Assembly: GCA_963768715.1 (NCBI GenBank)
Contig: CAVYJC010000010.1
Span: 151,458-215,457, forward strand
Length of the DNA stretch: 64,000 nucleotides
Reading direction: 5' to 3'
Source: an uncultured Bacteroidota bacterium
GTDB lineage: Bacteria; Bacteroidota; Rhodothermia; Rhodothermales; DATKEJ01
Shown here one piece after another: positions 1 to 64,000 of this stretch; within the stretch, counting starts at the first letter, position 1; every line of letters begins with the position of its first letter. The translations under genes and the position numbers were made by a program. Below the pieces are notes generated by a model that saw nothing but the letters and a program-made list of their open reading frames with translations, ran no database searches and was not told where the DNA came from.

Positions 1-1
1 G

Positions 2-151
2 ACGCCGATCGATAAAATTCCCTTCGACCGTATGTGGGCTGACGATCGACTCTGGGTCCCGTTGATGCTGGAAGAGACGCAGTTTGACGGACGATTTCTC
101 TTTGACGGAGATAAGATGCTCAGCTACGAGATCAGCGCCGCAAATACCTGA
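2..151 (+). CDS. 3' end of an unidentified CDS (start lies upstream of the window)
   Basis: Frame 2 is open from the window edge to TGA at 149-151 (...FDGRFLFDGDKMLSYEISAANT*). No family recognised. Confidence 0.3.
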   Translation, partial: TPIDKIPFDRMWADDRLWVPLMLEETQFDGRFLFDGDKMLSYEISAANT

Positions 152-170
152 TTCGATCAACTGTCTCTCG

Positions 171-1385
171 CTAGAGCACCGGGACGCCGTCAACGTTTTC
201 GATCAGGGCTATCGAGGGAGGACGATCTGCCTGGAGACGGGTGGCCACGGTCTCAACCTCCCTCATTACGCGCAGCAAGTTGCCTCCTGCGAGCAGCTCA
301 AGCTCCTGGTCGGACCAACCGCGTCGGATCAACTCCGCAAACAGATACGGAAAGCGCGACACGTCTTCGAGTCCCTCGGGCATGTTTCCGCTTCCCCAGA
401 AGTCACTACCTATGCCGACATGCTCTATTCCGGCAACCTTCCTCGTATGCTCGATGTGGTCGGCGACGTCGTTGAGCGTTGCCATGGACTCGGGATGGGT
501 CGCGGCATACTCTTTCCTGAGGCGCGTGTACTCTTCACTGGATCCGGCAGACTTCAGGATCTCACGGAGCGGTCTTTCCCAATCAGTGACGGCCTTCGAC
601 ACGAATCCCGGGATGAACGTCACCATGACGATACCGCGATTCTCCGCAACGCGCCGCATCACGTCGTCGGGGACATTGCGCGGATGATCGGTCAGCGCCT
701 TGGCCGATGAGTGCGAGAAGATGATCGGGGCCTCCGTCACGTCCAGCACGTCGTTCATTACCTCCTCGGAAACGTGAGCGAGGTCGACCATCATCCCCAG
801 GCGGTTCATTTCGCGAATGACTTCCTTCCCGAAGGCCGACAAACCACCGTTGCGGGGTTCGTCCATCGCCGAATCCACCCAGTCGAGCGTCATATTGTGC
901 GTCAGCGTGAGGTAGCGCGCGCCAAGTCGATAGTAGCAGCGGAGCACGCCGAGCGAATTGGCGAGGACGTGACCCCCTTCCAGTCCGATGAGGGATGCGA
1001 TCTTACCGGCCTTGAACGCCTCCATGATGTCGTCGGCCGTCAGCGCGAGCTGCAGCGTGTCGGAATTCGCTGCGATCATCCTGTGGACGATGTCGATCTG
1101 TTCGAGCTGAACATTGACGAATCCCTCCGTCACGTCGATCGGCACCCAGACAGACCAGAATTGCGCAGCTACTTGCCCCTGTCGCAATCGCGGGATGTCC
1201 GTGTCTGTATCGAGGGAAACGGCGATGGGAAGGTGCTCGATGTCACGCTCGCCGGCACCGTACTTCCGCAAAGTCCACGGAAGGTCGTTGTGTCCGTCAA
1301 TAAGGGGCGTGCGGCTGAGCAGCGCACGGGCGTGTGTGAGGTTCGGGCTCTCGTCTCCTTCAACTGCCGTCTTCGCGATCGTCAT
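171..1385 (-). CDS. membrane dipeptidase (peptidase family M19, renal-dipeptidase-like)
   Basis: 404-aa ORF with ATG at 1385. It has 'LIDGHNDLPW' near the N-terminus, then 'DLAHVSE' and 'IIFSHSSA', typical of M19 dipeptidases. Confidence 0.85.
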   Translation of the reverse strand: MTIAKTAVEGDESPNLTHARALLSRTPLIDGHNDLPWTLRKYGAGERDIEHLPIAVSLDTDTDIPRLRQGQVAAQFWSVWVPIDVTEGFVNVQLEQIDIVHRMIAANSDTLQLALTADDIMEAFKAGKIASLIGLEGGHVLANSLGVLRCYYRLGARYLTLTHNMTLDWVDSAMDEPRNGGLSAFGKEVIREMNRLGMMVDLAHVSEEVMNDVLDVTEAPIIFSHSSAKALTDHPRNVPDDVMRRVAENRGIVMVTFIPGFVSKAVTDWERPLREILKSAGSSEEYTRLRKEYAATHPESMATLNDVADHIEHTRKVAGIEHVGIGSDFWGSGNMPEGLEDVSRFPYLFAELIRRGWSDQELELLAGGNLLRVMREVETVATRLQADRPPSIALIENVDGVPVL

Positions 1386-1574
1386 TTGCCTGTGATTCAG
1401 AGTGGTATGGGCGGTGTATTGTAATTCGGATCGAACGACTTGGCAAATGGGCAGTCAACGCATCAGACTCCAACCGCGGTTGACGAAAAAGTGACGTCTC
1501 GACGTGGAAAATAATCGCAATCGCCGGTCCTTCGTAGTTTCACGGCGTCACGCCCCTCGAACCAAACGGATCGC

Positions 1575-2813
1575 ATGTCATCAATCCTCGACGTTTCAGA
1601 AATCCGAGCCTCGTTTCCCGCGCTAAATCGAAAGGAAAACGGGCTCCCTGTGGCCTATTTCGATGGCCCTGGCGGAACCCAGGTTCCACGCACCGTCAGC
1701 GAGGCGATGGTCGACTACCTGCACAACCACAACGCGAACACGCACTGGGAATATCCTTCGAGTCATGAGACGGACGAGATCATGAGCCGTTCGAGGACGA
1801 AGGCCGCATCCTTTCTCAACGCCGATCCTCGCGGCGTCGCGTTCGGCGCAAACATGACTACACTGACGTTCCATCTCGCTCGATCGGTAGTGAAGCGGTT
1901 CGAGCCCGGAGCCTGGCTGGTCGTAACGGATCTCGATCATCAAGCAAATGTGGCGCCATGGACGTATGCGGCCCGGGAGCGTGGACTCGACGTTCGAACG
2001 ATTCGAATGACGAAGGATGGACAGTTGAATGGAGATGACTTCGAGGCGTTCATCCAGCCGGGAATCGCACTTCTGGCTATTGGCGCCGCATCAAATGCGT
2101 TGGGGACGATCAATGACCTCGAGTCGGCGGTCGGTCGAGTCACGGAGGTCGGCGGCCTGACGTTCGTCGATGCCGTGCACTACGCCCCGCACACGCTCGT
2201 CGACTTTGATGCTTTGGGATGCGATTTCCTGGCTTGTTCACCATACAAGTTTTACGGTCCTCATGCGGGCATTCTTGCGGGCCGACCCGAATTATTCGAG
2301 TCCCTGGACGTGCCCCGTCTCGACCCGGCGCCCGACGAATCGCCCGAACGCCTGGAAACCGGAACCCTGTCGCATGAGGCGATCGCCGGTTCGGCGGCCG
2401 CGATTGACTTCCTTGCAGGCTGTTCCGAGGGTGAATCGTATCGACAACAGCTCGAGAAGACGTTCAGCGCGCTTCATTCGAGGGGGCTGGACCTGCTCGA
2501 AACGATGTGGACCGGTCTGACCTCAATTGCAGGAGTGCGGCTGTTCGGACCGGGGCCGGACCTCCCTCGTACGCCCACCGTCGCCTTCACACTCGAAGGA
2601 GCTCCGTCGTCTGAGGTGGCGTCAAGCCTCGCCGAGCGACACGGGGTTTTCGTCTCGCACGGCGACTTCTATGCCTCCCGTGTGACGGCCTCGCTGGGAC
2701 TGGGGCAGGAAGGACTCGTGCGGGCGGGGTGCGCGTGCTATACGACCAAAGAAGAAGTGGAGCGTCTGGTGCGTGGGGTTGCAGAAATCGCAGCCGAGGG
2801 TTCAGGGCGATAA
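1575..2813 (+). CDS. class V aminotransferase, cysteine desulfurase-like protein
   Basis: 412-aa ORF. 'YFDGPGGTQVP', 'FVDAVHYAPH' and 'CSPYKFYGPHAG' (PLP-lysine region) match the fold-type I class V family. Confidence 0.8.
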   Translation: MSSILDVSEIRASFPALNRKENGLPVAYFDGPGGTQVPRTVSEAMVDYLHNHNANTHWEYPSSHETDEIMSRSRTKAASFLNADPRGVAFGANMTTLTFHLARSVVKRFEPGAWLVVTDLDHQANVAPWTYAARERGLDVRTIRMTKDGQLNGDDFEAFIQPGIALLAIGAASNALGTINDLESAVGRVTEVGGLTFVDAVHYAPHTLVDFDALGCDFLACSPYKFYGPHAGILAGRPELFESLDVPRLDPAPDESPERLETGTLSHEAIAGSAAAIDFLAGCSEGESYRQQLEKTFSALHSRGLDLLETMWTGLTSIAGVRLFGPGPDLPRTPTVAFTLEGAPSSEVASSLAERHGVFVSHGDFYASRVTASLGLGQEGLVRAGCACYTTKEEVERLVRGVAEIAAEGSGR

Positions 2814-2938
2814 GTCAGCGTTCGGCCGTCAGGCGTTTTCCTGTTTTGCTTTTCGCGTGATGGAGATGGGGCCCTCCCATAAAAGGTGCACCGGCGGCGC
2901 GAGGGAATCATAGGATGGCGGGTTGTCGCCGCTCGACA

Positions 2939-3592
2939 TTACGGATAGAGTCTTTCCGTCTCCCATCCATCCTCGACCCGAACGAATCGCAGCCGGTCGT
3001 GCAATCGGTTCGCTCTTCCCTGCCAGAACTCAATCCGATTCGGAACGACACGAAATCCACCCCAGAAGGGCGGCAACGGCACATCTTCCCCCTTAAAGCG
3101 ACGATCCGTCTCCGAAAAAGCCTCCTCGAGGACCTCCCGCCGTTCGAGCCGCCGGCTCTGCTTCGAAGCCCAGGCGCCGATCCTGCTGCCTCGAGGTCGC
3201 GTTCTGAAGTAGGCCTCCGATTCTTCGTGCGTCAGGCGCTCGATCTTTCCCTCGATTCGGATTTGACGCTGCAGTGCGGCCCAGTGAAAAACCAGAGCCG
3301 CATAGGGATTTTCCTCCAGTTCATGCGCCTTTCGGCTGCCGTAATTAGTGAAGAAGCGAAATCCGCGTTCGTCCTGGCCTTTGAAAAGGACCATGCGCGC
3401 AGAAGGCTTCCCGTCCGCATCGGCAGTAGCCAGCGTCATCGCATCCGGGAACAGGATGCGTGACCCGCTCGCCAACTCATACCACTCCCGGAAGAGATCC
3501 ATGGGATCACGGCTATCACTCGCCTCGGGGAGACCCGAAATGACTCCCTGGCCGAGCGTCTTGAGCGTGGTGTAAAGAATCTTTAGCGACAT
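2939..3592 (-). CDS. pdxH: pyridoxamine 5'-phosphate oxidase
   Basis: 217-aa ORF. 'RMVLFKG..ERGFRFFTNYGSRK', 'RIEG' and C-terminal 'IEFWQGRANRLHDRLRF' are classic PdxH signatures. Confidence 0.9.
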   Translation of the reverse strand: MSLKILYTTLKTLGQGVISGLPEASDSRDPMDLFREWYELASGSRILFPDAMTLATADADGKPSARMVLFKGQDERGFRFFTNYGSRKAHELEENPYAALVFHWAALQRQIRIEGKIERLTHEESEAYFRTRPRGSRIGAWASKQSRRLERREVLEEAFSETDRRFKGEDVPLPPFWGGFRVVPNRIEFWQGRANRLHDRLRFVRVEDGWETERLYP

Positions 3593-3606
3593 GCACGTCC
3601 CGTTTT

Positions 3607-4251
3607 CTAGTCGGATGTGGAACCCGCCCCATCAAGGATCGGCACCTTTCGTCCGCAAGCGCGGAGCATGACGGCAGCGGCATCGGCGATGTTGCGCCCG
3701 AAGGAAATCAGTCCATCCTTATGTCCCCCCATCACCAGAATCCCACGGCTCGCTAGATCTGTCGATTTCATCAGTCGCTCAATTTCGTCCGCCATGGCAA
3801 CCGTGCCCGCCTCGGCCGCTGGATGCGTCGTCGGGACCCTCCCCCGAAGCCTTTCCCAACTTTCCGAATCATGAACATGAATCACGGCGCCGATCTCGGG
3901 TGCGGCCTGATAGAGAATGGCATGCGAAAGTGATTCCGACGACGCCTTGATCGCGCCGCGACATGAAACTCTGTTTCCATGGACATCGAAGTCGGTAACG
4001 ATCGCGTAATGCGAGGCGTCCAGCTCATCCAGATGACCCGTTTGCGTCGACGTAATCACAAAAGACTCCGTCGCGCCGACACGCTCACTCATATTGCCGT
4101 ACCCGACCCCCTGAGCGTCGACTCCCACCAGACGCTCTTCGAAGAGCAGACGGCGCCATTTGATCAGTTCCGGAAGACGATCGTAGACCACCGCCTCGAC
4201 CGGCTCCCATTCGCAGGTAAACTGGATATATCCTTTTTCGTCGTTCGTCAA
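3607..4251 (-). CDS. class II aldolase/adducin-family protein (MtnB-like dehydratase candidate)
   Basis: 214-aa ORF with an 'AVIHVHD' His-x-His metal motif. It overlaps the mtnA stop by 4 nt, which suggests co-translation. Confidence 0.6.
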   Translation of the reverse strand: MTNDEKGYIQFTCEWEPVEAVVYDRLPELIKWRRLLFEERLVGVDAQGVGYGNMSERVGATESFVITSTQTGHLDELDASHYAIVTDFDVHGNRVSCRGAIKASSESLSHAILYQAAPEIGAVIHVHDSESWERLRGRVPTTHPAAEAGTVAMADEIERLMKSTDLASRGILVMGGHKDGLISFGRNIADAAAVMLRACGRKVPILDGAGSTSD

Positions 4252-5345
4252 TTCTCCTCCGGAAACATCGCCTCAAGTGACTGCTCGGTGGCCTCGCATA
4301 TGCCGCGCTCCGTGATCAGGCCGCTCACGAGACCCGCAGGCGTCACGTCGAACGCGTAGTTGACCAATTGCGATCCTTGCGGCGTGATCTGCACTGAGTT
4401 CATCGCACCATTTTCATCCAGACCGAATACGCGACCCACCTCACTGCCGTCTCGCGCTTCGATTGGCACGTCGCGTCCCGACGCCAAACTCCAGTCGATC
4501 GACGACGAAGGAAGCGCCACATAAAACGGTATCCCGTTGTCACGCGCCGCCAGCGCCTTCAGATACGTGCCGATCTTGTTCACAACGTCGCCGTTGCGCG
4601 TCGTTCGATCCGTTCCCACCAGGACGAGGTCGACCTGGCCCGACTGCATGAGGTATCCGCCGGCGTTATCGACGATCACCGTATGTGGCACTCCGCGCCG
4701 GGAGAGCTCCCAGGCCGTAAGTCCGGCGCCCTGATTCCGCGGCCGCGTCTCGTCAACCCAGACGTGCACGGGGATGCCTCGCTCTTTGGCAAGATAGATC
4801 GGCGCGGTGGCCGTGCCGTAGTCGATAGTGGCCAGGCGGCCCGCGTTACAGTGCGTCAGAACACTCACCGGGCCCGGCTTCCGGTTCGCAATCTCCTCCA
4901 GGAGCCCCACCCCATGTTCACCGATGCTCTTCGATCGGGCAAGCTCCTCACGGACGATTGCATGAGCCGCTTCCAGGGCCGCATCCGTCGATGCACCAGC
5001 CGTGGCTGCCCGTCGCGCCCGCGCCATCACGTGGTCGACTGCCCACGCGAGATTTACGGCGGTCGGGCGCGCCGCTTTGATGCGCTCCACCTCGGCTTGC
5101 AGTAAATCCGAATCGCCCAGCGACGACTCGCGCCAGGCAAAATGGACCCCATACGCCGCCGTCGCCCCGATCAACGGAGCGCCTCGAACCCACATGTCTT
5201 TAATTGCCGCCACCACCTCATCAACCGTCCGCAACGACGCTACGATCAGCCGATGCGGAAGCGCTCGCTGGTCAATCACTCGGAGACATGCCTCCGCTTC
5301 ATTCCATACAATCGTCGGAGGATCAGGCTGTTGGGTATCGGACAT
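4248..5345 (-). CDS. mtnA: S-methyl-5-thioribose-1-phosphate isomerase
   Basis: The eIF-2B/MtnA family is recognisable ('RGAPLIGATAAYG', 'THCNAG.LAT..YGTA', 'VLVGTDR...NGDVVNKIGTY'). The track ORF starts at 5510, but conserved sequence begins at the ATG at 5345 (MSDTQQ...). Confidence 0.85.
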   Translation of the reverse strand: MSDTQQPDPPTIVWNEAEACLRVIDQRALPHRLIVASLRTVDEVVAAIKDMWVRGAPLIGATAAYGVHFAWRESSLGDSDLLQAEVERIKAARPTAVNLAWAVDHVMARARRAATAGASTDAALEAAHAIVREELARSKSIGEHGVGLLEEIANRKPGPVSVLTHCNAGRLATIDYGTATAPIYLAKERGIPVHVWVDETRPRNQGAGLTAWELSRRGVPHTVIVDNAGGYLMQSGQVDLVLVGTDRTTRNGDVVNKIGTYLKALAARDNGIPFYVALPSSSIDWSLASGRDVPIEARDGSEVGRVFGLDENGAMNSVQITPQGSQLVNYAFDVTPAGLVSGLITERGICEATEQSLEAMFPEEN

Positions 5346-5503
5346 AGAAAGGCAGGTATTCTTTGACGGAATCAAGATAGGATGCGAGGTGGGACGCGAC
5401 AACGTATTGAACTCCGGCACAGGCGGGCGCGTACCGAATGGGCTCCTCCGCGTCGAAACCGGTCCGAACCGGACGGGTTGAACCAGACAGCGCCTTCCAA
5501 TCC

Positions 5504-6667
5504 ATGACACGTCCCGTCTATCTCGATAACAATGCTACGACCCCCGTCGACCCACGAGTCGTCGAGGCGATGCTGCCGTATCTGCGCGAAGAGTTCGGCA
5601 ACGCGTCCAGTGCATCCCACGCGTACGGGTGGGCCGCGGACGAGGCCGTAGAGCTGGCCAGGGAACGTATCGCGCAACTGATCCACTGCGCCCCGAATGC
5701 CCTCATTTTCACGAGTGGCGCAACAGAGGGCATCAACTTCGCGATTAAGGGAATCGCTGCCGCTCGACACACATCCGGGAAGCACATCGCCGTAACGGCC
5801 TCCGAACACCGCGCCGTCCTCGATACATGCCGTCGGATGCGAAAAGACGGCTTCGAAGTTTCGACGATTCCTGTTCAACATGACGGGATCGTCCGACCAG
5901 AAACGGTGTCAGCAGCGCTGCGGGACGACACAATCCTCGTCGCCGTCATCTGGGCGAACAATGAAACCGGCGTGGTGCAACCCATCGCAGAAATATCGGA
6001 CATGGTTCGTGACCGAGGCATCGCTTTTCTTTCGGATGCCACACAGGCCATCGGAAAGATTCCCGTGCGAGCCGATCTGGCGGATCTTATGGTCGGCTCG
6101 GCGCACAAGATGTACGGTCCGAAAGGAACGGGGATTCTCTATATCAACCCCGACATGAAGGGCCCCAAGCCCATGCCGCTGATTGAGGGCGGCGGACAGG
6201 AGCACGGCCTCCGAGGGGGAACGTTGAACACGCCCGGTATTGCAGGAATGGGGATGGCTGCAGAGATCGCGCTGTCAGAAATGTCAGGGGATGCGGACCG
6301 CTTGCAGCGACTTCGCGACGAGCTGGAGCGGGTCATTCTCTCCGGGTGCAAGGATGCTGCCGTGAACGGCAACCGTGAGCACCGTCTTCCCCAAACCACG
6401 AATATTCGATTCCCTGGTGCTCCGGCGGCAGATCTCCTTTCGGAGCTTAGAGACGTTGCGCTGTCGGCCGGAAGTGCGTGCTCGAGCGGTTCCGGGAAAC
6501 CCAGCCACGTCCTCAAGGCGATGGGGCTTTCAGATACGCAGGCCGCGTCGTCGATTCGCATCGGACTCGGCCGGTTCACCACGGAGCTGGACGTTAATTT
6601 CGCGGCGGAGCGGATCGTTCAGGCTGTTCGGGACGTTCGAGAGCGCCAATCGGTTCTTCAACGATAA
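5504..6667 (+). CDS. cysteine desulfurase (NifS/IscS type)
   Basis: 'VYLDNNATTPVDPRV', 'SGATEGINFAIKG', 'SAHKMYGPKGTG' and 'SAGSACSSG' are present. The start was moved to the internal ATG at 5504, where homology begins. Confidence 0.85.
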   Translation: MTRPVYLDNNATTPVDPRVVEAMLPYLREEFGNASSASHAYGWAADEAVELARERIAQLIHCAPNALIFTSGATEGINFAIKGIAAARHTSGKHIAVTASEHRAVLDTCRRMRKDGFEVSTIPVQHDGIVRPETVSAALRDDTILVAVIWANNETGVVQPIAEISDMVRDRGIAFLSDATQAIGKIPVRADLADLMVGSAHKMYGPKGTGILYINPDMKGPKPMPLIEGGGQEHGLRGGTLNTPGIAGMGMAAEIALSEMSGDADRLQRLRDELERVILSGCKDAAVNGNREHRLPQTTNIRFPGAPAADLLSELRDVALSAGSACSSGSGKPSHVLKAMGLSDTQAASSIRIGLGRFTTELDVNFAAERIVQAVRDVRERQSVLQR

Positions 6668-6686
6668 CGACGATACGAAGCAAGCT

Positions 6687-7247
6687 ATGGAGCCAATCAG
6701 AAATCGGGTCGAGGAGAGCGATCTCATGGTCCTCGACCTGGAGAAGCTCTGGGGAAACCGCGAGATCGTCCCATTCGACATCGCGCCCTTTCTCGATCGC
6801 GGCCTGGTTCTCCGGGAGAAGCCCTTCCGGGAAGCGCTCGAAGAGCATGACTGGGCCCAGTATCGCAGCCGCCTCGTGGCGGTGCACTTGACCACCCGCG
6901 CCATCGTGCCGAAGTGGGCGTACATGCTCGTTGCCTCGAAACTGCACGGACACGCCTCCGCGGTTCATTTCGGGACACCCGACGATCTCGTGCGTAGCGA
7001 GTTCACGAGTTTGCTCGACGCGCACGACTGGAGCGCTTATCTGGATCGTAATGTCGTCGTCAAAGGCTGTCCGAGCGATATTGTCCCGACAAGTGCCTAC
7101 GTTCAGGCGATGGCCTCTCTGCAGAACGTAGCAAACAAGATTATGTACGGTGAAGCGTGCTCGGCCGTGCCGGTGTGGCGCCGGCCGGCCGCCTCACGCG
7201 GATCAGCCAAAGCGGTTGCCGCCAAACTCCCATCCCGAAGCTCGTAA
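6687..7247 (+). CDS. DUF2480-family protein
   Basis: The ~186-aa product from the ATG at 6687 ('VLDLEKLW...IVPFDIAPFL..GLVLREKPFRE') resembles the FCB-group DUF2480 family. The upstream part of the track ORF overlaps the desulfurase gene. Confidence 0.55.
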   Translation: MEPIRNRVEESDLMVLDLEKLWGNREIVPFDIAPFLDRGLVLREKPFREALEEHDWAQYRSRLVAVHLTTRAIVPKWAYMLVASKLHGHASAVHFGTPDDLVRSEFTSLLDAHDWSAYLDRNVVVKGCPSDIVPTSAYVQAMASLQNVANKIMYGEACSAVPVWRRPAASRGSAKAVAAKLPSRSS

Positions 7248-7250
7248 CTC

Positions 7251-8015
7251 ATGTCCTATACGATCGACCTCTCTGGAAAGCACATTCTGGTCACGGGCGC
7301 CAGTCGCGGCATTGGCCGAACCGTCGCCGAACACCTTGGCCGAGCCGGCGCTCGCGTCGCGCTGCACTATGGCAGAAACCAGCAGGCAGCCGAGGAATTG
7401 GCCCAGACAATCGGCAACGGTTCATTCGCCGTCGGCGCCGATCTGGCATCAAGCAAAGCCTGCCTCTCCCTCTTTGACGAATGCATCGAACAGATGGGCC
7501 GGCTGGATGTGCTGGTCAGCAACGCCGGCCTCGCCATTTGTGCGCCGCTGGATAGCGAAGACGACGACTGGATTAAGGCGTGGGACCGACAAATGGACGT
7601 CAATCTTCGTGCATCAGGCATCCTCGCGTTTCGAGCCATACGACATTTCAAGAGCCACGGCGGCGGCCGAATCGTATTCATCAGCTCCCGCGCGGCCTTC
7701 CGCGGCGACACCGCCGACTACATGGGATACGCCGCATCGAAGTCGGGTCTCCTCGGCCTGAACGGCTCGATCGCGCGCGCATACGGCAAAGACAATATCA
7801 CGTCGTTCGTCATTGCGCCAGGATTCACGCGGACCGATATGGCCCAGGAATTCATTGACGAATACGGCGAAGACATCGCGCTGAAAGACATTGCGCTAAA
7901 CCGGTTAACCGAACCCAAGGACATTGCACCCCTCGTCGTGCTTCTGAGCAGTGGACTGGCTGATCACTCCACGGGAACGTCGATCGACGTCAATGCGGGC
8001 AGTTATGTCCACTGA
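7251..8015 (+). CDS. SDR-family oxidoreductase (FabG-like)
   Basis: 254 aa with 'VTGASRGIG' (TGxxxGxG), 'NAG' and 'YAASK' (YxxxK catalytic motif). Confidence 0.85.
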   Translation: MSYTIDLSGKHILVTGASRGIGRTVAEHLGRAGARVALHYGRNQQAAEELAQTIGNGSFAVGADLASSKACLSLFDECIEQMGRLDVLVSNAGLAICAPLDSEDDDWIKAWDRQMDVNLRASGILAFRAIRHFKSHGGGRIVFISSRAAFRGDTADYMGYAASKSGLLGLNGSIARAYGKDNITSFVIAPGFTRTDMAQEFIDEYGEDIALKDIALNRLTEPKDIAPLVVLLSSGLADHSTGTSIDVNAGSYVH

Positions 8016-8691
8016 GGTGGAGTCCGCCAAGCAACGAGGTGAGCTGCTCACTCGGGCACACCGCCTGCTGGAAATCCCGGCTCTCTTCGAACTGTATCAG
8101 GTCGCCGTCGACGGAGGCAAACGCACTCCCGTATCACGATTCCTCGAGGGTGTGCCCTACGAGTCCGTCATTGATCTCGGTTGCGGCACTGGGGCCTGGT
8201 CATACCTGACGAAGAAGACCTATCTGGGTCTGGACTACTCATCGTCGTTCATCGAAGGCTGTAGGAGGCGATTCAGGGACGATGGCAGAAAGCGATTCGA
8301 AATGGGCGACCTTGAATCCATCGAGCTCAACGAGCGTTTCGACCTTGCCCTGATGATGTCGGTGCTGCATCATCTTTCCGACCATCAAGCGGAGGCCGTT
8401 CTCGAAAGCCTGCGCGGCAATGCGACCCGCCTTCTCGTGATGGATTTGATCCCGATTCACGGCAATCCGTTATCGCGGCTCCTCTATCGGCTCGACCGGG
8501 GAGATCACATCCGATCAGTCGATCAGCAGCGTCGGGTGCTTACCGGCTCGGGTGACTGGGAAGTGGAGCGCGAGGATTCGTTCTATTCCTACAACCGACT
8601 GTATCGGCACACCCTTTTTCTGCTGCAACCGAAATCGGATGCCGGTATCCGACCTTCTGAATCTTTTCAACTGGAACATGGCTCGCATTGA
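8005..8691 (+). CDS. class I SAM-dependent methyltransferase
   Basis: 'VIDLGCGTG' motif I, with an acidic residue after beta-2 ('YLGLDYS'). The ATG at 8005 overlaps the SDR stop by 11 nt; an alternative start lies at 7951. Confidence 0.7.
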   Translation: MSTEVESAKQRGELLTRAHRLLEIPALFELYQVAVDGGKRTPVSRFLEGVPYESVIDLGCGTGAWSYLTKKTYLGLDYSSSFIEGCRRRFRDDGRKRFEMGDLESIELNERFDLALMMSVLHHLSDHQAEAVLESLRGNATRLLVMDLIPIHGNPLSRLLYRLDRGDHIRSVDQQRRVLTGSGDWEVEREDSFYSYNRLYRHTLFLLQPKSDAGIRPSESFQLEHGSH

Positions 8692-9805
8692 GACGAAAGT
8701 AGCCCACGCCGGCACAGTGCCTGATCCCGAAACCGGTGCATTGATCCCCCCGCTTCACGCATCGACCACGTTTGAGCGCGACGCGGATGGCTCATATCCC
8801 AGGGGATTTGTGTACTCTCGCTGGAGTAACCCGACCCGTGCGCTTCTCGAGCGGACACTTGCCGATCTGGAAGGAGGAGCAGGGGCTATCCTGTGCCCAA
8901 GCGGCATGTCGGCCATCGACACCCTGCTGCGTACGCTGTCTCCGGACGATCACGTCATCCTTGCGGACGACGTCTATCATGCGACGCGCCAACTCCTGCG
9001 AGACTTTCTTGGATCGTGGGGGCTGCGCTTCACCGAGGTCGATTTGGCTGACGCCGATGCTCTCGATGCGGCATTCGAAGATCGGACGCGCCTCGTCTGG
9101 ATCGAGACCCCTTCGAATCCTCTCTGTAAGATTACCGATATCGCAGCCGTTGCGGCTGCTGCGCACGCCCGATCGGCCGAAGTGCTCGTCGACAGCACGT
9201 GGACGACCCCGATCGTACAGCGGCCGCTTGAACACGGCGCCGATTTCGTGGTGCATTCGGTAACCAAGTATCTCTCAGGACATAGCGATGTATTGGCGGG
9301 AGCGCTCGTGTCTGCTAGCCTGGAGGGTAGGTTTGCCCGGGCTCAGCAGCTACAGACCGTTGCGGGGAATGTGGCATCGCCTTTCGACTGCTGGCTCGCA
9401 CTCCGCGGCATCCGTTCTCTGGGCGCGCGGATGCGGGTGCACTGCGAATCGGCCGCGCGCATCGCTCAGTTTCTGTCTGGCCATGCGAAAGTGGAAAGGG
9501 TGTTCTATCCCGGACTGACTTCTCACCCAGGTCACGCGATCGCGCGTCGACAGATGAAGGCGTTCGGTGGAATGATGTCGTTTCTGTATGACGGCGACGA
9601 ATCGGCGACGCTCGCGGTTGCCGCTGCTATGCAGCTGTTCACGCGAGCAACAAGCCTGGGAGGCACGGAAAGTCTGATCGAACACCGCGCTTCCATAGAA
9701 AGCAAGCCAACGCGCACGCCGGTGAATCTACTCAGGTTGTCTATCGGACTCGAGCATCCCGACGATCTGATCGAGGACCTGGAGAGAGCACTTTCAGGGT
9801 CCTAG
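8678..9805 (+). CDS. PLP-dependent Cys/Met-metabolism enzyme (cystathionine gamma-synthase/lyase family)
   Basis: 'YSRWSNPT', 'SGMSAI' and 'HSVTKYLSGHSDV' (PLP lysine) are present. Conserved sequence starts at the ATG at 8678 (MARIETK...). Confidence 0.85.
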   Translation: MARIETKVAHAGTVPDPETGALIPPLHASTTFERDADGSYPRGFVYSRWSNPTRALLERTLADLEGGAGAILCPSGMSAIDTLLRTLSPDDHVILADDVYHATRQLLRDFLGSWGLRFTEVDLADADALDAAFEDRTRLVWIETPSNPLCKITDIAAVAAAAHARSAEVLVDSTWTTPIVQRPLEHGADFVVHSVTKYLSGHSDVLAGALVSASLEGRFARAQQLQTVAGNVASPFDCWLALRGIRSLGARMRVHCESAARIAQFLSGHAKVERVFYPGLTSHPGHAIARRQMKAFGGMMSFLYDGDESATLAVAAAMQLFTRATSLGGTESLIEHRASIESKPTRTPVNLLRLSIGLEHPDDLIEDLERALSGS

Positions 9806-9902
9806 AGCGGTCAGAAATGATTCTCAGGATTTAGGTACTCCATTTTCCGCCAATTTCTTAACATTCGGCGCGTTCCAACGTTTTGGAGTTGACCATCACC
9901 GG

Positions 9903-10766
9903 ATGAAACTGCCCTTCGTACTTGCCAGGCGATTCGTAGCCGCAGAGAATCTCGACGACACTATTCCGGTGGTGAGGTCGCTCAATTCGAAGCGTCTTTT
10001 CGTAACGCTCGACCTGCTCGGTGAGTACGTGAGCGATCGCAAAATCGCCGCCGAAGCTACCGACGCGTACGTCGGCCTACTGATGAGAATTGCGGAAGAG
10101 CGTGCGGCGAGTCGTCTCGACGCGAACATTTCGATCAAGCTGTCGATGCTGGGTCAGAAGATCGACCCGAGTTTATGCTACGACAATCTGCTCAAGCTGC
10201 TTTCCGTAGCCACCGAAAAGGACATCTTCGTTCGACTCGACATGGAAGGATCCGATTTGACGGATTCGACCCTCAGCCTCTTCGAGAAAGCCTATCCGCA
10301 GCATCCCGACCACGTCGGTGTGGTACTTCAGGCCTATCTACATCGGACGGCAGACGACATTGCCCGCATGTGCGAGCTGAATGCGCGCGTACGCCTCTGT
10401 AAGGGCGCCTACAAGGAGCCGGCAAGCATTGCATATCAGGACATGCCCACGATTCGCGATCGATTCACCGACTACATGCAGCAGCTGATCGTCAATGCAC
10501 GGTACCCGGGAATTGCGACGCACGACGATATTCTGATTGCAGCGACGCGTGAATTTGTAAAAGCCAGGGACATCGCGCCGAATCGGTACGAATTTCAGAT
10601 GCTCTACGGCGTCAGACCGGTCACGCAGGAGCATATTGCGGCGGATGGCTATCGGATGCGCGTGTACGTCCCGTTCGGCACGCAGTGGCTCCCCTACTAC
10701 ATGCGCCGAATTCGTGAGCGCAAGGAGAACCTCTGGTTCATCGTGAAGAACTTCTTCCGAAAGTAG
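9903..10766 (+). CDS. proline dehydrogenase family protein
   Basis: 287 aa. 'DLLGEYV', 'ISIKLS.LG', 'VRLDMEGS', 'RLCKGAY' and 'EFQMLYG' are typical of monofunctional PRODH. Confidence 0.75.
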   Translation: MKLPFVLARRFVAAENLDDTIPVVRSLNSKRLFVTLDLLGEYVSDRKIAAEATDAYVGLLMRIAEERAASRLDANISIKLSMLGQKIDPSLCYDNLLKLLSVATEKDIFVRLDMEGSDLTDSTLSLFEKAYPQHPDHVGVVLQAYLHRTADDIARMCELNARVRLCKGAYKEPASIAYQDMPTIRDRFTDYMQQLIVNARYPGIATHDDILIAATREFVKARDIAPNRYEFQMLYGVRPVTQEHIAADGYRMRVYVPFGTQWLPYYMRRIRERKENLWFIVKNFFRK

Positions 10767-11775
10767 TCAGAGCTGTGCCTGCGCCGGGACCGTGTCTTCC
10801 TGCTCGGCGAGCCATCGCTCAGCGTCAATCGAGGCCATGCACCCCGTGCCCGCCGCCGTGATGGCCTGCCGGTAGATGCTGTCCTGTGCGTCTCCGCATG
10901 CGAACACGCCTTCGATATTCGTTCGCGTCGAACCAGCTTCCGTCTCGATATAGCCGACGGCGTCCATCTTCAGCCAGTCCTTGAACACGGCCGTATTGGG
11001 CTGATGCCCGATCGCGACGAAGAGACCCTCTACGCGGCAGATCCCGCTCCTCATTCGTCTTCAGGTCGAGCAGGCGCAAACCTTCAACCTGCTGCTCGCC
11101 GATTACGTCCTTAACCGCCGTGCTCCAGAGAAACGTGATCTTCGGATTGGCCATTGCCCGGTCCTGCATGATCTGCGATGCACGAAGCTCGTCTCTCCGG
11201 TGGATCACATACACGCGGCTGGCAAATCGGGTCAGAAACATCGCCTCTTCCATGGCGGTGTCACCGCCCCCGACAACCGCGACTTCCACGTCTCGGAAGA
11301 ACGCCCCGTCACACGTGGCGCACGCAGATACACCGCGACCCAGAAGACGTTTTTCGTTCGGAAGCCCCAAGTACACAGCTGATGCGCCGGTCGAAACAAT
11401 GACTGCATCTGCCGTGACCGGCGTCTCATCGTCGACGAGAAGCTTGAATGGGCGCTCGGAGAGATCGACCTGGGTGACCATTCCGTAGCGAACGTCCGCA
11501 CCAAACCGTACGGCCTGAGCCTCGAATTTCTCCATCATTTCCGGGCCCATAATGCCATCGGGAAATCCGGGATAGTTCTCGACGTCAGTCGTTGTCACCA
11601 GCTGTCCGCCCGGCTCCGGACCACGAAACACCACCGGTTTCAAATTGGCGCGCGCTGCGTAAACCGCCGCCGTAAAGCCAGCCGGACCGGTTCCGACAAT
11701 CACAACCGCATGGCGTTCCGCCTGCGAAAAATCGATCTCTTCCATTGATGCGAATGATCCGTTGGTATCGTGCAT
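10767..11775 (-). pseudogene. trxB: thioredoxin-disulfide reductase split by a 1-nt frameshift (or an assembly indel)
   Basis: The N-terminal 250 aa are in the 316-aa ORF ('VGTGPAGFTAA', 'CATCDG', 'VVGGGDTAMEEA'). The conserved C-terminus ('[12 protein letters not shown]', 'GVFACGD', '[14 protein letters not shown]') is in the 95-aa ORF in another frame. The junction lies at ~11031-11040. Confidence 0.85.
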
Positions 11776-11792
11776 AGGCTAAGCCGCTGCAG

Positions 11793-11833
11793 GATTAAAA
11801 TAAAGGGCCGAGACGAAGCGCCCCGGCCCTCTT
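11793..11833 (-). terminator. putative intrinsic terminator downstream of trxA
   Basis: The stem is AGGGCCG (11804-11810) paired with CGGCCCT (11824-11830). On the minus strand it is followed by TTTATTTTAATCC. Confidence 0.5.
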
Positions 11834-11870
11834 TGACGATCAAACGAGCGCAAAGTCGGCTCGCGCTGCC

Positions 11871-12218
11871 TCAGGACACGACGGACGCAAGCTGAGCCTC
11901 GAGCTTGTCGACCAGAACCTTCTTCGGTACTGCACCGATCACCTGATCCACGACCCGGCCGTCTTTGAAGACGAGCAGCGTGGGGATTGAGCGAATCCCA
12001 AAAGCATGTGGCGTCATGTGATTATGGTCGACGTCCATCTTGCCAATCTTGACGCGCCCCTCATACTCGGATGCAAGCTCTTCGATGATCGGAGCGATCA
12101 TCCTGCAGGGCGCGCACCAAACGGCCCAGAAATCAACCAACACCGGGACGTCACTTGCCAAAACCTCTGACTGGAAGGTGTCGTCACTGAGGACGACGTA
12201 CTTGCCATTATCTGCCAT
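11871..12218 (-). CDS. trxA: thioredoxin
   Basis: 115 aa with a 'WAVWCAPCR' active site (WCxPC) and the thioredoxin fold pattern. An AGGAG Shine-Dalgarno sequence lies upstream. Confidence 0.9.
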   Translation of the reverse strand: MADNGKYVVLSDDTFQSEVLASDVPVLVDFWAVWCAPCRMIAPIIEELASEYEGRVKIGKMDVDHNHMTPHAFGIRSIPTLLVFKDGRVVDQVIGAVPKKVLVDKLEAQLASVVS

Positions 12219-12306
12219 TTTATATCTCCTCTCTTATCTCATTTGCCACTAGGCACCTCATTATGCGCCAAGCAGTCACCTACTTAGTGTCGTTTTCTTT
12301 GAATTG

Positions 12307-14613
12307 TTACACGCGCTGCATCGCTTTTCGAATCGAATCGAAGTAAACGGCATGCATTTGCGGCACTGAGACGGACAGGGATCCCGACCCGCCGATCTCT
12401 ATGCTCAACTCAGGCCCAGGGGTCACGTCCCCAAGCCGTGTAATCTGTACGCCCTCATCGGGCGTGACGGTCCTTTCAATATCGTCAGCATCAGCTTTCG
12501 CGACCGTGAAAACGATTCGCGAATGATCCTCACCGAACAGCATGGCATCGAGCCGGCGATCTTCGACGTCGGGGAATCTAACGGCTGCCCCGACGCCGTT
12601 GCCTTGGAGCGTTTTCTCTGCGAGGCATACGGCGAGTCCCCCATCCGATACATCGTGCGCACTCTTCACCTGACCTGAGCGGATCAATGCGAGCATCTTC
12701 GACTGGACCGATTTTTCTTCTTCGAGATCCAATCTTGGCGCATCGCCTGCCGTCAGACCATGCATCGAAGCGAGATACTCCGATCCCCCTGTGCCTGAAG
12801 CGTATCGCCATTCGGCTGGTGAAAGAAGAAATATGACATCGCCGGGCTCTTTGAAGCTCGACGTCGTCGTATCTCGCTCTACGTCGTCTACGATACCGAG
12901 CATACCGATCGTCGGGGTCGGAAAGACGGCGCCTTCCGGATGCTCGTTGTAAAATGATACGTTGCCCCCCGTCACCGGGGTTCCGAAAGCGCGGCAGGCT
13001 TCGCCCATACCGGCAACGGCCTCAGTAAAGACCCAATACACCTCGGGCTTGTACGGATTCCCGAAGTTCAGGCAATTTGTGACTGCGACCGGCAATCCCC
13101 CGGAACAGACGACGTTTCGTGCTGCCTCGGCAACAGCCCCTTGCGCGCCTTTTCGCGGATTCAGATACACGTGCCGCCCGTTGCAATCCGTCTTGACGGC
13201 CAATCCCCTCTTCGTGTCCTTTATGCGGACGACGGCGGCATCGGACTTACCGGGTCCAACAATAGTGTTCGTTCGTACGGTCGTGTCGTACTGTTCGTGC
13301 ACCCAACTCTTGGAGGCGATGTTGGGCATCGACAGCATCTTCAGAAGGACCGGACCCACGTCCTCCGATCTCAGATCCGGAACCGATGCCTCCTCGAAGG
13401 CTTCCGTACGATCCAGATAGCCGGGTCGACGCGTCTCCCGGTGATAGACCGGGGCGCCGCCACCCAGAACGAGATGCTCGGCCGGCACTTCGGCAACAAG
13501 ATCGCCGTGCCAGAAGACGCGAACCTTGCCGTGCTCGCGTACCTCTCCAATGTGCACCGCGTGGAGGTCCCACTTTTCGAAAATCGCCGATAATTCGGCC
13601 TCGCGTCCTTTCTCGCAGACGATGAGCATGCGTTCCTGACTCTCGGACAGCATGATCTCGTAGGGGGTCATGTCGGCCTCGCGGATCGGCACGCGATCCA
13701 GATACAGGTCCATGCCGCTCTCCCCTTTCGCGCTCATCTCGCAAGACGAGCAGGTGATGCCGGCCGCCCCCATATCCTGCACACCGACGACGACGCCGCT
13801 GCCGATTACTTCGAGGGTTGCCTCGAGGAGAAGCTTCTCCATAAACGGGTCACCCACCTGGACGCTCGGCCTCCTCGCTTCACTTGCCTCAGAGATTTCC
13901 TCGGAAGCAAACGTGGCGCCATGAATGCCGTCGCGCCCTGTCGACGCGCCCACGATGAAGACCGGATTGCCGGGGCCCGAGGCCGTCGCCGTAGCGGTTT
14001 CGCCCACTCTCACCACGCCGACGCTCATCGCATTGACAAGCGGATTGCCCTCATACGCGGCATCGAAATAGACCTCCCCTGCCACAGTCGGGACGCCGAA
14101 CGAGTTGCCGTAGTCGCCGATCCCTCGGACGACGCCGTCAAAGAGATAGCGGACCCGCGGGTTACTCAAATCACCGAAGCGCAGCGAATCGAGCGATGCT
14201 ATCGGCCTGGCCCCCATGGTGAAGATGTCGCGGTGGATACCGCCGACGCCCGTAGCCGCTCCCTGATAGGGTTCCACGGCTGAGGGATGATTGTGGCTCT
14301 CGATCTTGAATGCAACGGCTAGACCTTCGCCAATATCGACGAGGCCCGCATTCTCCTCACCGGCTTCGGCCAGTAACGACGGACCACTGCGCGGCAAGGT
14401 CTTGAGGAGAGCGATTGAGTTTTTGTAGGAGCAATGTTCGCTCCACATCACCGAGTAGATTCCCAGCTCGACCCACGTGGGAGTCCTGCCGAGCCGCGCT
14501 ACGATCCAGCCGAATTCCTCCTCGGTGAGTCCGTGCTGAATAGCGAGTTCAAGATCGACCGAAGGGTCTGTCGGGGACGTGATGGGGGCGCTCAAGGCAG
14601 GGGTAGATTCCAT
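12307..14613 (-). CDS. purL: phosphoribosylformylglycinamidine synthase subunit PurL
   Basis: 768 aa with 'WSEHCSYK', '[23 protein letters not shown]' and duplicated PurM-like domains. Confidence 0.95.
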
Positions 14614-14681
14614 GCCTCAAAGTTACAAAGAGAGCGGCAATTCTGACGGCAAAAGGATGATCAAATCGCCGCCGGATCGCG

Positions 14682-15194
14682 CTAACGCAGCTTCTTGAGG
14701 ATCTTCTTTGCCCGCTTTATTCGACGATTCAGCTTCTTCATCCGATCGCGGGCATGCGACGCCTTCTTCTTGCTCATGCCTCGCATGCGCTTCTTGAGCT
14801 TCTTTCGTCGCTTGTCGGCGCGCTTAATCCCGGCCGCGAGCGCCTTGCGAGGTCCCTCGATGGGATCTCCGTTCTTGCTCGCCTGACGCGCGGCGCGCGC
14901 CAATTTCGACAAAGAGGGGGGCTTGTCTTTCTTTCCAGACCAGGCCTCTTCATTCCCGTCAGAAAGGTCGTTAATGGCGTCTCCGAAAACCCCGAGACCG
15001 TCCTTGAGGTACTGACGCCTCCAGTAGAGAACGCGCCCCGGTGAGAGATCCACCTTCTCTGCGATCTCGCTCGCCTTCATTCCCGCCTCGTAGAGAAGGA
15101 GCAGGCGGACGCGCTTTCGGATCGTTTCGGATGGATCAGAGGCGGCAAGCCTCTCGATGACAGGAAGATGTTCGGGCTGGATGAAGATGGTCAT
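14682..15194 (-). CDS. HTH-domain protein with a polybasic (Lys/Arg) C-terminal tail; paralog of the PPK N-terminal extension
   Basis: 170 aa. Residues 12-70 align without gaps to residues 12-70 of the adjacent PPK (26/59 identical by hand count). In the last 50 residues, 27 are K or R. Confidence 0.6.
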   Translation of the reverse strand: MTIFIQPEHLPVIERLAASDPSETIRKRVRLLLLYEAGMKASEIAEKVDLSPGRVLYWRRQYLKDGLGVFGDAINDLSDGNEEAWSGKKDKPPSLSKLARAARQASKNGDPIEGPRKALAAGIKRADKRRKKLKKRMRGMSKKKASHARDRMKKLNRRIKRAKKILKKLR

Positions 15195-15204
15195 AGGCTG
15201 CCGC

Positions 15205-17592
15205 TTATTCTTTCACGTTTGACGTATGCCGGAGAAAATGCTCCTGGCAATTGAGAGAGTCCTCCAAAGGGTCCAAATCGGGTCGTGCGAACGAGCCGTC
15301 AGACTGCATGATACGTACCTTCTGGTTGTCGGCAAGATACGTTGTCAGGATTGAGTCTTTGAGTCGCCGAATCATGTCGCGATCCTCGATCGGAAATAGA
15401 ATCTCGACTCGACGGTTAAGATTGCGAGGCATCATATCGGCGCTTCCGAGATAGATAACCTCGTTTCCTGCATTTCGGAAGTAGTAAATGCGGCTGTGCT
15501 CGAGAAATCGTCCGACGATGCTCCGTACGGTAATGTTGTCGCTGACACCCGGCAGACCGGGACGCAGACAACACACGCCGCGGACGATCAGCTCGACGCG
15601 AACTCCTGCCTGGGACGCCTCGTAAAGCAGCCGGATTATTCCACTATCGACGAGCGAGTTCATTTTGAACACCAAATGGCCCCCGCGTCCCGCCTTCTGA
15701 TGATCGATCTCGCGCTTGATGAGCTCCTCCATCTTGAGCCGGAGCGACACAGGAGCCACGAACAGCTTCCTATAGGTCTTCTGCGCGGAATACCCCGTGA
15801 GAAAATTGAAGAGGTCGGTCGCGTCGGCGCCGATGTCCGGATCAGCGGTGAAGTAGCCGAGATCCTCATACAGGCGAGCCGTGACCGAGTTATAGTTGCC
15901 AGTCGCCAGATGGATATATCGCCGGATGTGCTCCCCCTCCGATCTCACCACCAGTGCAATCTTCGAGTGCGTCTTTAGTCCGAGCAGTCCATAGATCACG
16001 TGTACGCCGGCGTCTTCGAGGACCTTCGCCCAGCCAATGTTGCTTTCCTCGTCGAACCGCGCCTTGAGTTCGACCAGCACGGTCACCTGTTTGCCATTTT
16101 CCCGTGCGTGAAGCAGCGCTTCCACGACTGGCGAGTTTCTTCCGACCCGATAGAGCGTCTGTTTGATCGCGAGCACGTGCGGATCGTGTGCTGCTTCCTC
16201 GAGGAAAGTGATAACGGGGTCGAACGACTCGTATGGCTGATGAAGGAGGAAGTTTTGCTTCCTGATTGCGCTGAATATGTCTGCGTCGCGCACGTCGGTG
16301 CGCAAGGCATCGGGCGTCGTCGGAAGGAATGGAGAATAGAGCAGGTCGAATCGATCCACCTTCCGCCCGAGGTTGAATAGCGAGCTCAAACCAAGCGGCC
16401 CTTCCAGTACGTAGGCATCACGACGATCCATTGCCAGGTTCTCCGACAGGATCTGGCGCAAATCTTCGGGCATCGACGGATTCACCGATACACGGACGAC
16501 CGATCCGAAACGTCGTTTCCTGACACTCTGCTCAACAGATTCGAGTAGATCGGCGGCCTCCAGCTCCTGGATCGCCATGTCGGCATTCCGCGTCACGCGA
16601 AACGGGTGACTTTCGACGACCTCAATGCCGGGGAACAGGGCGCCCAGGTTCGTGGCGATGACCTGCTCGGTCCATACGAAATAGTGGTCGTACGGTACCG
16701 TACCGTCTTTCCGGACGCTGCCCGATGACCTCTTTACGGGGATGAGCCTGGGTATCGAACCGGGCACTTTCAGCCGCGCAAAATGCGTCTGGCCATCGGG
16801 TTTCCTGACCCGCACGGCAAGGTTCAAACTCAGGTTCGAAATGTGTGGAAAGGGGTGACCCGGATCGAACGCCATTGGCGTGAGCACGGGGAAAATGTTC
16901 TGATCGAAATAGTCCTTCGCAACCAACTTCTGCCTTTCAGTCAGCTCATCGTAATTGCTTATGTGGATGCCATTGCGATCCAGCTCGGGCAGCAGATCAT
17001 GAAGGAGAACGCGTCGTGATTCGATCATGAGCTCGTGGGCGACCTTTCGGATGGCGGCCACCTGCTCGGCGGGCGTCATCGCGTCGGGTGACGAATCAGC
17101 GATTCCGGCCTCGATTTGCATCCTCAAACCCCCGACGCGCACCATGAAGAACTCATCCAGGTTCGATGCCACAATGCCAATGAACTTGACTCGCTCGAGG
17201 AGTGGATTACCCGGGTCCTTGGCCTCGTCGAGCACGCGCCGCTGAAACTCCAAGAGACTCAACTCGCGGTTGAGGTAGAGTTTGGGGTCATACAGGCTGA
17301 TCACCCGCTTCGATGAATCCGCCGACCGATCCACTGATGGGCGCCCGTCTCCACCGAACTCGATGTCATCGAGCACCTTCTGAAACATCTCGAGACCATC
17401 CGAAAGGAAGGTCCGTCGCCAGTGGCGGACGCGGGCAGGCGACATGTCAAGCTCGTCTGCTATCTGCTGGGTGCCGTGGCCATCCTGATAGAGCAGAAGC
17501 ACCATGGCGCGCCGGCGTGCGGCCTCGTCGGAGGTGTTCTCCGCGAGGCGAGACAGTGTCGCCTTGTCGCGTTCACTCAGAAGCTCGCTCAT
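15205..17592 (-). CDS. ppk: polyphosphate kinase 1 with a ~100-aa N-terminal HTH extension
   Basis: 795 aa. The canonical PPK1 core starts at ~residue 105 ('YLNRELSLLEFQRRVL', 'SNLDEFFMVRV'). The autophosphorylated His region 'GLKTHSKIALVVR' and two PLD-like C-domains are present. Confidence 0.95.
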   Translation of the reverse strand: MSELLSERDKATLSRLAENTSDEAARRRAMVLLLYQDGHGTQQIADELDMSPARVRHWRRTFLSDGLEMFQKVLDDIEFGGDGRPSVDRSADSSKRVISLYDPKLYLNRELSLLEFQRRVLDEAKDPGNPLLERVKFIGIVASNLDEFFMVRVGGLRMQIEAGIADSSPDAMTPAEQVAAIRKVAHELMIESRRVLLHDLLPELDRNGIHISNYDELTERQKLVAKDYFDQNIFPVLTPMAFDPGHPFPHISNLSLNLAVRVRKPDGQTHFARLKVPGSIPRLIPVKRSSGSVRKDGTVPYDHYFVWTEQVIATNLGALFPGIEVVESHPFRVTRNADMAIQELEAADLLESVEQSVRKRRFGSVVRVSVNPSMPEDLRQILSENLAMDRRDAYVLEGPLGLSSLFNLGRKVDRFDLLYSPFLPTTPDALRTDVRDADIFSAIRKQNFLLHQPYESFDPVITFLEEAAHDPHVLAIKQTLYRVGRNSPVVEALLHARENGKQVTVLVELKARFDEESNIGWAKVLEDAGVHVIYGLLGLKTHSKIALVVRSEGEHIRRYIHLATGNYNSVTARLYEDLGYFTADPDIGADATDLFNFLTGYSAQKTYRKLFVAPVSLRLKMEELIKREIDHQKAGRGGHLVFKMNSLVDSGIIRLLYEASQAGVRVELIVRGVCCLRPGLPGVSDNITVRSIVGRFLEHSRIYYFRNAGNEVIYLGSADMMPRNLNRRVEILFPIEDRDMIRRLKDSILTTYLADNQKVRIMQSDGSFARPDLDPLEDSLNCQEHFLRHTSNVKE

Positions 17593-17777
17593 GATCGCTT
17601 GTCCGGACAGGAAAGCTTAAACCTAATCATCGGTGGTATTACAATTTAGGTCAGGGCGCCGAGTCGGGTAAGAACGTTTTAGGGCGTCCCGGGTTCAACG
17701 CGTCGACCATTCAATGAGTGGTCGCTGAAACTTACCTTCCTGAATCTTTTTCATCTGCTCGCGGCCTTTTCGACTCT

Positions 17778-18962
17778 ATGGCGATCTTCGTTACAGATCC
17801 CTCGGAAGACAGCAAGGTGCCTTTCCTTCGAGGCATCCTGACCCGTTCGCTACAGCAGGCGGGGATGGAATTCGAAGAGGCCTACGAGATTGCGGACCGC
17901 GTCCGTGACTCACTTGGATCAGACGCCGAGATTACCTCCGGTCAGCTCTCCAAACTGGTAGCGAAGCAGCTTCAGGAGTTGGGGCACTCCGAAATCGCGA
18001 AGCGATATCTGAAGCGATCGGTGCCATTGAATCGGATCACCGTACTCGATCGTGACGGACTGCCGCAGCCGTTCTCTAAGGCAAGATTGTCACAGGGTCT
18101 GGAAACCTGTGCGCTTTCGGAGGCCCGCTGCTACGCCATTACGGCGCATATCGAGCAGACCCTTCTTCAGCGGGGTATTCGGGAAATTCAATCGCGCGAG
18201 TTGATCCGGCTCACCTACGAGTACCTTCTCCGCCAAGAATCGAAGGAAGTGGCAAGACGCTATCTGGTCTGGTTCGAGTTCTCCCGGAGCGGCCGACCCC
18301 TTGTGTTGCTGATCGGCGGAACAACCGGGTCGGGCAAGAGCACGATCGGAGCGGAGATCGCGCACCGGCTGAACATCATCCGCACGCAGTCGACCGATCT
18401 TCTCCGCGAGGTGATGCGGCTGATGGTGCCCGAACGTCTGCTGCCCGCTCTGCACACGTCGTCGTTCAGCGCATGGAAGACACTGCCGACCGCGGAAGAC
18501 TTGACCGAGCCGACGTTAAATGGCGATTTCGAGCAGGGCTTCCTGATTCAGGCAAGCCAGGTCGGCGTTGCCATAGAAGGCGTCGTGAGTCGAGCGGAAA
18601 CGGAGCAGATATCGTTGATACTGGAGGGGGTGCACGTACATCCCGCCCTCCAGAACAATATTCGGAGTACATCAGGCGTCATCGTCGTACCAATTCTGCT
18701 TGCCGTGCTGAAGCGAAAGCAGCTTCGAAAACAACTCAAGGGGCGCGGCCATCAGGTCTCGACGCGGCGCGCCGAGCGCTATTTGGAACACTTCGATGAA
18801 ATCTGGCACCTGCAGAGCTTTCTCCTGCGGGAAGCAGACCGTTTCAATATCCCGATTATCTCCAATACCGATCAGGATGAAACGATCAAGAGCATCATGA
18901 CGACCATTGTGGATCGACTCTCCGAAGAATTTGCCGGAGATCCGAAGCAGATGCTCGGCTGA
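17778..18962 (+). CDS. two tandem ATP-cone domains fused to a P-loop kinase (2-phosphoglycerate kinase-like, COG2074-type)
   Basis: Two ATP-cone-like segments are visible ('IFVTDPSEDSKVPFLRGIL...', 'ITVLDRDGLPQPFSKARL...'), followed by the Walker A 'GGTTGSGKST'. The track start at 17718 is a GTG; the ATG at 17778 is preferred. Confidence 0.6.
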   Translation: MAIFVTDPSEDSKVPFLRGILTRSLQQAGMEFEEAYEIADRVRDSLGSDAEITSGQLSKLVAKQLQELGHSEIAKRYLKRSVPLNRITVLDRDGLPQPFSKARLSQGLETCALSEARCYAITAHIEQTLLQRGIREIQSRELIRLTYEYLLRQESKEVARRYLVWFEFSRSGRPLVLLIGGTTGSGKSTIGAEIAHRLNIIRTQSTDLLREVMRLMVPERLLPALHTSSFSAWKTLPTAEDLTEPTLNGDFEQGFLIQASQVGVAIEGVVSRAETEQISLILEGVHVHPALQNNIRSTSGVIVVPILLAVLKRKQLRKQLKGRGHQVSTRRAERYLEHFDEIWHLQSFLLREADRFNIPIISNTDQDETIKSIMTTIVDRLSEEFAGDPKQMLG

Positions 18963-18978
18963 ATCCACCTATTGATAT

Positions 18979-20247
18979 ATGAAGCGACACAAGGGACTGA
19001 TGATCGTATTGGACGGTCTTGGCGATCGTCCTACCAAAACCCTGAACGGCCTGACACCGCTCGAGGCGGCAAACATCCCGACACTCGACCGCCTGGCGGC
19101 TGAAGGACAGACCGGCTTTGTCTCTCCTCTCGAACCATGGGTACCGGTCGGCACCCAGACGGGGATGGGTATGCTGATGGGCCTGGCAAAGGCCGACGCG
19201 CGTCTCCTCACGCGAGGGCCTGTCGAAGCGGCCGGCTGTGGAATCCCACTCAAGGCCGGAGACGTCGCGCTGCGCTGCAACCTGGCGACCATTTCTTCGA
19301 ACGGATCGGGGTTCGACCTGCTCGACAGGAGGGCCGGTCGCATCACCGAGGGCGTGGATGAACTCTTGCTTCCAATCGACGGACTCTCTCTGGGCAACGG
19401 AATCTCTGTCAGAGCCCGACCGTCGACGCATCACCGGGCGGTCGTGTCTCTGGTTGGAGAAGACCTCTCAGGTGCTGTCACCGACACCGATCCCGGTGCC
19501 GGTCTCGAGGATCAGGGCGTCCTCGTCTCCCACCCTCGCGACGACAGCGAGGCCGCGGCGCGAACTGCGGTGGCGATTAACGCGCTCATCCGTCTGGCCC
19601 ACGAAGCCATGGCCGCTCATCCAGTAAACAAGGAACGCCAGTCGCGCGGAGAGCATCCCGCTAACGGATTGATCACGCGGGGGGCGGGCATGGTGTTTTC
19701 AACGCGGAACCTGATCGCGCACCTCGGCCTCAAGGCGGCAGTAATTACGGGCGAAGGCACAGTCATTGGCTTGGGGAGTCTTTTCGGCTTCGACGTGATC
19801 GTTCGCGATTCGTTCGACGCTTTGCCATCGACGGATATCGAGGGGAAACTCGCCGCGGCTTCGGAAGCCCTCGCCACCCATGATCTTGCAATCGTTCACG
19901 TCAAGGCAACCGACGTGCTCGCGCACGACGGCGATTCGGTCGGAAAAGCGAGGTTTCTGGAACGATTCGATGCGGCACTCTCGAAGCTGGCCCTCGACGA
20001 ACTTGCCGTCGCCGTTACGGGAGATCATACGACCGACTCCAACTCCGGACGTCATACGGGCGACCCTGTGCCGGCGCTGATCAGAGCTCCAGAAGGTCGC
20101 TTGGACGGCGTGACTGTGTTCTCAGAGAGCAGCTGCCTCGCGGGCGGACTCGGGTATTTGTCCGCCACGTCATTCCTTTGCTGCCTGCTGGACTTAATGA
20201 ATCGGATGCATCTCCACCGGGCGTACGAGCACTATTTCTACGAGTAG
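18979..20247 (+). CDS. apgM: cofactor-independent phosphoglycerate mutase, archaeal type (ApgM family)
   Basis: 422 aa. 'LMIVLDGLGDRP...LTPLEAANIPTLDRLA', 'HVKATDVLAHDG' and 'VTGDHTTDS' match the alkaline-phosphatase-superfamily ApgM pattern. Confidence 0.8.
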   Translation: MKRHKGLMIVLDGLGDRPTKTLNGLTPLEAANIPTLDRLAAEGQTGFVSPLEPWVPVGTQTGMGMLMGLAKADARLLTRGPVEAAGCGIPLKAGDVALRCNLATISSNGSGFDLLDRRAGRITEGVDELLLPIDGLSLGNGISVRARPSTHHRAVVSLVGEDLSGAVTDTDPGAGLEDQGVLVSHPRDDSEAAARTAVAINALIRLAHEAMAAHPVNKERQSRGEHPANGLITRGAGMVFSTRNLIAHLGLKAAVITGEGTVIGLGSLFGFDVIVRDSFDALPSTDIEGKLAAASEALATHDLAIVHVKATDVLAHDGDSVGKARFLERFDAALSKLALDELAVAVTGDHTTDSNSGRHTGDPVPALIRAPEGRLDGVTVFSESSCLAGGLGYLSATSFLCCLLDLMNRMHLHRAYEHYFYE

Positions 20248-20286
20248 GGGCGCCCAGAGATTGCGGCACAGTCACGCTGCGCTGGT

Positions 20287-21552
20287 TCAACCGAAGATGC
20301 CGCGCAGAACGAAGAAGAATAGGGCGGCCAGACCTGCGCCGATCGGGAGTGTGACCAGCCATGAAATGATGATTCGGCCGATGACGCGAAGATCCAGGGC
20401 GGCAAAGCCGCGCGCGAGACCAACGCCCATCACCGCACCAACGAGAATGTGTGTCGTAGAAACGGGGATTCCCGTCCGCGAAGCGACCACGACCGTCGCA
20501 GCAGCGGCAAGCTCCGCGCAGAATCCACGTGTCGGTGTCAGCTCGGTAATCTTCTCGCCGATGGTTCGCATGACGCGATAGCCCATCGTCGCGAGACCGC
20601 TGACAATGCCCGCGCCGCCCAGAAGCAGAATCCATAACGGCAGTTCCGAGCTCTGCGCCACCTCACCTCCGGACTTCACGATGCTCGCGACGGCAGCCAG
20701 CGGACCGATCCCGTTCGCGACGTCATTCGATCCATGGGCAAACGCCATCGCGCAGGCAGTGAATATCTGCATGGGCGCAAAGACGCGTTCGACGCTCGCA
20801 AAGTGATAGGTCTTCTCCCCGGCGGGATCCGGCTGCTTTCGACGAATGACGCTCCAACCGATGACACCTGCGATGAGACCCACAACGGCCGCCCAGAAGA
20901 GACTCATTCCGAACGAAAGCGTAATATCGAGATGCGTCAGGCCCTTGAAGAGTGTCACGAGGGCGATCAGAAACCCGACAAGCGTCACATAGGCGGGGCC
21001 CCATTTCTTTGCATTCTCAAATGGATGCTCGGTGTCCAGAATCAAACGCCGGACAGATACCATGAGAAGCAGTGCAATGAGTCCACCGAGTATCGGCGAA
21101 ACGACCCAACTCGCGACGATTTCAGTCACCGTGCCCCACTGCACGCCGTCGACGCCAATTCCGACGACGGCAAAGCCGACGATGGCGCCCACAATCGAGT
21201 GTGTGGTCGACACGGGCCATCCGCGTGCCGAAGCAATCATCAGCCAGACTCCTGCTGCGAGAAGCGACGCCAGCATCCCGTAAATGATGAGCTCCGGGTG
21301 ACCGATGAGAGGTGCGGGATCGACCACGCCTTTTCGGATCGTGGATGTGACGTGTCCGCCGGCAAGGACTACGCCGGCAAATTCGAATATGGCGGCAACC
21401 AGAATGGCCTTCCGCACGGTGAGCGCGCCCGAGCCCACGGAAGTCCCCATCGCGTTCGCCACATCGTTCGCCCCAACGCCCCAGGTCATGTAGAACCCGA
21501 AAGCGGCCGCCAGCCCAACAAACCAGGTACCGTAAGTCGCGACGATTTCCAT
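20287..21552 (-). CDS. pit: inorganic phosphate transporter, PiT family
   Basis: 421 aa, polytopic, with the duplicated 'GANDVANAMGTSVGS' / 'GSNDVANGIGP' signature. Confidence 0.9.
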   Translation of the reverse strand: MEIVATYGTWFVGLAAAFGFYMTWGVGANDVANAMGTSVGSGALTVRKAILVAAIFEFAGVVLAGGHVTSTIRKGVVDPAPLIGHPELIIYGMLASLLAAGVWLMIASARGWPVSTTHSIVGAIVGFAVVGIGVDGVQWGTVTEIVASWVVSPILGGLIALLLMVSVRRLILDTEHPFENAKKWGPAYVTLVGFLIALVTLFKGLTHLDITLSFGMSLFWAAVVGLIAGVIGWSVIRRKQPDPAGEKTYHFASVERVFAPMQIFTACAMAFAHGSNDVANGIGPLAAVASIVKSGGEVAQSSELPLWILLLGGAGIVSGLATMGYRVMRTIGEKITELTPTRGFCAELAAAATVVVASRTGIPVSTTHILVGAVMGVGLARGFAALDLRVIGRIIISWLVTLPIGAGLAALFFFVLRGIFG

Positions 21553-21576
21553 TAAGCGGCGATTTGAAGCATGATG

Positions 21577-22257
21577 CTACCGGGCTATCAGTAGTCGCAG
21601 ACGATTCCCGACCTTTTCGGCGTAATCGGCAAGATCACCGATCCATTCGATCAGCTGGTACCAGAACATGACGGAAACGGGCGAGAGCGAGTCCTCTCGA
21701 TCGAAAAGCGCTCTTCCCAGCGCAACGCCCAGTTTGTCCGTCTCCTCTTCCGATGCGTTGAGTGCCGACACCATCTCTTCCACCTGAGCCGCTTCCCGAC
21801 CTCCGAAGCCCATCGCGAGCAGCTCGTCGAGCTCCGCGATAATGTCGGCCGACTGGTGGCAGACGGCGACGCATCGGTCGACCATTTTCGTGAGATCCTC
21901 CTCCATCCCGTCCGGGATTGTCATTCGCCGCTCTACGAGGAGCCCGGCAATGTCCTGCGCCACGTCCGCAATCGAGTCCTGCATGTCGAGTACCTCGAGA
22001 AGATCTCGACGATCGACGGGAAGAAACAGGCTGCGGGGAAGGTGCCGCCGAAGATCGTTCTTGATTCGGTCGGCTTCCTCCTCGGCGGCATAGATCGCCT
22101 CCTTTGCCTCTGCGACGGCAGCAACATCTCCGTCGGCGAGTGCCTTGAAAAGACCGGGGACGATGTCGACGGTGGCTATTGCCGCCGTCATGTGCTCTTG
22201 CAGCGACGTGAAGGGGTTATTCCCGAAAAGACTCGCAAACGGATTGGTCGGCGGCAC
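21577..22257 (-). CDS. DUF47 / TIGR00153-family Pit accessory protein (PhoU-related)
   Basis: 226 aa, all-helical, with a 'EEEADRIK.DLRRHL' pattern. It lies directly upstream of pit, as is typical for this family. Confidence 0.8.
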   Translation of the reverse strand: MPPTNPFASLFGNNPFTSLQEHMTAAIATVDIVPGLFKALADGDVAAVAEAKEAIYAAEEEADRIKNDLRRHLPRSLFLPVDRRDLLEVLDMQDSIADVAQDIAGLLVERRMTIPDGMEEDLTKMVDRCVAVCHQSADIIAELDELLAMGFGGREAAQVEEMVSALNASEEETDKLGVALGRALFDREDSLSPVSVMFWYQLIEWIGDLADYAEKVGNRLRLLIAR

Positions 22258-22328
22258 GAGGTATCGTATTTGGTGATTCTTCGGAATCTACGAACCGTCC
22301 ACCTTGCGTGAAATGCAGCCCGACAATC

Positions 22329-23156
22329 TCAGCCGTACCGCCCTTCGATGTAATCGGCGGTCTCCTTACGCTCCGGGCGGAGAAAGAGCTCCTCCGTCTT
22401 TGCATGTTCGACCATCTTTCCCATCAGCATGAATGCACATTCATCGCTCGCCCGGCGAGCCTGCGCCATATTGTGTGTGACGAGCAGGATGGTGTACTGC
22501 CCACGAAGACGCCAGATGAGATCCTCTACGGCCTCCGTCGCCTCAGGATCGAGTGCGGAGCAAGGTTCGTCCATCAGAATTACCGCCGGCTTGACGGGGA
22601 CGAGCCGGGCGATGCAGAGTTTCTGCTGCTCTTCGAGCGACAATTCCGTAGCCCTTTGATCGAGACGATCTTTCACGCGATCCCAGAGGAGGACCTCCCG
22701 AAGCGCCTCTTCAACGATCCGTTCTCCTTCGGCGGCAGGAATACGCCCCTTGCGGGCCTCGTGGAGCGAGTATCCGAAAAGGACATTCTGTCGGATGGAT
22801 ATCGGCAGTGGATTCGGTCGCTGGAATACCATGCCGATCTGCTTGCGTAGCTGCGCGAGGTCCACTAACGGGTCGAATATGTCGTTTCCGAGTACCTCGA
22901 TACGACCCTCCGTACGTACATAGCCCAGGCGCTCGTTGATCCGGTTTACCGATCTGAGCAGGGTGGACTTGCCACATCCCGACGGGCCGATCAGCGACGT
23001 GACCAGGCCGCGCTTTACCTGGAAATTGATGTCGAACAGCGCCTGGAAGGTGCCGTACCAGAGATTCAGGCTGTGCGTCTGTATGGCCAGATCCGACGGA
23101 TGCTCCAGGGATGGAGATGTCGCTCGGGAAGGTTCTTGGCTCGCCGTATCGCTCAT
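22329..23156 (-). CDS. pstB: phosphate ABC transporter ATP-binding protein PstB, with a degenerate signature motif
   Basis: It has Walker A 'GPSGCGKST', Q-loop 'VFQRPNP', Walker B 'ILMDEPCSALD', H-loop 'VTHNM' and the C-terminal 'DYIEGRYG'. The ABC signature reads 'LSLEEQQKL' instead of LSGGQQQRL. Confidence 0.9.
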   Translation of the reverse strand: MSDTASQEPSRATSPSLEHPSDLAIQTHSLNLWYGTFQALFDINFQVKRGLVTSLIGPSGCGKSTLLRSVNRINERLGYVRTEGRIEVLGNDIFDPLVDLAQLRKQIGMVFQRPNPLPISIRQNVLFGYSLHEARKGRIPAAEGERIVEEALREVLLWDRVKDRLDQRATELSLEEQQKLCIARLVPVKPAVILMDEPCSALDPEATEAVEDLIWRLRGQYTILLVTHNMAQARRASDECAFMLMGKMVEHAKTEELFLRPERKETADYIEGRYG

Positions 23157-23165
23157 GGTATTCGC

Positions 23166-23954
23166 TCAGCCAAATCGGCCGAGAATGTAGTCGTGCGTTC
23201 TCTGGTCTTTGACGTTCCCCTCGAAGAGATCCTCTGTCTTACCGATCTCCACGCAGCGACCGCTCAGGAAAAAGGCGGTTCGCTCGGCCAGCCGTCGCGC
23301 CTGCTGTACCAGGTTGGTCACCAGGACGATTGTAATCTCTTTCCGCAACTCCTTGAGGACATCCTCGATTCGCATCGTCGTTACAGGATCGACGGCGATC
23401 GAAAATTCGTCGAGCACGAGCAACCTTGGCTCCTGTGACAAAGCCCTGGCAATCGTGAGTCGCTGTTGCTGGCCGCCCGACAGGAGGCTGCCAAGCGAGT
23501 TCAGTCGGTCCTTCACCTCGTCCCACAACGCGGCCCGGCTCAGACACCGTTCGACAATTTCATCGAGACGCCTCTTGTCCTTGATCCCCGACAGGCGAGG
23601 AGCGAGCGCCACGTTGTCGTAGACGCTCAGGGGAAGTCCGACCGGGAGTGGAAAGACCACGCCGATTTGGCTTCTCAGCGCATATACATTCCGCCACTCG
23701 GTCACGTCGCGGCCGAGAAAGCGGATTGTGCCCGACACTTTCATGTCGGTATTGAACAAGTCCATCCGACTCAACGCCCGTAGAAAGGACGTTTTGCCGC
23801 TATTGGCCGGACCGATAATGCCGAAAATCTCGTGTTCGTTCACCTGGAGGTTCACGTCGTTGAGCGCTTCGGTCGGTCCGTAGTGGACCGACAGATTCCG
23901 GACGTCCAGAACCGGTTTATACTCTTGTTGGGACCCGTCGAGTGCTTCCGTCAT
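23166..23954 (-). CDS. second PstB-like ATP-binding protein, with degenerate Q-loop and H-loop
   Basis: Walker A is 'GPANSGKTS' and the signature 'LSGGQQQRL' is intact. The Q-loop is 'VVFPLP' (Q->P) and the H-loop is 'LVTNLV' (H->N). The start was set at the ATG at 23954, 5 nt past the pstA stop. Confidence 0.85.
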   Translation of the reverse strand: MTEALDGSQQEYKPVLDVRNLSVHYGPTEALNDVNLQVNEHEIFGIIGPANSGKTSFLRALSRMDLFNTDMKVSGTIRFLGRDVTEWRNVYALRSQIGVVFPLPVGLPLSVYDNVALAPRLSGIKDKRRLDEIVERCLSRAALWDEVKDRLNSLGSLLSGGQQQRLTIARALSQEPRLLVLDEFSIAVDPVTTMRIEDVLKELRKEITIVLVTNLVQQARRLAERTAFFLSGRCVEIGKTEDLFEGNVKDQRTHDYILGRFG

Positions 23955-23958
23955 CACG

Positions 23959-24834
23959 TTACCACTTCTTCCTGCCTCTGAGGTACACCCGAAATCCGAT
24001 CGATAGCGCATTCATGACCAGTACGATCATGATCAGCAGGAGTGCTACGCCGTACGGGAGGGCGTCGGGCACATTCGGAACCTGCGTCGAAACGACGAAC
24101 AGGTGCAACGAAAGAGCCATCGTCTGATCGAATACCGACTCGGGAAGGAACGGGAGAAAGAATGCAGCCCCGGTGAACATGATGGGTGCTGTCTCCCCCG
24201 CCGTTCGGGAGACCTCCAGAATGATACCTGTAAGGATGCCTGAAATGGCGTTCGGAAGGACGATTCGCCGAATGGTCTGCCAGCGCGTGGCGCCCATGCT
24301 CCAGCATGCCTCGCGAAAGGCCATCGGGACAGCCTGAAGTGATTCGCGCGTCGAGACGATCACTACGGGCAAAGTCATGATCGCGAGCGTCAAGCTGGCT
24401 GCGAGAATGCTGGTGCCGATCCCGAAGAACAGGACGAACGCGCCGACGCCGAAAAGGGCGTATACGATGGATGGAACGCCGGCCAGGTTGATAATCGCCA
24501 GATTGATCATCCGCGTCAACATATTGTCGGGCGCGTACTCACTGAGATAGACGGCGGCGGCGACTCCGAGGGGTACCGAAAAGAGCAACGCCGTGGCTAC
24601 CAGGAGGATCGTTCCCAGCAGAGCCGGGAAGATGCCGCCTGCGGTCATCCCCTGCGTCGGAAACGTGAACAGGAATTCTGTCGAAATCATCGGGCCGCCC
24701 CTGATGACGAGGAGGCTGAGGATGATGAGTACCGGAAGGATCAGCAGCACCGTCATCACCCCGAAAAGCAGACGGAACTGCTGCTGAATACGGCGGTCGC
24801 GGTCGTTTCTTTTGGTGGCGGCAAACAAGCTCAT
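23959..24834 (-). CDS. pstA: phosphate ABC transporter permease PstA
   Basis: Polytopic permease with the 'REACWSMGATRWQTI' EAA-loop region. The ATG at 24834 overlaps the pstC stop (ATGA). The longer track ORF is an Arg-rich extension. Confidence 0.9.
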   Translation of the reverse strand: MSLFAATKRNDRDRRIQQQFRLLFGVMTVLLILPVLIILSLLVIRGGPMISTEFLFTFPTQGMTAGGIFPALLGTILLVATALLFSVPLGVAAAVYLSEYAPDNMLTRMINLAIINLAGVPSIVYALFGVGAFVLFFGIGTSILAASLTLAIMTLPVVIVSTRESLQAVPMAFREACWSMGATRWQTIRRIVLPNAISGILTGIILEVSRTAGETAPIMFTGAAFFLPFLPESVFDQTMALSLHLFVVSTQVPNVPDALPYGVALLLIMIVLVMNALSIGFRVYLRGRKKW

Positions 24835-25763
24835 CGGTGCCTCCGGTTGCCTCTCCTGACAACGATGTCCGCCGTCAGGTTGATCACGAAAGTCACGAGA
24901 AAGAGGAGGATACCGAGTGTGAACAGCGCCCCGTAATGTGGCGAACCGACGGCTGTCTCCCCTAATTCCGCGGCGATCGTCGCCGTGAGAGCGCGAACGG
25001 AATCGAATATGCTGGTTGGCATCTGGATCGCGTGGCCACTTGCCATGAGTACGGCCATCGTCTCGCCGAAGCCGCGACCGATCCCAAGGAGAACGGCCGA
25101 GACCAATCCGTTTCGGCCTGCCGGAATGACGACCTTTCGAATTACTTGCCACTTCGTCGCACCCATCGCTTCGGCTGCCTGACGAAAGTCGTCAGGGACA
25201 GCCTTGAGCGCATCCTCCGCAATCGTGGTCATTATCGGCGCTGCCATCAGGCCGAGGATAATCCCCGCGTTGAGCACGTTGAGTCCGATCGGCACGTCGA
25301 ACAGCTTGATGATCAGCGAATTCATGACGCTCAGACCGATAAATCCCCAGACAACCGAAGGGATCGCCGCGAGCAGTTCCACCAGTACTTTGAGTGTCTC
25401 TCGCGTTTTGCCCGATGCGAATTCACCGATGTAGATCGCCGCACCGAGGGAAAATGGTATCGCTACCACCATGGCCATGCCGGTCACGCTGGCAGTTCCT
25501 GCAATGAGCGCGAGCGCACCGTAGGTTGGATGGCGTTCCGAAGTAGGCACCCATCGCGGCGACGTGAAGAACTCTGCGAACTTGAAATCGCCCGTGATGA
25601 AAGAGAGGCCTTCCTTCGTGATGAATACAAAGATGCCGATGATGAAGATCACGGCGGACACGCCCCCGATAAAGAAGGCGATCTGGGCGAACTTGTCGAT
25701 GTACCAGCTCGCTCCTCTGGCGTCCAAGCCACCCTCGTAAGATCCGTCTCTACTTGAAGCCAC
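24831..25763 (-). CDS. pstC: phosphate ABC transporter permease PstC
   Basis: 310 aa, polytopic, with the 'FRQAAEAMGATKWQVI' EAA loop. Confidence 0.9.
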   Translation of the reverse strand: MASSRDGSYEGGLDARGASWYIDKFAQIAFFIGGVSAVIFIIGIFVFITKEGLSFITGDFKFAEFFTSPRWVPTSERHPTYGALALIAGTASVTGMAMVVAIPFSLGAAIYIGEFASGKTRETLKVLVELLAAIPSVVWGFIGLSVMNSLIIKLFDVPIGLNVLNAGIILGLMAAPIMTTIAEDALKAVPDDFRQAAEAMGATKWQVIRKVVIPAGRNGLVSAVLLGIGRGFGETMAVLMASGHAIQMPTSIFDSVRALTATIAAELGETAVGSPHYGALFTLGILLFLVTFVINLTADIVVRRGNRRHR

Positions 25764-25766
25764 GGT

Positions 25767-26849
25767 CTAAGAGAAGTCCTCCCCACGCAATGTTGTCATG
25801 AGCGAAGCGATATAGCCCGAAAGGATGCGGTAGAGGTCCTCCAGAGACTGCTCGTCATCAGGCGACGCCTTGGGCAGGTCCCACCATGTGACGATCACTG
25901 TGTTGAACGGCGCGGGATCGATCACTGCGGCGCTGTCGGGTTCGAGACAGACGATAACCTTGTAGTCGGACCAGGATTCCAGGTCTTTCGCTGCTGTCGG
26001 GCGCAGGTCGGAGGTTTCGTGGCCCAGCCTTTCCAGGAGATCCTTGCAAGCCTTGCTGATCGTCTGCGCCGGTTCGATTCCCGCCGTGGAATAGACGCCG
26101 TGATCGGGATAAGCCTTCTTCGCAATTGCGAGCGCGGTGGGTCCGAGGAGGTCGTTTGATCGATCCAGAAACAGGACGGGCACAGGCTTGCGCTTTTTCG
26201 TCTCTCCGTCGACGACGAAAATGGCGTACTCGCAGACGTTCTTCGCCTGATCGCTGACCCGCTCGAGCATGCTGAGGATAACGAGCGTTCCGAGCAGGTC
26301 GTCCAACGGCCGCTCTGATTCTGCCCCGGTTCTGACGAGCTGCCCGAACGCGACATCGAAGGATTCATCGATTTGTGCCTCGAGAATCATCGTTCCCCGG
26401 GCCAGATCCGCATTTTCCTCGACAAACGCTTTCACCGACTGCTCGAACATCTCGATCGATTCGTGACCTATCAGGCGAATTTCCGACGCCAGCGGATCGA
26501 TGATGGGGGCCTTCAGGCGCGTCGCCTCACGACAAATCGTCGCGGCATAGTCTCCGACGCGTTCGAGTACGACATTGGCTCTAAGGACCGACGAGATCAA
26601 GCGAAGATGACCAGCGGCGGGTAGATGCCTTGCTACGAAGTGGTGGCAGGCTCGATCGCATGCCTCCACCGCGCGATTTATTGGATTGTCTTCGAGGATC
26701 GTCCGATATGCGAGCCGGCTGTCGTGGTGCTCAAGCGCCCGTAGCGACTGCTTGAGGGCAGTCGCTACGAGAACGCCGATTTTCTGGACGCGATCCTTGA
26801 TGTCTTTGAGGTCCTGCTCGAGGCGAACCTCATAGTGATGCTCAGTCAT
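25767..26849 (-). CDS. PhoU-domain protein fused to a catalytically degenerate LMW-PTP/ArsC-like domain
   Basis: The N-terminal ~220 aa carry two PhoU repeats ('LERVGDYAATI', 'LERVSDQAKNV'). The C-terminal ~135 aa are colinear with the LMW phosphatase/ArsC fold ('VLFLDRSNDLLGP', 'VYSTAGIE', 'VIVCLEPD', 'WWDLP') but lack the CX5R Cys and Arg. Confidence 0.75.
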   Translation of the reverse strand: MTEHHYEVRLEQDLKDIKDRVQKIGVLVATALKQSLRALEHHDSRLAYRTILEDNPINRAVEACDRACHHFVARHLPAAGHLRLISSVLRANVVLERVGDYAATICREATRLKAPIIDPLASEIRLIGHESIEMFEQSVKAFVEENADLARGTMILEAQIDESFDVAFGQLVRTGAESERPLDDLLGTLVILSMLERVSDQAKNVCEYAIFVVDGETKKRKPVPVLFLDRSNDLLGPTALAIAKKAYPDHGVYSTAGIEPAQTISKACKDLLERLGHETSDLRPTAAKDLESWSDYKVIVCLEPDSAAVIDPAPFNTVIVTWWDLPKASPDDEQSLEDLYRILSGYIASLMTTLRGEDFS

Positions 26850-26874
26850 CAGGGCACGTTTTGGAGGAGGTCAT

Positions 26875-27756
26875 TTAGGGACAGGTCACAGGGTGCGCCG
26901 GCGCATATCCCTTGTTGAGGATGATGCACTGGCCGGTGTCGCTCAGGATCCAGTCCAGGTACTCTTTGACCGCGCCTTCGGGTTGGTGTGCCGTGTACAT
27001 GAACAGTGGGCGCGCAATCGGATAGCTCCGGTCGACGGCCGTCTCGATCGAGGGCGCAACCGGCTCTTCCCCTGCCGCCGTCTCAACCGGAACGAGTTTG
27101 ACTTCGTCGGTAGCGTAGGCCAATCCGGAGTAGCCGATGGCGCACGGCGTATTCTGAACGAGGTCTACGACGTCCTTTGAGCCCTGCATATCGCGCGAAC
27201 CCAGTTTGTAGTCACCTTCTCCGAGAATCGTCTCGCGGAAATAGGCATAGGTGCCGGAGTTGTTCTGACGGCTGACGCGGATGATTTCCTGATCTTTACA
27301 TCCCGGTACCTCAAATCCCAGATCGGTCCATTTCGTGATTGTGCCATTCTCCCCGTAGATCCCGGCAAGCTGATCGAATGTGAACGACTCGACCGGGTTG
27401 TTCTTGTTGACGTAAACGGCGAGGGCGTCGTAGCCGACGACGAACTCGACCGGCTGCTGGCCATTGGCACGTGCCTGGTCGATTTCCGAGTCTTTCATAG
27501 AGCGACTCGCGTTGGCGATATCTACAGTCCCGTTGATAAGGGCCGCGATTCCGGTTCCCGAGCCCCCGCCGGTGACGGCCACCGCGACGTTGGGATCGAC
27601 GTTGCGATAGGCCTCCGCCCACGCCTGGGCTACGTTCACAAGCGTATCGGAACCCTTGTTTTGGATGACGCTGCGCTGGGAGCCGCCGCCACCGCCGCAT
27701 CCGGCGACGATCAGGAAGGCTGCCGCGAACCGCGCGGTATACTTAAGGTGTTTCAT
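26875..27756 (-). CDS. pstS: phosphate ABC transporter substrate-binding lipoprotein PstS
   Basis: It has the lipobox 'IVAGCGG', plus 'GSDTL', 'GGGSGTGIAALINGTVDIANASR' and 'YSGLAY'. Confidence 0.9.
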   Translation of the reverse strand: MKHLKYTARFAAAFLIVAGCGGGGGSQRSVIQNKGSDTLVNVAQAWAEAYRNVDPNVAVAVTGGGSGTGIAALINGTVDIANASRSMKDSEIDQARANGQQPVEFVVGYDALAVYVNKNNPVESFTFDQLAGIYGENGTITKWTDLGFEVPGCKDQEIIRVSRQNNSGTYAYFRETILGEGDYKLGSRDMQGSKDVVDLVQNTPCAIGYSGLAYATDEVKLVPVETAAGEEPVAPSIETAVDRSYPIARPLFMYTAHQPEGAVKEYLDWILSDTGQCIILNKGYAPAHPVTCP

Positions 27757-27767
27757 TGTGGAAGTAG

Positions 27768-28481
27768 TTATTGGTTTGTTACGATGTCGTTACGATGTCG
27801 CCCGCCATGCCGGACATCAATCCCCTCGAGCCAGAAAAGCACCGATTCGGCGATGTTGACACAGTGATCGGCAATCCGCTCGAGTGATTTGCTGAGCGCA
27901 AAAATCCGCGCTCCAAGGGTGAAGGCACGATCGGTGCGTTCCTGTCGCTCCATCAAGAGATCGAGGGTCCGACGATGGAGGCGGTTGACTGCGGACTCAT
28001 TTGATATCAGCTCCCACGCCCGCTTCCGGTCGCCTCGTGTAAAGGCGTCCTGAGCACTGTAGAGCATCCCTCGCACGGCGTCAACCATCCGATCGAAATG
28101 ATCTCCCGGCAAGTGGGAGATCAAGCGTGGCTGCTCCGCACCCGCCCTCGCCAGATTCCTGCAGTGATCTCCCATCCGCTCGAGATCGGTGTTGATCTTG
28201 ATCGCCGTCATCACGAAACGGATCGTCTCGCGGTCCGTCGGTCGCGTCGCGATCACGGCCTCGCACATGCCGTCGATTTCCATTTCGAGATCGTCGATGA
28301 AGTCGTCCCGGCGACCAACACGCTCGGCGACCTTCTCGTCACTCGACAAGACAGCGTTCAACGATTCTGCAAGCTGCTCGTCGACGGCATTGAACATGAC
28401 ATAGAGACGCTCACGAATAGCCGACGTGGCCGATCTTTCGTCTCTCAGCGGCGAGGCTTGCGTCATTTCCATCATGATCAA
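27768..28481 (-). CDS. phoU: phosphate signalling complex protein PhoU
   Basis: 237 aa with two PhoU repeats ('LERMGDHCRNLA', 'LERIADHCVNIAE'). It overlaps the porin stop by 4 nt. Confidence 0.85.
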   Translation of the reverse strand: MIMMEMTQASPLRDERSATSAIRERLYVMFNAVDEQLAESLNAVLSSDEKVAERVGRRDDFIDDLEMEIDGMCEAVIATRPTDRETIRFVMTAIKINTDLERMGDHCRNLARAGAEQPRLISHLPGDHFDRMVDAVRGMLYSAQDAFTRGDRKRAWELISNESAVNRLHRRTLDLLMERQERTDRAFTLGARIFALSKSLERIADHCVNIAESVLFWLEGIDVRHGGRHRNDIVTNQ

Positions 28482-29443
28482 AAGTCAGCGTGGAGTGTCA
28501 CCCGTCCGGATATGTCGGGATCGCTGTGATCGCTGGCGTCTACCAGATAGAGATTCGGGATCAGATGGACTTTTGGGTTTGGACTGAATGCGACACCGCC
28601 GATGATGAATGTCTCGGTCGTCGAAACACGGCCGGTGTCGATCCCGGTGTAGTCGCCGCGGCCGATGATCTCGACCTTCTCGCCAACGGGCTTTACGATC
28701 CAAACCGAGACGCCCCTTTTGTCCATGGACGGCCCTGTGTCGAAATCAATCGTCTGGTAGTATCCTTCGGCTCCAACTCGGAACTGCTCGGCGCTGTAAC
28801 CCACAAATGCATTTGTGTTGATGGCATTCCGATTGTCACCGGCGGCAAAATCGCCGCCAACGGAGGCGGCAACGTTGTCAGACTGCCAGGCCACCTGCCC
28901 GTACACTCGCTTGTACTTGTCATCCTCACCGCGAATGCTGTTGTTGTTGCCGAGCATGACGCCGTAGGTGAGGTCGCCGTCGGACGTCAGCTTGCCGGTG
29001 GCTGCGATGCCCATATCACGCGACGACGCAATCTTTTGACGATCCATAATCGTCTTTTCGAGGCTGCGGTAACCCCAGATCTTCTCAGAGAGAGTGAAGA
29101 CAGGCGGACTCTGAACCCCAAAAACAAGATCCTGGCCCTGTCCAATCGCCCCTTTCCATTTCAGGTACAAGTCCTTCACGTAGGGAGAGGTGGTGGACGT
29201 CCCGCTCACGGACTCCAGGCGCGCACGCCCGCTGAACTCTTCCGACAACGTATAGTCGGCCGTCAAATACAACCTCCGGTAGTCGAAGCCGTTCTCGCCT
29301 TCGGCTTCCTGATCGGTGGAAGAAAGAAGGTATTCATAGTCCATGTAGAACAGCCCGCTCCAGCGGACGGCATTCTGAGCGGCGGCAGGAAGCGTGACTG
29401 CGCCCAAGACCGTCATCACAAACAAAGGCTTGAGATATTTCAT
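28478..29443 (-). CDS. outer-membrane beta-barrel porin (Pho-operon-associated; phosphate-selective porin candidate)
   Basis: It has the signal peptide 'MKYLKPLFVMTVLGAVTLPAAAQ', alternating beta-strand patterns and a C-terminal Phe ('...TLHADF'). It is the first gene of the pst run. Confidence 0.6.
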   Translation of the reverse strand: MKYLKPLFVMTVLGAVTLPAAAQNAVRWSGLFYMDYEYLLSSTDQEAEGENGFDYRRLYLTADYTLSEEFSGRARLESVSGTSTTSPYVKDLYLKWKGAIGQGQDLVFGVQSPPVFTLSEKIWGYRSLEKTIMDRQKIASSRDMGIAATGKLTSDGDLTYGVMLGNNNSIRGEDDKYKRVYGQVAWQSDNVAASVGGDFAAGDNRNAINTNAFVGYSAEQFRVGAEGYYQTIDFDTGPSMDKRGVSVWIVKPVGEKVEIIGRGDYTGIDTGRVSTTETFIIGGVAFSPNPKVHLIPNLYLVDASDHSDPDISGRVTLHADF

Positions 29444-29548
29444 TCACCTTGAGATTGATGATTTCCATGACTCCGGAGGACTATTTCAGACTGGTGAGAA
29501 ACTGTCCCAACCGATGTCACCAAGATGCGGCTCGCCTATGACCGAAGC

Positions 29549-29590
29549 GTTATGCTTCAGTTATCGCATTGTTAACAAATCGTTACCGGG
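29549..29590. promoter_or_regulatory. candidate Pho box: four direct GTTA(T/A/C) repeats at exact 11-bp spacing
   Basis: GTTA starts at 29550, 29561, 29572 and 29583. The repeats lie 107-143 nt upstream of the porin ATG (29443). The minus-strand reading includes TTAACA. Confidence 0.4.
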
Positions 29591-29600
29591 GGGGGTCGAA

Positions 29601-30275
29601 TCAGGCTGAAGGGGATGACCCGACTTCGTCGACGGGCCCCCTGATCCGTTCGTATGGCAGGACGACCGATGAGGCGATATTGGAGAGATGGGAGCTGACG
29701 CGTCCCATCATAAGCGCCGCGCTGCTTAGCACTACGGCTGCATTGACGCTGAGGTCGTCGGCTGACGCAACGTCCTCGATAAATACGCGCAGGTCGCTCT
29801 TGACTGCCGTGCTGTCGACCATGACTTCGCGCGCGCTCTTTACGTCGCCGTCGACGAAGCCCTTGTAGGTCTTATCGAACATCTTCGTGATTTGCTCTCC
29901 GGCAGAACGGAGCGTTGACAGACGCGGCCCAAGCAGGGGCTTTTCAGTCAGCTGGGCAAGCGCACCGATGTGCTTGACCCAGTCACCGATTCGCTCGCCG
30001 TCCTGCACCGTGCTGACCAGTGCCAGGCTGAGGACGAGGTCTTCGTGCGGCTGTTTTTCGATGTGCTTGAAGACCGCTTTGCGAATGCTTCGTTCGCGGG
30101 CATTGATGCCGTCGTCCATCTCCTGGAGCGACACCTCAAGCGGAACGCTGAACAGAAGGTGTGAAACGGCCGCCGACCACATTGATCGGGCGATATCGAT
30201 CACTTCGCCCATCTGCTGACTCGCCTTGCGAATGGGCGCAGGCGTATCGTCCCGAAAAAGGTCGAAAAGTCCCAA
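29601..30275 (-). CDS. PhoU-domain-containing protein (divergent paralog)
   Basis: 224 aa, helical. 'DDGINARERSIRK' and 'VQDGERIGDWVKHIG' fit the PhoU repeat pattern. The gene begins 6 nt after the rho stop. Confidence 0.65.
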   Translation of the reverse strand: MGLFDLFRDDTPAPIRKASQQMGEVIDIARSMWSAAVSHLLFSVPLEVSLQEMDDGINARERSIRKAVFKHIEKQPHEDLVLSLALVSTVQDGERIGDWVKHIGALAQLTEKPLLGPRLSTLRSAGEQITKMFDKTYKGFVDGDVKSAREVMVDSTAVKSDLRVFIEDVASADDLSVNAAVVLSSAALMMGRVSSHLSNIASSVVLPYERIRGPVDEVGSSPSA

Positions 30276-30281
30276 TCCAGA

Positions 30282-32048
30282 CTACGAGTTCATTACAACG
30301 AGGAACTCCTCGTTGTTGCGCGTACTCCGCATCTTGTCGATTTGGAATTGCATGGCTTCCAGGGGACTCATATCGGCCAGGATGCCCCGGAGGATCCAAA
30401 TGCGCTTGAGCAGCGCCTCGTTGATAAGGAACTCTTCGCGGCGGGTGCCCGACTTCAGGATATTGATCGACGGGAAGACGCGGCGATCCGACAACTCGCG
30501 ATCGAGCACGAGTTCCATATTGCCCGTGCCTTTGAACTCTTCGAAGATGACCTCGTCCATTCGGCTCCCGGTGTCAACGAGGGCCGTCCCGATGATTGTC
30601 AGCGATCCGCCTTCCTCCACATTCCGAGCGGCGCCGAAGAATCTCTTCGGACCACGAAGCGCCGTGGCTTCGAGGCCCCCAGACAGCGTCTTGCCCGTAT
30701 TCGGAGCAACGGAGTTGTGAGCGCGCGCGAGTCGAGTAATGGAGTCGAGCAGAATGACCACGTCCTGCCCAGCCTCGACGAGTCGCTTGGCCTTCTCGAG
30801 GACGATGTTCGAGACGTCGACGTGTCGCTGCGGATCCTGGTCGAACGTGGATGCGATCACTTCACCCTGGATGTTGCGCTCCATGTCGGTCACCTCTTCA
30901 GGTCGCTCGTCTACGAGCAACACAATGAGGTAGGTTTCCGGATGGTTTTTCGTGATGGCGTTGGCAATCTTCTGAAGCAGGATGGTCTTGCCGGTCTTCG
31001 GCTGCGCGACAATGAGCCCGCGCTGGCCCTTGCCAATCGGCGAAAACATGTCCATCACCCGCATACTGACCTCGTCTGCCGTCGTCTCCAATCGAAGTTG
31101 CTCGTCCGGATAGAGCGGAGTCAGATAGTCGAAGTTGGTCCGTTCCTCCATGTCTCCGGACGGCCGGCCGTTGATCGTCGTCAGGCGGATGAGGGCGAAA
31201 AAGCGCTCGCCTTCTTTGGGCGGCCGGACTTCTCCATTGATCGTATCTCCGAGGCGAAGGCTGAATCGCTTGATCTGCGAAGGAGACACGTAAATGTCGT
31301 CGGGGCTGGGTAAGTAATTGTAGTCGGGCGAGCGGAGGAATCCGTATCCATCCGGCAGAATCTCGAGCACGCCCACTTTGGAAATGATCCCATCGAGATC
31401 CGTCTTGTTGGGATCGTAGTCCGTCATGTAGGATGGGCGATCCGCGGGTACCGGCCGGCGCTGACGCTCGGGACGACCCCGTCGCTGCCCTCCGCCGCCA
31501 CCTTCGCGACGCGGTCCTTTCCCCTTCTGGTTCCGGCCACGGCGATTGCCGCGTCCCCCTCGGCGATCATCACGACCATTGCGGTCTGAGCCGCGGTCAG
31601 CCCCCCGGTCGGAACCTCGATCGGACCCACGGTCGGATCCACGGTCGGAACCTCGATCAGCTCCCCGGTCCGAATTCGACGATCCGCTATCATCCCGATC
31701 CGACGAGGAATCACGATCTCGCGTGTCCTTTGAATCTTGCGGGTTCGAATCGTTGTCGTGCGACCTTTCGTCTTTGCGTTCTTTCGTTTCAGCTTCGCGA
31801 TGATTGCCTTTACGATCAGAGTCCTGGTCTTGCACGGTTTCAGCCTCTTTCGGTTTGCTGGAATTCCGGCGGCCGGACGGCATACTCTCAGAGGCCGCGA
31901 CAGCGTCGATGATTTTGTATACGAGGTCCTGCTTTCGCAGGCCAGTGACACCGGCAATACCTAACTGTTTTGCGATGTCCTGCAACTCCGTGACTTTGGC
32001 TTCACGGAGGCTAGAAATGTTGATCAAGTCCAGGTCAATCCTTGGCAT
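30282..32048 (-). CDS. rho: transcription termination factor Rho with a ~150-aa disordered N-terminal insertion
   Basis: 588 aa with Rho_N ('[18 protein letters not shown]'), the CSD-like RNA-binding domain ('[15 protein letters not shown]'), Walker A 'AQPKTGKT' and '[10 protein letters not shown]'. Confidence 0.95.
31578..31673 (-). repeat. in-frame tandem 12-nt repeats encoding (SDRG/ADRG)n inside rho
   Basis: The translation reads [32 protein letters not shown] (residues ~126-157). Confidence 0.8.
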
Positions 32049-32413
32049 GGGAATTAAAACGAAGTGGTTGCTTCAGCGGCGACTGCCGCCTGGTGGTAGG
32101 TTTCGGCCAGTCGGCCGAATTAACAATTTCCTCAGTTACGGCTTACGCCGCGTCCATTCATCTTTGGTTCAGACTGCAACCGGATTAGCATCAAATTGCA
32201 CCGCTGCAGGTTTCAAATCCACGTTGAACCGGTCGCACTCCATTCGACGGTGTCTGGGCACGTTGGTCACGCCCCGATGCCGCACCGGAATACCGTTCGG
32301 GAGGACGCTCGACGCGTCGGAGAAGGATCAGTATTGCGGACGAGCGAACGCATATTACGAGCGTCCGGCGCGAAACGCAAGGGAGAGATGTCCTCCGCCA
32401 CTGCCCTCTGAAC

Positions 32414-33721
32414 TCACAAAGTCGACGCAGATCGTCGTGGAAAGAGTTCCTCTGGGAGCGCCCCCATCAAGTAGTGGGAACCGGCGACCAGCAAACGATC
32501 CCTTGACTCTGCGTGTTCCGCGAAAAAACGCCACCCTTCCGCCGGGGACTCAATTTCTTCAATCCTTAACCCCGCTTCAACGGCCATGCGAGCCAATTCG
32601 GCGGAAGGCAGCCCTCGATTCCCCGGAATCGAAACCGGCATAATCGTACAATTTCGCGTCGAGAGAACACTCAAAATGGCCGATATATCCTTATCGGCCG
32701 CCAGGGCCAGCATCACATAGGGTGGAAGCCCCTCCGGCGCATGAAGATCGAGGCAATCCAGGGCGGCCCGGATCCCGTCTTCGTTGTGCGACACATCGAC
32801 TACGACCAGCGGTTCACGCTGGATGATTTCGCATCGCGCGCGGAGGCCCGACAAGCCGCGAACATTCGAAAGCCCTCGGATGACCGACTGCTCCAGGTTT
32901 GCCCGGGGCAGGAGCAACCATGCCGCCGCCGCAGCAACGAGTGCATTGCGGCTTTGGTGCCGCCCCGGCAGATCGAGCCGGAAAGGGGGATATTCTCCAT
33001 CTGGCGTCGTGAGGCGCACTTTACGCCCGTCCCATTGCGCGTTCCAGGGGGCGCGGCATACGTCGACGACCGGCGATGAATGCGCCTCTGCCATTTCTTC
33101 GATGACCGCCCTGACCTCCGGCTGGCAGGCACCGGTCACGACGGGTACGCCGTCCTTTATAATGCCTGCCTTTTCTCGCGCTATCAACGGGAGCGTTACG
33201 CCGAGCTGCTGTGTGTGATCGAGCCCGATGTTGGTAATGACGGACAGTTCCGGCTCGATAACGTTCGTCGCGTCGAGACGCCCGCCCATCCCGACCTCAA
33301 TGACCGCCACATCCACCTTCCGCTCTGCGAAATAGAGAAACGCAATCGCCGTGGAAGCTTCGAAAAAGCTCGGTTTGATCCGGTCGATCACGGGTCGCAT
33401 CATTGAAACGGTCCCGGCGATCCAGGTTTGATCCGCTTCACACCCATCGATCCGAAGGCGTTCTGCGAACGAGATTAGGTGCGGTGATGTGTGCAGACCC
33501 ACTCTCCTCCCCGAAACGGTCAGGATGGATGCGAGCATCGAGCAGACCGAACCCTTGCCGTTCGTGCCGGCTACGTGAATCTTCGGGTATCGCAGGTGCG
33601 GATCGCCGACTTCCCGCAGCAGCGCGCGCATGTTGTCGAGCCCGGGCTTGATCGCCGCGGACCCCTGCAGATCGAACCGCGGCAGATCGAACAAGACGCG
33701 GCATGCTTCTGCGTAATCCAT
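32414..33721 (-). CDS. folC: bifunctional folylpolyglutamate synthase / dihydrofolate synthase
   Basis: 435 aa with 'HVAGTNGKGS' (the Mur-ligase P-loop), 'EVGMGGRLDATN' and 'ITNIGLDH'. Confidence 0.9.
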   Translation of the reverse strand: MDYAEACRVLFDLPRFDLQGSAAIKPGLDNMRALLREVGDPHLRYPKIHVAGTNGKGSVCSMLASILTVSGRRVGLHTSPHLISFAERLRIDGCEADQTWIAGTVSMMRPVIDRIKPSFFEASTAIAFLYFAERKVDVAVIEVGMGGRLDATNVIEPELSVITNIGLDHTQQLGVTLPLIAREKAGIIKDGVPVVTGACQPEVRAVIEEMAEAHSSPVVDVCRAPWNAQWDGRKVRLTTPDGEYPPFRLDLPGRHQSRNALVAAAAAWLLLPRANLEQSVIRGLSNVRGLSGLRARCEIIQREPLVVVDVSHNEDGIRAALDCLDLHAPEGLPPYVMLALAADKDISAILSVLSTRNCTIMPVSIPGNRGLPSAELARMAVEAGLRIEEIESPAEGWRFFAEHAESRDRLLVAGSHYLMGALPEELFPRRSASTL

Positions 33722-33724
33722 CCC

Positions 33725-34171
33725 TTAGTCCTCTTCTAAGACGAAAGAGATCCGGCGCTCGGTGGGCGCCACGTGCTCGAACCGAATCCGGATAACGTCG
33801 CCTCGTAAAAGCGATTCAATCCGCTCGGGCCACTCGACAAAGCAAATTCCGTCTCCACCGAAATACTCTTCGTATCCAAGCTCGAAGAATTCGTCCGACG
33901 TTTTGATTCTGTAGGCGTCGAAGTGATAGACCGGAAGCCGACCCCCGGCGTATTCATTCACGATGGTGAACGACGGACTGCTTACGTCGGCGGTTTCGAT
34001 ACCCAGCGCGGCGCACGCGCCTCGGACAAATTCCGTCTTGCCGGCTCCAAGCTCGCCATAGAGTGCGACGACTGTTCGCGGCATCAGTTCGCGCGCCAGA
34101 AGACCTCCCAGCGTTCGGGTCTCCTCAGGAGATCGAGTGACAGCCGGGAGAACGTCGCCTCTTGGCGGCAT
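33725..34171 (-). CDS. tsaE: tRNA t6A37 biosynthesis ATPase TsaE
   Basis: 148 aa with 'LYGELGAGKTEFVRG' and 'SPSFTIVNEY...YHFDAYR'. Confidence 0.85.
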   Translation of the reverse strand: MPPRGDVLPAVTRSPEETRTLGGLLARELMPRTVVALYGELGAGKTEFVRGACAALGIETADVSSPSFTIVNEYAGGRLPVYHFDAYRIKTSDEFFELGYEEYFGGDGICFVEWPERIESLLRGDVIRIRFEHVAPTERRISFVLEED

Positions 34172-34186
34172 TTTGACCGATCCGGT

Positions 34187-35566
34187 TTAAACTTCGGGCA
34201 GACAGGCGGCGAGCATCTCTTCGGCACGGAGAAACTTGACGCGGGGACGCCCTTCGCGCGCACCTCGTTCTTCCTCTAGTGCTTCGATTCGGCACCAGTC
34301 CTCATAGGAAACGTATTGAACACCCCGTGCCGACAGCAGCTTGTCGATCTCTTCCAGATCGGGACGATCCGCAAATCCGCGGTCCGCTTCTCTGGCATCA
34401 TCCAGCAGGCTGGCAACGGTTTCGACGGCGTCCGCCTTGTTCGTGCCTATAACGCCCGTCGGGCCCCGTTTCGCCCATCCGGCCACATACGAGCGCGGCA
34501 GGGGCTGACCTGAGTCGGGATCGATGATTCGTCCCGCCTTGTTCGGGACCGTTCCCTTTCTCGAATCATAGGGCAGCTCGGGTAACGGAAGGCCGCGATA
34601 CCCGACCGAGCGAAGGATCATGCCGGCTTCGAGCGTTTCAAACTCGCCCGTTCCGTGGGAATTGAGATACCCCGATTCCGTCGGACGAAGCTCATTTCGC
34701 TCAATCCGTACCGCTTTCATGCCGGACTCGTCACCGATGATTTCCACTGGAGAAACGAGAAACCGGAAGTGGACGCGCTTCGGCTTGCCGGTCAGACCGG
34801 TCGCCGCCAGCTCGTGAAGGATTTCGAGGTTCTTTCGGGCTGTTCGATCATCTTCGAGCGTCGCCTCACTCAAGGGATCCAACTCGAGCTCGTCTGAACG
34901 TACCACCGCATCGGCCACGTCGAGCTTCCCGAACTCCTTGATTTCAGGATTCGTGAATTTCGCCTGTGCGGGGCCCCGTCGCCCCAGCACGTAGATGTCT
35001 CGGACTCGGCTCTTTGACAGGACGTCGAGAGCGTAGTCGGCAATATCGGTTACGGCCAGTTCCTCGATGGAACGCGCGAGTATTCGCGCCACATCAATCG
35101 CCACGTTGCCCACACCGACCACAACGACCGATTCCATGTCGAGGGAGATATCCAGATCGACGAAGTCAGGATGGCCGTTGTACCAGGCAACGAATTCGGT
35201 GGCTGAAAGACTGCCCTTTAGCTCCTCTCCAGGAATCCCAAGACTCCGATCCGTCGGCGCCCCAGTCGAGAAAACGACGTAATCGTACAACTCGAGCAGG
35301 TCACCGTGCTTGAGATCTCGTCCGTACTCCACATTCCCGAAGAAGCGAACGCGCTCGTTGCCGAGCGTCTTACGATAGATTCGCAGGACGTTGCGGATGT
35401 TTTCATGGTCGGGAGCCACCCCGTAGCGAACGAGGCCGTAGGGGGAGGGCAATCGATCGAACATATCGACGGAGACGGGAGGGTCTTCCTGCGCCACGAG
35501 AGCGCCCGCGGCGTAGAATCCTGCGGGACCCGACCCGACAACTGCCACACGCAATGGTCTGTCCAT
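34187..35566 (-). CDS. NADPH-ferredoxin (adrenodoxin-type) reductase, FprA-like
   Basis: 'VAVVGSGPAGFYAA' and 'LPSPYGLVRYGVAPDH' are present, with a second Rossmann motif 'VVVGVGNVAIDVAR'. The start was set at the ATG at 35566 (MDRPLRV...). Confidence 0.75.
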   Translation of the reverse strand: MDRPLRVAVVGSGPAGFYAAGALVAQEDPPVSVDMFDRLPSPYGLVRYGVAPDHENIRNVLRIYRKTLGNERVRFFGNVEYGRDLKHGDLLELYDYVVFSTGAPTDRSLGIPGEELKGSLSATEFVAWYNGHPDFVDLDISLDMESVVVVGVGNVAIDVARILARSIEELAVTDIADYALDVLSKSRVRDIYVLGRRGPAQAKFTNPEIKEFGKLDVADAVVRSDELELDPLSEATLEDDRTARKNLEILHELAATGLTGKPKRVHFRFLVSPVEIIGDESGMKAVRIERNELRPTESGYLNSHGTGEFETLEAGMILRSVGYRGLPLPELPYDSRKGTVPNKAGRIIDPDSGQPLPRSYVAGWAKRGPTGVIGTNKADAVETVASLLDDAREADRGFADRPDLEEIDKLLSARGVQYVSYEDWCRIEALEEERGAREGRPRVKFLRAEEMLAACLPEV

Positions 35567-35690
35567 AAAATTGTTATAAATATTCAGTTTGCAGACCCCG
35601 GGATGTTGGGGTGAACAATCATTCCCCGAACTACGGCCACGAAGTATAACGTGCCCACGGCTGAATGTCAACGCGCGCGGAGTCAGGGAA

Positions 35691-37256
35691 TCACGCGTTC
35701 GGACGCAGGCGAATCACGGGCAGGATCATCTCTTCCATGGAGATTCCGCCGTGCTGCATGGTGTCACGGTAGAAATTAACGTAGTGGTTGTAGTTGGTCG
35801 GATAGACAAAGTAGTAGTCTTCCTTGGCGATGATATAGTGCGTGTTTATCTGGCGACCCGGCAGCCCGTACACCTCCGGCTCCTTCACGTGGAGGGCATG
35901 TCGCGTGTCGCACCTGAGGTTGCGGCCCACTTTGTATCGAAGGCTGGTCGAGGTCTCCTTGTCGCCTATGACTTTGGTAGGATGCAGGGCGCGGACGACG
36001 CCGTGGTCCGTCGTAATCACGACGGTGCAGTCGATCCGAGACAGACTCTGCAGGGCCTCGAAAAGCCACGAGTGCTCGAACCACGTGCCGGTAAGCGCGC
36101 GATAGGCCCGCTCGTCGGGAGCGATTTCCTTCAGAATGGCCGAGTCGGACCTGCTATGTGCCAGATTGTCCACGAAGTTGACCACGATGGCCGTCAGATC
36201 GTTCTCCGCCATATTGAGAATCGATTGGGCGATCGTTCGACCCTCATGGGTGCGGATCACCTTCTCGTAGTGCATCTTCGCATTGATGTGGCGTCTCTTG
36301 AGCAGGTCGCCTAAGAAGGCATCTTCATGCCGATTCCTGCTCTGCTCGTCTTCCTCCGAGCTTTGCCACAAGTCTGCATATCGGATAGCCAGGTCCGAAG
36401 GAAGCAATCCGCTGAAGATGGAGTTTCGGCTGTAGGGTGTTGCAGTCGGCAGAATGGAGAGATAGAAATCCTTCTCCATTCCAAAGAATGGATAGAGCAT
36501 GCGTTCCATTTCGAGCCACTGGTCGTAGCGCATGCAGTCTATGACGAAGAAGAATACAGGCCTTCCCTTTCCGATCTCGGGCGCGACGAATTTCGGCACA
36601 ATGTCCGGGGACAGCGGGGGGCGTGTATCGCCCGGCATATCACCGATTTTGGCGACCCAGCCGGCATAGCTGTCCTCGATGAAGCGTCCGAACTCGCGAT
36701 TCGTCTCCCTGAACTGGTCGTGCAGCACCTGGCGCAGGCCCTCGTCGGCGGCGAGCTCACGATCGGCGGCGACAAGCCGCAGGTAAACCTCCACCCAGTC
36801 CGAAAAGACGGGTGACTCCATCGTGGCGGCGCTGATTTCACCGAAGGAGGAGAGGTAATCGCGAGACACGGTCTCCTCCCGGATGCGCTTGTGCTCCAGA
36901 AGGCGCTTGCACGTGAGCAGCACCTGTTTGGGATGGACCGGCTTGATTAGATAGTCGCTGATCTGGCGTCCGATCGCGTCATCCATAATGTGCTCTTCCT
37001 CGCTCTTCGTCACCATGACCACCTGGAGCTCAGGAGTAAGCCCTTTTATGCGCTGCAGCGTTTCGAGCCCGTTCATTCCCGGCATCTGCTCGTCGAGGAA
37101 GATCAGGTCAAACCGCTCGGACTGCACACGCTCGATCGCGTCGCGACCGTTCGTAACCCGCGTAACCTGATATCCCTTGTCTTCGAGCATCAGGATGTGC
37201 GGCTCGAGCAGTTCAATCTCGTCGTCGATCCAGAGTATGTGTTGATCGTTCGTCAT
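35691..37256 (-). CDS. porX: response regulator receiver fused to a PglZ (alkaline-phosphatase-like) domain, PorX-type
   Basis: The CheY-like receiver is visible ('ILWIDDE', 'LIFLDEQMPGMNG', 'VVMVTK'), followed by a ~380-aa PglZ-like region ('FFFVIDCMRYDQW', 'TTDHG'). The start was set at the ATG at 37256. Confidence 0.75.
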   Translation of the reverse strand: MTNDQHILWIDDEIELLEPHILMLEDKGYQVTRVTNGRDAIERVQSERFDLIFLDEQMPGMNGLETLQRIKGLTPELQVVMVTKSEEEHIMDDAIGRQISDYLIKPVHPKQVLLTCKRLLEHKRIREETVSRDYLSSFGEISAATMESPVFSDWVEVYLRLVAADRELAADEGLRQVLHDQFRETNREFGRFIEDSYAGWVAKIGDMPGDTRPPLSPDIVPKFVAPEIGKGRPVFFFVIDCMRYDQWLEMERMLYPFFGMEKDFYLSILPTATPYSRNSIFSGLLPSDLAIRYADLWQSSEEDEQSRNRHEDAFLGDLLKRRHINAKMHYEKVIRTHEGRTIAQSILNMAENDLTAIVVNFVDNLAHSRSDSAILKEIAPDERAYRALTGTWFEHSWLFEALQSLSRIDCTVVITTDHGVVRALHPTKVIGDKETSTSLRYKVGRNLRCDTRHALHVKEPEVYGLPGRQINTHYIIAKEDYYFVYPTNYNHYVNFYRDTMQHGGISMEEMILPVIRLRPNA

Positions 37257-37311
37257 ACGTTTTCGGATGAGCGTGTCGGGAAGGAGCCTGTCGGCGCCCA
37301 AACCGGTCCGT

Positions 37312-37998
37312 TCAAATGAGCACCCCCAGTCTGAGCATCACGCTGCGAAGCTGGTGCGCCTCGTCGGCGACGAACTCGAAATCGCCGATCTTGATACGCT
37401 TGTCGATAATGCTCGAGGTGTCGAAAGCCATACGAAATTCGGGTAGCAGTTTCACACCCATAAGGCTAAGCTCGACGCCGGCACCGAAGTTGCCGGCCAC
37501 GCCGAACGATTTGAGGTTGTCACTTACCTCGTTGATCAGGCTCGTCTCCGTTCGAAAACGAAACTCCGGACCGACAAATATGTACGGCTGCACCACCGCC
37601 AGACCGATGCTGTAGCGGACGTCGACCGGGATCGTCACGTAGCGGACGGTAAAATCGTCGTTGATCTGCAGTTTGTCTTCTTCGGGCAGCGCGTCGTTTA
37701 TGAAATCGGCCAGGCCGTCCTTGAAAATCGTGCCGGCATTCATGTAGAAAATGCCGGGCTTGATCCCGAACGGACCAAGCGGAATGTCTGCTATGACACC
37801 GACGTGGTAGCCCTGACGGCTGTTGTAGACCGCCGTCGTCGAGCCAAAATCGACGTTGTCGATGTCCGTATAGTTCAAACCTGCCGCAACGCCGAAACGA
37901 ATCTGAGCTTCGACGTGCCGCGGCTGGGCGCCGATGGCAATGACTGCTCCGACCAGCAGATAAAGCGTGGAGAATTTGTACTTCACTTTGCCTCGCAC
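37312..37998 (-). CDS. small outer-membrane beta-barrel protein (OMP_b-brl_2 / PorT-like)
   Basis: 228 aa with a signal peptide, 'FGVAAGLNY' style strands and a terminal aromatic/hydrophobic strand. It uses a GTG start. Confidence 0.55.
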   Translation of the reverse strand: MRGKVKYKFSTLYLLVGAVIAIGAQPRHVEAQIRFGVAAGLNYTDIDNVDFGSTTAVYNSRQGYHVGVIADIPLGPFGIKPGIFYMNAGTIFKDGLADFINDALPEEDKLQINDDFTVRYVTIPVDVRYSIGLAVVQPYIFVGPEFRFRTETSLINEVSDNLKSFGVAGNFGAGVELSLMGVKLLPEFRMAFDTSSIIDKRIKIGDFEFVADEAHQLRSVMLRLGVLI

Positions 37999-38153
37999 TT
38001 CTTGGTTGACCGAAGTCTCCGGTTAACGGCGGGGCTCCGGGAAAGGTTCAGTTCAGCGCGACATGATGGAATGAAAACCGCCCTGTCCCCGTTTGCAACC
38101 TTATCCGAAATATCAGGTAGGATTGGAGCAACCGACCAAAACACCGCCCGCAA

Positions 38154-39302
38154 ATGAAAATTGGGATTACCTGCTATCCTACCTATGGAGGAAGCGGAGT
38201 ACTCGCAACGGAGTTGGGTAAGGCGTTAGCCAAACGAGGGCACGCGATCCATTTTATCGCATACGCACTGCCTCACCGTCTCAATCATGTCGAAGACGGA
38301 CTCGTTTTCCACGAGGTCAGCGTTAACTCCTATCCGCTTTTTGAATATCCACCGTACTCCCTCGCATTGACGAGCAAAATGGTCGACGTCGTGAATTATG
38401 AGGGGCTCGATCTCCTGCACGTCCACTACGCGATTCCGCACGCAACGAGTGCCGTGCAGGCGCGTGAGATTCTGGAAACGGTTGGAAAGTACATTCCGGT
38501 CGTAACGACGCTTCACGGCACCGACATTACGCTCGTCGGACAGGATCCCTCCTACGCGCCGGTCGTCACCCATTCGATCAATCGATCGGATGGTGTAACC
38601 GCGGTCTCGGAATACCTGCGTGGCGAGACTTTCAACCAGTTCGACATCAAGGTGCCGATCGAGGTTATTCCCAACTTCGTGGACACGAGCCGGTTCAGGA
38701 GGCTTCCGAAGGAGCATTTCAAGCAGGCACTATGCCCCGACGGCGAGAAGGTCGTCATTCACGTCTCGAACTTTCGGAAGGTGAAACGGGCGTGTGACGT
38801 AGTGCGCGTGTTTGCACGCCTCCTCGAGGAAGGGATGGCGCTGAAGCTGCTCCTCGTCGGAGACGGCCCGGATCGTCTGCCGGCTGAGCACCTCGCGCGG
38901 GACCTCGGGGTGCACGACCATTGTCGCTTTTTGGGCAAGCAGGAACCCATCGAAGAAATTCTCTCGATCGCTGATCTGATGCTCATGCCGAGCGGATCGG
39001 AGTCGTTCGGACTCGCGGCTCTGGAAGCCATGTCGTGCGGCGTGCCCGTCGTTTCATCGGATATCGGGGGACTTCCGGAGCTCAACGTCGACGGGATAAC
39101 CGGCTATCTTTGCCCTCTGGACGATCTTGAGTGTTTCGTCGAGCGATCGTCGCGCATCCTCAGGGACGAGGATCTTCAACGCGAGATGGGCCATGCGGCT
39201 CGCGCGAGGTCAGTCGAGAACTTCGACATCGGCCAGATCGTGCCTCGCTACGAGGCGTATTACGAAGAGGTCATGGATCGCGCGCTGCGACAGCCGGCGT
39301 AG
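38154..39302 (+). CDS. bshA: N-acetyl-alpha-D-glucosaminyl L-malate synthase (bacillithiol biosynthesis GT4)
   Basis: The N-terminus 'MKIGITCYPTYGGSGVLATELGKALAKRGHAIHFI' is highly characteristic of BshA. The GT4 'PSGSESFGLAALEAMSCGVPVV' motif is present. Confidence 0.8.
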   Translation: MKIGITCYPTYGGSGVLATELGKALAKRGHAIHFIAYALPHRLNHVEDGLVFHEVSVNSYPLFEYPPYSLALTSKMVDVVNYEGLDLLHVHYAIPHATSAVQAREILETVGKYIPVVTTLHGTDITLVGQDPSYAPVVTHSINRSDGVTAVSEYLRGETFNQFDIKVPIEVIPNFVDTSRFRRLPKEHFKQALCPDGEKVVIHVSNFRKVKRACDVVRVFARLLEEGMALKLLLVGDGPDRLPAEHLARDLGVHDHCRFLGKQEPIEEILSIADLMLMPSGSESFGLAALEAMSCGVPVVSSDIGGLPELNVDGITGYLCPLDDLECFVERSSRILRDEDLQREMGHAARARSVENFDIGQIVPRYEAYYEEVMDRALRQPA

Positions 39303-39322
39303 GTCGTGTCTTTTCTCGCCTG

Positions 39323-40657
39323 CTAGAGGGCGCTCAGAGCATCCGTGAGGATGTCGGCCGCCTCTTCGATCTCTGACTCCGAAACCGCCAGCCGCGGTCG
39401 GAAACGCAGCGTACTGACCCCGCATCCGAGGATGAGAAGTCCTCTGTCGAATGCCAGCTTGCGCAGCCTGTCCCTCGTACTCGTATCCGGCAGATCGAAA
39501 GCGCACATGAGGCCGAGGCCGCGGGGATTCGTCACAAAATCGAAGCGTTCGGAAATCGCCGCGAGATGCCGCTGGAGGATCTGACCCATCGCCGCCGCGT
39601 TGTCGACGAGGTTATCCTCCTCGATGACTTCGAGGATGCGGTCGAATCGGACCATATCCACGAGATTCCCGCCCCACGTCGAATTGATCCGGCTGGCCAG
39701 CTCGAAAACGTTGTCCTCGACCTCGTCGATCCGATCACCGGCCAGAATTCCACAGACCTGCGTCTTTTTGCCGAAGGCCAGGATGTCGGGCCGCACGCCC
39801 AATCCCTGGTGCGCCCAGAACGTACCGGTCAGACCGACGCCGGTCTGGACTTCGTCGAATATGAGCAGCGCCTCATTTTCGTCCGCCAGCTGGCGAAGCA
39901 TCTTCAGAAACTCAGGCCGGAAGTGATTGTCGCCGCCTTCGCCCTGAATCGGCTCGATAATGATCGCCGCGATGTCATCCTTTCGGTCTCTGAAATGCGC
40001 CTTCATCTGCTCGACAGCCAACTTCTCCCTCGCGATGACGGCCTCGAGTTTCTCCTCGGTCATCGGCCCGTTTGCAAAAGGCGAGACGACACGCGGCCAG
40101 TCGAACTTCGGAAAATGGGCCACCTTCATCGGCATCGTATTGGTCATCGACATCGTGTAGCCGGTCCGACCGTGGAAGGCGCGCTCGAAGTGCAGGATTT
40201 GATGTCCCTTTTCGGAAGTGTAGCCCTTCTTGAAGTTCTTGCGGACCTTCCAGTCGAACGCTGTCTTCAGCGCGTTCTCGACGGCGAGGGCTCCACCGCT
40301 CACGAAGAAAAGCTTGGACAGATAGTCCGGAATGCCCACGCGTGAGAATGTCTGAACGCAACGGGCCATGTGTCGCGTGTACATGTCGGAGTTCGACACT
40401 TTATTCAGCGCGGCCTCCATCAGTCGCTCGCGGAAACCCTCGTCCGACAGCAGCTTCGGGTGATTCATCCCAAGCGCATTCGAGGCGAAAAACGTGAAGA
40501 AATCGAGGTACTCCCGTCCGGTCTTTGCATCGACCAGATAGGCTCCCTGACTCCGCTTCATGTCCAGAACGAAGGGATAGCCGTCCGTAAGCATGTGCTT
40601 GGCCAGCGTGGGGCGTACCTCTTCGGCACTGAGAAATGATTCTACGGTGATCAGCAT
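39323..40657 (-). CDS. lat: L-lysine 6-transaminase (class III aminotransferase)
   Basis: 444 aa with 'YLDFFTFFASNALGMNHP', 'FDEVQTGVGLTG' and 'FGKKTQVCG' (PLP Lys). Confidence 0.75.
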   Translation of the reverse strand: MLITVESFLSAEEVRPTLAKHMLTDGYPFVLDMKRSQGAYLVDAKTGREYLDFFTFFASNALGMNHPKLLSDEGFRERLMEAALNKVSNSDMYTRHMARCVQTFSRVGIPDYLSKLFFVSGGALAVENALKTAFDWKVRKNFKKGYTSEKGHQILHFERAFHGRTGYTMSMTNTMPMKVAHFPKFDWPRVVSPFANGPMTEEKLEAVIAREKLAVEQMKAHFRDRKDDIAAIIIEPIQGEGGDNHFRPEFLKMLRQLADENEALLIFDEVQTGVGLTGTFWAHQGLGVRPDILAFGKKTQVCGILAGDRIDEVEDNVFELASRINSTWGGNLVDMVRFDRILEVIEEDNLVDNAAAMGQILQRHLAAISERFDFVTNPRGLGLMCAFDLPDTSTRDRLRKLAFDRGLLILGCGVSTLRFRPRLAVSESEIEEAADILTDALSAL

Positions 40658-40824
40658 TGCGTTTGGATGGCGTGACGAAAACTAGGTACTTTGCCGTAAC
40701 GGCTTCTAAGATATTGACCTCGCCGCGTTCCTCAAAGATTGTCGAATTCGCTGAACCTGCGCGAAGGGAACGCTTAAGCGCTTTTCGGGTAGCACGAACC
40801 CCCGAGAATTGACTTCTTTCTGCT

Positions 40825-41820
40825 GTGTCAGCACCTGAAGAACATAAGACGCCGCTTCGTCCAGATGCGGCAAAACTTAGAACGGTGCGGCGCGAACAGC
40901 TCGCCGGATCGGGTGATGGCGATCCCGGTCTCTTCGAGCTGCCCGTCGTGGACACCGACGCCGTGGCAAACAAGCGGGGTAACCGGCCGGACTGGTTGCG
41001 CGTGAAGCTGCCATACGGCGGGCAGTACAAAGAACTCGTTCGGATTATCGACGAACACCGGCTCCACACGGTCTGCCAGAGTGCCCGCTGCCCGAACATG
41101 GGTGAATGCTGGACCGCAGGCACGGCCACGTTCATGATACTCGGAGACGTCTGCACGCGAAGCTGCGGTTTTTGCGCCGTCAAGACGGGCCGGCCGGAGG
41201 AAGAACTCGATTGGGACGAGCCTCGGCGCGTTGCCGACGCCGCTCGCCTTATGGGCGTCAAGCACGCCGTCGTGACCAGCGTGAACAGGGATGAGCGGGA
41301 GGACGGCGGAGCTCCGATTTTTGCAGAGACGATTCGCCTGATCCGCGAGTCCATTGAGGGAAGCACGGTCGAAGTGCTCATACCGGACTTCCGCGGGCTT
41401 TGGGATGCGCTACAGATCGTCCTCGACGCACGTCCCGACATCCTGAACCACAATGTGGAAACGGTGCCCCGCCTTTACCGGCGCGTTCGGCCGCAGGCGG
41501 TTTACCGTCGCAGCCTGGAAGTTCTCGAAAGGAGTATCGATCAGGGGCTGCGAACCAAAAGCGGCATCATGGTCGGTCTGGGTGAGTCGGAGGACGAGGT
41601 TCTCAGACTTATGGACGATTTCGCAGAAATCGGACTGCACGTAATGACGATCGGCCAGTACCTTCAGCCGACGAAAATGCACCTTCCGGTCGAAGCGTTC
41701 GTTCACCCCGATGTGTTCGCCCGCTACAAGGAAGAAGGCGAAGCCCGGGGCATCGAGCACGTCGAGAGCGGTCCGCTCGTTCGGTCGTCGTATCACGCCG
41801 AAAGGCATGTTAGTCAGTAG
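40825..41820 (+). CDS. lipA: lipoyl synthase
   Basis: It has '[13 protein letters not shown]' and the radical-SAM '[10 protein letters not shown]'. The GTG start is taken from the track, so the exact start is uncertain. Confidence 0.9.
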
Positions 41821-41838
41821 TCACTAGTCATTAGTCAT
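41811..41838. repeat. tandem heptamer array (TAGTCAN)x4 spanning the lipA stop codon
   Basis: The sequence reads tagtcag tagtcac tagtcat tagtcat. The lipA TAG stop is at 41818-41820. Confidence 0.9.
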
Positions 41839-41977
41839 TGGGCGGGAGTACGACAGATTTCGGCGGCAGAGCGGCGACCCGACAGGCACAAGCAAGCTTG
41901 TCAAGACGACCCGGACTCGGCGGACCAGTCGCTACATCAACAACATATTGTTTATAAATAGCATATAACGATCGAAC

Positions 41978-42409
41978 ATGGCAGTAGAACGTACACTCGC
42001 AATCCTGAAGCCCGACTGTGTTCGGAAGCAATTGATCGGCGAGGTGATTCGCAGAATTCAGGAGGCGGGATTTTCGATCCTGGCGCTCAAAATGGTGAAG
42101 TTGTCCAGGGAGGAGGCAGAAGGTTTTTATTCGGTGCATCGGGGTCGACCTTTCTTCGGCAGCCTCACTGAGTTCATGTCGAGCGGGCCGTGCGTCCCCA
42201 TCGTTCTCGAAAAGGAGAATGCGATCGCTGACTATCGGACACTCATTGGGGCGACCGACCCGGCTGATGCCGCGGATGGGACCATCCGCAAGCTCTTCGC
42301 CGACAACAAGGGAGAGAACATTGTCCACGGCTCCGATTCGGTAGAGAACGGGCGCATCGAGGCAGCGTATTTCTTCCCCGAGGTTGAGATCGTCGCAAAC
42401 GCGTCGTGA
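41978..42409 (+). CDS. ndk: nucleoside-diphosphate kinase
   Basis: 143 aa with '[10 protein letters not shown]', 'GATDP' and 'NIVHGSDS' (active-site His). Confidence 0.95.
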
Positions 42410-42458
42410 GACACGCCGGTTAGGTTTGGCTGAACGAAAACCTTTCCCCTATGGCCAC

Positions 42459-43729
42459 ATGTCGTGCGACCCGAAGCACCGCGGTCCACTCCTCTTCCCG
42501 ATCTTGCTTATCGCGGCGTCGTGCAGTACCGCGTCGCCGCAGGTTGAGCAACCGCCGCATGTGAAATCCGGCGCTCAAGTACTCGTTGATCGCGGTTTTG
42601 ATAGGCTGATCGGCAAGCGAGTCGGCCTGATTACGAATCACACCGCCATGGTGGATTCGACCCACCTCATCGACCTACTCGCGTCCGACGACCGGTTCGA
42701 GCTAGTCGCCCTCTTCGGACCCGAACACGGTCTTCGTGGTCTATCCCAAGCGGGAGACAAGATCGAGGATAGCGTCGATTCGGCGACGGGCGTGCCGGTT
42801 TACAGTCTGTACGGAGCGAGGCGGAGTCCGCCCGACTCGATCCTGGCCAACCTCGATGTGCTGCTCTTCGACATCCAGGACATCGGCGCGCGATTCTACA
42901 CCTACATCTCGACCATGGGCCGATCCATGCAGGCGGCGGCGCGGGCGGGGGTGCCGTTCCTGGTCCTCGATCGTCCGAATCCACTGGGCCGTCGCACGGA
43001 GGGATTCGTCCTCGACTCGGCCGATTTCTCGTTCGTCGGGTTGTACCCGATTCCCATCACGCATGGAATGACCGTCGGCGAACTGGCGCTGATGATCCGC
43101 GGTGAGCACATGCTGCCCGGACTGGATTCGCTCGATCTGGACGTCGTGCCCGTTTCGGGTTGGGATCCGGATTCGCTCTGGCCATCGTACGGATCCAATT
43201 GGATCAACCCCAGCCCGAACATCCCTGACTTCGAAACGGCACTGGTCTATCCCGGGGCGGGACTCTTCGAGGGTACATCTTGGAGCGAGGGGCGGGGCAC
43301 GATGACGCCGTTTCTGAACGTAGGTGCGCCAGACATCGATGCCGAAGCGCTTGCCGATTCACTGAATGCGGAAGGATTGCCTGGCGTCCGCTTCGAGGCG
43401 ACGACCTTTACGCCTCAATCCATCCCTGTGATGGCAGAGTCGCCGAAGCTGCTCGACATACCACTTCGTGGCATCCGTATCGTCGTAACCGAATCGGATC
43501 AGTTCGAGCCTGTGGCGACCGGCGTACACCTTGTATCCGCCGCTTACCGATTTACGCCCGAGGCTGCGCGAATGGGTTCTTCAACTCGCGCTGGATGCGC
43601 CTCATTTCGGGTGGAACACGGATGGAATCGATGATCACGGAAGGCGTTCCGGCCGATTCGATTGTGGCGGCGTGGGGGGATGAGGTGGCGGCCTTTGTGG
43701 AGATGCGACGGGGGTATTTGCTGTACTAG
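42459..43729 (+). pseudogene. DUF1343 / NamZ-like exo-muramidase lipoprotein with a frame break near its 3' end (or an assembly indel)
   Basis: The body is in the frame of 42384 ('LFGPEHG', 'LLFDIQDIGARFYTYIST'). The conserved tail '...NGFFNSRWMRLISGG...GYLLY*' is in the frame of the 43280 ORF. The junction is at ~43571-43582. The lipobox is 'LLIAASCS'. Confidence 0.7.
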
Positions 43730-43733
43730 TGTC

Positions 43734-43859
43734 AAACTTCGAACGTCAAACGTCAAGGGCGAACGTCGAATCCCTCCGCGCTCGGTTTCTCTCGTGCAGG
43801 ACTCGGGAGACCTGCCTCGCTCGTTCGGGACAAACTTGGAACTTGGAACGTCGAACCTC
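43734..43859. repeat. two arrays of RAACNTS heptamers flanking a 57-nt spacer
   Basis: The left array (43734-43774) reads aaacttc gaacgtc aaacgtc aagggc gaacgtc gaatccc. The right array (43832-43859) reads aaacttg gaacttg gaacgtc gaacctc. Confidence 0.75.
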
Positions 43860-43889
43860 CGTTTGCACGCCACTCACATCGAACTCCAC

Positions 43890-44165
43890 ATGGCGAAGAA
43901 CAGACAGACAGCAAAACAGTCAGGGCGCGACCGCCGCCGGCGGGGGCGCTCTCCGCAGATCGTGATGCCGTTCGAGCGGCGGAACTACATGCTCTTAATC
44001 CTCGGCCTGGCGATCGTCACCCTGGGCTACGTCATCATGCGCGTCGAGAATGAGGTCGATGGGTTCTGGTCTCTGTACGTCAGTCCAATTGTCCTTCTTG
44101 CCGGATATCTCGAAATCGTCTACGCGATCATCTGGCGCCCGCGCTCCAAACCGGCTGATCAATAA
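43890..44165 (+). CDS. small membrane protein, DUF3098-like
   Basis: The 91-aa product from the ATG at 43890 has a basic N-terminus and two TM helices ('YMLLILGLAIVTLGYVIM', 'VSPIVLLAGYLEIVYAII'). Confidence 0.5.
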   Translation: MAKNRQTAKQSGRDRRRRGRSPQIVMPFERRNYMLLILGLAIVTLGYVIMRVENEVDGFWSLYVSPIVLLAGYLEIVYAIIWRPRSKPADQ

Positions 44166-44255
44166 GGCCTCCGATTCGTCGGATTACCCTCGGCTCTTCC
44201 GTGGCGTGTAAGCACGCTCGTGCCGTAAGTTGCTGCGGCCGTTCGAATCAGTGCT

Positions 44256-44732
44256 ATGCCCGTTTTCCTCCGTAACATTCTTATTGGAATCGCCGCGATT
44301 CTCGTCCAGTGGCTGATTGCCAGCAGGCTGCGATTGTGGGGAGCCTATGCGGACATCGTCCTGCTCTTTCTGACGCTGCAGGCGCTCCGGTATGGGCGTC
44401 TCGTCGGCTCCGTGAGTGGTTTCGCGCTCGGCTTGGCGCTCGACGTCATTTACGGCACGTGGGGCATCCAGATGTTCGTGAAAACCGTCGTCGGATTTCT
44501 GATCGGGCTGTTCCCCACCGGCGAAAGAGGGTCGATATTCTTCACTCCCCTGCAGGCGTTCGTGGGGGCGCTGGTCATTGCCCTACTCCATAACGGGCTG
44601 ATGGTCGTGTTTCAGGCCCTCGTGTCAGGGACCCGTAACACGTTCATGATCACGTCGCTCTGGATCGGATCAGCCGTCTATACGGCGGTTATCGCGGGCA
44701 TCGCCTCTCTGTTTTATTCGGGCCGTTCGTAG
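44256..44732 (+). CDS. mreD: rod shape-determining protein MreD-like membrane protein
   Basis: 158 aa with 4-5 TM helices. The N-terminal pattern 'ILVQWLIASRLRLWGAYADIVLLFL' is typical of MreD. Confidence 0.5.
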   Translation: MPVFLRNILIGIAAILVQWLIASRLRLWGAYADIVLLFLTLQALRYGRLVGSVSGFALGLALDVIYGTWGIQMFVKTVVGFLIGLFPTGERGSIFFTPLQAFVGALVIALLHNGLMVVFQALVSGTRNTFMITSLWIGSAVYTAVIAGIASLFYSGRS

Positions 44733-44815
44733 GGACATGCCGCCAGGCATGTCCGTTCCGTGAATATGCCGCCAGGCATGTCCGTTCCGCTAGGCATGTC
44801 CGTGATGCCGCCCCA
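44732..44815. repeat. REP hairpin cluster (left flank of the RAYT)
   Basis: GGACATGCC (44733-41) and GGCATGTCC (44746-54) form a 9-bp stem. A 26-nt unit recurs with a 29-nt period (44735-60, 44764-89). Further GGCATGTCC copies lie at 44775 and 44793. Confidence 0.8.
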
Positions 44816-44872
44816 CCGGACAAAAGGTTATGTTTTCGTTGGGAAAGGTGTCTGATATGGCAAAGGAATGCC

Positions 44873-45385
44873 ATGCATCTGCCCCAGCGGAGAACTACAC
44901 GACTCAGCGGTTTCGATTATGGTTCGGTTGGCTATTACTTCGTCACCGTCTGCGTCGCCGAGCGGAAGAAGAGTCTGGCACATATGCGTCGCGCTCAGGT
45001 TGTCCTGTCGTCGATAGGAACCGCCGCAGAAATAGAGCTTCGCTGGCTACCTGTGCGATTCGATTTTGTCCAGTTGGACGCCTATCAGGTTATGCCTGAC
45101 CATTTACATGCGATTATCGGGCTCGCCCGGAGCTCTCCTGTCGAGGTGAGTCACAGGGAGTTCTCAAGACCGCAGGCTCGATCCTTGTCGATGGTAGTGA
45201 ACCACCTCAAAGGAACGGTCACGCGGTATGCCCGGCGGTACGTAGATCCGACATTCTCATGGCAAGGCAGATTCTATGAACGTGTTATCCGAAACGACAC
45301 CGAAATGGCATCCGTACGCCAGTACATCGTCAGGAATCCAGAACGACTGTATTTGAAACAACGCCGTGGGGGCAATCATGATTGA
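44873..45385 (+). CDS. REP-associated tyrosine transposase (RAYT, IS200/IS605-like HUH fold)
   Basis: 170 aa with the HUH motif 'PDHLHAII', the catalytic-Tyr region 'WQGRFYERVIRN' and 'YIVRNP'. It is flanked on both sides by REP arrays. Confidence 0.8.
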   Translation: MHLPQRRTTRLSGFDYGSVGYYFVTVCVAERKKSLAHMRRAQVVLSSIGTAAEIELRWLPVRFDFVQLDAYQVMPDHLHAIIGLARSSPVEVSHREFSRPQARSLSMVVNHLKGTVTRYARRYVDPTFSWQGRFYERVIRNDTEMASVRQYIVRNPERLYLKQRRGGNHD

Positions 45386-45397
45386 CGGACAGGCGTG

Positions 45398-45625
45398 GCG
45401 GCATGTCAATACAGGCGTCGGCATTCGATCGACCGGACATGCGGCATGTCAATACGTGCGGCGGCATTCGATCGACCGGACATGCCTGGCATGTCAATGT
45501 CGGCCTACATGCGGCATGTCGATCACGCATGCGGCATGTCAATACGTGCGGCGGCATTCGATCGACCGGACATGCCTGACGGCATGTCCCTACATACGGC
45601 ATGTCCCTACATGCGGCATGTCGAT
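45398..45625. repeat. REP array (right flank of the RAYT)
   Basis: There are eight GGCATGTC and three GGACATGC(C) copies. A 48-nt unit is identical at 45441-45488 and 45531-45578, with a variant at 45398-45442. Confidence 0.85.
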
Positions 45626-45656
45626 ACCTTTTTTCCGTATCATCGTTGCCGATCCT

Positions 45657-47870
45657 ATGACGACCTTCTGTTTCGTGATTCAATCGCACCCGACGCCCGG
45701 CACCTGGCACTCCGTGTTGCTCGTTCTGGCGCTTTTCGCCGCCGGCTGCGGCAAGCACGAGCCTCCGCCGCCGCCTGCGACGTTCACCGGCTCGGATGCT
45801 TGCGTCTCGTGTCACCCAAAAGAGGCGGCGCTCTGGAAAGGGTCGGATCACGATCTGGCCATGCAGGTCGCGACCGATTCGACCGTGCTCGGCAATTTCA
45901 ATGACGCGACGTTCGAATACAATGGCGTCGAATCGCGGCTCTTCCGGCGCGGGGATGAATTCTGGGTAACGACTGATGGTACCGACGGCACCCTGCAGGA
46001 CTTCAAGATTGCCTATACCTTCGGCCACTGGCCGCTTCAGCAATACCTGATACCCTTTCCCGGCGGACGGATGCAGGTGCTCGGAATCGCGTGGGATGCG
46101 CGTCCCGACACGGCGGGGGGACAGCATTGGTTTCATCTGTACCAGAATGACAAGGTCGACCACACCGATCCCCTCCACTGGACCGGCCGCGAGCAAAACT
46201 GGAATTTCCAGTGCGCCGACTGCCATTCGACCAACCTGAAGAAGAACTACACGTTCGCGACGGACAGCTTTGCAACGACCTGGAGCGAGCTGAATGTCGG
46301 TTGCGAGGCGTGCCACGGTCCCGGATCCGCCCACAATGCCTGGGCCGAAGCGCAACGCGTGAAACCGTCCGATGCCCCCGATCCATATCGTCTGAACCGG
46401 TCGATTCGCGGCAATCCGGACGATCTCTGGGTGATCGGTCGCGACAATCCGATCGCGAATCGGCAGGGTTCTCCGTTCCCGAGTGCTCAGCTGGACGTGT
46501 GCGGCCGATGCCATTCGCGGCGCGGGGTGATCGACGACGACTACGGTCCCAACACGCCACTTCTCGACTCCCACCGGCCGGCGCTGTTGATCGATCCGCT
46601 GTACGAAGCGGATGGGCAGATCCGCGACGAAGTGTACGTGTACGGCTCTTTCCGCCAGAGCAAGATGTACCAGTGGGGTGTCGTATGCACGGATTGCCAC
46701 GATGCGCACTCCATGAAGACGCGTCGCACGGGCAACGCGCTCTGCGGTCGATGCCACGAACCGGCCCACTACGACACCGAGAAGCATCATTTCCATAAGC
46801 CGGATACCGCCGGATCCATGTGCGTGGACTGTCACATGCCGGCAAAGACCTACATGGTGGTCGATCCGCGGCGCGACCACAGCTTGCGCATTCCCCGTCC
46901 GGATCTCACGAAGAAAATCGGCACGCCGAATGCGTGCAGCGGATGCCATTCCGACAAAAGCGTCGACTGGGCCATCGAGAAAGTGACGGAGTGGTACGGC
47001 TCGAAGACATCGGACTCAACGCATTACGGGGAATACCTGCATGCCGCGCGAGCCGGGCTTCCCGGATCCGTCGACGGATTGATCAAGCTGGCCTCCGATC
47101 CGGTCCAACCCGCCATCGTCCGCGCGACGGCCGTCAGCATGCTGGATGGTCGGGCCTCGCCCGCGGTGGAGGACGCTTTGCGGAAAGCAGCGGTCGATGT
47201 GGATCCCCTCGTTCGGATGGCGGCAGCAACGGCTGCCGAGACGATCAAACCACTGGATCGTCCCGCCCTCATCGGCGGACTGCTTGTGGATTCTCTTCGC
47301 GCCGTACGCATCGAGGCCGGCCGGGTGATGGCGGGCGTTCCGGGGGACGTGCTCACCGAGGAAATGACGGCCCAGCGCGACAGTGCAATAACGGAATACG
47401 AGCATGCACAGGAGATCAATGCGGACCGTCCGGAGGCGCACATGAACCTGGCGCTGCTCTACACCGGGCAGGGCGACCTTCAGGCAGCAGAAGGAGAGTA
47501 CCGGAACGCCCTCAGACTCAGTCCGCGCTTCATCGCAGCGAGCATCAATCTGGCCGATCTCTACCGGATGACGAACCGCGACGAGATGGCCGGGAAGCTC
47601 CTCGAAGAAGCGCTCGTGATCGATCCGGAAAACCCGTCGACGAACCATGCATACGGCTTATACCTGGTTAGAAAGAAGCAGGTCAACAAGGCGCTTCCCT
47701 ACCTGAAGAAGGCCGCACGCGACCCGGGACTGAAACGCTACAACTACGTCTATGCGGTGGCGTTGAGCTCTGTGGGTCGTAAGAATGAAGCGCTAAGAGT
47801 TGCGCAAAGGGCCCTTGCGGCGCATCCTGGAGATACCGAGCTGGCACGCTTCATAGAGTCGTTGCGATAG
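45657..47870 (+). CDS. octaheme c-type cytochrome lipoprotein fused to HEAT-like and TPR repeats
   Basis: It has eight CxxCH motifs (CVSCH, CADCH, CEACH, CGRCH, CTDCH, CGRCH, CVDCH, CSGCH), the lipobox 'LFAAGCG' and a TPR-like C-terminus. The start was set at the ATG at 45657, past the REP array. Confidence 0.8.
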   Translation: MTTFCFVIQSHPTPGTWHSVLLVLALFAAGCGKHEPPPPPATFTGSDACVSCHPKEAALWKGSDHDLAMQVATDSTVLGNFNDATFEYNGVESRLFRRGDEFWVTTDGTDGTLQDFKIAYTFGHWPLQQYLIPFPGGRMQVLGIAWDARPDTAGGQHWFHLYQNDKVDHTDPLHWTGREQNWNFQCADCHSTNLKKNYTFATDSFATTWSELNVGCEACHGPGSAHNAWAEAQRVKPSDAPDPYRLNRSIRGNPDDLWVIGRDNPIANRQGSPFPSAQLDVCGRCHSRRGVIDDDYGPNTPLLDSHRPALLIDPLYEADGQIRDEVYVYGSFRQSKMYQWGVVCTDCHDAHSMKTRRTGNALCGRCHEPAHYDTEKHHFHKPDTAGSMCVDCHMPAKTYMVVDPRRDHSLRIPRPDLTKKIGTPNACSGCHSDKSVDWAIEKVTEWYGSKTSDSTHYGEYLHAARAGLPGSVDGLIKLASDPVQPAIVRATAVSMLDGRASPAVEDALRKAAVDVDPLVRMAAATAAETIKPLDRPALIGGLLVDSLRAVRIEAGRVMAGVPGDVLTEEMTAQRDSAITEYEHAQEINADRPEAHMNLALLYTGQGDLQAAEGEYRNALRLSPRFIAASINLADLYRMTNRDEMAGKLLEEALVIDPENPSTNHAYGLYLVRKKQVNKALPYLKKAARDPGLKRYNYVYAVALSSVGRKNEALRVAQRALAAHPGDTELARFIESLR

Positions 47871-48002
47871 GCCCGCTCAATGTTTACAGCTCTTGACGAA
47901 GCCCATTGAAATAAGAAATACCTTAGTTCTTAAAGATACAATGTATAGTATATTGACTTATATTATATATCTGTAAAAAGAAGGTATATATTATCATTTG
48001 TT

Positions 48003-48464
48003 ATGTCCGAACTAGATCATCTCCGACACCGGCAAGTCGAAGAGTCCGTATCGCGAGTCGAGCGGCTGCGCGGGCTCGAGCGTCCGAAGGGCGGATGGAT
48101 CAAGACTATCCGAAACGTACTCGGCATGACCATGAAGCAGCTGGCGCGCCGAGCCGGTGTTTCGCAGCCGATGATCTCTCAGTACGAGCACGCCGAGGTG
48201 GAAGACGCGATAACGCTATCCACGCTTCGAAGAATCGCGGATTCCCTTGGTTGCGATCTGGTGTACGGGTTGGTGCCGAGAAGACCGATCGGTACGATGA
48301 TTGAGACTCAGGCCAGGCGTGCCGCTGAGCGTCGCGTTCGAAAGGTCCATGAGAGCATGGCCATCGAAGATCAGTCCGTCTCGCCCGGAGAGTTGGAACG
48401 ACAAATCGATGAGTATGCGCAGGATCTTATCAAGAACGGTCGCAGATCAATTTGGGAGGAGTGA
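48003..48464 (+). CDS. XRE-type HTH protein ('mobile mystery protein A' family), putative antitoxin
   Basis: 153 aa with the HTH 'MTMKQLARRAGVSQPMISQYE'. It lies immediately upstream of a Fic gene and is preceded by a ~26% GC stretch. Confidence 0.7.
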   Translation: MSELDHLRHRQVEESVSRVERLRGLERPKGGWIKTIRNVLGMTMKQLARRAGVSQPMISQYEHAEVEDAITLSTLRRIADSLGCDLVYGLVPRRPIGTMIETQARRAAERRVRKVHESMAIEDQSVSPGELERQIDEYAQDLIKNGRRSIWEE

Positions 48465-48468
48465 CCAC

Positions 48469-49056
48469 GTGCCGGATGAGGTTGACGGCGCCACTCCTCT
48501 GACTGAGGAGGAGAAGGAGGAGCTGATTGCAGACCATCTCACAACACGGGGTCAACTCAATGCGTGGGAGCAGGCAAACATCGTTCGGGCGGAGGAGTGG
48601 GCGTTCGGACGCTCGCGGTTGGACGTAACGACTGTCGAGGGTCTTCGCGAGCTGCATCGAAGGATGTTCTCTGATACGTGGCGCTGGGCCGGTCAATTTC
48701 GCCGCTCAGACAAGAACATCGGCGTGGCAAAGGAAATGACCTGGCAAAATCTTGCGACCGTGTGCGACGACGTACGCTTCTGGTTGGACGAAAATACCTT
48801 CGCGATGCGTGAAACGGCTGCGAGATACCATCACAGGATCGTCCACGTTCATCCATTCCCCAACGGCAACGGACGCCATGCGCGGCTGGCAGCGGACATC
48901 CTTCTGGCACGACACGGTGAGCAACGATTCGATTGGCTGGGAGGAGGATCCCTGGATCAGATTGGTCCGGTACGGGCGCGCTATATCGACGCCCTGCGAT
49001 CCGCCGACAAGGGAGACTACGGGCCCTTGCTGGCCTACTTGAACGTGGAAGGGTGA
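48469..49056 (+). CDS. Fic/DOC-family protein ('mobile mystery protein B' family), putative toxin
   Basis: It carries the Fic motif 'HPFPNGNGRHARL'. The GTG start at 48469 is preceded by GGAGGAG (48455-61). Confidence 0.8.
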   Translation: MPDEVDGATPLTEEEKEELIADHLTTRGQLNAWEQANIVRAEEWAFGRSRLDVTTVEGLRELHRRMFSDTWRWAGQFRRSDKNIGVAKEMTWQNLATVCDDVRFWLDENTFAMRETAARYHHRIVHVHPFPNGNGRHARLAADILLARHGEQRFDWLGGGSLDQIGPVRARYIDALRSADKGDYGPLLAYLNVEG

Positions 49057-49215
49057 AACGATCGCGTGAAGTGATCGCATGATCGTGCGATCGAGAGACC
49101 GATGACGGTCATCGAACTCGCAGGGGAAGGCGCACCAAGTACCACGCACCAAGTACTTGAGGCGCGTATTTTCACGAACCCCTCGCAGTACCTGAACGTA
49201 TATTACGCGCCTCGC

Positions 49216-49290
<75 letters not shown>

Positions 49291-49331
49291 CGCCTTCGTC
49301 CCGAACCAGTTCGGGGCTTCGGCGTGCTGCG

Positions 49332-49370
49332 CCCGAACCTTGATTCGAAAGGTTGGGGCGTTTTGTTTTT
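49332..49370 (+). terminator. putative intrinsic terminator after tRNA-Ala
   Basis: CCCGAACCTT-gattcga-AAGGTTGGGG forms a 10-bp stem with 1 mismatch, followed by cgTTTTgTTTTT. Confidence 0.5.
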
Positions 49371-49426
49371 GATGAGGTGACGATTTTCGGGTTCGAAGGA
49401 CTTTATCAAATCTCCCGACTTGGGTA

Positions 49427-50239
49427 TCACTCAAAGTCACTAGCCATGTACTCGGCCGACATGGCGGCGTCACTCAGGTACCCACGCGGACCGTCACGGC
49501 CGCAGCCGTAGAAAAGGTCGATCACGTACTGACCTGAGCCGCCTGCCTGCTTGATCTTCGTCCCATCGAAATCGAGGTCGACGGGCTCGTATCGCTGGCC
49601 TCTGGAAAACTCCACAATACGGTCGGCACTGTCGACAAGCTTCCGCCCGAGCCTCAAAGACCCCTGGACGACGCAGCTCCATGATTCTTCCGCGTCAAAA
49701 TGAATTCGAAATGTGAGCGTTTCGTACCGCCCATCGGCATCGTTTCGACTGGATTGAATATCATACGCTGCAATGGCCTGGTGCTGGAACTCCTTGAATC
49801 CGTAGGCTCTCGTACGGTATGCGACGGGCATCTCCTCGACAGGCATCTGCACTTGGTCGGCTTCAACAAGGATCAAGTCCGTGAGAACAAACGCCCCGTC
49901 GGCGTGGCGGGCGTAAACGTCTTCACAGTCATAAATGAACTCTATTGTGTGCAGACCCGCGGCCAGGGTCGTGTCCGTCCGCTGCCATCCGAGGTCTGCT
50001 CCGCTGGGATCCTGCAAGTTGGCGCGAATCCAGTACTGTCCTGTCTTGCTGATGTTTACCTCGATACCGATCCGAATTCCGTCAAGAAGGCCGTCACGAT
50101 CCGTATCGATGCCCGCATCGTGAAAGTTCCTAGTGAAGGCTGACGTGGACGAAGCGATGGACGCGCCGGTGTAAACTTCGCGTGAGAAAGCATGCCTTGA
50201 CGATCCGTCGCCCGCGTGCCCGTGGGCACTAACCGCCAC
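49427..50239 (-). CDS. hypothetical protein with two similar beta-sandwich-like modules
   Basis: 270-aa ORF with a GTG start that overlaps the upstream lipoprotein ORF by 11 nt. It has no signal peptide of its own and may be the frameshifted C-terminal part of that ORF. Confidence 0.45.
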   Translation of the reverse strand: MAVSAHGHAGDGSSRHAFSREVYTGASIASSTSAFTRNFHDAGIDTDRDGLLDGIRIGIEVNISKTGQYWIRANLQDPSGADLGWQRTDTTLAAGLHTIEFIYDCEDVYARHADGAFVLTDLILVEADQVQMPVEEMPVAYRTRAYGFKEFQHQAIAAYDIQSSRNDADGRYETLTFRIHFDAEESWSCVVQGSLRLGRKLVDSADRIVEFSRGQRYEPVDLDFDGTKIKQAGGSGQYVIDLFYGCGRDGPRGYLSDAAMSAEYMASDFE

Positions 50240-50759
50240 CCTTGTAAAACTCCTTGTCGAGACGCACTTCGAGCGTCACGTCCGGATCCACAAGTACTCC
50301 GCGAATGAGGTAAGGGCTACCTGGACCTTCCACCGCTATTCCAGTGACTTCAACGGTCCATTCACCGATGGTGGGCTCCCCGATTGCGTGCTGGTCCATC
50401 GGTTCCTGAGGAAGGTCTGCGTGGAGGGTTCTGTCACGCCAATGATTGTATTTAGAGGAATCGATTCGACCTTTGGCGAACGCTTCGGAGAGGATCAGAT
50501 TCCATTGAAAATCAACGAACCTGACGTGAAGGTCGGTCAGCGTATCTGGGACGCCCTTGACTACCTCATCTGACAGATCCAGCTGGCCACCTATCGGATC
50601 AGAAGATGGTCCCATGGCCCCCATTCCAGACGCTATTCGTCCGGGTCCAACGGAGGGACTTAGGCTAACGACTAGATCTTGGTGGCCCCTGCCCGCGCAT
50701 GAAATCCAGAAGATAGAGAGAGACAACGTGGTTCCGAGGAGTACGGCCGAACGGTACAT
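50229..50759 (-). CDS. hypothetical lipoprotein
   Basis: 176 aa with signal peptide and lipobox 'LSIFWISCAG'. No family recognised. Confidence 0.5.
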   Translation of the reverse strand: MYRSAVLLGTTLSLSIFWISCAGRGHQDLVVSLSPSVGPGRIASGMGAMGPSSDPIGGQLDLSDEVVKGVPDTLTDLHVRFVDFQWNLILSEAFAKGRIDSSKYNHWRDRTLHADLPQEPMDQHAIGEPTIGEWTVEVTGIAVEGPGSPYLIRGVLVDPDVTLEVRLDKEFYKGGG

Positions 50760-51287
50760 GGTGCCTCTTTAGACGAATTGGTCTCTACAATGTGAATGTA
50801 GGGAAACACCATCACCTGGGCATGGGCACTCCAAAGCACCGGAAAGGCCACGAAACCGGTCTCAGGCATGATGGAGATTGTTGCGAGGCTTCCTCCGAGC
50901 AAAGGCCGAGCTTGACAAATCTGCCGGTTCCCTCAGAATGGCTGCAGATCATGGGTGGAGATGTGGGCAAGACTCATCTCTTCTGCATGTAGTCGACGTC
51001 AGTCCCGAACAGGTATCCAATCGGACGCAGGGACGGGATTTCCTCGAATACGACCCGCAGTATTCCCAGCAGATAGAGGAGCGAATCGGTCAAGAACAAC
51101 GCGTGCCTTCGACACCAGATTGCCGTTCGGCTCCTTACAAAATCGCGCGAGTTTTCCTCGCAGCAATTGCAGTGAGGGGGCCTCATATAAGCACCAGACA
51201 TTCCAGCGGGGCAATTCAGCTCTTTGACGTACTCAAATCAGCACTAGCCAACAAGGCACTTCTTTAACAAGATGGGAGGAACTTGCC

Positions 51288-53390
51288 ATGAACACAAGAT
51301 GGCATCTCTGCATGCTCGTGGGTCTCGTATTCTCGTGGAGCACGCTCAACGCACAGACTATTACCCTGATCTTGGATACAAACGGGGACGGAGTAAACGG
51401 CCTTATCCACCCCACAACGATGACAACGGACCGCGATGGCAATCTCTTCGTGGCCGGCGTTGCATCCGACAATGTCTTCAAGGTCACCCCGGGCGGCACG
51501 ATCACGCAGATCATCGATCACAGCGGAGACTACCCAGACACACATCTTCTGAGTAATCCCAACGGTGTTGCGACGGACAACGACGGCAATGTCTTCGTGG
51601 CCGGCTTCGCATCCGACAATGTCTTCAAGGTCACCCCGGGCGGCACGATCACGCAGATCATCGATGGCTCGGGAGTTGATTCACATAGCTTAGACGGACC
51701 GGATAGAGTGGCGACAGACAACGACGGCAATGTCTTTGTGTCCGGCGGGCTGAGCAACAATGTCTTCAAGATTGCGCCTGATGGCACCATCACGCAGATC
51801 ATCGATGGCTCGGGAGTTGATTCACATAGCTTAGACGCACCTACAGGAGTGGCGACAGACGGCGACGGCAATGTCTTCGTCACTTGCTTCAACTCAGACA
51901 ATGCCTTCAAGATCACCCCGAGCGGGACCATCACGCAGATCATCGATCACAACGGAGACGGAACCAACCAATTCCTCAGCGGCTCGGGGGTGGCAACCGA
52001 CCACAACGGCAACGTCTTTGTGAGCGGTAGTGACAGTCGCAACGTCTTCAAGATTGCTACAGACGGCACGATCACGCAGATCATCGACAGCGAGGGGGAT
52101 GGAGACGTCGACCTTTCGAGCGCTACCGACGTAGCCACAGACGATAATGGCAGTGTGTACGTGACAAGTTACTACACCGACGTAGTCTTCAAGATCACGC
52201 CGGCGGGTATCATCAGCCAAATCATCGACGCTTCCGGTGACGGTACAACGCCACTGTCGGCCCCCGGGCGGTTGACCACGGACAGTTATGGCGACGTGTT
52301 TGTTGCGGCCGGCAACAACGACGTCTTCAGGATCAGTCCCCCGCCCGTGCCGGTCATTTCGTCGATTGTGGGTCCGGCCGAGCCGACGGCACTGGGTTCA
52401 CCCGTCGTCGTGACGGGGTACTACACGTATCCTCCCAGTGCCGATTCGCATTCGGCCCAATTCGATTGGGGTGACGGCTCTTCCGACGACGGAGCGGTGA
52501 CGGAGGACAACGGGGACGGATCGGCAACAGGAAGTCACGAGTACGCCGCTCCGGGAGTTTATCCCGTGTCCTTGACGGTGACGAACAGTTTTGGAGGATC
52601 GGATACCAAGACCTTCGAGTTCGTTGTCGTCTACGATCCAGCTGGCGCGTTCGTAACGGGAAGTGGATCGATCTACTCTCCCCCGGGAGCCTATGCCAAC
52701 GATGTGACGCTGGAGGGCAAGGCCACCTTCGGATTCCAGTCGAAGTACAAGAAGGGCGCCTCGACACCCAGCGGAAAAACGAGGTTCGAGTTCAAAACAG
52801 GCGACCTGAAATTCCATTCGGACAGCTACGACTGGCTGGTCATCGCCGGAGCGCACGCGAAATACAAAGGCGTCGGAACCGTGAATGGGTCCGGCAACTT
52901 CGGTTTCATGTTGACGGCGACCGACGAGAAATTGACGCCTTCAACCGACGTTGATCTGTTTCGGATCAAGATCTGGGACAAAGATGCCGGCGATGGCGTC
53001 ATCTACGACAACAAGATGGCTGACAGCGACGATTCCTTCAGCGGAACAGCCCTGACGAAAGGAAACATCGTCGTGCATAAGTCAAAAGCATCAAAGGCGG
53101 ACGTGACTGTTGGAGAGCAGGTACCCAGGTCGTTCGCGCTCAACGCAGCCTATACGAATCCATTCAATCCGTCCACGTCGATCACATTTGACGTTCCCGA
53201 GAAGACGCACGTGAACATCTCCGTGTTCAACATGATCGGTCAGGTCGTGTCGGTACTCGTTGACGACGTGAATGACCAGGGTGCACATTCGGTGTCATGG
53301 ACGGCGGACGGCCTGCCTAGCGCATCCTACCTCGTCCGTATGCAGACGAGCGACCGTGCCTTCAGCATGTCCATTGACCTGGTGAAATAG
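51288..53390 (+). CDS. T9SS-secreted protein: 6-7-bladed beta-propeller repeats + PKD-like domain + C-terminal T9SS sorting domain
   Basis: It has a signal peptide and ~47-aa repeats 'D.DGNVFV...SDNVFK.TP.GTITQIID'. The 'GDGS...H.Y..PGVYPVSLTVTN' segment is PKD-like. The last ~80 aa ('NPFNPSTSITFDVPE...VSVFNMIGQVV...YLVRMQT') match the type A sorting domain. Confidence 0.85.
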   Translation: MNTRWHLCMLVGLVFSWSTLNAQTITLILDTNGDGVNGLIHPTTMTTDRDGNLFVAGVASDNVFKVTPGGTITQIIDHSGDYPDTHLLSNPNGVATDNDGNVFVAGFASDNVFKVTPGGTITQIIDGSGVDSHSLDGPDRVATDNDGNVFVSGGLSNNVFKIAPDGTITQIIDGSGVDSHSLDAPTGVATDGDGNVFVTCFNSDNAFKITPSGTITQIIDHNGDGTNQFLSGSGVATDHNGNVFVSGSDSRNVFKIATDGTITQIIDSEGDGDVDLSSATDVATDDNGSVYVTSYYTDVVFKITPAGIISQIIDASGDGTTPLSAPGRLTTDSYGDVFVAAGNNDVFRISPPPVPVISSIVGPAEPTALGSPVVVTGYYTYPPSADSHSAQFDWGDGSSDDGAVTEDNGDGSATGSHEYAAPGVYPVSLTVTNSFGGSDTKTFEFVVVYDPAGAFVTGSGSIYSPPGAYANDVTLEGKATFGFQSKYKKGASTPSGKTRFEFKTGDLKFHSDSYDWLVIAGAHAKYKGVGTVNGSGNFGFMLTATDEKLTPSTDVDLFRIKIWDKDAGDGVIYDNKMADSDDSFSGTALTKGNIVVHKSKASKADVTVGEQVPRSFALNAAYTNPFNPSTSITFDVPEKTHVNISVFNMIGQVVSVLVDDVNDQGAHSVSWTADGLPSASYLVRMQTSDRAFSMSIDLVK
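51462..51837 (+). repeat. near-identical intragenic DNA repeats within the propeller gene
   Basis: 57 nt are identical at 51462-51518 and 51609-51665. 49 nt are identical at 51648-51696 and 51789-51837. Confidence 0.85.
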
Positions 53391-53780
53391 CAATCGACCC
53401 AAGAGGTAAGACAGGCTGCCTGTGCGTCGTGGAGTTGTCGTGTCGAGTCAGGTGACTCAGACCCGGCAGGCTGCAAAAGGGACCAGGGTGTTTCGCGCGT
53501 GCGTTGGAACGCTCTGGTCTCTTCGCTCCGTGTCAGATCGCGTTCGAACCGCGCGTGTACGCCTCTGGAATTTGTTTAAACGCACGCAGTCGTCATCTGA
53601 ATGAGACGATCAATCTATTGACGGGTGAGGGGTGACCCCGACTGTTCCTTCAGAAGTTCCCGCACGTCCACGCAAACTCGAGGGCAGTGCCGTGCGGAAA
53701 AGAGATCCTGCGGCCTGACGAGGCGTTGCAGCCGACCGGCCGGCGAAAGGATCATCCCGACGTTTGTTGTTTAGATTGGC

Positions 53781-54254
53781 ATGGTATACTGGGCCATTCC
53801 CACAGTAAGCATTATGCGACGACCGAGCCTCAGTCAAAACACCACAGTGATCGGATGCTACGTGTACGCCGCTGCGGGCTTTCTTGCTGTCGTGCTGCAT
53901 CCCGGCCTTTTTTCGCTCCTTACAACTTCGCCCCTGGATACGCCCGAGAATGTACTTCCATGGGTGTTCGTGGCCTGCTGTCTGGGCGGAGCATTAGGCA
54001 TCGTTTGGCGGAAGTGGTGGGGTTTCGCCGGCCTCTACACTGCAACCTTCGTCGGAACGTTTGGCTTGGCTCTCAGCATGGTGCCCTTCGCAATCAACGC
54101 GTTTGCAGTGGAATCCAGAACGATTCCCATATTGGTGCTAAACTCAGTATTCCTGATTGGGCTGATCACGTTGCATCTTAGCGTCTCGTCGGCATCGAAA
54201 GGCGCACGGCGGAACATCGAGCATTCAAGAGGTCAAGGGTTCGACTCCCCTTAG
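53781..54254 (+). CDS. hypothetical 4-TM membrane protein whose 3' end runs into the att repeat
   Basis: 157-aa ORF with hydrophobic helices ('VIGCYVYAAAGFLAVVL', 'WVFVACCLGGALGIVW', ...). The last ~11 codons are encoded by the tRNA-derived repeat. An alternative ATG lies at 53814. Confidence 0.4.
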   Translation: MVYWAIPTVSIMRRPSLSQNTTVIGCYVYAAAGFLAVVLHPGLFSLLTTSPLDTPENVLPWVFVACCLGGALGIVWRKWWGFAGLYTATFVGTFGLALSMVPFAINAFAVESRTIPILVLNSVFLIGLITLHLSVSSASKGARRNIEHSRGQGFDSP

Positions 54255-54261
54255 CTCCACA
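54221..54261 (+). repeat. attR-like partial tRNA-Ala copy (3' 41 bp only)
   Basis: gcattcaagaggtcaAgggttcgactccccttagctccaca. There is no 5' half, so this is not a functional tRNA. Confidence 0.85.
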
Positions 54262-54516
54262 AGAAATTTCGCCCCGATTATTGTTTATCAGTAGTCGGGG
54301 CATTTGTCGTTTGAAGCAGTGAAGGCAGAAGCAGCCAGTAACCTCTGCCGTCCCTCCCACCAGCCGTCAAGCACTTCAATTGACTGTTCTAGCCGCAACT
54401 TGCTACCTTGCGGATTCTCCGGTATCACGTTTGCCGGTGAAACGTTGCCCGGTAGGCAGCACCGCCCGTCGAAACGGACAGGATATTGCAATTCACACAA
54501 CACACCTTACAAGAAC

Positions 54517-54810
54517 ATGAGCAGCAATGTCTACTGGAACCTGGAACTGGAAATTGCATCTGGCCGGGAGAATGATTTCCGCGCCCTGATGGAAGAAATG
54601 GTCACAGCCACGAAGAAGAATGAAAGCGGCGCGCTCAACTATGAGTGGAGTACCAGCGCCGATGGCAAAGTCTGTCACCTCTTTGAACGTTATGTCGACT
54701 CGGCAGCCGTGATGGCCCATCTGGGGACGTTCGGCGAGAAGTTTGCCGGCCGCTTTCTGGAGATATTGAAACCCATTCGCTTTGTCGTATATGGCGCACC
54801 AGGACTCTGA
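54517..54810 (+). CDS. antibiotic-biosynthesis-monooxygenase (ABM) domain protein
   Basis: The 97-aa product from the ATG at 54517 ('NLELEIASGRENDFRALMEEMV...YEWS...ERY.DSAAVMAHL') shows the ferredoxin-like ABM pattern. Confidence 0.55.
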   Translation: MSSNVYWNLELEIASGRENDFRALMEEMVTATKKNESGALNYEWSTSADGKVCHLFERYVDSAAVMAHLGTFGEKFAGRFLEILKPIRFVVYGAPGL

Positions 54811-55004
54811 CGTCAAGAATGCGCTCGCCGGATTCAACCCGGAGTATATGCAGGGTGTTGGCGGGTTCAGCCGATAGCGCGGCGGACATGCCGCCGACGA
54901 GCGGCGCGGAGGCGTCAATATGCGTCGAGTAGCTGTAAGCGCGTTCGCGGCGTGCAGGGCCGACGTTGGTCGCGGGGCTATCGAAGCGTTTCCACTTGAA
55001 GACA

Positions 55005-55331
55005 TTAGGCTTGCAGTAACCGTCGCTGCAGCAATGCCTGCATGTCGCGGCGGCCGTCGGCAATCACCATGACATAAACGTTTTCAGCCATGACCCGGTA
55101 AATGATGCGGTAGGGTTTGAATAAGATCTCACGGTATTCGCGAAGCCCGACGACCAGTAATTCCTTCGGATAGGCTCCTCGTTCCGGGTTTTCAGAGAGG
55201 CTCGAAAAGGCCTTCTCTATTTGATCGAGAAGGTAATCCGCTTTTCGCGGCGCGTCGTGAGACTCGATGTGATCGTACAATTCTTCCAAGTCCCGGGACG
55301 CATCGTCGGTCAGGAATACCTGGAAGTTCAT
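55005..55331 (-). CDS. parE: type II toxin, ParE/RelE family
   Basis: 108 aa with 'A..DLEELYDHI' and 'YRIIYRV..ENVYVMVIADGRRD'. It overlaps the antitoxin stop by 1 nt. Confidence 0.8.
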   Translation of the reverse strand: MNFQVFLTDDASRDLEELYDHIESHDAPRKADYLLDQIEKAFSSLSENPERGAYPKELLVVGLREYREILFKPYRIIYRVMAENVYVMVIADGRRDMQALLQRRLLQA

Positions 55332-55612
55332 CAGCGCCTCTTGCCCCGGTCTCGAAGTCGCTGAACGACATCCCCGGCCGGCTGGACCTTGCCTTCCTCA
55401 ATCTGACGCGTGCCAAGCGCAAGAATCTTCAGGAGAGCCATGGTCTCCTGAGTTTGCTCGTAGCTTTCGATGCCCTGCATCACGACCTTGGCTTCGCCGT
55501 TCTGGGTGATGACCAGGGGTTCGGCCTGGGCCTTTAGATTGCGCACGATTTCTGCGGCATGGGCCTTCAGGTAACTGATCGGCTTGATTTGACTCGATAG
55601 TTTCACAACCAT
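55331..55612 (-). CDS. type II antitoxin, Phd/YefM family
   Basis: The 93-aa product from the ATG at 55612 ('ISYLKAHAAEIVRNL...PLVITQNGEAKVVMQGIESYE') fits the family. Confidence 0.8.
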   Translation of the reverse strand: MVVKLSSQIKPISYLKAHAAEIVRNLKAQAEPLVITQNGEAKVVMQGIESYEQTQETMALLKILALGTRQIEEGKVQPAGDVVQRLRDRGKRR

Positions 55613-55677
55613 CCTCTTTGTATGACCAAATATAGTCCGAAAACAGGTCAACAACGAATCTGAAACGCTACGGACCA

Positions 55678-56673
55678 ATGAGAATGAAGGTCCTATTCAT
55701 CGGCGGCACCGGCATCATCAGCTCGGCCTGCAGCCAGCTCGCCGTCGAAAACGGAATCGATCTCTACCTCCTGAATCGAGGCACATCCTATCGTCCGTTC
55801 CCGAATCGGCAACGGTGCTGCACGCGGATTTCTATGATCACGACTCGGTGCGTTCACTGCTCGGATCGCAGCGTTTCGACGTCGTGGTGGACTGGATCGC
55901 CTACGCGCCCGATCGCATCGAAGCCGACCTCGAGCTTTTCAGAGATCGGACCGACCAGTACATATTTATCAGCTCCGCCTCAGCCTACCAGACCCCTCCC
56001 GAATCCCTGCCGGTGACGGAGTCGACGCCACTCGACAATCCGTTCTGGGAGTATTCGCAGAAACAAGATCGCCTGCGAGGAGAGGCTGATGCGGGCTTAC
56101 CGCGACGAAGGTTTCCCCGTCACGATCGTACGGCCGTCGCATACGTACGACCGAACCTCCATCCCCCTGCACGGCGGCTACACAGCCATCGATCGCATGC
56201 GAAAAGGCAAGAAGATCGTCGTGCACGGCGACGGAACTTCGCTGTGGGTCATGACGCACCATCGGGACTTTGCAAAGGGATTTGTCGGATCTGCTCGGCA
56301 ACCCACGATGCGATCGGCGAAGCCTTTCACATCACGTCCGACGAGGTCCTTACCTGGAACGCGATCGTCGAGCTGCTGGCGCGTGCGGCCGGCACGGAAG
56401 GCTGATGTTGTGCACATCCCGTCCGATACGATCGCTCGATTCGACAAACATTGGGGGGATAGCCTGCTGGGTGACAAGGCGCACTCGATGGTATTCGACA
56501 ACACGAAGATCAAGAGGCTCGTGCCGGACTTCGAGGCTACTATTCCTTTCTCGAAAGGCGTAGAGGAGATCATTGCCTGGTACGATGCGGATCCGGCACG
56601 GCAGGTCGTCGATGAGCGCGTCGACGAAGTGATCGATCGGCTCATCGAAAGGTGGGAATCAGCCTGGTCATGA
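55678..56673 (+). pseudogene. NAD-dependent epimerase/dehydratase pseudogene with about five frameshifts
   Basis: 'KVLFIGGTGIISSA' (Rossmann), 'YIFISSASAY', 'YSQK' (YxxxK), 'VTIVRPSHTY' and 'AFHITSDEVLTWN' are spread over three frames. The breaks are near 55785-55805, 56061-56068, 56287-56291, 56301-56307 and 56397-56401. Confidence 0.8.
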
Positions 56674-56705
56674 GTCATTTCCACGCCCGTCCGTCCCAAC
56701 CCGGC

Positions 56706-57434
56706 ATGAATAGAGTCCGTATCGGCATCATCGGCGACTACGACGCAGACAAGCGGTCGCACCGGGCGACAGGCGTCGCGATCATCCATGCCGCCGACGC
56801 CCTCGGCGTTTCGTGCGAATCGACCTGGATGCCGACGAAACAGCTCGAGGCCGATGCAAACCGTCTGTTGGAGCGTTTTGACGGTCTGTGGTGCGCTCCG
56901 GGAAGTCCTTACCGGAGCCTGACCGGAGCGCTAGAGGCCGTTCGATTTGCCAGGGAGGCGCAACGACCGTTCCTGGGAACCTGCGGCGGTTTCCAGCACG
57001 CCGTGCTCGAGTATGCGCGGAACGTTCTCGGACTCGAAGATGCCGCCCATGCGGAATACGATCCCTACGCATCGAATCTCTTTGTTACTCGCCTGGCTTG
57101 TTCGTTGAAGGGCAGGAAGATGCACGTCTCGGTGCTGCGCGACTCTCATGCTTTTGCAGCCTACGGAGTTCAGGACGTAGAGGAAGAATACTACTGCGAC
57201 TTTGGAATCGATTCGGCCCATCAAAGGCTGCTCAACGAGGGCGGATTGAGGACCTGCGGAACAGATCAGGACGGGGAAGCGCGAATCGTGGAATTGCAGA
57301 ACCATCCTCACTTCGTGGCAACGCTCTTCGTTCCCCAGGTGAATTCGGAGCGAGGCAGACCGCACCCGCTGATTACCGGATTTCTGAAGGCGGCCGTTTC
57401 TTGTTCGGAAAGTACAACGGAAAGGTTGAAGTAG
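56706..57434 (+). CDS. class I glutamine amidotransferase-like protein (CTP synthase C-terminal-domain-related)
   Basis: 'RIGIIGDY', the nucleophile elbow 'FLGTCGGFQHAVLEYARNVLG', and 'HPHFVATLFVPQ'. The start was set at the ATG at 56706. Confidence 0.7.
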   Translation: MNRVRIGIIGDYDADKRSHRATGVAIIHAADALGVSCESTWMPTKQLEADANRLLERFDGLWCAPGSPYRSLTGALEAVRFAREAQRPFLGTCGGFQHAVLEYARNVLGLEDAAHAEYDPYASNLFVTRLACSLKGRKMHVSVLRDSHAFAAYGVQDVEEEYYCDFGIDSAHQRLLNEGGLRTCGTDQDGEARIVELQNHPHFVATLFVPQVNSERGRPHPLITGFLKAAVSCSESTTERLK

Positions 57435-57497
57435 GCCTGATCGATTTTTCAGATATTCTCTGAACTGATTGCCGTATTTCTCTCAGTACTGGATCCC

Positions 57498-58121
57498 GTG
57501 TGCCCAAGATGGCAAATCGTGACGGTCATCCTCGTCACGTTCACGTTCGTGGCCAGCTGTTCCGACAGCACGGAGCCGAACAATTCCGCTGACGAATGCG
57601 GTCCCTTTGGAAACTGGACTCAATCTCCCTTTGTTCTCCCGTATCCGGTCGGAGAGAGCTACGTGGTCAATCAGGCCAACTGCTCAGGTGAGGGTCATAG
57701 CGGCTTCTGGAAGCATGGCTACGACTTCATCATGGACATCGGCACCATCGTAACGGCGAGCCGAGAGGGGCGGATCGGCTGGGCCAGAGACGGCTGTCCG
57801 GACTACCAAACGGCTTGCACCAACCTCATCACCATCATACACGATGACGGCTTGGTATCCGTGTACTCCCATTTGACGAACCACGGCGTACTCGTCTCAC
57901 CGGGGCAAATGGTCCAGGCCGGGGACACCATTGGATTAAGCGGCGTAACGGGCAACACGGGGGGCCTCCCGCATTTGCACTTCTCTGTTCACCCGTGCAA
58001 TGAGCTCCCGGGTCTGCTGAACGCCGGCGACTGTCCCAGCCTTCCAGTCAACTTCCGAAACACGGAGCCGAACCCGTCCGGGCTAGTCGCGAGGCGGTCG
58101 TATGCGGCCGAGCCGTACTGA
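57498..58121 (+). CDS. M23-family metallopeptidase lipoprotein
   Basis: It has the lipobox 'FVASCS', the HxxxD region 'GHSGFWKHGYDF', 'YSHL' and the HxH motif 'PHLHFSVH'. Confidence 0.8.
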   Translation: MCPRWQIVTVILVTFTFVASCSDSTEPNNSADECGPFGNWTQSPFVLPYPVGESYVVNQANCSGEGHSGFWKHGYDFIMDIGTIVTASREGRIGWARDGCPDYQTACTNLITIIHDDGLVSVYSHLTNHGVLVSPGQMVQAGDTIGLSGVTGNTGGLPHLHFSVHPCNELPGLLNAGDCPSLPVNFRNTEPNPSGLVARRSYAAEPY

Positions 58122-58217
58122 CGATGAGCGGCTCGCGGGGCAGTCATTCGGGATACCCGGACATAGCCGTTGTCACTATCATAAGACAGCCACATTCCTC
58201 ACACGACAGATTCACTC

Positions 58218-59309
58218 ATGCAAAGGCGCGATTTTGTCCGACGATCCCTCCTGACCGCGTCGGGCGCATTGGCTGCCGGCTGCGGCTTGAAGCAAGAACA
58301 GGAACCTCCGAATGTTCTCACCTCGCCATCCATCCGCTGGCGACTTGCCTCCAGCTTTCCCAGTGCGGTGGATACGCTCTGGGGTGCAGCGACGCAGCTT
58401 GCGGCCCGCGTCGGCGAGCTCACGGAAGGCAAGTTCCAGATTCAGGCGTTTCAAGCGGGCGAACTCGTGCCGGCGCTGCAGGTTTTCGACGCCGTCAGCG
58501 GCGGTTCGGTTGATGCGGGTCATACGGCCTCGCATTACTACGGTGGGAAGAACTCCGCCCTCGGCTTCGACACCGGCTTACCGTTCGGACTCAACAGCAG
58601 GCAACAGATCGCCTGGTTGAACGACGCCGGCGGCCGCGAATTGATCAACGAATTGTTGGCGGACTTTTCCATACGCTCCTTCTCGGGCGGTTGCACGGGA
58701 GCGCAGGCGGGAGGCTGGTTCAAGCGTCGCATATCCAGTCTCGACGACCTCAAGGGACTGAAATTCAGGATGCCGGGGATCGGGGGTGAAGTGCTCAGCA
58801 GGATGGGAGCATCGATTCAGGTAACACCCAGCGCGGAGATCTATCTCGCGCTCGAAACGGGCGCCATCGATGGATGCGAGTTCGTCGGACCCTATGACGA
58901 CGAGAAGCTGGGATTCTACAAAGCGGCGAAATACTACACGTTCCCCGGTTGGCACGAGCCCGGCCCGACATCCACGTTTTATGTCAACGAGTCCGCCTGG
59001 CAGAAACTACCGCATCACTACCAGACCGCCTTTGAAGTCGCAGCCGCGGAAGCGAGTGCTGACATGCTGAGCAAGTACGACGCCAAGAATGCGGCGGCGC
59101 TACGGCGGCTGCTCGAGAAGGGAGTCACGCTGGTCCACTATCCCGAAGACGTACTAACGACCGCCCGGCGAATCGCCTTCGAATATTACGATGAGCTTTC
59201 GAACGAGAATCCGGCGTTCCGAAAAATCTACAGCGCGTGGAAGGACACGCGTGCGGCGACGGGTGCGTGGCTGCAGCTGTCGGAGCTGGATCAGAAGCTT
59301 TTGTCTTGA
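58218..59309 (+). CDS. TRAP transporter substrate-binding protein (DctP-type), Tat signal, no adjacent membrane components
   Basis: It has a twin-arginine signal 'MQRRDFVRRSLL' and a lipobox-like 'LAAGCG', plus 'LKGLKFRMPG' and 'GAIDGCEFVGPYDD'. Confidence 0.8.
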   Translation: MQRRDFVRRSLLTASGALAAGCGLKQEQEPPNVLTSPSIRWRLASSFPSAVDTLWGAATQLAARVGELTEGKFQIQAFQAGELVPALQVFDAVSGGSVDAGHTASHYYGGKNSALGFDTGLPFGLNSRQQIAWLNDAGGRELINELLADFSIRSFSGGCTGAQAGGWFKRRISSLDDLKGLKFRMPGIGGEVLSRMGASIQVTPSAEIYLALETGAIDGCEFVGPYDDEKLGFYKAAKYYTFPGWHEPGPTSTFYVNESAWQKLPHHYQTAFEVAAAEASADMLSKYDAKNAAALRRLLEKGVTLVHYPEDVLTTARRIAFEYYDELSNENPAFRKIYSAWKDTRAATGAWLQLSELDQKLLS

Positions 59310-59393
59310 GACGACCCAGCTAATCGAACTCGCTCAGTCTGCTTTCGAGCCGGCTACAGAGGGCGAACCGGAGGCAAGTTCAAACGTCGGCGC

Positions 59394-60182
59394 TCAAGAC
59401 GTGGCTTTGACAGATGCACTACGCGAAGCGAAATACCAGGTGTGTCCCTCGGGGTCGCGTGCGCCATAGCGCCGGTCGCCGTAAGGCTGATCAGCCGGTT
59501 CCTCCAGGATTTCGGCGTCGGCGGCGCGGGCCCGCTCGCAGTGCTGATCCAGGTTGTCGATATAGACATACAGGCTCTGGGTAACGTGGCCCACGTGCCT
59601 GGGATTGAGAAATTCGCCCTGAGGAGTACCCATCATGACCACCGCTCCGTCGAGGGTCATCTCAGCATGACTCACAGCTCCAGCGGCATCCCTGACCGCA
59701 TGGCGTTCAACCATCCCGAACGCTCTTGCGAGCCATTCCATCATGGCCCCGGTGTCCTCGTAGTTAATGTAGGGCGTGATGCGGGAGTAGCCGGCCGGCG
59801 GATTGGCCGGGTGACCGCTCCCTTCATCCGGCGGAGGGGCATTGAAGAAGGGGCGGGGATCATAGAAAGTTTCCAAACGGGCGATCTTCTGCCCCCGGAG
59901 TGTGAACCACTGGGCGTAAGACACAGACCCGAATGGGCCGCTCACGGTGACGAGCGCCGAGACATACCGGCCCTGTTCGATGATCTCGCGGATCTCGGCG
60001 TACATCTCCAATTCGGTCCCGAGAGCCTTCAGTTGGTTGACGTAATCGTCCGCGCCATCGGCAGACATGAGCGGATCGCGAAAGGTAAAGTCGTCCGTAA
60101 TCCATTCCCGGACCGCCGAGTGGTCGGCCTTTCCGGAGAAGAACTGCTGGAAGTAGCTGCGCACGAATTCGAGATTTGACAT
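59394..60182 (-). CDS. NTF2/SnoaL-like domain fused to a VOC (glyoxalase/bleomycin-resistance) domain
   Basis: The N-terminal ~115 aa are SnoaL-like ('FVRSYFQQFF...DDFTFRDP'). The C-terminal ~130 aa are VOC-like ('ITPYINYED...HAEMTLDG.VVMMG', 'YGDRRYGARDPEGHTWYF'). Confidence 0.65.
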   Translation of the reverse strand: MSNLEFVRSYFQQFFSGKADHSAVREWITDDFTFRDPLMSADGADDYVNQLKALGTELEMYAEIREIIEQGRYVSALVTVSGPFGSVSYAQWFTLRGQKIARLETFYDPRPFFNAPPPDEGSGHPANPPAGYSRITPYINYEDTGAMMEWLARAFGMVERHAVRDAAGAVSHAEMTLDGAVVMMGTPQGEFLNPRHVGHVTQSLYVYIDNLDQHCERARAADAEILEEPADQPYGDRRYGARDPEGHTWYFASRSASVKATS

Positions 60183-60368
60183 TTAGAATCCCCATCTGGT
60201 GGCGCGCAATAGGCTCTTAGGAGACTGTTGCACCAGTTGCGCGAGTGAGAGTACTGTCAGGATGATCGCGGGTATCTTCATTGGCATCGCTCGAAGAAAT
60301 CTACGGTTGCAAAGTCGGCGGTGGTATTAGGCAGGTTGAACCGACAAGGTAGTAGTTTGACTCGCGTT

Positions 60369-60426
60369 CTGCGGCTCGCCCGGGCGAACCTGGAACCTGG
60401 AACGTGGAACCATGAACGAGCCGCAG
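60369..60426. repeat. perfect 10-bp inverted repeat enclosing five GAACNNN heptamers; possible terminator of the permease gene
   Basis: CTGCGGCTCG (60369-78) pairs with CGAGCCGCAG (60417-26). Between the arms, with the last unit overlapping the right arm, lie gaacctg gaacctg gaacgtg gaaccat gaacgag (60386-60420). The element lies 5 nt beyond the stop at 60431. Confidence 0.8.
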
Positions 60427-60430
60427 GCTC

Positions 60431-62756
60431 CTACCCCATAAAGCTCTTGAACAGCGACCGGGCCGTCCCTTCGTAGCGCTTGACCACCAGAACGGAGGTC
60501 GGTGAATAGCGGGCGACCTTTTCCGCAACCTCGCCAACCAGGTGCTGCCGGAAAAAGGGCTCTTTGGCAGCCCCGATGACGACGAGATCGAAGTCGCGGC
60601 TTGCCTTCGCGATGCCGCCGGCGACAGAAGTGGATTCGATCAGACGTTTCTCCTCGATCAACGCGCTGTCGACATGCGTGGTCGTCTTGTCGATCCACTG
60701 TTCAGCTTTGAAGCGCTCTTCCTGCGTCGCGTCCGGAGAAACGACGTAACCCGCCGTGATCTTCATGTGGGAGGCCTTCCCCAGGATATTGAGGAGGTCG
60801 GCGGCCAGTTGCGCGTGCGGTCCGCCTGAAGTTGGAAGCAGACAACGTCGAAACGCGTGCGAATCGCCGATCTTGAACAGGAGGAGATCGCACGGAGCGT
60901 GCCGCACGACGCGGTCGACCACCTCACCGAAGACGCGCTCTCGCGTGTTGGTAAAGCCTTTCCAGCCCATAACCAGGAGGTCGGCGTCGTGCAGTTTGGT
61001 GGTCTCCAGTATCCCCTCGTGGATATTGTGGGCAATGACAGTCCCCGTTTCCATTTCGATGTGGTGCCGGTTTCCATATTCCCTGGCCATCCGAAGCAGC
61101 GGTTCGTGGTGGTGCGCAAACCTCATGCCTTCATGAATGCCAAGCTGCCGGGGCACGTGAACAACCGTCGTAGCCACAATTCGCCCCCCGCGCGCCTCGG
61201 CAAGCGGCCGCGCTATGTCGAGCAGCATCTCCACCGTGTCGGGATTGTGCAGCGGCACGACGACTGTGTAAACCTGTCTCACTTCGACCCGGGCGAGTGA
61301 TGGAACGAGAACCTGCGGCTCGATCTCGGTGGCCACCTTTTCGAAATAGCCGAAATAGAGGAGGAGACCGACCGTGATCCATCCGGCGGTCACGTACCAG
61401 GCAATCGGCTGGAAATTGAACTGGTAAAGGGCAAGGAAGACGTTCAGCACGATCCCCAGAATCGGAGTAATAGGATAGAAGGGAACCCGATACTTGCGCT
61501 CCAGGTCGGGCGCCTTCCTGCGGAGCGCGATTACTGAGAGATTCACCAGAGAAAATGTCAGGAGGAAGATCAGGCTCGCCGCCGATCCAACCGCCTCGAT
61601 CGGCAGGGTAAGCGCCATTCCGAGAAGAATGACCGTGGTCACGATGATAGCGACCTGGGGGGTCCTCCGTGTGGGATGAATCCTCGACAACTCCGGAGGC
61701 AGCCACCTGTCCCTCGCCATCGAGAAGGCAACCCGCGAGGAGGCCAGGACGGTCGCATTCAGAGCGGACATCGTGGAGAGTAGCCCACCGATCACGATGA
61801 GTGCCACGCCAAACACCGGCATGAAGTCCTCGGCGGCTCGAACAATCGCCGTCTCCTTGTAACGGCCCAGAAACTCCCAGGTGGTCCCCGATTCGGGACT
61901 GACTGCGCCCAGTGACACGAACAGGATCAGCAGGTACATCGTGATCGTAATCCCGAGCGCGATGAACGTGGCGCGCGGAATGTTCCTCTCCGGTTCTTTG
62001 ATCTCCTCGGCGACGGTGGCGATCAGGTCGTAGCCTTCGAAGGCAATGAATGTGAGCCCCATGGCCACCAGAACACCACCTCCCCCCATAGGAAAGAAGG
62101 GCTTGAAGTTTGCCGCGGCCTCCGAAGGCGCCCCGAACACCTTCTCCAATCCGTAGAAGACAAAGATGGCCAGGACGATGAGCTTGGCCATCGTGAGCGT
62201 GTTCTCGGCCTTGCCCGTGACTTCCGCTCCACGGATGTTCAGCAAGGCGAATCCGATGCCAACCATCAGCGTCACGATCAGCACGGGCGCGTGGTGACCA
62301 ACCGCTCCGAAGACGAGGCCCGACACACCGGGCAGGTATTTGTGGAAGACCTCCCAGAAGTAGCCGGCAAACCCAAGTGCGTACAGGCTGCAGGCAACGG
62401 TGTATGCGAACCAGAGCATCCACCCGGCCGTGAATCCCAGCGCGCCGGGAAAGGCCATTCGAACGTAGGAGTATCCGCCGCCGGCTCGCGGAATGGCCGA
62501 GGCCAAGCTCCGCGTAGGCAAACGCCGTCAACAGCGTCACGAAGCCGTTCAAAGCGAAAGCCAGGATAGAGGCGGGTCCGGCTACTCCGGCGGCAATACC
62601 GGTAAGCACGAAGATGCCCGCACCGATCATGGCTCCGACGCCGAGCATGGTGGCATCGAAGAGCCCGAGATCACGAGCAAACGTAGGCTCTTTGACTTGG
62701 CCTTTGTTCGCGTTCTTGTCGGAGAATTGCTGCTGCGGCATTCCGGTCTTCAGCAC
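60431..62756 (-). pseudogene. APC-family amino-acid permease fused to two USP domains, interrupted by a 1-nt frameshift (or an assembly indel)
   Basis: The first ~80 aa ('GLFDATMLGVGAMIGAGIFVLTG...LTAFAYAEL') are in the frame of 62756. The rest ('ASAIPRAGGGYSYV...') is in the 696-aa ORF. The junction is at ~62500-62508, and the C-terminus carries two UspA-like domains. Confidence 0.8.
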
Positions 62757-62953
62757 CTATGAGAGGGCATTCGCAGAAGTGAACAGTTCACCACAGATCA
62801 AGAAGAAACGCTTTTGCTTGGCCCCGAAGGTAACGGACACGGGGCGAATCGTCCAATTCTGTCGGAGCCGCGCAGCAGAAGGGACTCCGAAACCAGATCT
62901 GATCCGTGACGTTATAACGCTATAACGTCTACTTCGCAATAATATACTCGGCC

Positions 62954-63190
62954 ATGCCTTCTACAAATTCAAAGCGCGCCACAATCTATTTCGATCCAGA
63001 ATTACATCGGGCACTTCGGCTGAAATCCGCCGAGACCGAGCATTCAATGTCTGAGCTTGTCAATGATGCGGTCCGCCTGTTGCTGGCCGAAGATGCCGAA
63101 GATCTGACGGCGCTGCGCGAACGTGTCGCGGAGCCAACGATTTCGTTCGAGGACTTTGTGGCCGATCTCAAGTCACGTGGGAAACTCTAG
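62954..63190 (+). CDS. ribbon-helix-helix antitoxin
   Basis: 78 aa with 'ATIYFDPELHRALRLKSAETEHSMSELVNDAV' (RHH pattern). It overlaps the toxin start. Confidence 0.7.
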   Translation: MPSTNSKRATIYFDPELHRALRLKSAETEHSMSELVNDAVRLLLAEDAEDLTALRERVAEPTISFEDFVADLKSRGKL

Positions 63191-63446
63191 CCCCTATCGC
63201 GTCGAGATCAAGCGTTCCGCGGCGAAAGAGATCGAAGCCATCGGCCGGCTGGGGGATCGTCAACGTGTGGTTGCCCGAATCATGCGGCTGGCTGACGATC
63301 CTCGACCGTCGGGTTGCACCAAGCTGGCTGGAAGCGGGGTCTATCGTATTCGCCAGGGAAACTACCGCATCGTTTACACGATAGCGGATGATCTTCTGAT
63401 TGTCGAGGTGATACGAGTCGGTCATCGGCGAGATGTGTACCGATAG
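63177..63446 (+). CDS. relE: type II toxin, RelE/ParE family
   Basis: 'YRVEIKRSAAKEIEAI', 'DPRPSGCTKLAGSG.YRIRQGNYRIVYTI.DD.LIVEVIRVGHRRDVY'. The GTG at 63177 overlaps the antitoxin by 14 nt. Confidence 0.8.
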   Translation: MGNSSPYRVEIKRSAAKEIEAIGRLGDRQRVVARIMRLADDPRPSGCTKLAGSGVYRIRQGNYRIVYTIADDLLIVEVIRVGHRRDVYR

Positions 63447-63684
63447 GTCAACAGGCGCCTGGTATGGCACCATCGATGGTGTAGGATCGGGACGCACAGC
63501 GATCATGACAGTTTACTTGCCATCTCCAGGCATTCTACACCGGGCAACTCCTGCGGACGCCGCCCAAACGGCGTTGATTTCAGCGACGGCGGCATCTACA
63601 TTGCAACTCCCAACCGAACCCAAAGCGGCGGCGCTGATGCCGAAAACGGTATCCGCCACCCTCCGGAAGCACTGGAGACTAGAA

Positions 63685-64000
63685 ATGAAATCGGAAGCCA
63701 CTCTCCTTCTGGCCGTTGCGCTTACGCTGGCCTCGTGCACCAGCGAAAATTCCCAACAGACCGGTGGAGATCAATCGAAGATGGATGAGACCGCGCCGGC
63801 TGAGCAACAGGATAACAACCTGGGCGCCGCACTGGACCTTTCTACGTTCAACGTCTGCGAACTGGTCCCGGCAGAGCTGGCCGCTACAACCGTCGGAGGT
63901 ACTGTCTTGAAGCCGTCGAAACGTAGCGATTACGGGAACTCGCAGGGATGCGAATACGAAATCGATCCGTCCGGTCCTGACACCTATGAGTACGCTGCGA
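63685..64000 (+). CDS. putative lipoprotein (5' part; continues past the window end)
   Basis: The ATG is at 63685. The product starts 'MKSEATLLLAVALTLASCTSEN' (signal plus lipobox), and the frame stays open to the window edge. Confidence 0.5.
   Translation, partial: MKSEATLLLAVALTLASCTSENSQQTGGDQSKMDETAPAEQQDNNLGAALDLSTFNVCELVPAELAATTVGGTVLKPSKRSDYGNSQGCEYEIDPSGPDTYEYAA

Follow-up and report, generated by a model that had tools for sequence, protein, structure and literature searches.

An HTH_23-type module common to a polyphosphate kinase and a basic-tailed protein of the Rhodothermales as a candidate for linking polyphosphate granules to DNA

Results

A polyphosphate kinase and a small downstream protein share an N-terminal module

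The window, a stretch of 64,000 nucleotides from an uncultured member of the Rhodothermales (Bacteroidota), constitutes a phosphate island, in which PiT, TIGR00153, phoU and pst genes are found. A gene coding for a polyphosphate kinase (PPK1) with an additional N-terminal module is followed in this window by a small gene, the ATG of which lies 10 nt (GCGGCAGCCT) beyond the ppk stop codon (Table 1). The coordinates of both open reading frames and this spacing, as given in the original prediction, were reproduced exactly on recomputation. In BLASTP the small protein aligned with PPK residues 1-116 over a length of 100 residues, of which 34% are identical (E 4e-19), and the ungapped alignment of residues 12-70 of both proteins shows exactly the 26 identities in 59 positions that had been counted by hand.

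Table 1. Coordinates, within the window, of the ppk1 gene, the small downstream gene, their component regions and the upstream conserved block.
Feature	Position	Strand	Basis
ppk1, HTH-module-PPK1 fusion gene	15205..17592	-	ORF, 795 aa
N-terminal HTH_23-type module of PPK1, residues 1-77	17362..17592	-	PF13384, AF2, alignment
Variable linker between module and PPK1 N domain, residues 78-105	17278..17361	-	Ortholog comparison, dN
Canonical PPK1 core, residues 106-795 and stop	15205..17277	-	Pfam N, middle, C1 and C2 domains; TIGR03705
Small gene (HTH module, linker and basic helical tail)	14682..15194	-	ORF, 170 aa, pI 10.9
HTH_23-type module of small protein, residues 1-77, paralog of the PPK1 module	14964..15194	-	PF13384, BLASTP
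Poorly conserved linker of small protein, residues 78-112	14859..14963	-	AF2, alignment A2
Basic helical tail, residues 113-170	14682..14858	-	AF2, conservation, composition
Conserved block of 36 nt in the intergenic region between ppk and the 2PGK-like gene (GTCGACGCGTTGAACCCG...AAACGTTC)	17672..17707	-	Comparison of four relatives

The PPK1 enzyme is full length and its start is not internal

The four PPK1 Pfam domains occur in order (PF13089, residues 106-211; PF02503, 221-408; PF17941, 438-603; PF13090, 610-772), each with near-complete coverage of its profile, the C1 domain spanning profile positions 1-166 of 167, so that the enzyme is full length. Scores with TIGR03705 (858 bits against a cutoff of 465.85) and NF003921 (967.6 bits against 701) agree with this assignment. 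PPK1 enzymes have a catalytic histidine in C1 that becomes autophosphorylated; an LKTHSK motif is visible in the translation. The motif YLNRELSLLEF, which had been placed at about residue 105, starts at residue 106, where the matches to TIGR03705 and PF13089 also begin.

An in-frame stop lies nine codons upstream of the ATG at 17592, with no earlier start codon between the two, and the module begins at residue 1 in all homologues. Full-length orthologues carrying the module-PPK1 fusion share 61-85% identity, and the fusion is kept in approximately 15 Rhodothermales PPK1 clusters. The onset of the PPK core motif ranges from residue 106 to 133 among the orthologues, the intervening linker being variable in both length and sequence and evolving faster (dN 0.38-0.55) than the regions on either side of it. 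The core itself is strongly constrained (dN/dS 0.04-0.05). As the module is conserved (dN/dS 0.14-0.26) and the linker variable, the start of ppk1 is not an internal codon near residue 100, an outcome that would have undone the original prediction. Those PPK1 database entries in which the start has been called too far downstream are corrected by the present finding.

The shared module is of the HTH_23 type

The suggestion that a helix-turn-helix precedes the PPK core is supported by matches to PF13384 above the gathering cutoff of 24.6 bits in both proteins, with 40.6 bits for PPK residues 25-68 and 32.3 bits for residues 24-67 of the small protein. Helices are predicted in the PPK1 module at residues 7-19, 23-36, 41-48 and 52-76, and the AF2 model likewise comprises four helices (pLDDT 89.4, pTM 0.77). 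A Foldseek search of the PDB with the isolated module returned DNA-binding HTH folds as all of its top neighbours, none of them at E<=0.001 (best E 0.56, TM-scores around 0.5). The PPK1 module aligns without gaps with 23 homologous modules. It is distinguished from the N-terminal HTH of IS630-Tc1-type transposases by one more helix at the N-terminus and by a conserved W-R-R...G...F signature at its C-terminus; W58, R59 and R60 do not vary among close family members (alignments A1 and A3). The whole module has a pI of 5.3 when taken from PPK and of 6.6 when taken from the small protein, a neutral to acidic value that is unusual for a non-specific DNA binder; despite this overall charge, one of its helices is strongly basic. 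The dN/dS ratio of the small-protein module is 0.10, and all segments of both genes are under purifying selection. Descent of the PPK module from a recent duplication of the adjoining small-gene module was considered and found to be unsupported, as a distance tree built on 73 residues without bootstrap support places the modules of the small proteins among those of other proteins with tails.

The small protein ends in a basic helical tail

In the small protein, the module is followed by a stretch predicted to be disordered (residues 78-90, AF2 pLDDT below 50), a predicted helix (residues 95-108) and the tail, which is modelled as two long helices at residues 113-137 and 142-169 with pLDDT values of 85-93. 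Lysine and arginine make up 29 of the 58 tail residues (pI 12.0) and, precisely as had been counted, 27 of the final 50 in the protein. The hydrophobic register and motif of the tail are conserved in 18 family members, and its dN/dS is 0.16-0.18. The tail matches no Pfam family and has no PDB homologue, and Foldseek with the model of the whole small protein gave non-significant matches only, as is to be expected of two domains joined by a flexible linker. The polyphosphate (polyP)-binding CHAD domain (PF05235) was matched neither by the two proteins nor by the six-frame translation of the window, and the possibility that the tail is a cryptic CHAD fragment was ruled out by a probability of 0.1% in an hhalign comparison of the two profiles. 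Since the tail is not homologous to CHAD, polyP binding by it would follow from its charge and gene position only, and it could bind DNA instead of polyP, or both.

Conservation among relatives and the region upstream of ppk

Genomes were scanned with a module alignment built from PPK modules only (A4). Homologues of the small gene, whose absence from relatives would have counted against it, occur in at least 11 of them with 39-68% identity. Together with the constraint on each segment, this establishes ppk1 and the small ORF as real genes. In the window and in the relatives L005, L007 and L016, the small gene directly follows the fused ppk; this arrangement does not extend to L004, in which the downstream paralog lacks the tail, nor to a more distant fused-PPK clade (P0018, P0022 and P0025), where no small paralog adjoins ppk. 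The small paralog is thus not universally coupled to the module-PPK1 fusion.

Between ppk and the divergent 2PGK-like gene, a 36-nt block shows invariant positions across the window, L005, L007 and L016, the remainder of the intergenic region having diverged. The block contains palindromic sub-elements and is a candidate promoter or operator. It is present in a single copy in the window, with no further copies near the pst or pit genes, and, lying 11 nt from the start of the divergent gene, may belong to that gene. A simple promoter and terminator scan around the operon yielded nothing above the expectation from shuffled sequences.

The module belongs to a widespread family associated with polyP genes

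A profile of the module matched 4,574 representative proteins; a protein search with a broad profile (A5) recovered six short proteins only, with no architectures. Recurrent architectures join the module to CHAD, to CYTH and CHAD (CYTH-module-CHAD) or to a basic tail, with at least 24 module-CHAD proteins and approximately 28 with a basic tail among the top 150 profile matches. One protein of 890 aa unites CYTH, the module, Ppx-GppA_III and CHAD, and tandem arrays of 3-16 related modules exist. The basic tails of the family are of two kinds, either structured and helical or lysine-rich and of low complexity (e.g. P0197 and P0209). One member of the family (WP_166977188.1) comes from Rhodocaloribacter litoris, a species that has been cultured and whose genome is complete.

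Gene neighbourhoods were inspected in a small, non-random sample that included 16 metagenomic loci picked solely by module pattern, five with module-PPK1 and 11 with module-CHAD. An unfused ppk1 lies immediately upstream on the same strand in seven of the 11 module-CHAD loci. Genes for module-tail proteins adjoin ppk2 in three of five loci (L032, L033 and L035, with a 4-nt overlap in the last), and in L034 (R. litoris), L035 and L036 they stand beside pstSCAB/phoU, Na-Pi transporter or CYTH genes. No polyP genes were found among the neighbours of double-module CHAD genes in Bacteroidota loci, the tandem double modules of which resemble bipartite HTH DNA-binding domains. Named Chloroflexota CHAD proteins encoded after ppk1 were rejected as module carriers, their N-terminus being Ppx-GppA_III-like.

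The original prediction had not recognised the arrangement as one already described. No description of the module family or of its polyP arrangement was found in the literature. The gene pair proved to be one case of a much wider family and not unique. The family to which the module belongs is widespread and undescribed, and the labels 'transposase-like protein', given by JGI to some of its members, and 'helix-turn-helix domain-containing protein' are corrected by the present finding.

Discussion

Comparison with known systems

The closest parallels to the gene pair are found among polyP and storage granule proteins. CHAD domains bind polyP specifically and localise to granules (PMC6537752, PMC8003754). 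In Streptomyces, ppk is co-transcribed with the next gene, pptA, which codes for a positively charged, polyP-binding granule protein, the CHAD 'phosin' PptA (PMC8003754). The order of a ppk gene followed by a gene for a basic protein is the same here, where the two lie 10 nt apart, and related loci have ppk1 followed by module-CHAD; the window protein differs in having no CHAD and in bearing the HTH module, which PPK1 carries as well and which is missing from PptA. The Ppk1 of Caulobacter crescentus is targeted to granules by a basic tail of 22 residues (pI 11.8), and the granules of this bacterium behave as though they were anchored to the chromosome (PMC3806658). Both enzymes bear a lineage-specific appendage with a proposed role in positioning PPK1 relative to granules and nucleoid, and the pI of the Caulobacter tail is comparable to that of the small-protein tail. 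In Caulobacter, however, the appendage is a short C-terminal tail on the enzyme itself, whereas here a folded HTH is found at the N-terminus and the basic tail resides on a separate protein.

Basic tails also link granules to the nucleoid in AlgP of Pseudomonas aeruginosa and in PhaF of Pseudomonas PHA granules (PMC9239181, PMC11894788). These proteins likewise combine a folded N-terminal part with a highly basic C-terminal part, and some members of the module family (e.g. P0197 and P0209) have comparable tails, lysine-rich and of low complexity. The tail encoded in the window differs in consisting of structured predicted helices (pLDDT >85) without KPAA repeats, an HTH takes the N-terminal place of the coiled coil or phasin domain, and no sequence homology to AlgP or PhaF was detected in the Pfam and NCBIfam scans. 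At the level of the module itself, PF13384 is the best Pfam family, and the module is weakly similar to residues 1-44 of IS630 transposases and to the PAI subdomain of Sleeping Beauty. Unlike the IS630-Tc1 transposases, the window proteins lack a transposase catalytic domain, the Pfam scan having found no transposase domain in them, and the module is located in a chromosomal operon under purifying selection. Trigger enzymes such as PutA and BirA are metabolic enzymes with a DNA-binding domain, which permits autoregulation. The module-PPK1 fusion resembles them in joining an enzyme to a DNA-binding-type domain and differs in that the module also occurs on non-enzymatic polyP binders. To our knowledge, no other PPK1 with a domain of the DNA-binding type is known, and this would be the first.

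A possible coupling of polyP synthesis and granules to the chromosome

The ppk1 gene and the small gene are best explained as a polyP operon. Being recurrently fused to, or encoded beside, polyP proteins in uncultured bacteria, the module is a candidate link between polyP granules and DNA. The idea of a polyP-linked DNA tether, scaffold or regulator, raised by the original prediction for this locus, appears strengthened by the fusion of the module to CHAD and by its proximity to ppk1, ppk2 and pst-phoU elsewhere. The best reading of the sequence evidence is that the module proteins may serve as adaptors which couple polyP-handling parts to DNA, as a tether between granule and nucleoid, as a polyP-sensing regulator, or as both. 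The last helix of the module, rich in arginine (R54, R56, W58, R59 and R60), would bind DNA, and the partner part of the module would bind or make polyP; from these two properties together it would follow that polyP granules and the synthase are coupled to the chromosome. The small protein may act as a phosin-like granule protein whose tail holds polyP electrostatically, with its gene occupying the place after ppk1 that HTH-CHAD takes in other lineages. Through the module borne by PPK1, synthesis would be brought to those same DNA-associated sites. The binding events could also have a regulatory output, such as autoregulation of ppk, which would be compatible with a tether.

That the locus is a polyP operon whose module proteins connect the chromosome with granules and with the polyP synthase is judged to have an even chance of being correct. 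The wider proposal, under which the HTH_23-type module family as a whole comprises undescribed DNA-polyP adaptors that tether granules and synthase to the chromosome and might also report polyP to transcription, is more tentative. The same caution attaches to the breadth of this adaptor family, which would span the Rhodothermales, Bacteroidota, Chloroflexota-like and other lineages, with PPK1, CHAD, CYTH-CHAD and basic tails as partners.

Alternative explanations

The module proteins may instead be polyP-sensing transcription factors, i.e. one-component regulators or a 'trigger enzyme', with gene regulation and not tethering as their main output; the HTH would bind specific operators of phosphate or polyP genes, and CHAD, the tail or PPK1 would report the polyP level or the state of the enzyme. 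One-component regulators have as their standard layout a ligand-binding domain preceded by an HTH at the N-terminus, and the architectures of the family are compatible with it. The specific binding of polyP by CHAD (PMC6537752) would supply the ligand-binding part, the family genes are located within or next to ppk1, ppk2 and pst-phoU operons, a frequent position for autoregulators, and PhaF serves both as a granule tether and as a regulator (PMC11894788). The conserved 36-nt block upstream of ppk, with its palindromic sub-elements in four relatives, also favours this explanation, but it is unique in the window, is absent near the pst and pit genes and may belong to the divergent gene. Many family members, moreover, have low-complexity lysine tails like that of histone H1, which are typical of nucleoid-associated proteins and not of sensors, and the module is a single short HTH without a recognised dimerisation domain. 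Regulation as the main function is accordingly considered rather unlikely.

Improbable, too, is a module that does not bind DNA and serves either in protein-protein assembly, through module-module contacts that bring PPK1 together with the granule protein, or in polyP binding via its arginine-rich helix. Its presence on two proteins encoded side by side, its acidic to neutral charge with one strongly basic helix, the tandem arrays of 3-16 modules, as seen in repeat scaffolds, and the lack of significance of the fold matches would suit such a role. However, its neighbours in both sequence and fold are all DNA-binding HTHs, and a second polyP binder would be redundant beside CHAD. Furthermore, PPK1 is module-free in most of the loci where ppk1 is followed by module-CHAD, so that recruitment of PPK1 through module-module contacts is not the general function. 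It is scarcely credible that the extension is an artefact of a mis-called start or a decayed fragment of an IS630-type transposase and the small ORF a non-functional leftover: the weak matches to the N-terminal HTH of IS630 transposases (26.3 and 21.4 bits), the JGI labels and an in-frame GTG at ppk1 residue 97 are outweighed by scores far below the 100-bit cutoff (NF033545) that cover profile positions 1-44 of 299 only and include no DDE domain, by conservation of the module from residue 1 across the PPK1 clusters at the constraint given above, by a dN/dS of 0.10-0.18 for the small gene and by the recurrence of the same architecture in independent loci.

Implications

In many bacteria polyP granules lie in or on the nucleoid, and both where they are placed and how they are inherited depend on the chromosome. 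With the exception of the Pseudomonas protein AlgP, the connector between granule and chromosome is an open question in reviews and primary papers up to 2026 (PMC3806658, PMC11894788, PMC13556221). The module proteins provide a candidate connector family defined by sequence, in which one conserved HTH module is combined with polyP-handling parts of at least three independent kinds and occurs within polyP and phosphate operons, which renders the connector question directly testable. If the proposed coupling is correct, the module proteins would be the missing connectors between polyP granules, the polyP synthase and the bacterial chromosome.

The fused ppk1 gene and its small downstream paralog

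Both ORFs (ppk1 and the small ORF) were recovered where the original prediction had placed them, as was the 10 nt spacing between the ppk1 stop and the small-ORF ATG. An in-frame stop lies nine codons before the ppk1 ATG at 17592, with no other start codon in between. The predicted late start of the PPK1 core is borne out by PF13089 and TIGR03705, both of which match from residue 106, the start of 'YLNRELSLLEF'. A gap-free alignment of residues 12-70 in both proteins gives the 26/59 identities counted previously (BLASTP of PPK1 vs the small protein, E 4e-19), and 27 of the final 50 residues of the small protein are indeed K or R, with residues 113-170 showing a pI of 12.0. The N-terminal segment common to both, proposed to be a helix-turn-helix (HTH) module, is assigned to HTH_23 (PF13384) above the gathering score in each. 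Exactly two module copies occur in the window, in which no CHAD domain was found. A tRNA-Ala (GGC) gene at 49216-49289 is the sole RNA gene detected within the 64-kb window, with no further Rfam matches at gathering thresholds.

Features in the window and in loci of relatives (L001-L036)
Feature	Locus	Coordinates	Strand	Note
ppk1	window	15205..17592	minus	ORF, 795 aa
small ORF	window	14682..15194	minus	ORF, 170 aa
2-phosphoglycerate-kinase-like gene	window	17718-18962	+	divergent from ppk
apgM-like gene	window	18979-20247	+	divergent from ppk
ATP-cone/P-loop gene	L005	266-2732		
ATP-cone/P-loop gene	L034	1-66		
ATP-cone/P-loop gene	L036	7604-8785		
CBS-pair gene	L032	5681-6172		
CBS-pair gene	L036	6491-6970		
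ATP-grasp/PGM1_C gene	L001	4018-5652		
ATP-grasp/PGM1_C gene	L002	4294-5910		
ATP-grasp/PGM1_C gene	L006	385-2049		
ATP-grasp/PGM1_C gene	L032	6283-7869		

Conservation of the fusion and of the small gene

The N-terminal extension and the small ORF are both real. The module is present in approximately 15 clusters among the closest PPK1s (61-85% overall identity), the named members of which are labelled as Rhodothermia or Rhodothermales MAGs, and is missing from the PPK1s next in similarity (Chloroflexota, Anaerolineales and others). Alignment of the fused PPK1s shows no gaps in the module, from residue 1 onwards, which argues against an internal start, and the linker to the kinase varies in length, with the core motif beginning at residue 106 to 133. 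The PPK1 database entry P0028 (743 aa) is without the module solely because of a start annotated too far into the gene; on contig L023 (7671-10163) the full ORF is 830 aa and includes it. The entry P0034, whose N-terminus falls within the module, is apparently a similar miscall, and P0024 (752 aa) may be another.

The small ORF is kept in relatives, with 11 full-length members at 39-68% identity, all 11 of which carry the basic tail. Co-occurrence of fusion and paralog holds in part: the pair recurs in the loci L005, L007 (a GTDB Rhodothermales species representative) and L016, but in the syntenic locus L004 (ppk - X - purL - trx; 70% identity in PPK) gene X (2517-2744) codes for a 75-aa module-only paralog without the basic tail, and the fused clade at greater distance (P0018, P0022, P0025) has no small paralog next to ppk. 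The tail is truly absent in L004, since the gap between the paralog and purL is only 60 nt. Nei-Gojobori dN/dS ratios for the window vs three relatives, approximate because dS is near saturation, are 0.14-0.26 (module) and 0.04-0.05 (kinase core) in PPK1, and 0.10 (module) and 0.16-0.18 (tail) in the small protein.

A gene for an ATP-grasp protein carrying PGM1_C is a recurrent neighbour: it sits directly upstream of the fused ppk1 in the Rhodothermales clade farther from the window, and in L032 it occurs two genes after a PPK2/module-tail pair. The window PPK1 core (15205-17277; compared with P0024-P0072) matches unfused Chloroflexota/Anaerolineales PPK1s at 67-71% and the more distant fused Rhodothermales PPK1s at 66-70%, and those Chloroflexota MAGs contain a ppk2-ppk2-ppk1-CHAD operon. 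Together, core similarity and operon suggest that a polyP gene cluster is common to both groups, perhaps through horizontal exchange.

Predicted fold of the module and tail

The isolated module is confidently predicted to form four helices (7-19, 23-36, 41-48 and 52-76; pLDDT 89.4, pTM 0.77). W58, R59 and R60 are invariant across the close family (alignments A1 and A3), while across the 60 sequences of alignment A5 W58 is the only invariant position and R28, L33, Y35, G38, R59, G66 and F70 are conserved at 90% or more; the conserved positions cluster around the last two helices. No match to PDB folds is significant, although the top-ranked fold neighbours are without exception DNA-binding HTHs (DnaA domain IV, sigma region 4, LuxR-type, DeoR and recombinase HTH). 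By sequence, the PDB entries closest to the module are HTHs of LuxR/GerE, sigma-4 and transposase PAI type (E>0.05). Similarity to IS630 transposases is restricted to their first 44 residues and is far below cutoff, and no transposase catalytic domain is present in the window proteins.

In the small-protein model (pLDDT 81) the module is followed by a disordered stretch (78-90), a short helix (95-108) and a tail of two long helices (113-137 and 142-169; pLDDT 85-93), the hydrophobic register and common terminal motif of which are kept in 18 family members. No Pfam family or solved homologue was found for the tail, and its identification as a CHAD fragment was rejected (hhalign probability 0.1%).

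The module family and its genomic neighbourhoods

The module is a widespread polyP-associated domain. Its profile, searched against 1.84 billion representative proteins, matches 4,574 at E<=0.001 and 284 at E<=1e-10; family members are nearly all metagenomic, and the module tree is unsupported. Among the best 150 of the 4,574 matches, at least 24 comprise one or two modules followed by CHAD, while in approximately 28 one module precedes a basic C-terminus that is either structured and helical, as in the window protein, or low-complexity and lysine-rich; many others string together 3 to 9 or more HTH_23 modules in tandem, and the remainder are bare modules. HMMER gives up to 16 matched stretches in the tandem-array proteins (P0133-P0142 and others), with seven near-full-length HTH_23-like copies in P0133. 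The sole PDB sequence match at E<0.01 is 8vd6 ('CAP REPEAT'), a repeat protein of similar HTH-like units. Two tandem modules plus CHAD occur in Bacteroidota MAGs in GTDB (L011, L012). A metagenome scan keyed solely on the conserved peptide of the module yielded 16 loci, coding for five module-PPK1 fusions and 11 module-CHAD proteins; these and the five loci considered below are small samples, picked through conserved peptides and not at random. In L029, one protein joins CYTH, the module, Ppx-GppA_III and CHAD.

PolyP is made or used by PPK1 and PPK2. In seven of the 11 module-CHAD loci (L015, L017, L019, L021, L022, L025 and L028) the gene just upstream, in the same orientation, is an unfused ppk1. 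Among five module+tail loci outside the immediate clade of the window, a PPK2 gene directly adjoins the module+tail gene in three (L032, L033 and L035, with a 4 nt overlap in L035), and pstSCAB/phoU or Na-Pi transporter genes are present in L032, L034, L035 and L036. The cultured Rhodocaloribacter litoris contributes L034, a complete genome, in which the gene for WP_166977188.1, a module+tail protein with no annotation beyond its HTH domain, has pstSCAB-phoU and a CYTH gene as neighbours. In two unrelated loci the module+tail gene is followed directly by one for a small CBS-pair protein.

The phosphate island of the window (20287-27756) encodes a PiT transporter (PHO4 family) with a TIGR00153/DUF47-type partner, two consecutive PstB-like ATPases, pst permeases, PstS and an unusually long (360 aa) PhoU-domain protein. 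The first divergent gene product has two ATP-cone matches and a P-loop (NF003259, 298.8 bits, below the 343 cutoff), while the second is an apgM-like phosphoglycerate mutase of the archaeal type. In L005, R. litoris and L036 the ATP-cone/P-loop gene again has phosphate or module genes for neighbours, and it may be part of the same phosphate-linked neighbourhood.

A putative link between DNA and polyP

Across these proteins, for which architecture, conservation, selection, domain associations and gene neighbourhoods were observed directly, the HTH module is the constant part, and the variable partner (PPK1, CHAD, CYTH-CHAD or basic tail) is one known or predicted to handle polyP. With one module occurring on all of these partners, and beside ppk1 and ppk2, the simplest reading is a two-handed adaptor, in which the HTH would hold DNA and the partner would hold or make polyP. 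CHAD is an experimentally established, specific polyP-binding domain on granules, and does not bind single-stranded DNA or RNA (PMC6537752; PMC8003754). The place of the small protein after ppk1 is that of module-CHAD elsewhere and of the CHAD phosin PptA in the Streptomyces ppk-pptA operon (PMC8003754), and on that basis its pI-12 helical tail is most likely a polyP-binding surface. A precedent is Caulobacter Ppk1, which a basic tail directs to granules (PMC3806658). The appendage of the window PPK1 is a predicted folded HTH at the N-terminus, and would bring the synthase to the DNA-associated sites of the small protein. We infer that the module binds DNA and the basic tail polyP, and likewise the cellular outcome of the module proteins.

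The module proteins also have the architecture expected of a one-component polyP-sensing transcription factor, with HTH-PPK1 as a trigger enzyme. A 36-nt block (17672-17707; GTCGACGCGTTGAACCCG...AAACGTTC) between ppk (17592) and the divergent gene start (17718), which holds the palindromes GTCGAC, ACGCGT and AACGTT, does not vary among the window, L005, L007 and L016, whereas the intergenic sequence around it has diverged, and it could serve either divergent gene as a promoter or operator. Against such a regulator, the block occurs only once in the window and lies just 11 nt from the start of the divergent gene. The adaptor (tether) and regulator models are compatible; PhaF is both (PMC11894788). 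Alternatively, the module may mediate protein-protein contacts or itself bind polyP, but general recruitment of PPK1 fits poorly with the lack of a module on PPK1 in most ppk1 -> module-CHAD loci. A miscalled start or transposase remnant is contradicted by the conservation and selection data.

Full-text literature searches returned no account of PPK1 with an HTH, of HTH-CHAD proteins or of the small protein family. The window proteins lack the CHAD domain of Streptomyces PptA and, while alike in logic to AlgP and PhaF, lack their KPAA-type disordered tail. They are members of none of the closest known systems (the ppk-pptA operon, the Caulobacter Ppk1 tail, AlgP and PhaF), although the logic is common to all, and are classified with polyP granule-associated or tethering proteins and with enzymes carrying a targeting domain. 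The polyP-nucleoid connector is still called unresolved in recent papers (PMC13556221; PMC11894788), and it is conceivable, if somewhat doubtful, that the module proteins define a general family of DNA-polyP adaptors.

Follow-up and report, generated by a model that had tools for sequence, protein, structure and literature searches.

Two adjacent PstB paralogs in a bacterial phosphate-transport locus have complementary defects in their ATPase motifs, and we consider it probable (about 80%) that they are the partner subunits of an obligate heterodimeric ATPase, serving a single PstS-PstC-PstA importer and having one live and one dead ATP site. Each ATP site in an ABC transporter is made up of the Walker A, Walker B, Q-loop and H-loop of one nucleotide-binding domain (NBD) together with the signature of the other, and hydrolysis requires the H-loop His and the signature Gly residues. 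The upstream gene of the pair, which we call up (PstB'), encodes an NBD with an intact signature and degenerate catalytic loops. The downstream gene, dn (PstB), encodes an NBD that is predicted to be catalytically competent but has a degenerate ABC signature.

The locus lies on the minus strand of the window (the whole 64-kb stretch of DNA that was analysed), and all window coordinates below refer to that strand. Its gene order is pstS, coding for a phosphate-binding lipoprotein (26875..27756; TIGR02136 at 244 bits), a phoU gene fused to an ArsC/LMW-PTP-like C-terminal domain (25767..26849; TIGR02135 at 132 bits over aa 9-216), the permease genes pstC (24831..25763; TIGR02138 at 275 bits) and pstA (23959..24834; TIGR00974 at 258 bits), and then the two tightly packed PstB paralogs, up (23166..23954, 262 aa) and dn (22329..23156, 275 aa). 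A stand-alone phoU gene is located at 27768..28481 (TIGR02135 at 146 bits). The pstS, pstC and pstA models all score above their cut-offs and the genes abut: the pstC stop codon overlaps the pstA start codon (ATGA), only 4 nt separate the pstA stop from the start of up, and up is 9 nt from dn. For both paralogs the best NCBIfam model is TIGR00972 (PstB), which matches over the full length at 277.5 bits in up and 314.5 bits in dn without reaching the equivalog cut-off of 343.2 bits, and PF00005 is present in each. The maximal open reading frame of up starts at 24011, but a start at 23954 is supported because an identical database protein (P0001, 100% identity) is 262 aa long and close homologs are approximately 250-275 aa. 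When expression evidence was sought among sequencing runs, the locus matched DNA metagenomes only (salt marsh, wetland and soil).

Every motif string that the original prediction had assigned to the two genes is present in their translations. In dn, the Walker A motif GPSGCGKST (22962..22988) and the Walker B/D-loop region VILMDEPCSALD (22548..22583) are consensus, and both the Q-loop Gln (MVFQRPNP, 22809..22832) and the H-loop His (LVTHNM, 22467..22484) are kept, whereas the signature LSGGQQQRL is replaced by LSLEEQQKL (aa 172-180; 22617..22643). CFTR G551D is a defect of this type, with an acidic residue in place of the second signature Gly. The situation in up is reversed. Its signature is the consensus LSGGQQQRL (23457..23483), but the Q-loop Gln has become Pro in VVFPLPVG (23637..23660), as part of a remodelled PLPVGLP stretch, the H-loop His has become Asn in LVTNLV (23307..23324), and in the Walker B/D-loop region LLVLDEFSIAVD (23388..23423; DEFSIAVD) the Asp-Glu pair is kept while the D-loop SALD is changed to IAVD. 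One further change goes beyond the original prediction: the up Walker A motif GPANSGKTS (23787..23813) also deviates, with Asn at the fourth position in place of Gly (Asn or Gln among its relatives). The Walker A Lys and Thr, the A-loop Tyr and the catalytic Walker B Glu are all retained. Neither polypeptide thus holds the full set of catalytic motifs, up being without the Q-loop Gln and H-loop His, and dn without the signature Gly-Gly.

When the two proteins are paired head to tail, the established geometry of NBD dimers, the catalytic-loop lesions of up and the signature lesion of dn meet in one composite site, leaving the other consensus. The claim that all the defects fall on one site therefore stands for the catalytic loops and the signature, but it was slightly overstated, because in this geometry the changed D-loop of up is turned toward the consensus site. 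The consensus site would consist of the dn Walker A, Walker B, Q-loop and H-loop opposite the intact LSGGQ of up, and would be expected to hydrolyse ATP and so drive the inward/outward switch of PstCA. The degenerate site would consist of the up Walker A and B motifs, Pro Q-loop and Asn H-loop opposite the L-x-L-E-x signature of dn. Judging from its motifs it probably still binds nucleotide without hydrolysing it, and its role would be structural or regulatory, with at most one ATP hydrolysed per cycle. The Walker B Glu retained by up may nevertheless permit some residual hydrolysis there. The bulky Leu-Glu signature of dn may prevent canonical closure over ATP, in which case this 'dead' site may be unlike the degenerate sites of exporters, which occlude ATP.

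The LSLEE, Gln-to-Pro and His-to-Asn substitutions are kept in orthologs of the two genes. Among up-type proteins the Q-loop Pro, the H-loop Asn, the Walker A Lys and the sequence DEFSIA[VI]DPVTTM are each found in 141 of 141 sequences, and the L-P-V-G-L-P stretch, the A-loop Tyr and the Walker B Asp-Glu are invariant; LSGGQQQRL occurs in 120/120 sequences of one set and in all the orthologs aligned. The fourth Walker A position is more variable (Asn in 121, Gly in 12, Gln in 5). The dn-type signature has Leu for the first Gly and Lys for the Arg in 139/139 sequences and Glu for the second Gly in 138/139, giving a pattern L-x-L-[E/A]-x-Q-Q-K-L across this set, with rare R/D variants in the wider genome loci. 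Its Ser position varies (S, Q, A or L in the 139 sequences, and also T, P or R in the wider loci), and the Q-loop, H-loop and Walker motifs of the dn-type proteins are consensus. In up, the fixed changes specific to its family are concentrated on the Walker A, Q-loop, Walker B/D-loop and H-loop; those of dn cluster on the signature and the helical subdomain. For comparison we used a set of PstB-like sequences that belong to neither subfamily (67 sequences, drawn from 59 other loci). Of these, 64 have the Q-loop Gln, 66 the H-loop His, 65 the first signature Gly and all 67 the second, and the exceptions are other degenerate PstB-like genes. The motif deviations of up and dn are far from chance.

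These data bear directly on whether the pair could simply be decaying duplicates under relaxed selection, or the product of assembly errors. That both proteins score below the PstB equivalog cut-off would fit such an explanation, but up and dn are intact open reading frames and the identical substitutions recur in at least 120 species genomes from about ten phyla, all of which were matched by an up-specific DNA pattern. Relatives in other phyla share 56-77% identity with up and 57-73% with dn. Because mean identity within the up (64%) and dn (65%) subfamilies is no lower than among canonical PstBs (59%), we see no relaxed constraint on either gene. Columns that are at least 95% invariant number 131 of 251 in up, 120 of 251 in dn and 76 of 250 in canonical PstBs, a comparison that is indicative only since the up and dn sets are rich in close homologs. 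The conservation data effectively refute decay or misassembly, to which we attach a negligible probability. The species carrying the pair include Accumulibacter (polyphosphate accumulators), Planctomycetota, Verrucomicrobiota, Gemmatimonadota, Acidobacteriota and sponge Poribacteria, and cultured strains are among them, such as Saltatorellus ferox Poly30, Limisphaera sp. and Prosthecobacter debontii.

The two genes also travel together. In genome loci comprising 8-13 kb around each match, a dn-type gene lies downstream of up in 107 of the 117 loci examined, and 8 of the other 10 end at a contig edge; a first genome scan found the pair in 21/21 complete loci, with the same gene order in 21/21 related loci. 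The genes are co-oriented and adjacent in all 87 non-redundant pairs, as they are in the window, and the trees of the two families are strongly correlated (mirror-tree r = 0.83, compared to a permutation maximum of 0.13). Conserved substitutions, strict adjacency and co-divergence together support the original reading of the pair as an ATPase of the asymmetric heterodimeric type. In a neighbor-joining tree the up and dn subfamilies are each monophyletic in 200/200 bootstraps. They are not sister duplicates of one another, a grouping seen in 0/200 bootstraps, and the identity between up and dn (37%) is lower than that of either to canonical PstB (44-47%). One database protein of 481 aa, P0128, had the appearance of a natural up-dn 'Rosetta-stone' fusion. 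We rejected it as a frameshift read-through from a single contig, because its junction KQNDARLREWEF is the +1-frame reading of the normal C-terminus NKMTRDYVNGNF.

Could the two proteins work without forming a heterodimer, with dn homodimers powering transport and up acting as a separate non-transport regulator or serving another transporter? In favor of this, the tandem PstB1 and PstB2 of Enterococcus faecalis are genetically non-equivalent and excess PstB2 can replace PstB1 (PMC12096839), and in Prosthecobacter a 750-nt spacer separates the up and dn genes (locus L112). The E. faecalis proteins, however, both have consensus motifs, and the Firmicutes tandem pairs that we sampled belong to neither the up nor the dn clade. 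Moreover, a dn homodimer would bring two Leu-Glu signatures together and an up homodimer would be twice without the Q-loop Gln and H-loop His, so a consensus site is, on the motif evidence, predicted to be impossible in either homodimer and possible in the heterodimer only. Separate homodimers for different transporters are further disfavored because there is a single pstC-pstA pair per locus, including that in the window, and no ABC ATPase other than up and dn within the window's 64 kb. Strict pairing and co-divergence across about ten phyla argue in the same direction, and we regard independent action of the two proteins as very unlikely.

Pairs with milder asymmetry occur in sister lineages that have the same gene order, in Chloroflexota, Syntrophobacteria, Acidobacteriota and Desulfobaccales (loci L075 and L199-L208). 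The direction of the asymmetry is the same as in up and dn, but these pairs carry only part of the lesions. The first gene has Gln replaced by Ala, with or without the His-to-Asn change, and the second has a signature of the form LSLGQ, LTEEQ, LSDEQ or LSGEQ; combinations include Gln to Ala or Asp with the His kept and an LSLGQ partner, and Gln to Ala plus His to Asn with an L[ST]xEQ partner. First-gene proteins that have lost the Gln, including up, form one clade (90/100 bootstraps). The cyanobacterial pstB/pstB' pair of Nostoc (L042) is different: its first gene has no departure from consensus, and a Gln-to-Pro change is found in the second, unlike in up and dn.

In E. coli, one NBD sits on PstA and one on PstC, through their EAA coupling helices (PMC12976172). 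Among the up/dn systems, residues fixed specifically in this family are concentrated in the EAA coupling loop of PstA (six residues, versus one in PstC), and for this reason we suggest, more tentatively, that up may dock on PstA and dn on PstC. The loci also have a second peculiarity, the PhoU-ArsC-like gene, which lies upstream of the pair in 35 of 49 up/dn loci compared to approximately 0-1 of 49 canonical loci. A Pfam search with the C-terminal domain of the PhoU fusion alone gave no match, but a profile of this domain built from 19 orthologs matches the arsenate reductases 2l17 (1.4e-19) and 1jl3 (6.8e-18).

The degenerate site might have been repurposed as a latch or sensor, in which the signature Glu and the hydrophobic PLPVGLP and Thr-Asn-Leu loops close the interface without a gamma-phosphate, or bind a regulator such as the PhoU-ArsC-like protein. 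In the first version the interface would be nucleotide-free or ADP-bound; in the second, binding of the regulator would gate the single live site in response to the phosphate or energy status of the cell. The replacing residues are invariant and not merely lost (P/L/P/V/G/L/P, T-N-L and L-E in 138-141 of approximately 140 sequences each), which suggests a gained function, and the freedom of the signature Ser to vary makes a gamma-phosphate contact appear dispensable. The distribution of the PhoU-ArsC-like gene fits a regulator, as does the interaction of PhoU with PstB in E. coli (Gardner 2014, as cited in PMC12976172), but the fusion is absent nearby in 14 of the 49 up/dn loci. The fourth Walker A position of up co-varies with the second signature position of dn (Asn with Ser/Thr in 47/53, Gln with Gln/Leu in 20/21), but this co-variation follows two subclades and is confounded by phylogeny. 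Against a nucleotide-free interface, the A-loop Tyr, Walker A Lys/Thr and Walker B Asp kept by up argue for ordinary Mg-nucleotide binding, and we think it unlikely that the site has been repurposed in this way. A broader proposal, that a wide bacterial group has a Pst system with a single catalytic site whose second interface is a regulatory latch, closed without hydrolysis and read by the PhoU-ArsC-like partner, is also unlikely. If true, it would fuse the energization of transport and Pho signaling in one asymmetric complex, and the PhoU-ArsC-like partner would be a co-evolved phosphate/arsenate sensor.

Pst, the textbook system for high-affinity phosphate import, provides the input to Pho-regulon signaling, and to our knowledge its mechanism has so far been established on a symmetric PstB homodimer. 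In the literature that could be searched in full text, the original prediction that asymmetry is undescribed for this importer holds: the only cases retrieved were tandem PstBs with full consensus motifs (in E. faecalis and Bacillus subtilis) and the E. coli structure, a homodimer. Within that literature, the asymmetric PstB'/PstB pair appears to be new for the phosphate importer. A natural, widespread Pst with one consensus site would offer a way to ask how many ATP molecules each transport cycle of a type I importer requires and what purpose its second site serves. It would also carry the degenerate-site principle, which is well studied in exporters, over to an importer that depends on a binding protein and has free-standing NBDs. 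Automated labels such as 'phosphate ABC transporter ATP-binding protein' and 'ABC domain-containing protein' mask what we predict to be two functionally distinct subunits, in carriers that include environmentally important groups.

The canonical E. coli PstSCAB system (cryo-EM structures PDB 9k3x, 9k3y and 9k3s; Nat Commun 2026, PMC12976172) has an operon that follows the same logic (pstS, pstC, pstA, ATPase gene, phoU). Both up and dn match E. coli PstB over their whole length, down to the C-terminal DYI-GR[FY]G tail: up aligns with chain C of 9k3x over residues 11-257 (E = 3.4e-58), through ...DYILGRFG, and dn ends in ADYIEGRYG. The E. coli transporter uses two copies of one PstB and has two consensus sites, whereas the diverged up/dn pair could form only one. 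Firmicutes tandem pairs (E. faecalis pstB1/pstB2, PMC12096839; B. subtilis pstBA/pstBB, L077) likewise have two adjacent pstB genes after pstA, but without any complementary degeneracy in those seen. One of the two ATP sites is degenerate in RbsA and NupO, sugar and nucleoside importers of another family (PMC11466899), in which both NBDs are in a single polypeptide and the Walker A Lys or the Walker B motif is lost. The division predicted for up and dn, with non-consensus catalytic loops of one NBD and a non-consensus signature of its partner in one composite site and a consensus second site, characterizes the heterodimeric exporters (TM287/288, TmrAB, BmrCD, PatAB, TAP1/2 and CFTR; reviews PMC7756269, PMC3971661). 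Those proteins have the exporter fold, with fused TMD-NBD chains, and in them the usual lesion is a Walker B Glu-to-Asp change; up and dn would be free-standing NBDs of a type I binding-protein-dependent importer that keep the Walker B Glu, and instead have lost the Q-loop Gln and H-loop His on one side and exchanged the signature Gly-Gly for Leu-Glu on the other.

The two PstB-like genes lie in a dense phosphate island (15205-30275) that runs from ppk1 through the pst genes and includes three PhoU-domain genes. On the minus strand, in transcription order, it begins with a PhoU-domain ORF (29601-30275), followed by an ORF for a 321-aa putative outer-membrane protein (28478-29443) that separates it from a second phoU-type gene (phoU, 27768-28481), and then pstS (26875-27756), a long phoU coding for 360 aa (25767-26849), pstC (24831-25763), pstA (23959-24834), and the PstB-like genes up (23166-23954) and dn (22329-23156). 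A DUF47 gene (21577-22257) and the PHO4/Pit transporter gene of which it is the partner (20287-21552), both also on the minus strand, lie 3' of dn, and beyond them are genes for an iPGM-like metalloenzyme (18979-20247) and an ATP-cone protein (17718-18962), and ppk1 (15205-17592). The pstC stop and pstA start codons overlap (ATGA), and only 4 nt separate pstA from up and 9 nt up from dn. There is no other ABC ATPase in the 64-kb window. The sequencing runs containing this locus are DNA runs only.

The product of 28478-29443 has an N-terminus resembling a signal peptide, a final Phe, and no match in Pfam or NCBIfam; it may be an unclassified porin of the outer membrane, perhaps for phosphate. 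The minus-strand gene at 35691-37301, a few kb away from the island, codes for a response-regulator receiver domain fused to PglZ, of the alkaline phosphatase superfamily. The 25767-26849 product (360 aa) joins PhoU to a C-terminal domain of about 140 aa, which alone has no Pfam match. A 19-sequence profile of this domain matches the LMW-PTP-type arsenate reductases 2l17 (1.4e-19) and 1jl3 (6.8e-18). Most orthologs have Asp in place of the catalytic Cys of the CX5R loop, and in the window's protein this loop is even more degenerate (LFLDRSNDLLGP). The fusion gene is present at 35 of 49 loci of the degenerate PstB type, versus about 0-1 of 49 canonical loci, and the product may be a phosphate/arsenate-sensing PhoU variant.

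TIGR00972 (PstB) is the best model for both up and dn over their full lengths, with scores (277.5 and 314.5 bits, respectively) below its curated cut-off of 343.2, and up aligns from one end to the other with E. coli PstB of known structure (9k3x; E = 3.4e-58). A database protein 99% identical to dn is labelled as from a Rhodothermales MAG. All motif strings quoted in the original prediction are present in the two translations, where it located them. In dn the catalytic motifs are consensus (GPSGCGKST, MVFQRPNP, ILMDEPCSALD, LVTHNM) and the signature is LSLEEQQKL. In up the signature is LSGGQQQRL, the Q-loop Gln is Pro (VVFPLPVG), the H-loop His is Asn (LVTNLV), and both the D-loop region (LDEFSIAVD) and Walker A (GPANSGKTS) deviate.

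These substitutions are conserved. The best 120 matches to up (74-100% identity, several phyla) all have LSGGQQQRL, DEFSIAVD and VTN, as well as VFPLPV wherever the simple pattern was matchable. All of the best 120 matches to dn have a signature of the type L-x-L-E-x-Q-Q-K-L (exactly LSLEEQQKL in 102), and every dn-family member among them keeps the Gln and His. Scanning a single genome for each species gave 21 complete up loci with 56-77% identity, from Gammaproteobacteria (including Accumulibacter and Chromatiaceae), Planctomycetota, Myxococcota, Acidobacteriota, Binatia, Verrucomicrobiota and Poribacteria; the next-best matches (at most 49%) are canonical PstB. In all 21, a dn ortholog with consensus catalytic motifs and the L-x-L-E-x-Q-Q-K-L signature directly follows up. 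When we aligned 141 up, 139 dn and 67 other PstB-like sequences, the Q-to-P, H-to-N and LSLEE-type changes held, as the original prediction requires: up has both losses and DEFSIA[VI]DPVTTM without exception, and dn has Gly1 to Leu in 139/139, Gly2 to Glu in 138/139 and Arg to Lys in 139/139, the Ser varying freely; these counts, like those from the best matches, are inflated by close homologs, and a more conservative set of 87 non-redundant genome pairs (at least 54% identity to the window's up/dn) agrees. None of the 141 up sequences has lost the A-loop Tyr, the Walker A Lys/Thr or the Walker B Asp-Glu. Family-specific fixed changes are concentrated at Walker A, the Q-loop, Walker B/D-loop and H-loop in up, and at the signature and helical subdomain in dn.

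The two genes also occur as a pair. A DNA pattern specific for DEFSIA[VI]DPVTTM matched at least 120 stretches; carriers among the matches listed include the cultured Saltatorellus ferox Poly30, Limisphaera and Prosthecobacter debontii, and Gemmatimonadota, Bdellovibrionota, Nitrospirales, KSB1, Thiodiazotropha and Lysobacterales. A dn-type gene is downstream of up in 107 of the 117 loci examined among these (once after a 750-nt spacer); the other ten comprise eight cut by a contig end, one fragment, and one without an up-type ORF. Both genes are co-oriented in 87/87 non-redundant pairs, and their distance matrices are correlated (r = 0.83; permutation maximum 0.13). Across these pairs, the fourth Walker A residue of up co-varies with the second signature residue of dn: Asn goes with Ser or Thr, and Gln with Gln or Leu. 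Subclade structure confounds this pattern; the two residues would lie opposite one another in the degenerate site. We rejected one apparent natural up-dn fusion (P0128, 481 aa, on one 12.5-kb metagenome contig) as a +1 frameshift read-through: its junction is a normal up C-terminus read in the +1 frame, and the fusion is an indel, by sequencing error or mutation.

ABC NBDs dimerize head to tail, and each ATP is sandwiched between one subunit's A-loop, Walker A/B, Q-loop and H-loop and its partner's signature. In an up-dn heterodimer, the catalytic loops of dn and the LSGGQ of up would form one fully consensus site. The second would gather nearly all the lesions; the original prediction placed all of them there, but the up D-loop change points towards the consensus site, and might couple one site to the other. 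A dn homodimer is predicted to have the Leu-Glu signature at both sites, and an up homodimer to lack Gln and His at both. In HlyB, MalK and HisP the H-loop His acts as the catalytic 'linchpin', and replacing the second signature Gly by an acidic residue gives a lesion of the CFTR G551D type; hydrolysis at the second site is therefore very unlikely. Because the A-loop, Walker A and Walker B residues are retained, we argue that it would still bind Mg-nucleotide, by analogy with degenerate sites of exporters. The bulky acidic dn signature may preclude canonical closure, which leaves room for a role as latch or sensor. In type I importers the Q-loop region lines the coupling-helix groove; this region is remodelled in up and canonical in dn. 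The EAA coupling loop has six family-specific fixed residues in PstA (AFREACW[NS]..., LPN) and one in PstC. From the PstA residues and the remodelled up Q-loop region, we tentatively propose PstA as the docking partner of up and PstC as that of dn.

In neighbour-joining trees, up and dn each form a monophyletic clade (200/200 bootstraps each), and are never sister groups (0/200). Up and dn are 37% identical, and canonical PstB is 44% identical to up and 47% to dn. There is no sign of relaxed constraint, because identity within the two families (64-65%) is not below that among canonical PstBs (59%). When we searched 1.84 billion representatives exhaustively with HMMER and read the genomic context, further lineages emerged with the same gene order and a milder asymmetry in the same direction. 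First genes from Chloroflexota, Syntrophobacteraceae and a Bacillota MAG show Q-to-A but retain His, and LSLGQQQRL is the signature of their partners; first genes from Acidobacteriota, Desulfobaccales and others combine Q-to-A with H-to-N, next to partners with LTEEQ, LSDEQ, LSGEQ or LTPEQ. The Q-less first-gene proteins all fall in one clade with up (90/100). The pairs therefore form a graded series, of which the window's pair is the most derived member. Separately, a Nostoc locus has a fully consensus first PstB and a second (L042, 7401-8225) with Q-loop Gln to Pro (VFPKPN) and His and LSGGQ kept, a mild asymmetry within the classical cyanobacterial pstB/pstB' pairs. A Poribacteria MAG has a third PstB-like gene downstream of the pair, adjoining a phoU (L016, 8498-9295), which is degenerate in catalytic loops and signature (GPTNSGKST, VFRKPI, LSIGQQQLL, ATNK); its product is possibly a non-catalytic, regulatory PstB relative.

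The principle of a degenerate ATP site is already known: reviews describe such sites as frequent in exporters (PMC7756269, PMC3971661), and among importers RbsA and NupO, with their fused NBDs, have been described as having one (PMC11466899). No account of paired degenerate PstBs turned up in full-text searches, so the novelty claimed for the phosphate importer stands within the searchable literature. The only study of tandem pstB genes that we found concerns E. faecalis pstB1/pstB2 (PMC12096839); the E. faecalis and B. subtilis (PstBA/PstBB) pairs are consensus, whereas the window's pair is degenerate. Structures of E. coli PstSCAB contain two identical PstB subunits, one on PstC and one on PstA (PMC12976172), where the window's pair offers two different PstB-like proteins.

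Follow-up and report, generated by a model that had tools for sequence, protein, structure and literature searches.

A PhoU protein carrying a degenerate arsenate reductase-type domain in a pst operon of an uncultured Rhodothermales bacterium

Introduction

It is a long-standing question how PhoU and the Pst transporter signal that phosphate is sufficient. In a stretch of 64,000 nucleotides (hereafter the window) from an uncultured Rhodothermales bacterium (contig CAVYJC010000010.1), a pst operon encodes a PhoU-type protein with an additional C-terminal domain, which offers a lead on how a PhoU could read phosphate status. An initial annotation had taken this domain for a catalytically dead relative of low-molecular-weight (LMW) phosphatases and ArsC, and for a plausible direct phosphate or arsenate sensor. 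What is the domain, has it lost its chemistry, and what could it do on a PhoU? Proteins of this kind are labelled plain 'PhoU', so that the additional domain is hidden.

Results

The fusion protein and its operon

The ORF placed between pstS and pstC, encoding 360 aa, was confirmed, and all the strings quoted from its translation in the initial annotation were located: LERVGDYAATI (aa 95-105), LERVSDQAKNV (aa 195-205), VLFLDRSNDLLGP (aa 225-237), VYSTAGIE (aa 252-259), KVIVCLEPD (aa 297-305) and TWWDLP (aa 321-326). The gap between pstS and the fusion gene is 25 nt, and 3 nt separate the fusion stop from the pstC start at 25763 (Table 1). No ars genes (arsR, arsB or acr3 context) were present among the annotated genes of the window; the fusion gene is surrounded by pst, phoU, pit, ppk and rho genes. 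For the permease gene downstream of pstB2, the PitA and CysP-like matches were below their cut-offs. The product of the gene overlapping the start of the canonical phoU matched no Pfam or NCBIfam family and is a putative outer-membrane beta-barrel, as judged from its signal peptide and C-terminal Phe; in Rhodothermales loci, this gene is found repeatedly upstream of pstS.

Table 1. Features of the pst region in the window.
Feature	Position	Strand	Basis or remark
DUF47 (PhoU_div) + PiT-type phosphate permease	20287..22257	-	PF01865 E=1.9e-53; downstream of pstB2
pstB2 ATPase	22329..23156	-	TIGR00972 314.5 bits, below 343 cut-off
pstB2 degenerate signature LSLEEQQK	22620-22643	-	motif reading
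pstB1, divergent ATPase	23166..24011	-	TIGR00972 277 bits, below 343 cut-off
pstB1 H-loop VTNLVQQA (His to Asn)	23298-23321	-	motif reading
pstB1 Walker B/D-loop LDEFSIAVDP	23385-23414	-	motif reading
pstA permease	23959..24861	-	TIGR00974 259.5 bits > 193 cut-off; start codon approximate
pstC permease	24831..25763	-	TIGR02138 275 bits > 196 cut-off
PhoU + pseudo-ArsC fusion ORF	25767..26849	-	ATG start; 360 aa + stop
Pseudo-ArsC module (LMW-phosphatase fold), aa ~222-360	25770..26186	-	profile, AF2, Foldseek
Loop after beta4, W322-W323-D-L-P-K327	25869..25886	-	ArsC alignment
ArsC redox-Cys positions (Cys82 to Glu303, Cys89 to Ile310)	25920..25943	-	ArsC alignment
Degenerate P-loop D229-R-S-N232-D-L-L235-G236	26142..26165	-	counterpart of ArsC C10-x5-R16-S17 (HMM alignment)
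PhoU module, aa 1-217	26199..26849	-	two PhoU repeats, helical bundle
pstS, phosphate-binding protein	26875..27756	-	TIGR02136 244 bits > 206.6 cut-off; PF12849
Canonical single-domain phoU, 237 aa	27768..28481	-	TIGR02135 146.4 bits, above cut-off; directly upstream of pstS
Putative outer-membrane beta-barrel	28478..29443	-	stop overlaps phoU start

The N-terminal half of the fusion is a complete PhoU, in agreement with the earlier reading of the first ~220 aa as a two-repeat PhoU. It was matched twice by PF01895 (E=4.9e-26), the protein narrowly passed the NCBIfam equivalog cut-off of TIGR02135 (132.4 against 130.25 bits), and helices spanned aa 2-214 of the AF2 model, whose PhoU half superimposed on PhoU of P. 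aeruginosa (4Q25) with a TM of 0.94 and an rmsd of 1.5 A in Foldseek. Each repeat bears an E/D-xxx-D motif (E96-x3-D100 and E196-x3-D200); E96, R97, G99 and D100 are invariant, and D200 and Q201 are conserved at 90% or more. A linker of ~8 residues joins this half to the ArsC-type half, and the full-length model (pLDDT 94.1, pTM 0.82) suggests a defined relative orientation of both domains.

Relatives were gathered by a full-length homologue search and then by an exhaustive HMMER search with the C-terminal domain. The first gave 713 matches, the best 120 of which had the same architecture and a length of 331-368 aa, bar one truncated entry of 262 aa; the second gave 167 clusters at 50% identity, which aligned at about residues 220-360 in almost every case. 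The fusion architecture was found in 80/80 retained genome loci from at least eight phyla, the carriers belonging to Rhodothermales, Acidobacteriota, Gemmatimonadota, Planctomycetota, Gammaproteobacteria, Myxococcota and SAR324. A frameshift, a misassembly or a wrong gene call joining phoU to its neighbour is thereby refuted: the identical protein was present on an independent JGI contig, and because the architecture recurs in hundreds of sequences, from genomes and metagenomes alike, the fusion is neither chance nor an assembly artefact. Short matches resembling a stand-alone version of the C-terminal domain began in the middle of PhoU and were rejected as truncated gene calls. The fusion is a genuine, strongly conserved two-domain protein, and its identity as a PhoU joined to a catalytically dead ArsC-type domain is almost certain, the PhoU family matches and the profile and structure matches of the C-terminal part (below) both upholding the two-domain reading.

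Fold of the C-terminal domain

Searched alone, the C-terminal 142 aa of the fusion gave no Pfam match even at E<=10, and phmmer against the PDB returned only chance SAM-lyase matches (E about 1.3). A profile of 44 relatives matched ArsC of B. subtilis (1JL3) end to end (E=6e-12, positions 7-139 against 6-136), and PF01451 was matched by 28/44 of the relatives, with a best E of 1.9e-11. In the AF2 model of the domain (pLDDT 95.2) the elements follow in the order E5-11, H17-28, E33-39, E80-83, E100-103 and H115-137, with a four-stranded parallel sheet and the P-loop between beta1 and alpha1, as is characteristic of LMW phosphatases. Foldseek with this model retrieved arsenate reductases and LMW-PTPs with a probability of 1.00 and a TM of up to 0.87, the best matches being 8P5N, 3RH0 and 1JF8.

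The structure and profile searches thus gave a related fold, and the LMW-phosphatase/ArsC assignment of the initial annotation can be narrowed down on the strength of the 1JL3 profile match and Foldseek: the domain belongs to the LMW-phosphatase superfamily, closest to the thioredoxin-type ArsC branch, and is descended from a thioredoxin-type arsenate reductase, with fold and P-loop geometry kept.

Loss of the catalytic residues

In the alignment with ArsC, Cys10 is replaced by Asp229, Arg16 by Leu235, Cys82 by Glu303, Cys89 by Ile310 and Asp105 by Lys327. The fusion lacks the C-x5-R-(S/T) loop of the PF01451 family (it reads D229-x5-L235-G236), the Cys10/Cys82/Cys89 redox relay of ArsC and the Asp-Pro general acid, which was found in a sister clade only. 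TWWDLP had been proposed as the acid loop; the string lies in the loop after beta4 and its Trp323 aligns with ArsC Trp101, but there is no Asp at the general-acid position.

These replacements are not peculiar to the window protein. Among 200 relatives, column 229 held D166/E27, acidic in 193/200 and Cys in 0/200, column 235 held L87/R26, with Arg kept in 13% and absent in 87%, and column 232 held N123/D49. The P-loop was constant in length across the family, which also conserved Asn232, Ser/Thr255 and the small size of residue 236, and the variable P-loop side chains had entropies of 2.4-3.3 bits. A shifted but intact C-x5-R elsewhere in the domain was also considered. The sole literal match, CKDLLER (aa 268-274), is inside helix alpha2 and its column holds Cys in just 36/200 relatives, so it was rejected as a chance match; any literal C-x5-R within the domain occurred in 18/200 relatives.

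The replacement of the nucleophilic Cys by Asp and of the Arg by Leu, as originally described, was therefore corroborated by the 1JL3 alignment and the column counts. Together with the Foldseek comparison they agree that the domain has lost every catalytic side chain and that catalysis is very unlikely.

A sister clade with preserved pocket residues

A sister clade, of the Verrucomicrobia/Methylomirabilota type, carries the fusion gene upstream of pstS, and its domain is homologous to that of the window clade (hhalign probability 99.8%). Its 117 sequences have D (116), N (113), C (Cys15; 115), R (93, 79%) and S (116) in the P-loop, as well as the Asp-Pro general acid (D 113/117, P 117/117), so that this pocket differs from that of ArsC only by the change of Cys to Asp and the absent redox cysteines. 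The retained Asn, Cys15, Arg, Ser and Asp-Pro therefore suggest, from sequence comparison, that the ancestral fused domain had an oxyanion pocket. One clade having kept the binding residues while the chemistry was lost amounts to a natural experiment.

The D-x5-R-S loop and Asp-Pro of the sister clade would also suit a residual enzyme, an Asp-based phosphatase or arsenate-handling activity with Asp229 as the nucleophile. Engineered Cys-to-Asp protein tyrosine phosphatases keep weak activity. Such an enzyme is nevertheless very improbable here, given a window protein without the Arg, the general acid or any redox Cys and a nucleophile position that is never Cys in the 200 relatives.

An asymmetric pair of ATPases

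The two ATPases encoded downstream of pstA deviate from the PstB consensus in complementary ways, in the H-loop of PstB1 and in the signature of PstB2. PstB1 has an intact LSGGQ signature, and its motifs, including VTNLVQQA, were identical in 62/62 aligned orthologues. In PstB2 the Walker A, Walker B and H-loop are canonical; the L-S-L-E of its signature is near-invariant (59-60/60) and the fifth residue is E49/A7/Q4. A divergent branch of the pair reads LQLEQQQK and VTNL[VT]QQA, and the canonical PstB of neighbouring operons in two loci (L004 and L008) reads LSGGQQQ and VTHNMQQA. The His to Asn change in PstB1 (Asn233) and the LSGGQ to LSLEEQ change in PstB2 therefore predict a PstB1/PstB2 dimer with one consensus and one degenerate ATP site, the latter composed of the Walker A and H-loop of PstB1 and the signature of PstB2. 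The earlier reading of the locus had overlooked this distinct Pst subtype.

The gene order pstS-fusion-pstC-pstA-pstB1-pstB2 was invariant in the window clade, and every window-type locus with the fusion also carried PstB1/PstB2. A strict coupling was rejected in one direction, since the asymmetric pair accompanies an ordinary PhoU in two loci (L133 and L157), so that the fusion is not obligatory for this transporter type. In the window clade, the fusion gene belongs invariably to a Pst importer of a distinct subtype, and its product is probably the regulatory subunit of that asymmetric-ATPase subtype. No description of a PhoU-ArsC-type fusion, or of a Pst importer class with an asymmetric ATPase pair, was found in the literature searched.

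Discussion

The explanation that we favour, to which as a whole we give an even chance, combines a PhoU brake on PstB with an ArsC-derived oxyanion module feeding back on it. The PhoU half would dock on the PstB dimer, as PhoU of E. coli does, acting as a transporter-bound brake or a signal relay, and the dead ArsC half would be a non-catalytic regulatory module. The module may ancestrally have used the remnant P-loop to hold phosphate or arsenate, and the cytoplasmic oxyanion level would in this way exert feedback on transport or on signalling. In the window clade the pocket appears to have decayed, with no Arg, no general acid and acidic surroundings; in the window protein it would bind weakly (at millimolar concentrations or via a metal) or serve mainly as a docking surface. 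According to the passage of PMC12096839 that cites Gardner et al. 2014, PhoU binds PstB, PhoR and metals.

The sensor idea of the initial annotation is plausible for the family and weaker for the window protein, because the sister clade keeps the oxyanion set, suggesting an ancestral pocket. Accordingly graded, ligand binding by the C-terminal domain has a little less than an even prospect in the family as a whole and is doubtful in the window protein. In its favour are the constant P-loop length, the conserved Asn232, Ser/Thr255 and small residue 236, and the sister clade, which keeps Arg in 79% and Asp-Pro in 97-100% without nucleophile or redox cysteines; the acidic residue at 229 may mimic the charge of the thiolate. 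Against it, the window protein and 87% of its clade have no P-loop Arg, and the general acid is gone as well. For the loops surrounding the pocket, as placed by topology, the net charge averages about -2.7, with four carboxylates in the window protein (D229, D233, E303 and D324); since the presumed pocket lining is net negative, binding of a bare anion is disfavoured. The conservation of D229 and N232 could also be purely structural, a carboxylate satisfying the P-loop amides. We also counted against the favoured explanation the canonical PhoU encoded 1 kb upstream of the fusion and the pairing of asymmetric PstB with ordinary PhoU (L133 and L157). A more specific form, in which PhoU would carry a cytoplasmic Pi/arsenate receptor whose P-loop occupancy is relayed to the degenerate PstB1/PstB2 site, giving trans-inhibition and/or Pho signalling, we regard as rather unlikely; if true, no physical element for Pi sensing would have been identified earlier in a PhoU system.

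The same carboxylates could instead form a cation site, the loops around D229, D233, E303 and D324 binding Mg2+ or Mn2+, possibly as a metal-phosphate, and extending the known metal binding of PhoU. Two to four of these positions are acidic in 180/200 relatives, and Mn and Mg binding by PhoU of E. coli is mentioned in PMC12096839, where Gardner et al. 2014 is cited for it. However, only 229 is a strongly conserved acidic position, 233, 303 and 324 being variable, and the assignment of all four to the pocket comes from topology. Moreover, the LMW-phosphatase fold is not known to contain a catalytic metal site, and we hold a cation site to be quite improbable.

Alternatively, the dead ArsC domain may be an adaptor only, binding no small molecule and, as a rigid module for docking or spacing, fitting PhoU to a kinase or to the asymmetric PstB1/PstB2, in the latter case for example beside the degenerate site, with Asp229 merely plugging the P-loop to keep the fold. 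The dispensability of the P-loop Arg and general acid in the window clade, the variability of the P-loop side chains, the strict accompaniment of the fusion by PstB1/PstB2 in window-type loci, the pTM, which suggests fixed packing against PhoU, and the strongly acidic character of the C-terminal domain (mean net charge -9) are all consistent with an adaptor. On the other hand, Arg, Ser and Asp-Pro, exactly an oxyanion-handling set, are under strong purifying selection in the sister clade, which an adaptor alone would hardly account for. The P-loop has also kept its length and the Asn232-Ser/Thr255 network, and the asymmetric pair can function alongside an ordinary PhoU; we judge a pure adaptor possible but not probable.

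In thousands of bacteria from many phyla, PhoU is thus joined to a domain with oxyanion-binding ancestors from which the chemistry has been removed, and the fusion marks a Pst importer class with an asymmetric ATPase pair. This is relevant to models of phosphate and arsenate uptake in Acidobacteriota, Rhodothermales, Verrucomicrobia and sulfur-oxidising symbionts of soils and the sea.

Comparison with known systems

The fusion shares with the PhoU family (TIGR02135/PF01895; solved structures 4Q25 of P. aeruginosa and 1T72 of Aquifex) the two repeats, the E/D-xxx-D motifs and a gene in the pst operon. It departs from it by the additional ~140-aa domain, by barely reaching the TIGR02135 cut-off, by the company of a canonical PhoU and by a gene located between pstS and pstC and not at the end of the operon. 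The C-terminal domain is co-linear with the thioredoxin-coupled ArsC proteins (1JL3; S. aureus pI258 1LJL/1JF8; Synechocystis 2L17; C. glutamicum 3RH0), having their fold and length and retaining Phe8, Asn13, Ala20, the Ser-Ala-Gly motif and Trp101 (ArsC numbering); unlike ArsC, it never occurred as a protein by itself.

Heterodimeric exporters such as TM287/288, TAP1/2 and CFTR are ABC transporters in which one nucleotide site is degenerate. As in these, a degenerate H-loop on one NBD is combined in the window pair with a degenerate signature on the other, but the PstB pair belongs to a type I importer. Two distinct NBD genes are common to the window, to these exporters and to Firmicutes, which have tandem pstB1/pstB2 (PMC12096839).

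The proposed logic of the fusion, a cytoplasmic ligand-binding domain that throttles an ATPase, resembles that of MetN C2, ModC and MalK. These are C-terminal regulatory domains giving trans-inhibition in ABC importers; the candidate domain of the fusion differs in being on PhoU and not on the ATPase, in its unrelated fold and in its still putative function.

STYX is a pseudophosphatase of the PTP superfamily in which the nucleophile is replaced and which has a non-catalytic regulatory use. The fusion domain likewise keeps a phosphatase fold with the nucleophile replaced, and its regulatory use is putative. It belongs, however, to the LMW/ArsC branch and not to the dual-specificity branch, its nucleophile is replaced by Asp/Glu instead of the Gly/Ser of STYX-type pseudophosphatases and, unlike these, it is attached to a bacterial transporter regulator.

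Gene organisation

The gene coding for the fusion has an ATG start and is found within a tightly packed minus-strand block devoted to phosphate, where it starts 25 nt past the pstS stop and ends 3 nt short of the predicted pstC start. The order of the block is rho, a weak PhoU-like gene, a putative outer-membrane barrel gene, a canonical phoU, pstS, the fusion, pstC, pstA, two pstB genes, DUF47 and a PiT permease, with ppk1 a few kb beyond the DUF47/PiT end. Neither ars genes nor phoBR were seen in the annotated part of the window (about 10-39 kb). The peptide strings quoted in the initial annotation were all located in the encoded protein (aa 95-105, 195-205, 225-237, 252-259, 297-305 and 321-326).

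Features of the annotated part of the window
Feature	Coordinates	Strand	Remarks
ppk1	15205-17592	-	Additional N-terminal helix-turn-helix; HTH_23 and HTH_29 matches at aa 25-68
2-Phosphoglycerate-kinase-like gene and adjacent phosphoglycerate-mutase-like gene	17718-20247	+	The kinase-like protein has two stretches of ATP-cone type and scores 299 bits against NF003259 (cut-off of 343 not reached)
DUF47/PhoU_div	21577-22257	-	Paired with PiT
pstB2	22329-23156	-	
pstB1	23166-24011	-	
PhoU-ArsC fusion	25767-26849	-	360 aa
Canonical PhoU	27768-28481	-	237 aa; TIGR02135 146 bits
Putative outer-membrane barrel	28478-29443	-	321 aa; signal peptide and C-terminal Phe
Weak PhoU-like gene beside rho	29601-30275	-	224 aa; does not reach the TIGR02135 cut-off (62.7 bits)
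rho	30282-32048	-	Long N-terminal insertion with Ser/Asp/Arg/Gly-rich repeats (SDRGSDRG...); low-complexity part about 31500-31900
Receiver-PglZ fusion	35691-37301	-	Response-regulator receiver domain fused to a PglZ (alkaline-phosphatase-superfamily) domain

Three more PhoU-superfamily genes (the canonical PhoU, the weak PhoU-like gene and DUF47/PhoU_div) lie less than 9 kb from the fusion. The stop of the barrel gene overlaps the phoU start, and the gene was seen again upstream of pstS in Rhodothermales loci; its product matched no family in Pfam or NCBIfam and may be a phosphate porin. The 2-phosphoglycerate-kinase-like gene adjoins a cofactor-independent phosphoglycerate-mutase-like gene, a pair that recalls archaeal cyclic-2,3-diphosphoglycerate metabolism.

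Identity of the two halves

The N-terminal half of the fusion matched PF01895 twice (E=4.9e-26) and scored 132.4 bits against TIGR02135 (cut-off 130.25), and the E/D-xxx-D motifs of both PhoU repeats were conserved in its relatives. The full-length AF2 model (pLDDT 94.1, pTM 0.82) superposed on P. aeruginosa PhoU (4Q25) with a TM of 0.94 and an rmsd of 1.5 A. On every criterion of sequence and structure the protein belongs to the PhoU family, as the initial annotation had proposed for this half.

When the 142-aa C-terminal segment was searched alone, no family was matched in Pfam and no sequence in the PDB. A profile built from 44 relatives, 28 of which matched PF01451 individually, aligned end to end with B. 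subtilis ArsC 1JL3 (E=6e-12, positions 7-139 vs residues 6-136), followed by the arsenate reductases of Synechocystis, Corynebacterium, Archaeoglobus and S. aureus pI258, with classical LMW-PTPs matching more weakly. The AF2 model of the domain (pLDDT 95.2, pTM 0.90) retrieved ArsC2 8P5N, Cg_ArsC2 3RH0 and pI258 ArsC 1JF8 with Foldseek (TM 0.80-0.87, rmsd 2.0 A), ranked before Wzb-type phosphatases. Together, the profile, model and Foldseek results indicated that the LMW-phosphatase/ArsC fold assigned initially was right; the domain is a structural member of this superfamily and its nearest branch is the thioredoxin-type ArsC. Structure comparison found no solved structure spanning both domains.

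Loss of the catalytic residues

Residue correspondences with ArsC were taken from the HMM alignment, and columns were counted in 200 full-length relatives, the clade statistics resting on the best-scoring 117-200 sequences, among which close relatives may be over-represented.

ArsC residues, their counterparts in the window protein and column counts in 200 relatives (best-scoring sequences, close relatives possibly over-represented)
ArsC residue	Window protein	Column counts
Cys10, nucleophile	Asp229	Asp 166, Glu 27, Cys 0
Asn	position 232	Asn 123, Asp 49
Arg16, P-loop arginine	Leu235	Leu 87, Arg 26, Ala 21, Trp 11
Ser17, P-loop	Gly236	Ser/Gly/Ala/Thr 198
Cys82, redox relay	Glu303	
Cys89, redox relay	Ile310	
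Trp101, conserved	Trp323	Near-invariant
Asp105, general acid	Lys327	

The length of the P-loop was invariant among the 200 relatives and the Ser-Ala-Gly strand end was conserved. The replacement of the nucleophile and the arginine bears out the earlier view that catalysis is very unlikely. The search for a shifted but intact CX5R gave a single literal match, at aa 268-274, which is a chance match because it lies within helix alpha2 and its Cys column holds Cys in just 36 of the 200 relatives. The window protein fails every catalytic membership criterion of LMW-PTPs and ArsC, and for this reason the names arsenate reductase and phosphatase should not be applied to it. Judged from the alignment, phosphatase or reductase chemistry is not credible here, and residual catalysis is very improbable.

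Distribution of the fusion

The full-length search returned 713 relatives, and the top 120 were nearly all 331-368 aa long (one truncated entry had 262 aa), about half of them with a precomputed PF01451 match. When the C-terminal domain was searched exhaustively with HMMER, 167 clusters at 50% identity were returned, almost all matching about residues 220-360 of proteins of about 355-366 aa. Shorter matches started in the middle of PhoU and were truncated gene calls, so that the ArsC-type domain is essentially never free-standing. The only match with a different architecture was a repeat protein of 1,397 aa (P0231), in which six separate stretches match aa 13-59 of the query.

In species-representative genomes, the fusion architecture was present in 80 of 80 loci retained as the best among at least 529 PhoU relatives; the fusion is a family and not an accident. 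The closest of the retained loci came from Rhodothermales (74% identity), which makes Rhodothermales the probable origin of the window, and the others from Acidobacteriota, Gemmatimonadota, Planctomycetota, Polyangiaceae, SAR324 and Gammaproteobacteria, including Chromatiaceae, Sedimenticolaceae, Thiodiazotropha and tubeworm symbionts. Several taxon labels of MAGs are doubtful. Those of four loci (L018, L041, L059 and L062: Halobacteria archaeon, Enterobacterales, Actinomycetes and Rickettsiales) look inconsistent with the remaining distribution, for which errors in binning or labelling, or else horizontal transfer, may be responsible.

Sister clade and proposed mechanism

A metagenome scan with PstB1 as seed returned two groups. 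The first (67-79% identity) had the window-type order in every locus with enough upstream DNA. The second (53-64%) shared the asymmetric ATPase logic (PstB2 LQLEQQQK, PstB1 VTNL[VT]QQA) and in 11 loci carried the fusion ahead of pstS, on its upstream side; in a few loci the operon instead ended with an ordinary PhoU (L133 and L157) or had no PhoU in view (L146 and L160). This second fusion clade (L134-L161, e.g. L153:1771-2988; proteins P0269-P0388) gave 2,678 matches at E<=1e-10, annotated as Verrucomicrobia and Methylomirabilota, and hhalign showed its domain to be homologous to that of the window at 99.8% probability (E=1.2e-27). In this clade the site is D(116/117)-x-x-N(113)-x-C(115)-R(93)-S(116)-Q-M-A-E, then later W-x-x-x-D(113)-P(117), without cysteine at the Cys82 and Cys89 positions, so that the oxyanion-handling set of ArsC (Arg, Ser, Asn, Asp-Pro) is kept, with Asp in the place of the nucleophile and no redox relay. 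Arg or Lys is still present in scattered lineages of the window's clade, which looks like a further decayed derivative, the second clade probably showing the ancestral state.

Beyond the observed architecture, catalytic death, operon membership and asymmetric ATPase motifs, we propose that the PhoU half contacts PstB, by analogy with E. coli, whose PhoU contacts PstB according to Gardner et al. 2014 as cited in PMC12096839. The conserved operon position supports co-production of the fusion with the transporter, and the ArsC-type domain would be a regulatory pseudoenzyme. The simplest reading of sister-clade selection on Arg and Asp-Pro, without nucleophile or redox Cys, is that the ancestral function used the oxyanion pocket. 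Cys-to-Asp PTP mutants are the basis for an acidic residue standing in for the thiolate charge; Asp or Glu at the P-loop base would thus keep this negative charge and be compatible with an occupied anion cradle.

The window protein has lost the Arg and the general acid, and its pocket would be ringed by D229, D233, E303 and D324 according to homology-based topology. The putative pocket loops have a mean net charge of -2.7 across the window's clade, with pocket-lining positions inferred from topology and the interdomain interface from pTM. With these losses and the acidic ring, any Pi binding would be weak or metal-bridged, or the domain could be mainly a docking surface. An adaptor whose ArsC-type domain has no ligand role would suit the decayed pocket, less so the selection in the sister clade, and we hold it to be a rather doubtful alternative; a cation site within the acidic ring is improbable. 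Ligand binding is a tentative possibility for the fusion family as a whole and somewhat unlikely for the window protein, for which the key claim of the initial annotation, a phosphate or arsenate sensor, would be weakest.

Pst subtype and ATPase pair

The order pstS-fusion-pstC-pstA-pstB1-pstB2 was found in essentially all the 80 retained loci, the exceptions being truncated contigs and L029, where the fusion is upstream of pstS. The scores of PstS, PstC and PstA exceeded the cut-offs of their NCBIfam equivalog or subfamily models; with 277 bits for PstB1 and 314.5 bits for PstB2, neither ATPase reached the PstB cut-off of 343. In 62 of 62 PstB1 orthologues the H-loop was VTNLVQQA, with Asn for His, and DEFSIAVDP was present as well; their LSGGQQQR was intact. 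In PstB2 orthologues the Walker A, Walker B and H-loop were canonical and LSLE[E/A/Q]QQK replaced LSGGQ, its first four residues being near-invariant (59-60 of 60). Two of the genomes (L004 and L008) also have an ordinary pst operon nearby, whose canonical PstB had LSGGQQQ and VTHNMQQA.

In ABC proteins each ATP site combines the Walker A, Walker B and H-loop motifs of one subunit with the signature of its partner. Since the sites are shared and the motifs complementary, the pair is predicted to have a consensus site and a degenerate one, the latter made up of the PstB1 core and the PstB2 signature. With this asymmetric ATPase pair, the operon represents a Pst subtype of its own. The complementary degenerate motifs of the adjacent pstB genes were near-invariant across phyla (window and L001-L161). 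Among Rhodothermales, Acidobacteriota, Planctomycetota and Gammaproteobacteria (L003-L077), PstB1 identity was 71-78% and that of the co-encoded fusion just 40-47%, suggesting unusually strong constraint or operon transfer.

No description of a PhoU-ArsC fusion was found in the literature searched. Databases name these proteins just 'phosphate signaling complex protein PhoU', and PF01451 is visible in many members through Pfam precomputed matches. As a PhoU architecture the fusion is widespread but uncharacterised; it goes with this Pst subtype and opens the question of PhoU sensing to experiment. Two features would surprise specialists: that PhoU carries a pseudo-ArsC with a Cys-to-Asp change throughout the family, and that the two PstB proteins form a degenerate pair. 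The tandem pstB genes of E. faecalis have canonical motifs in both copies (PMC12096839), unlike PstB1 and PstB2 of the window, and therefore represent a different phenomenon.
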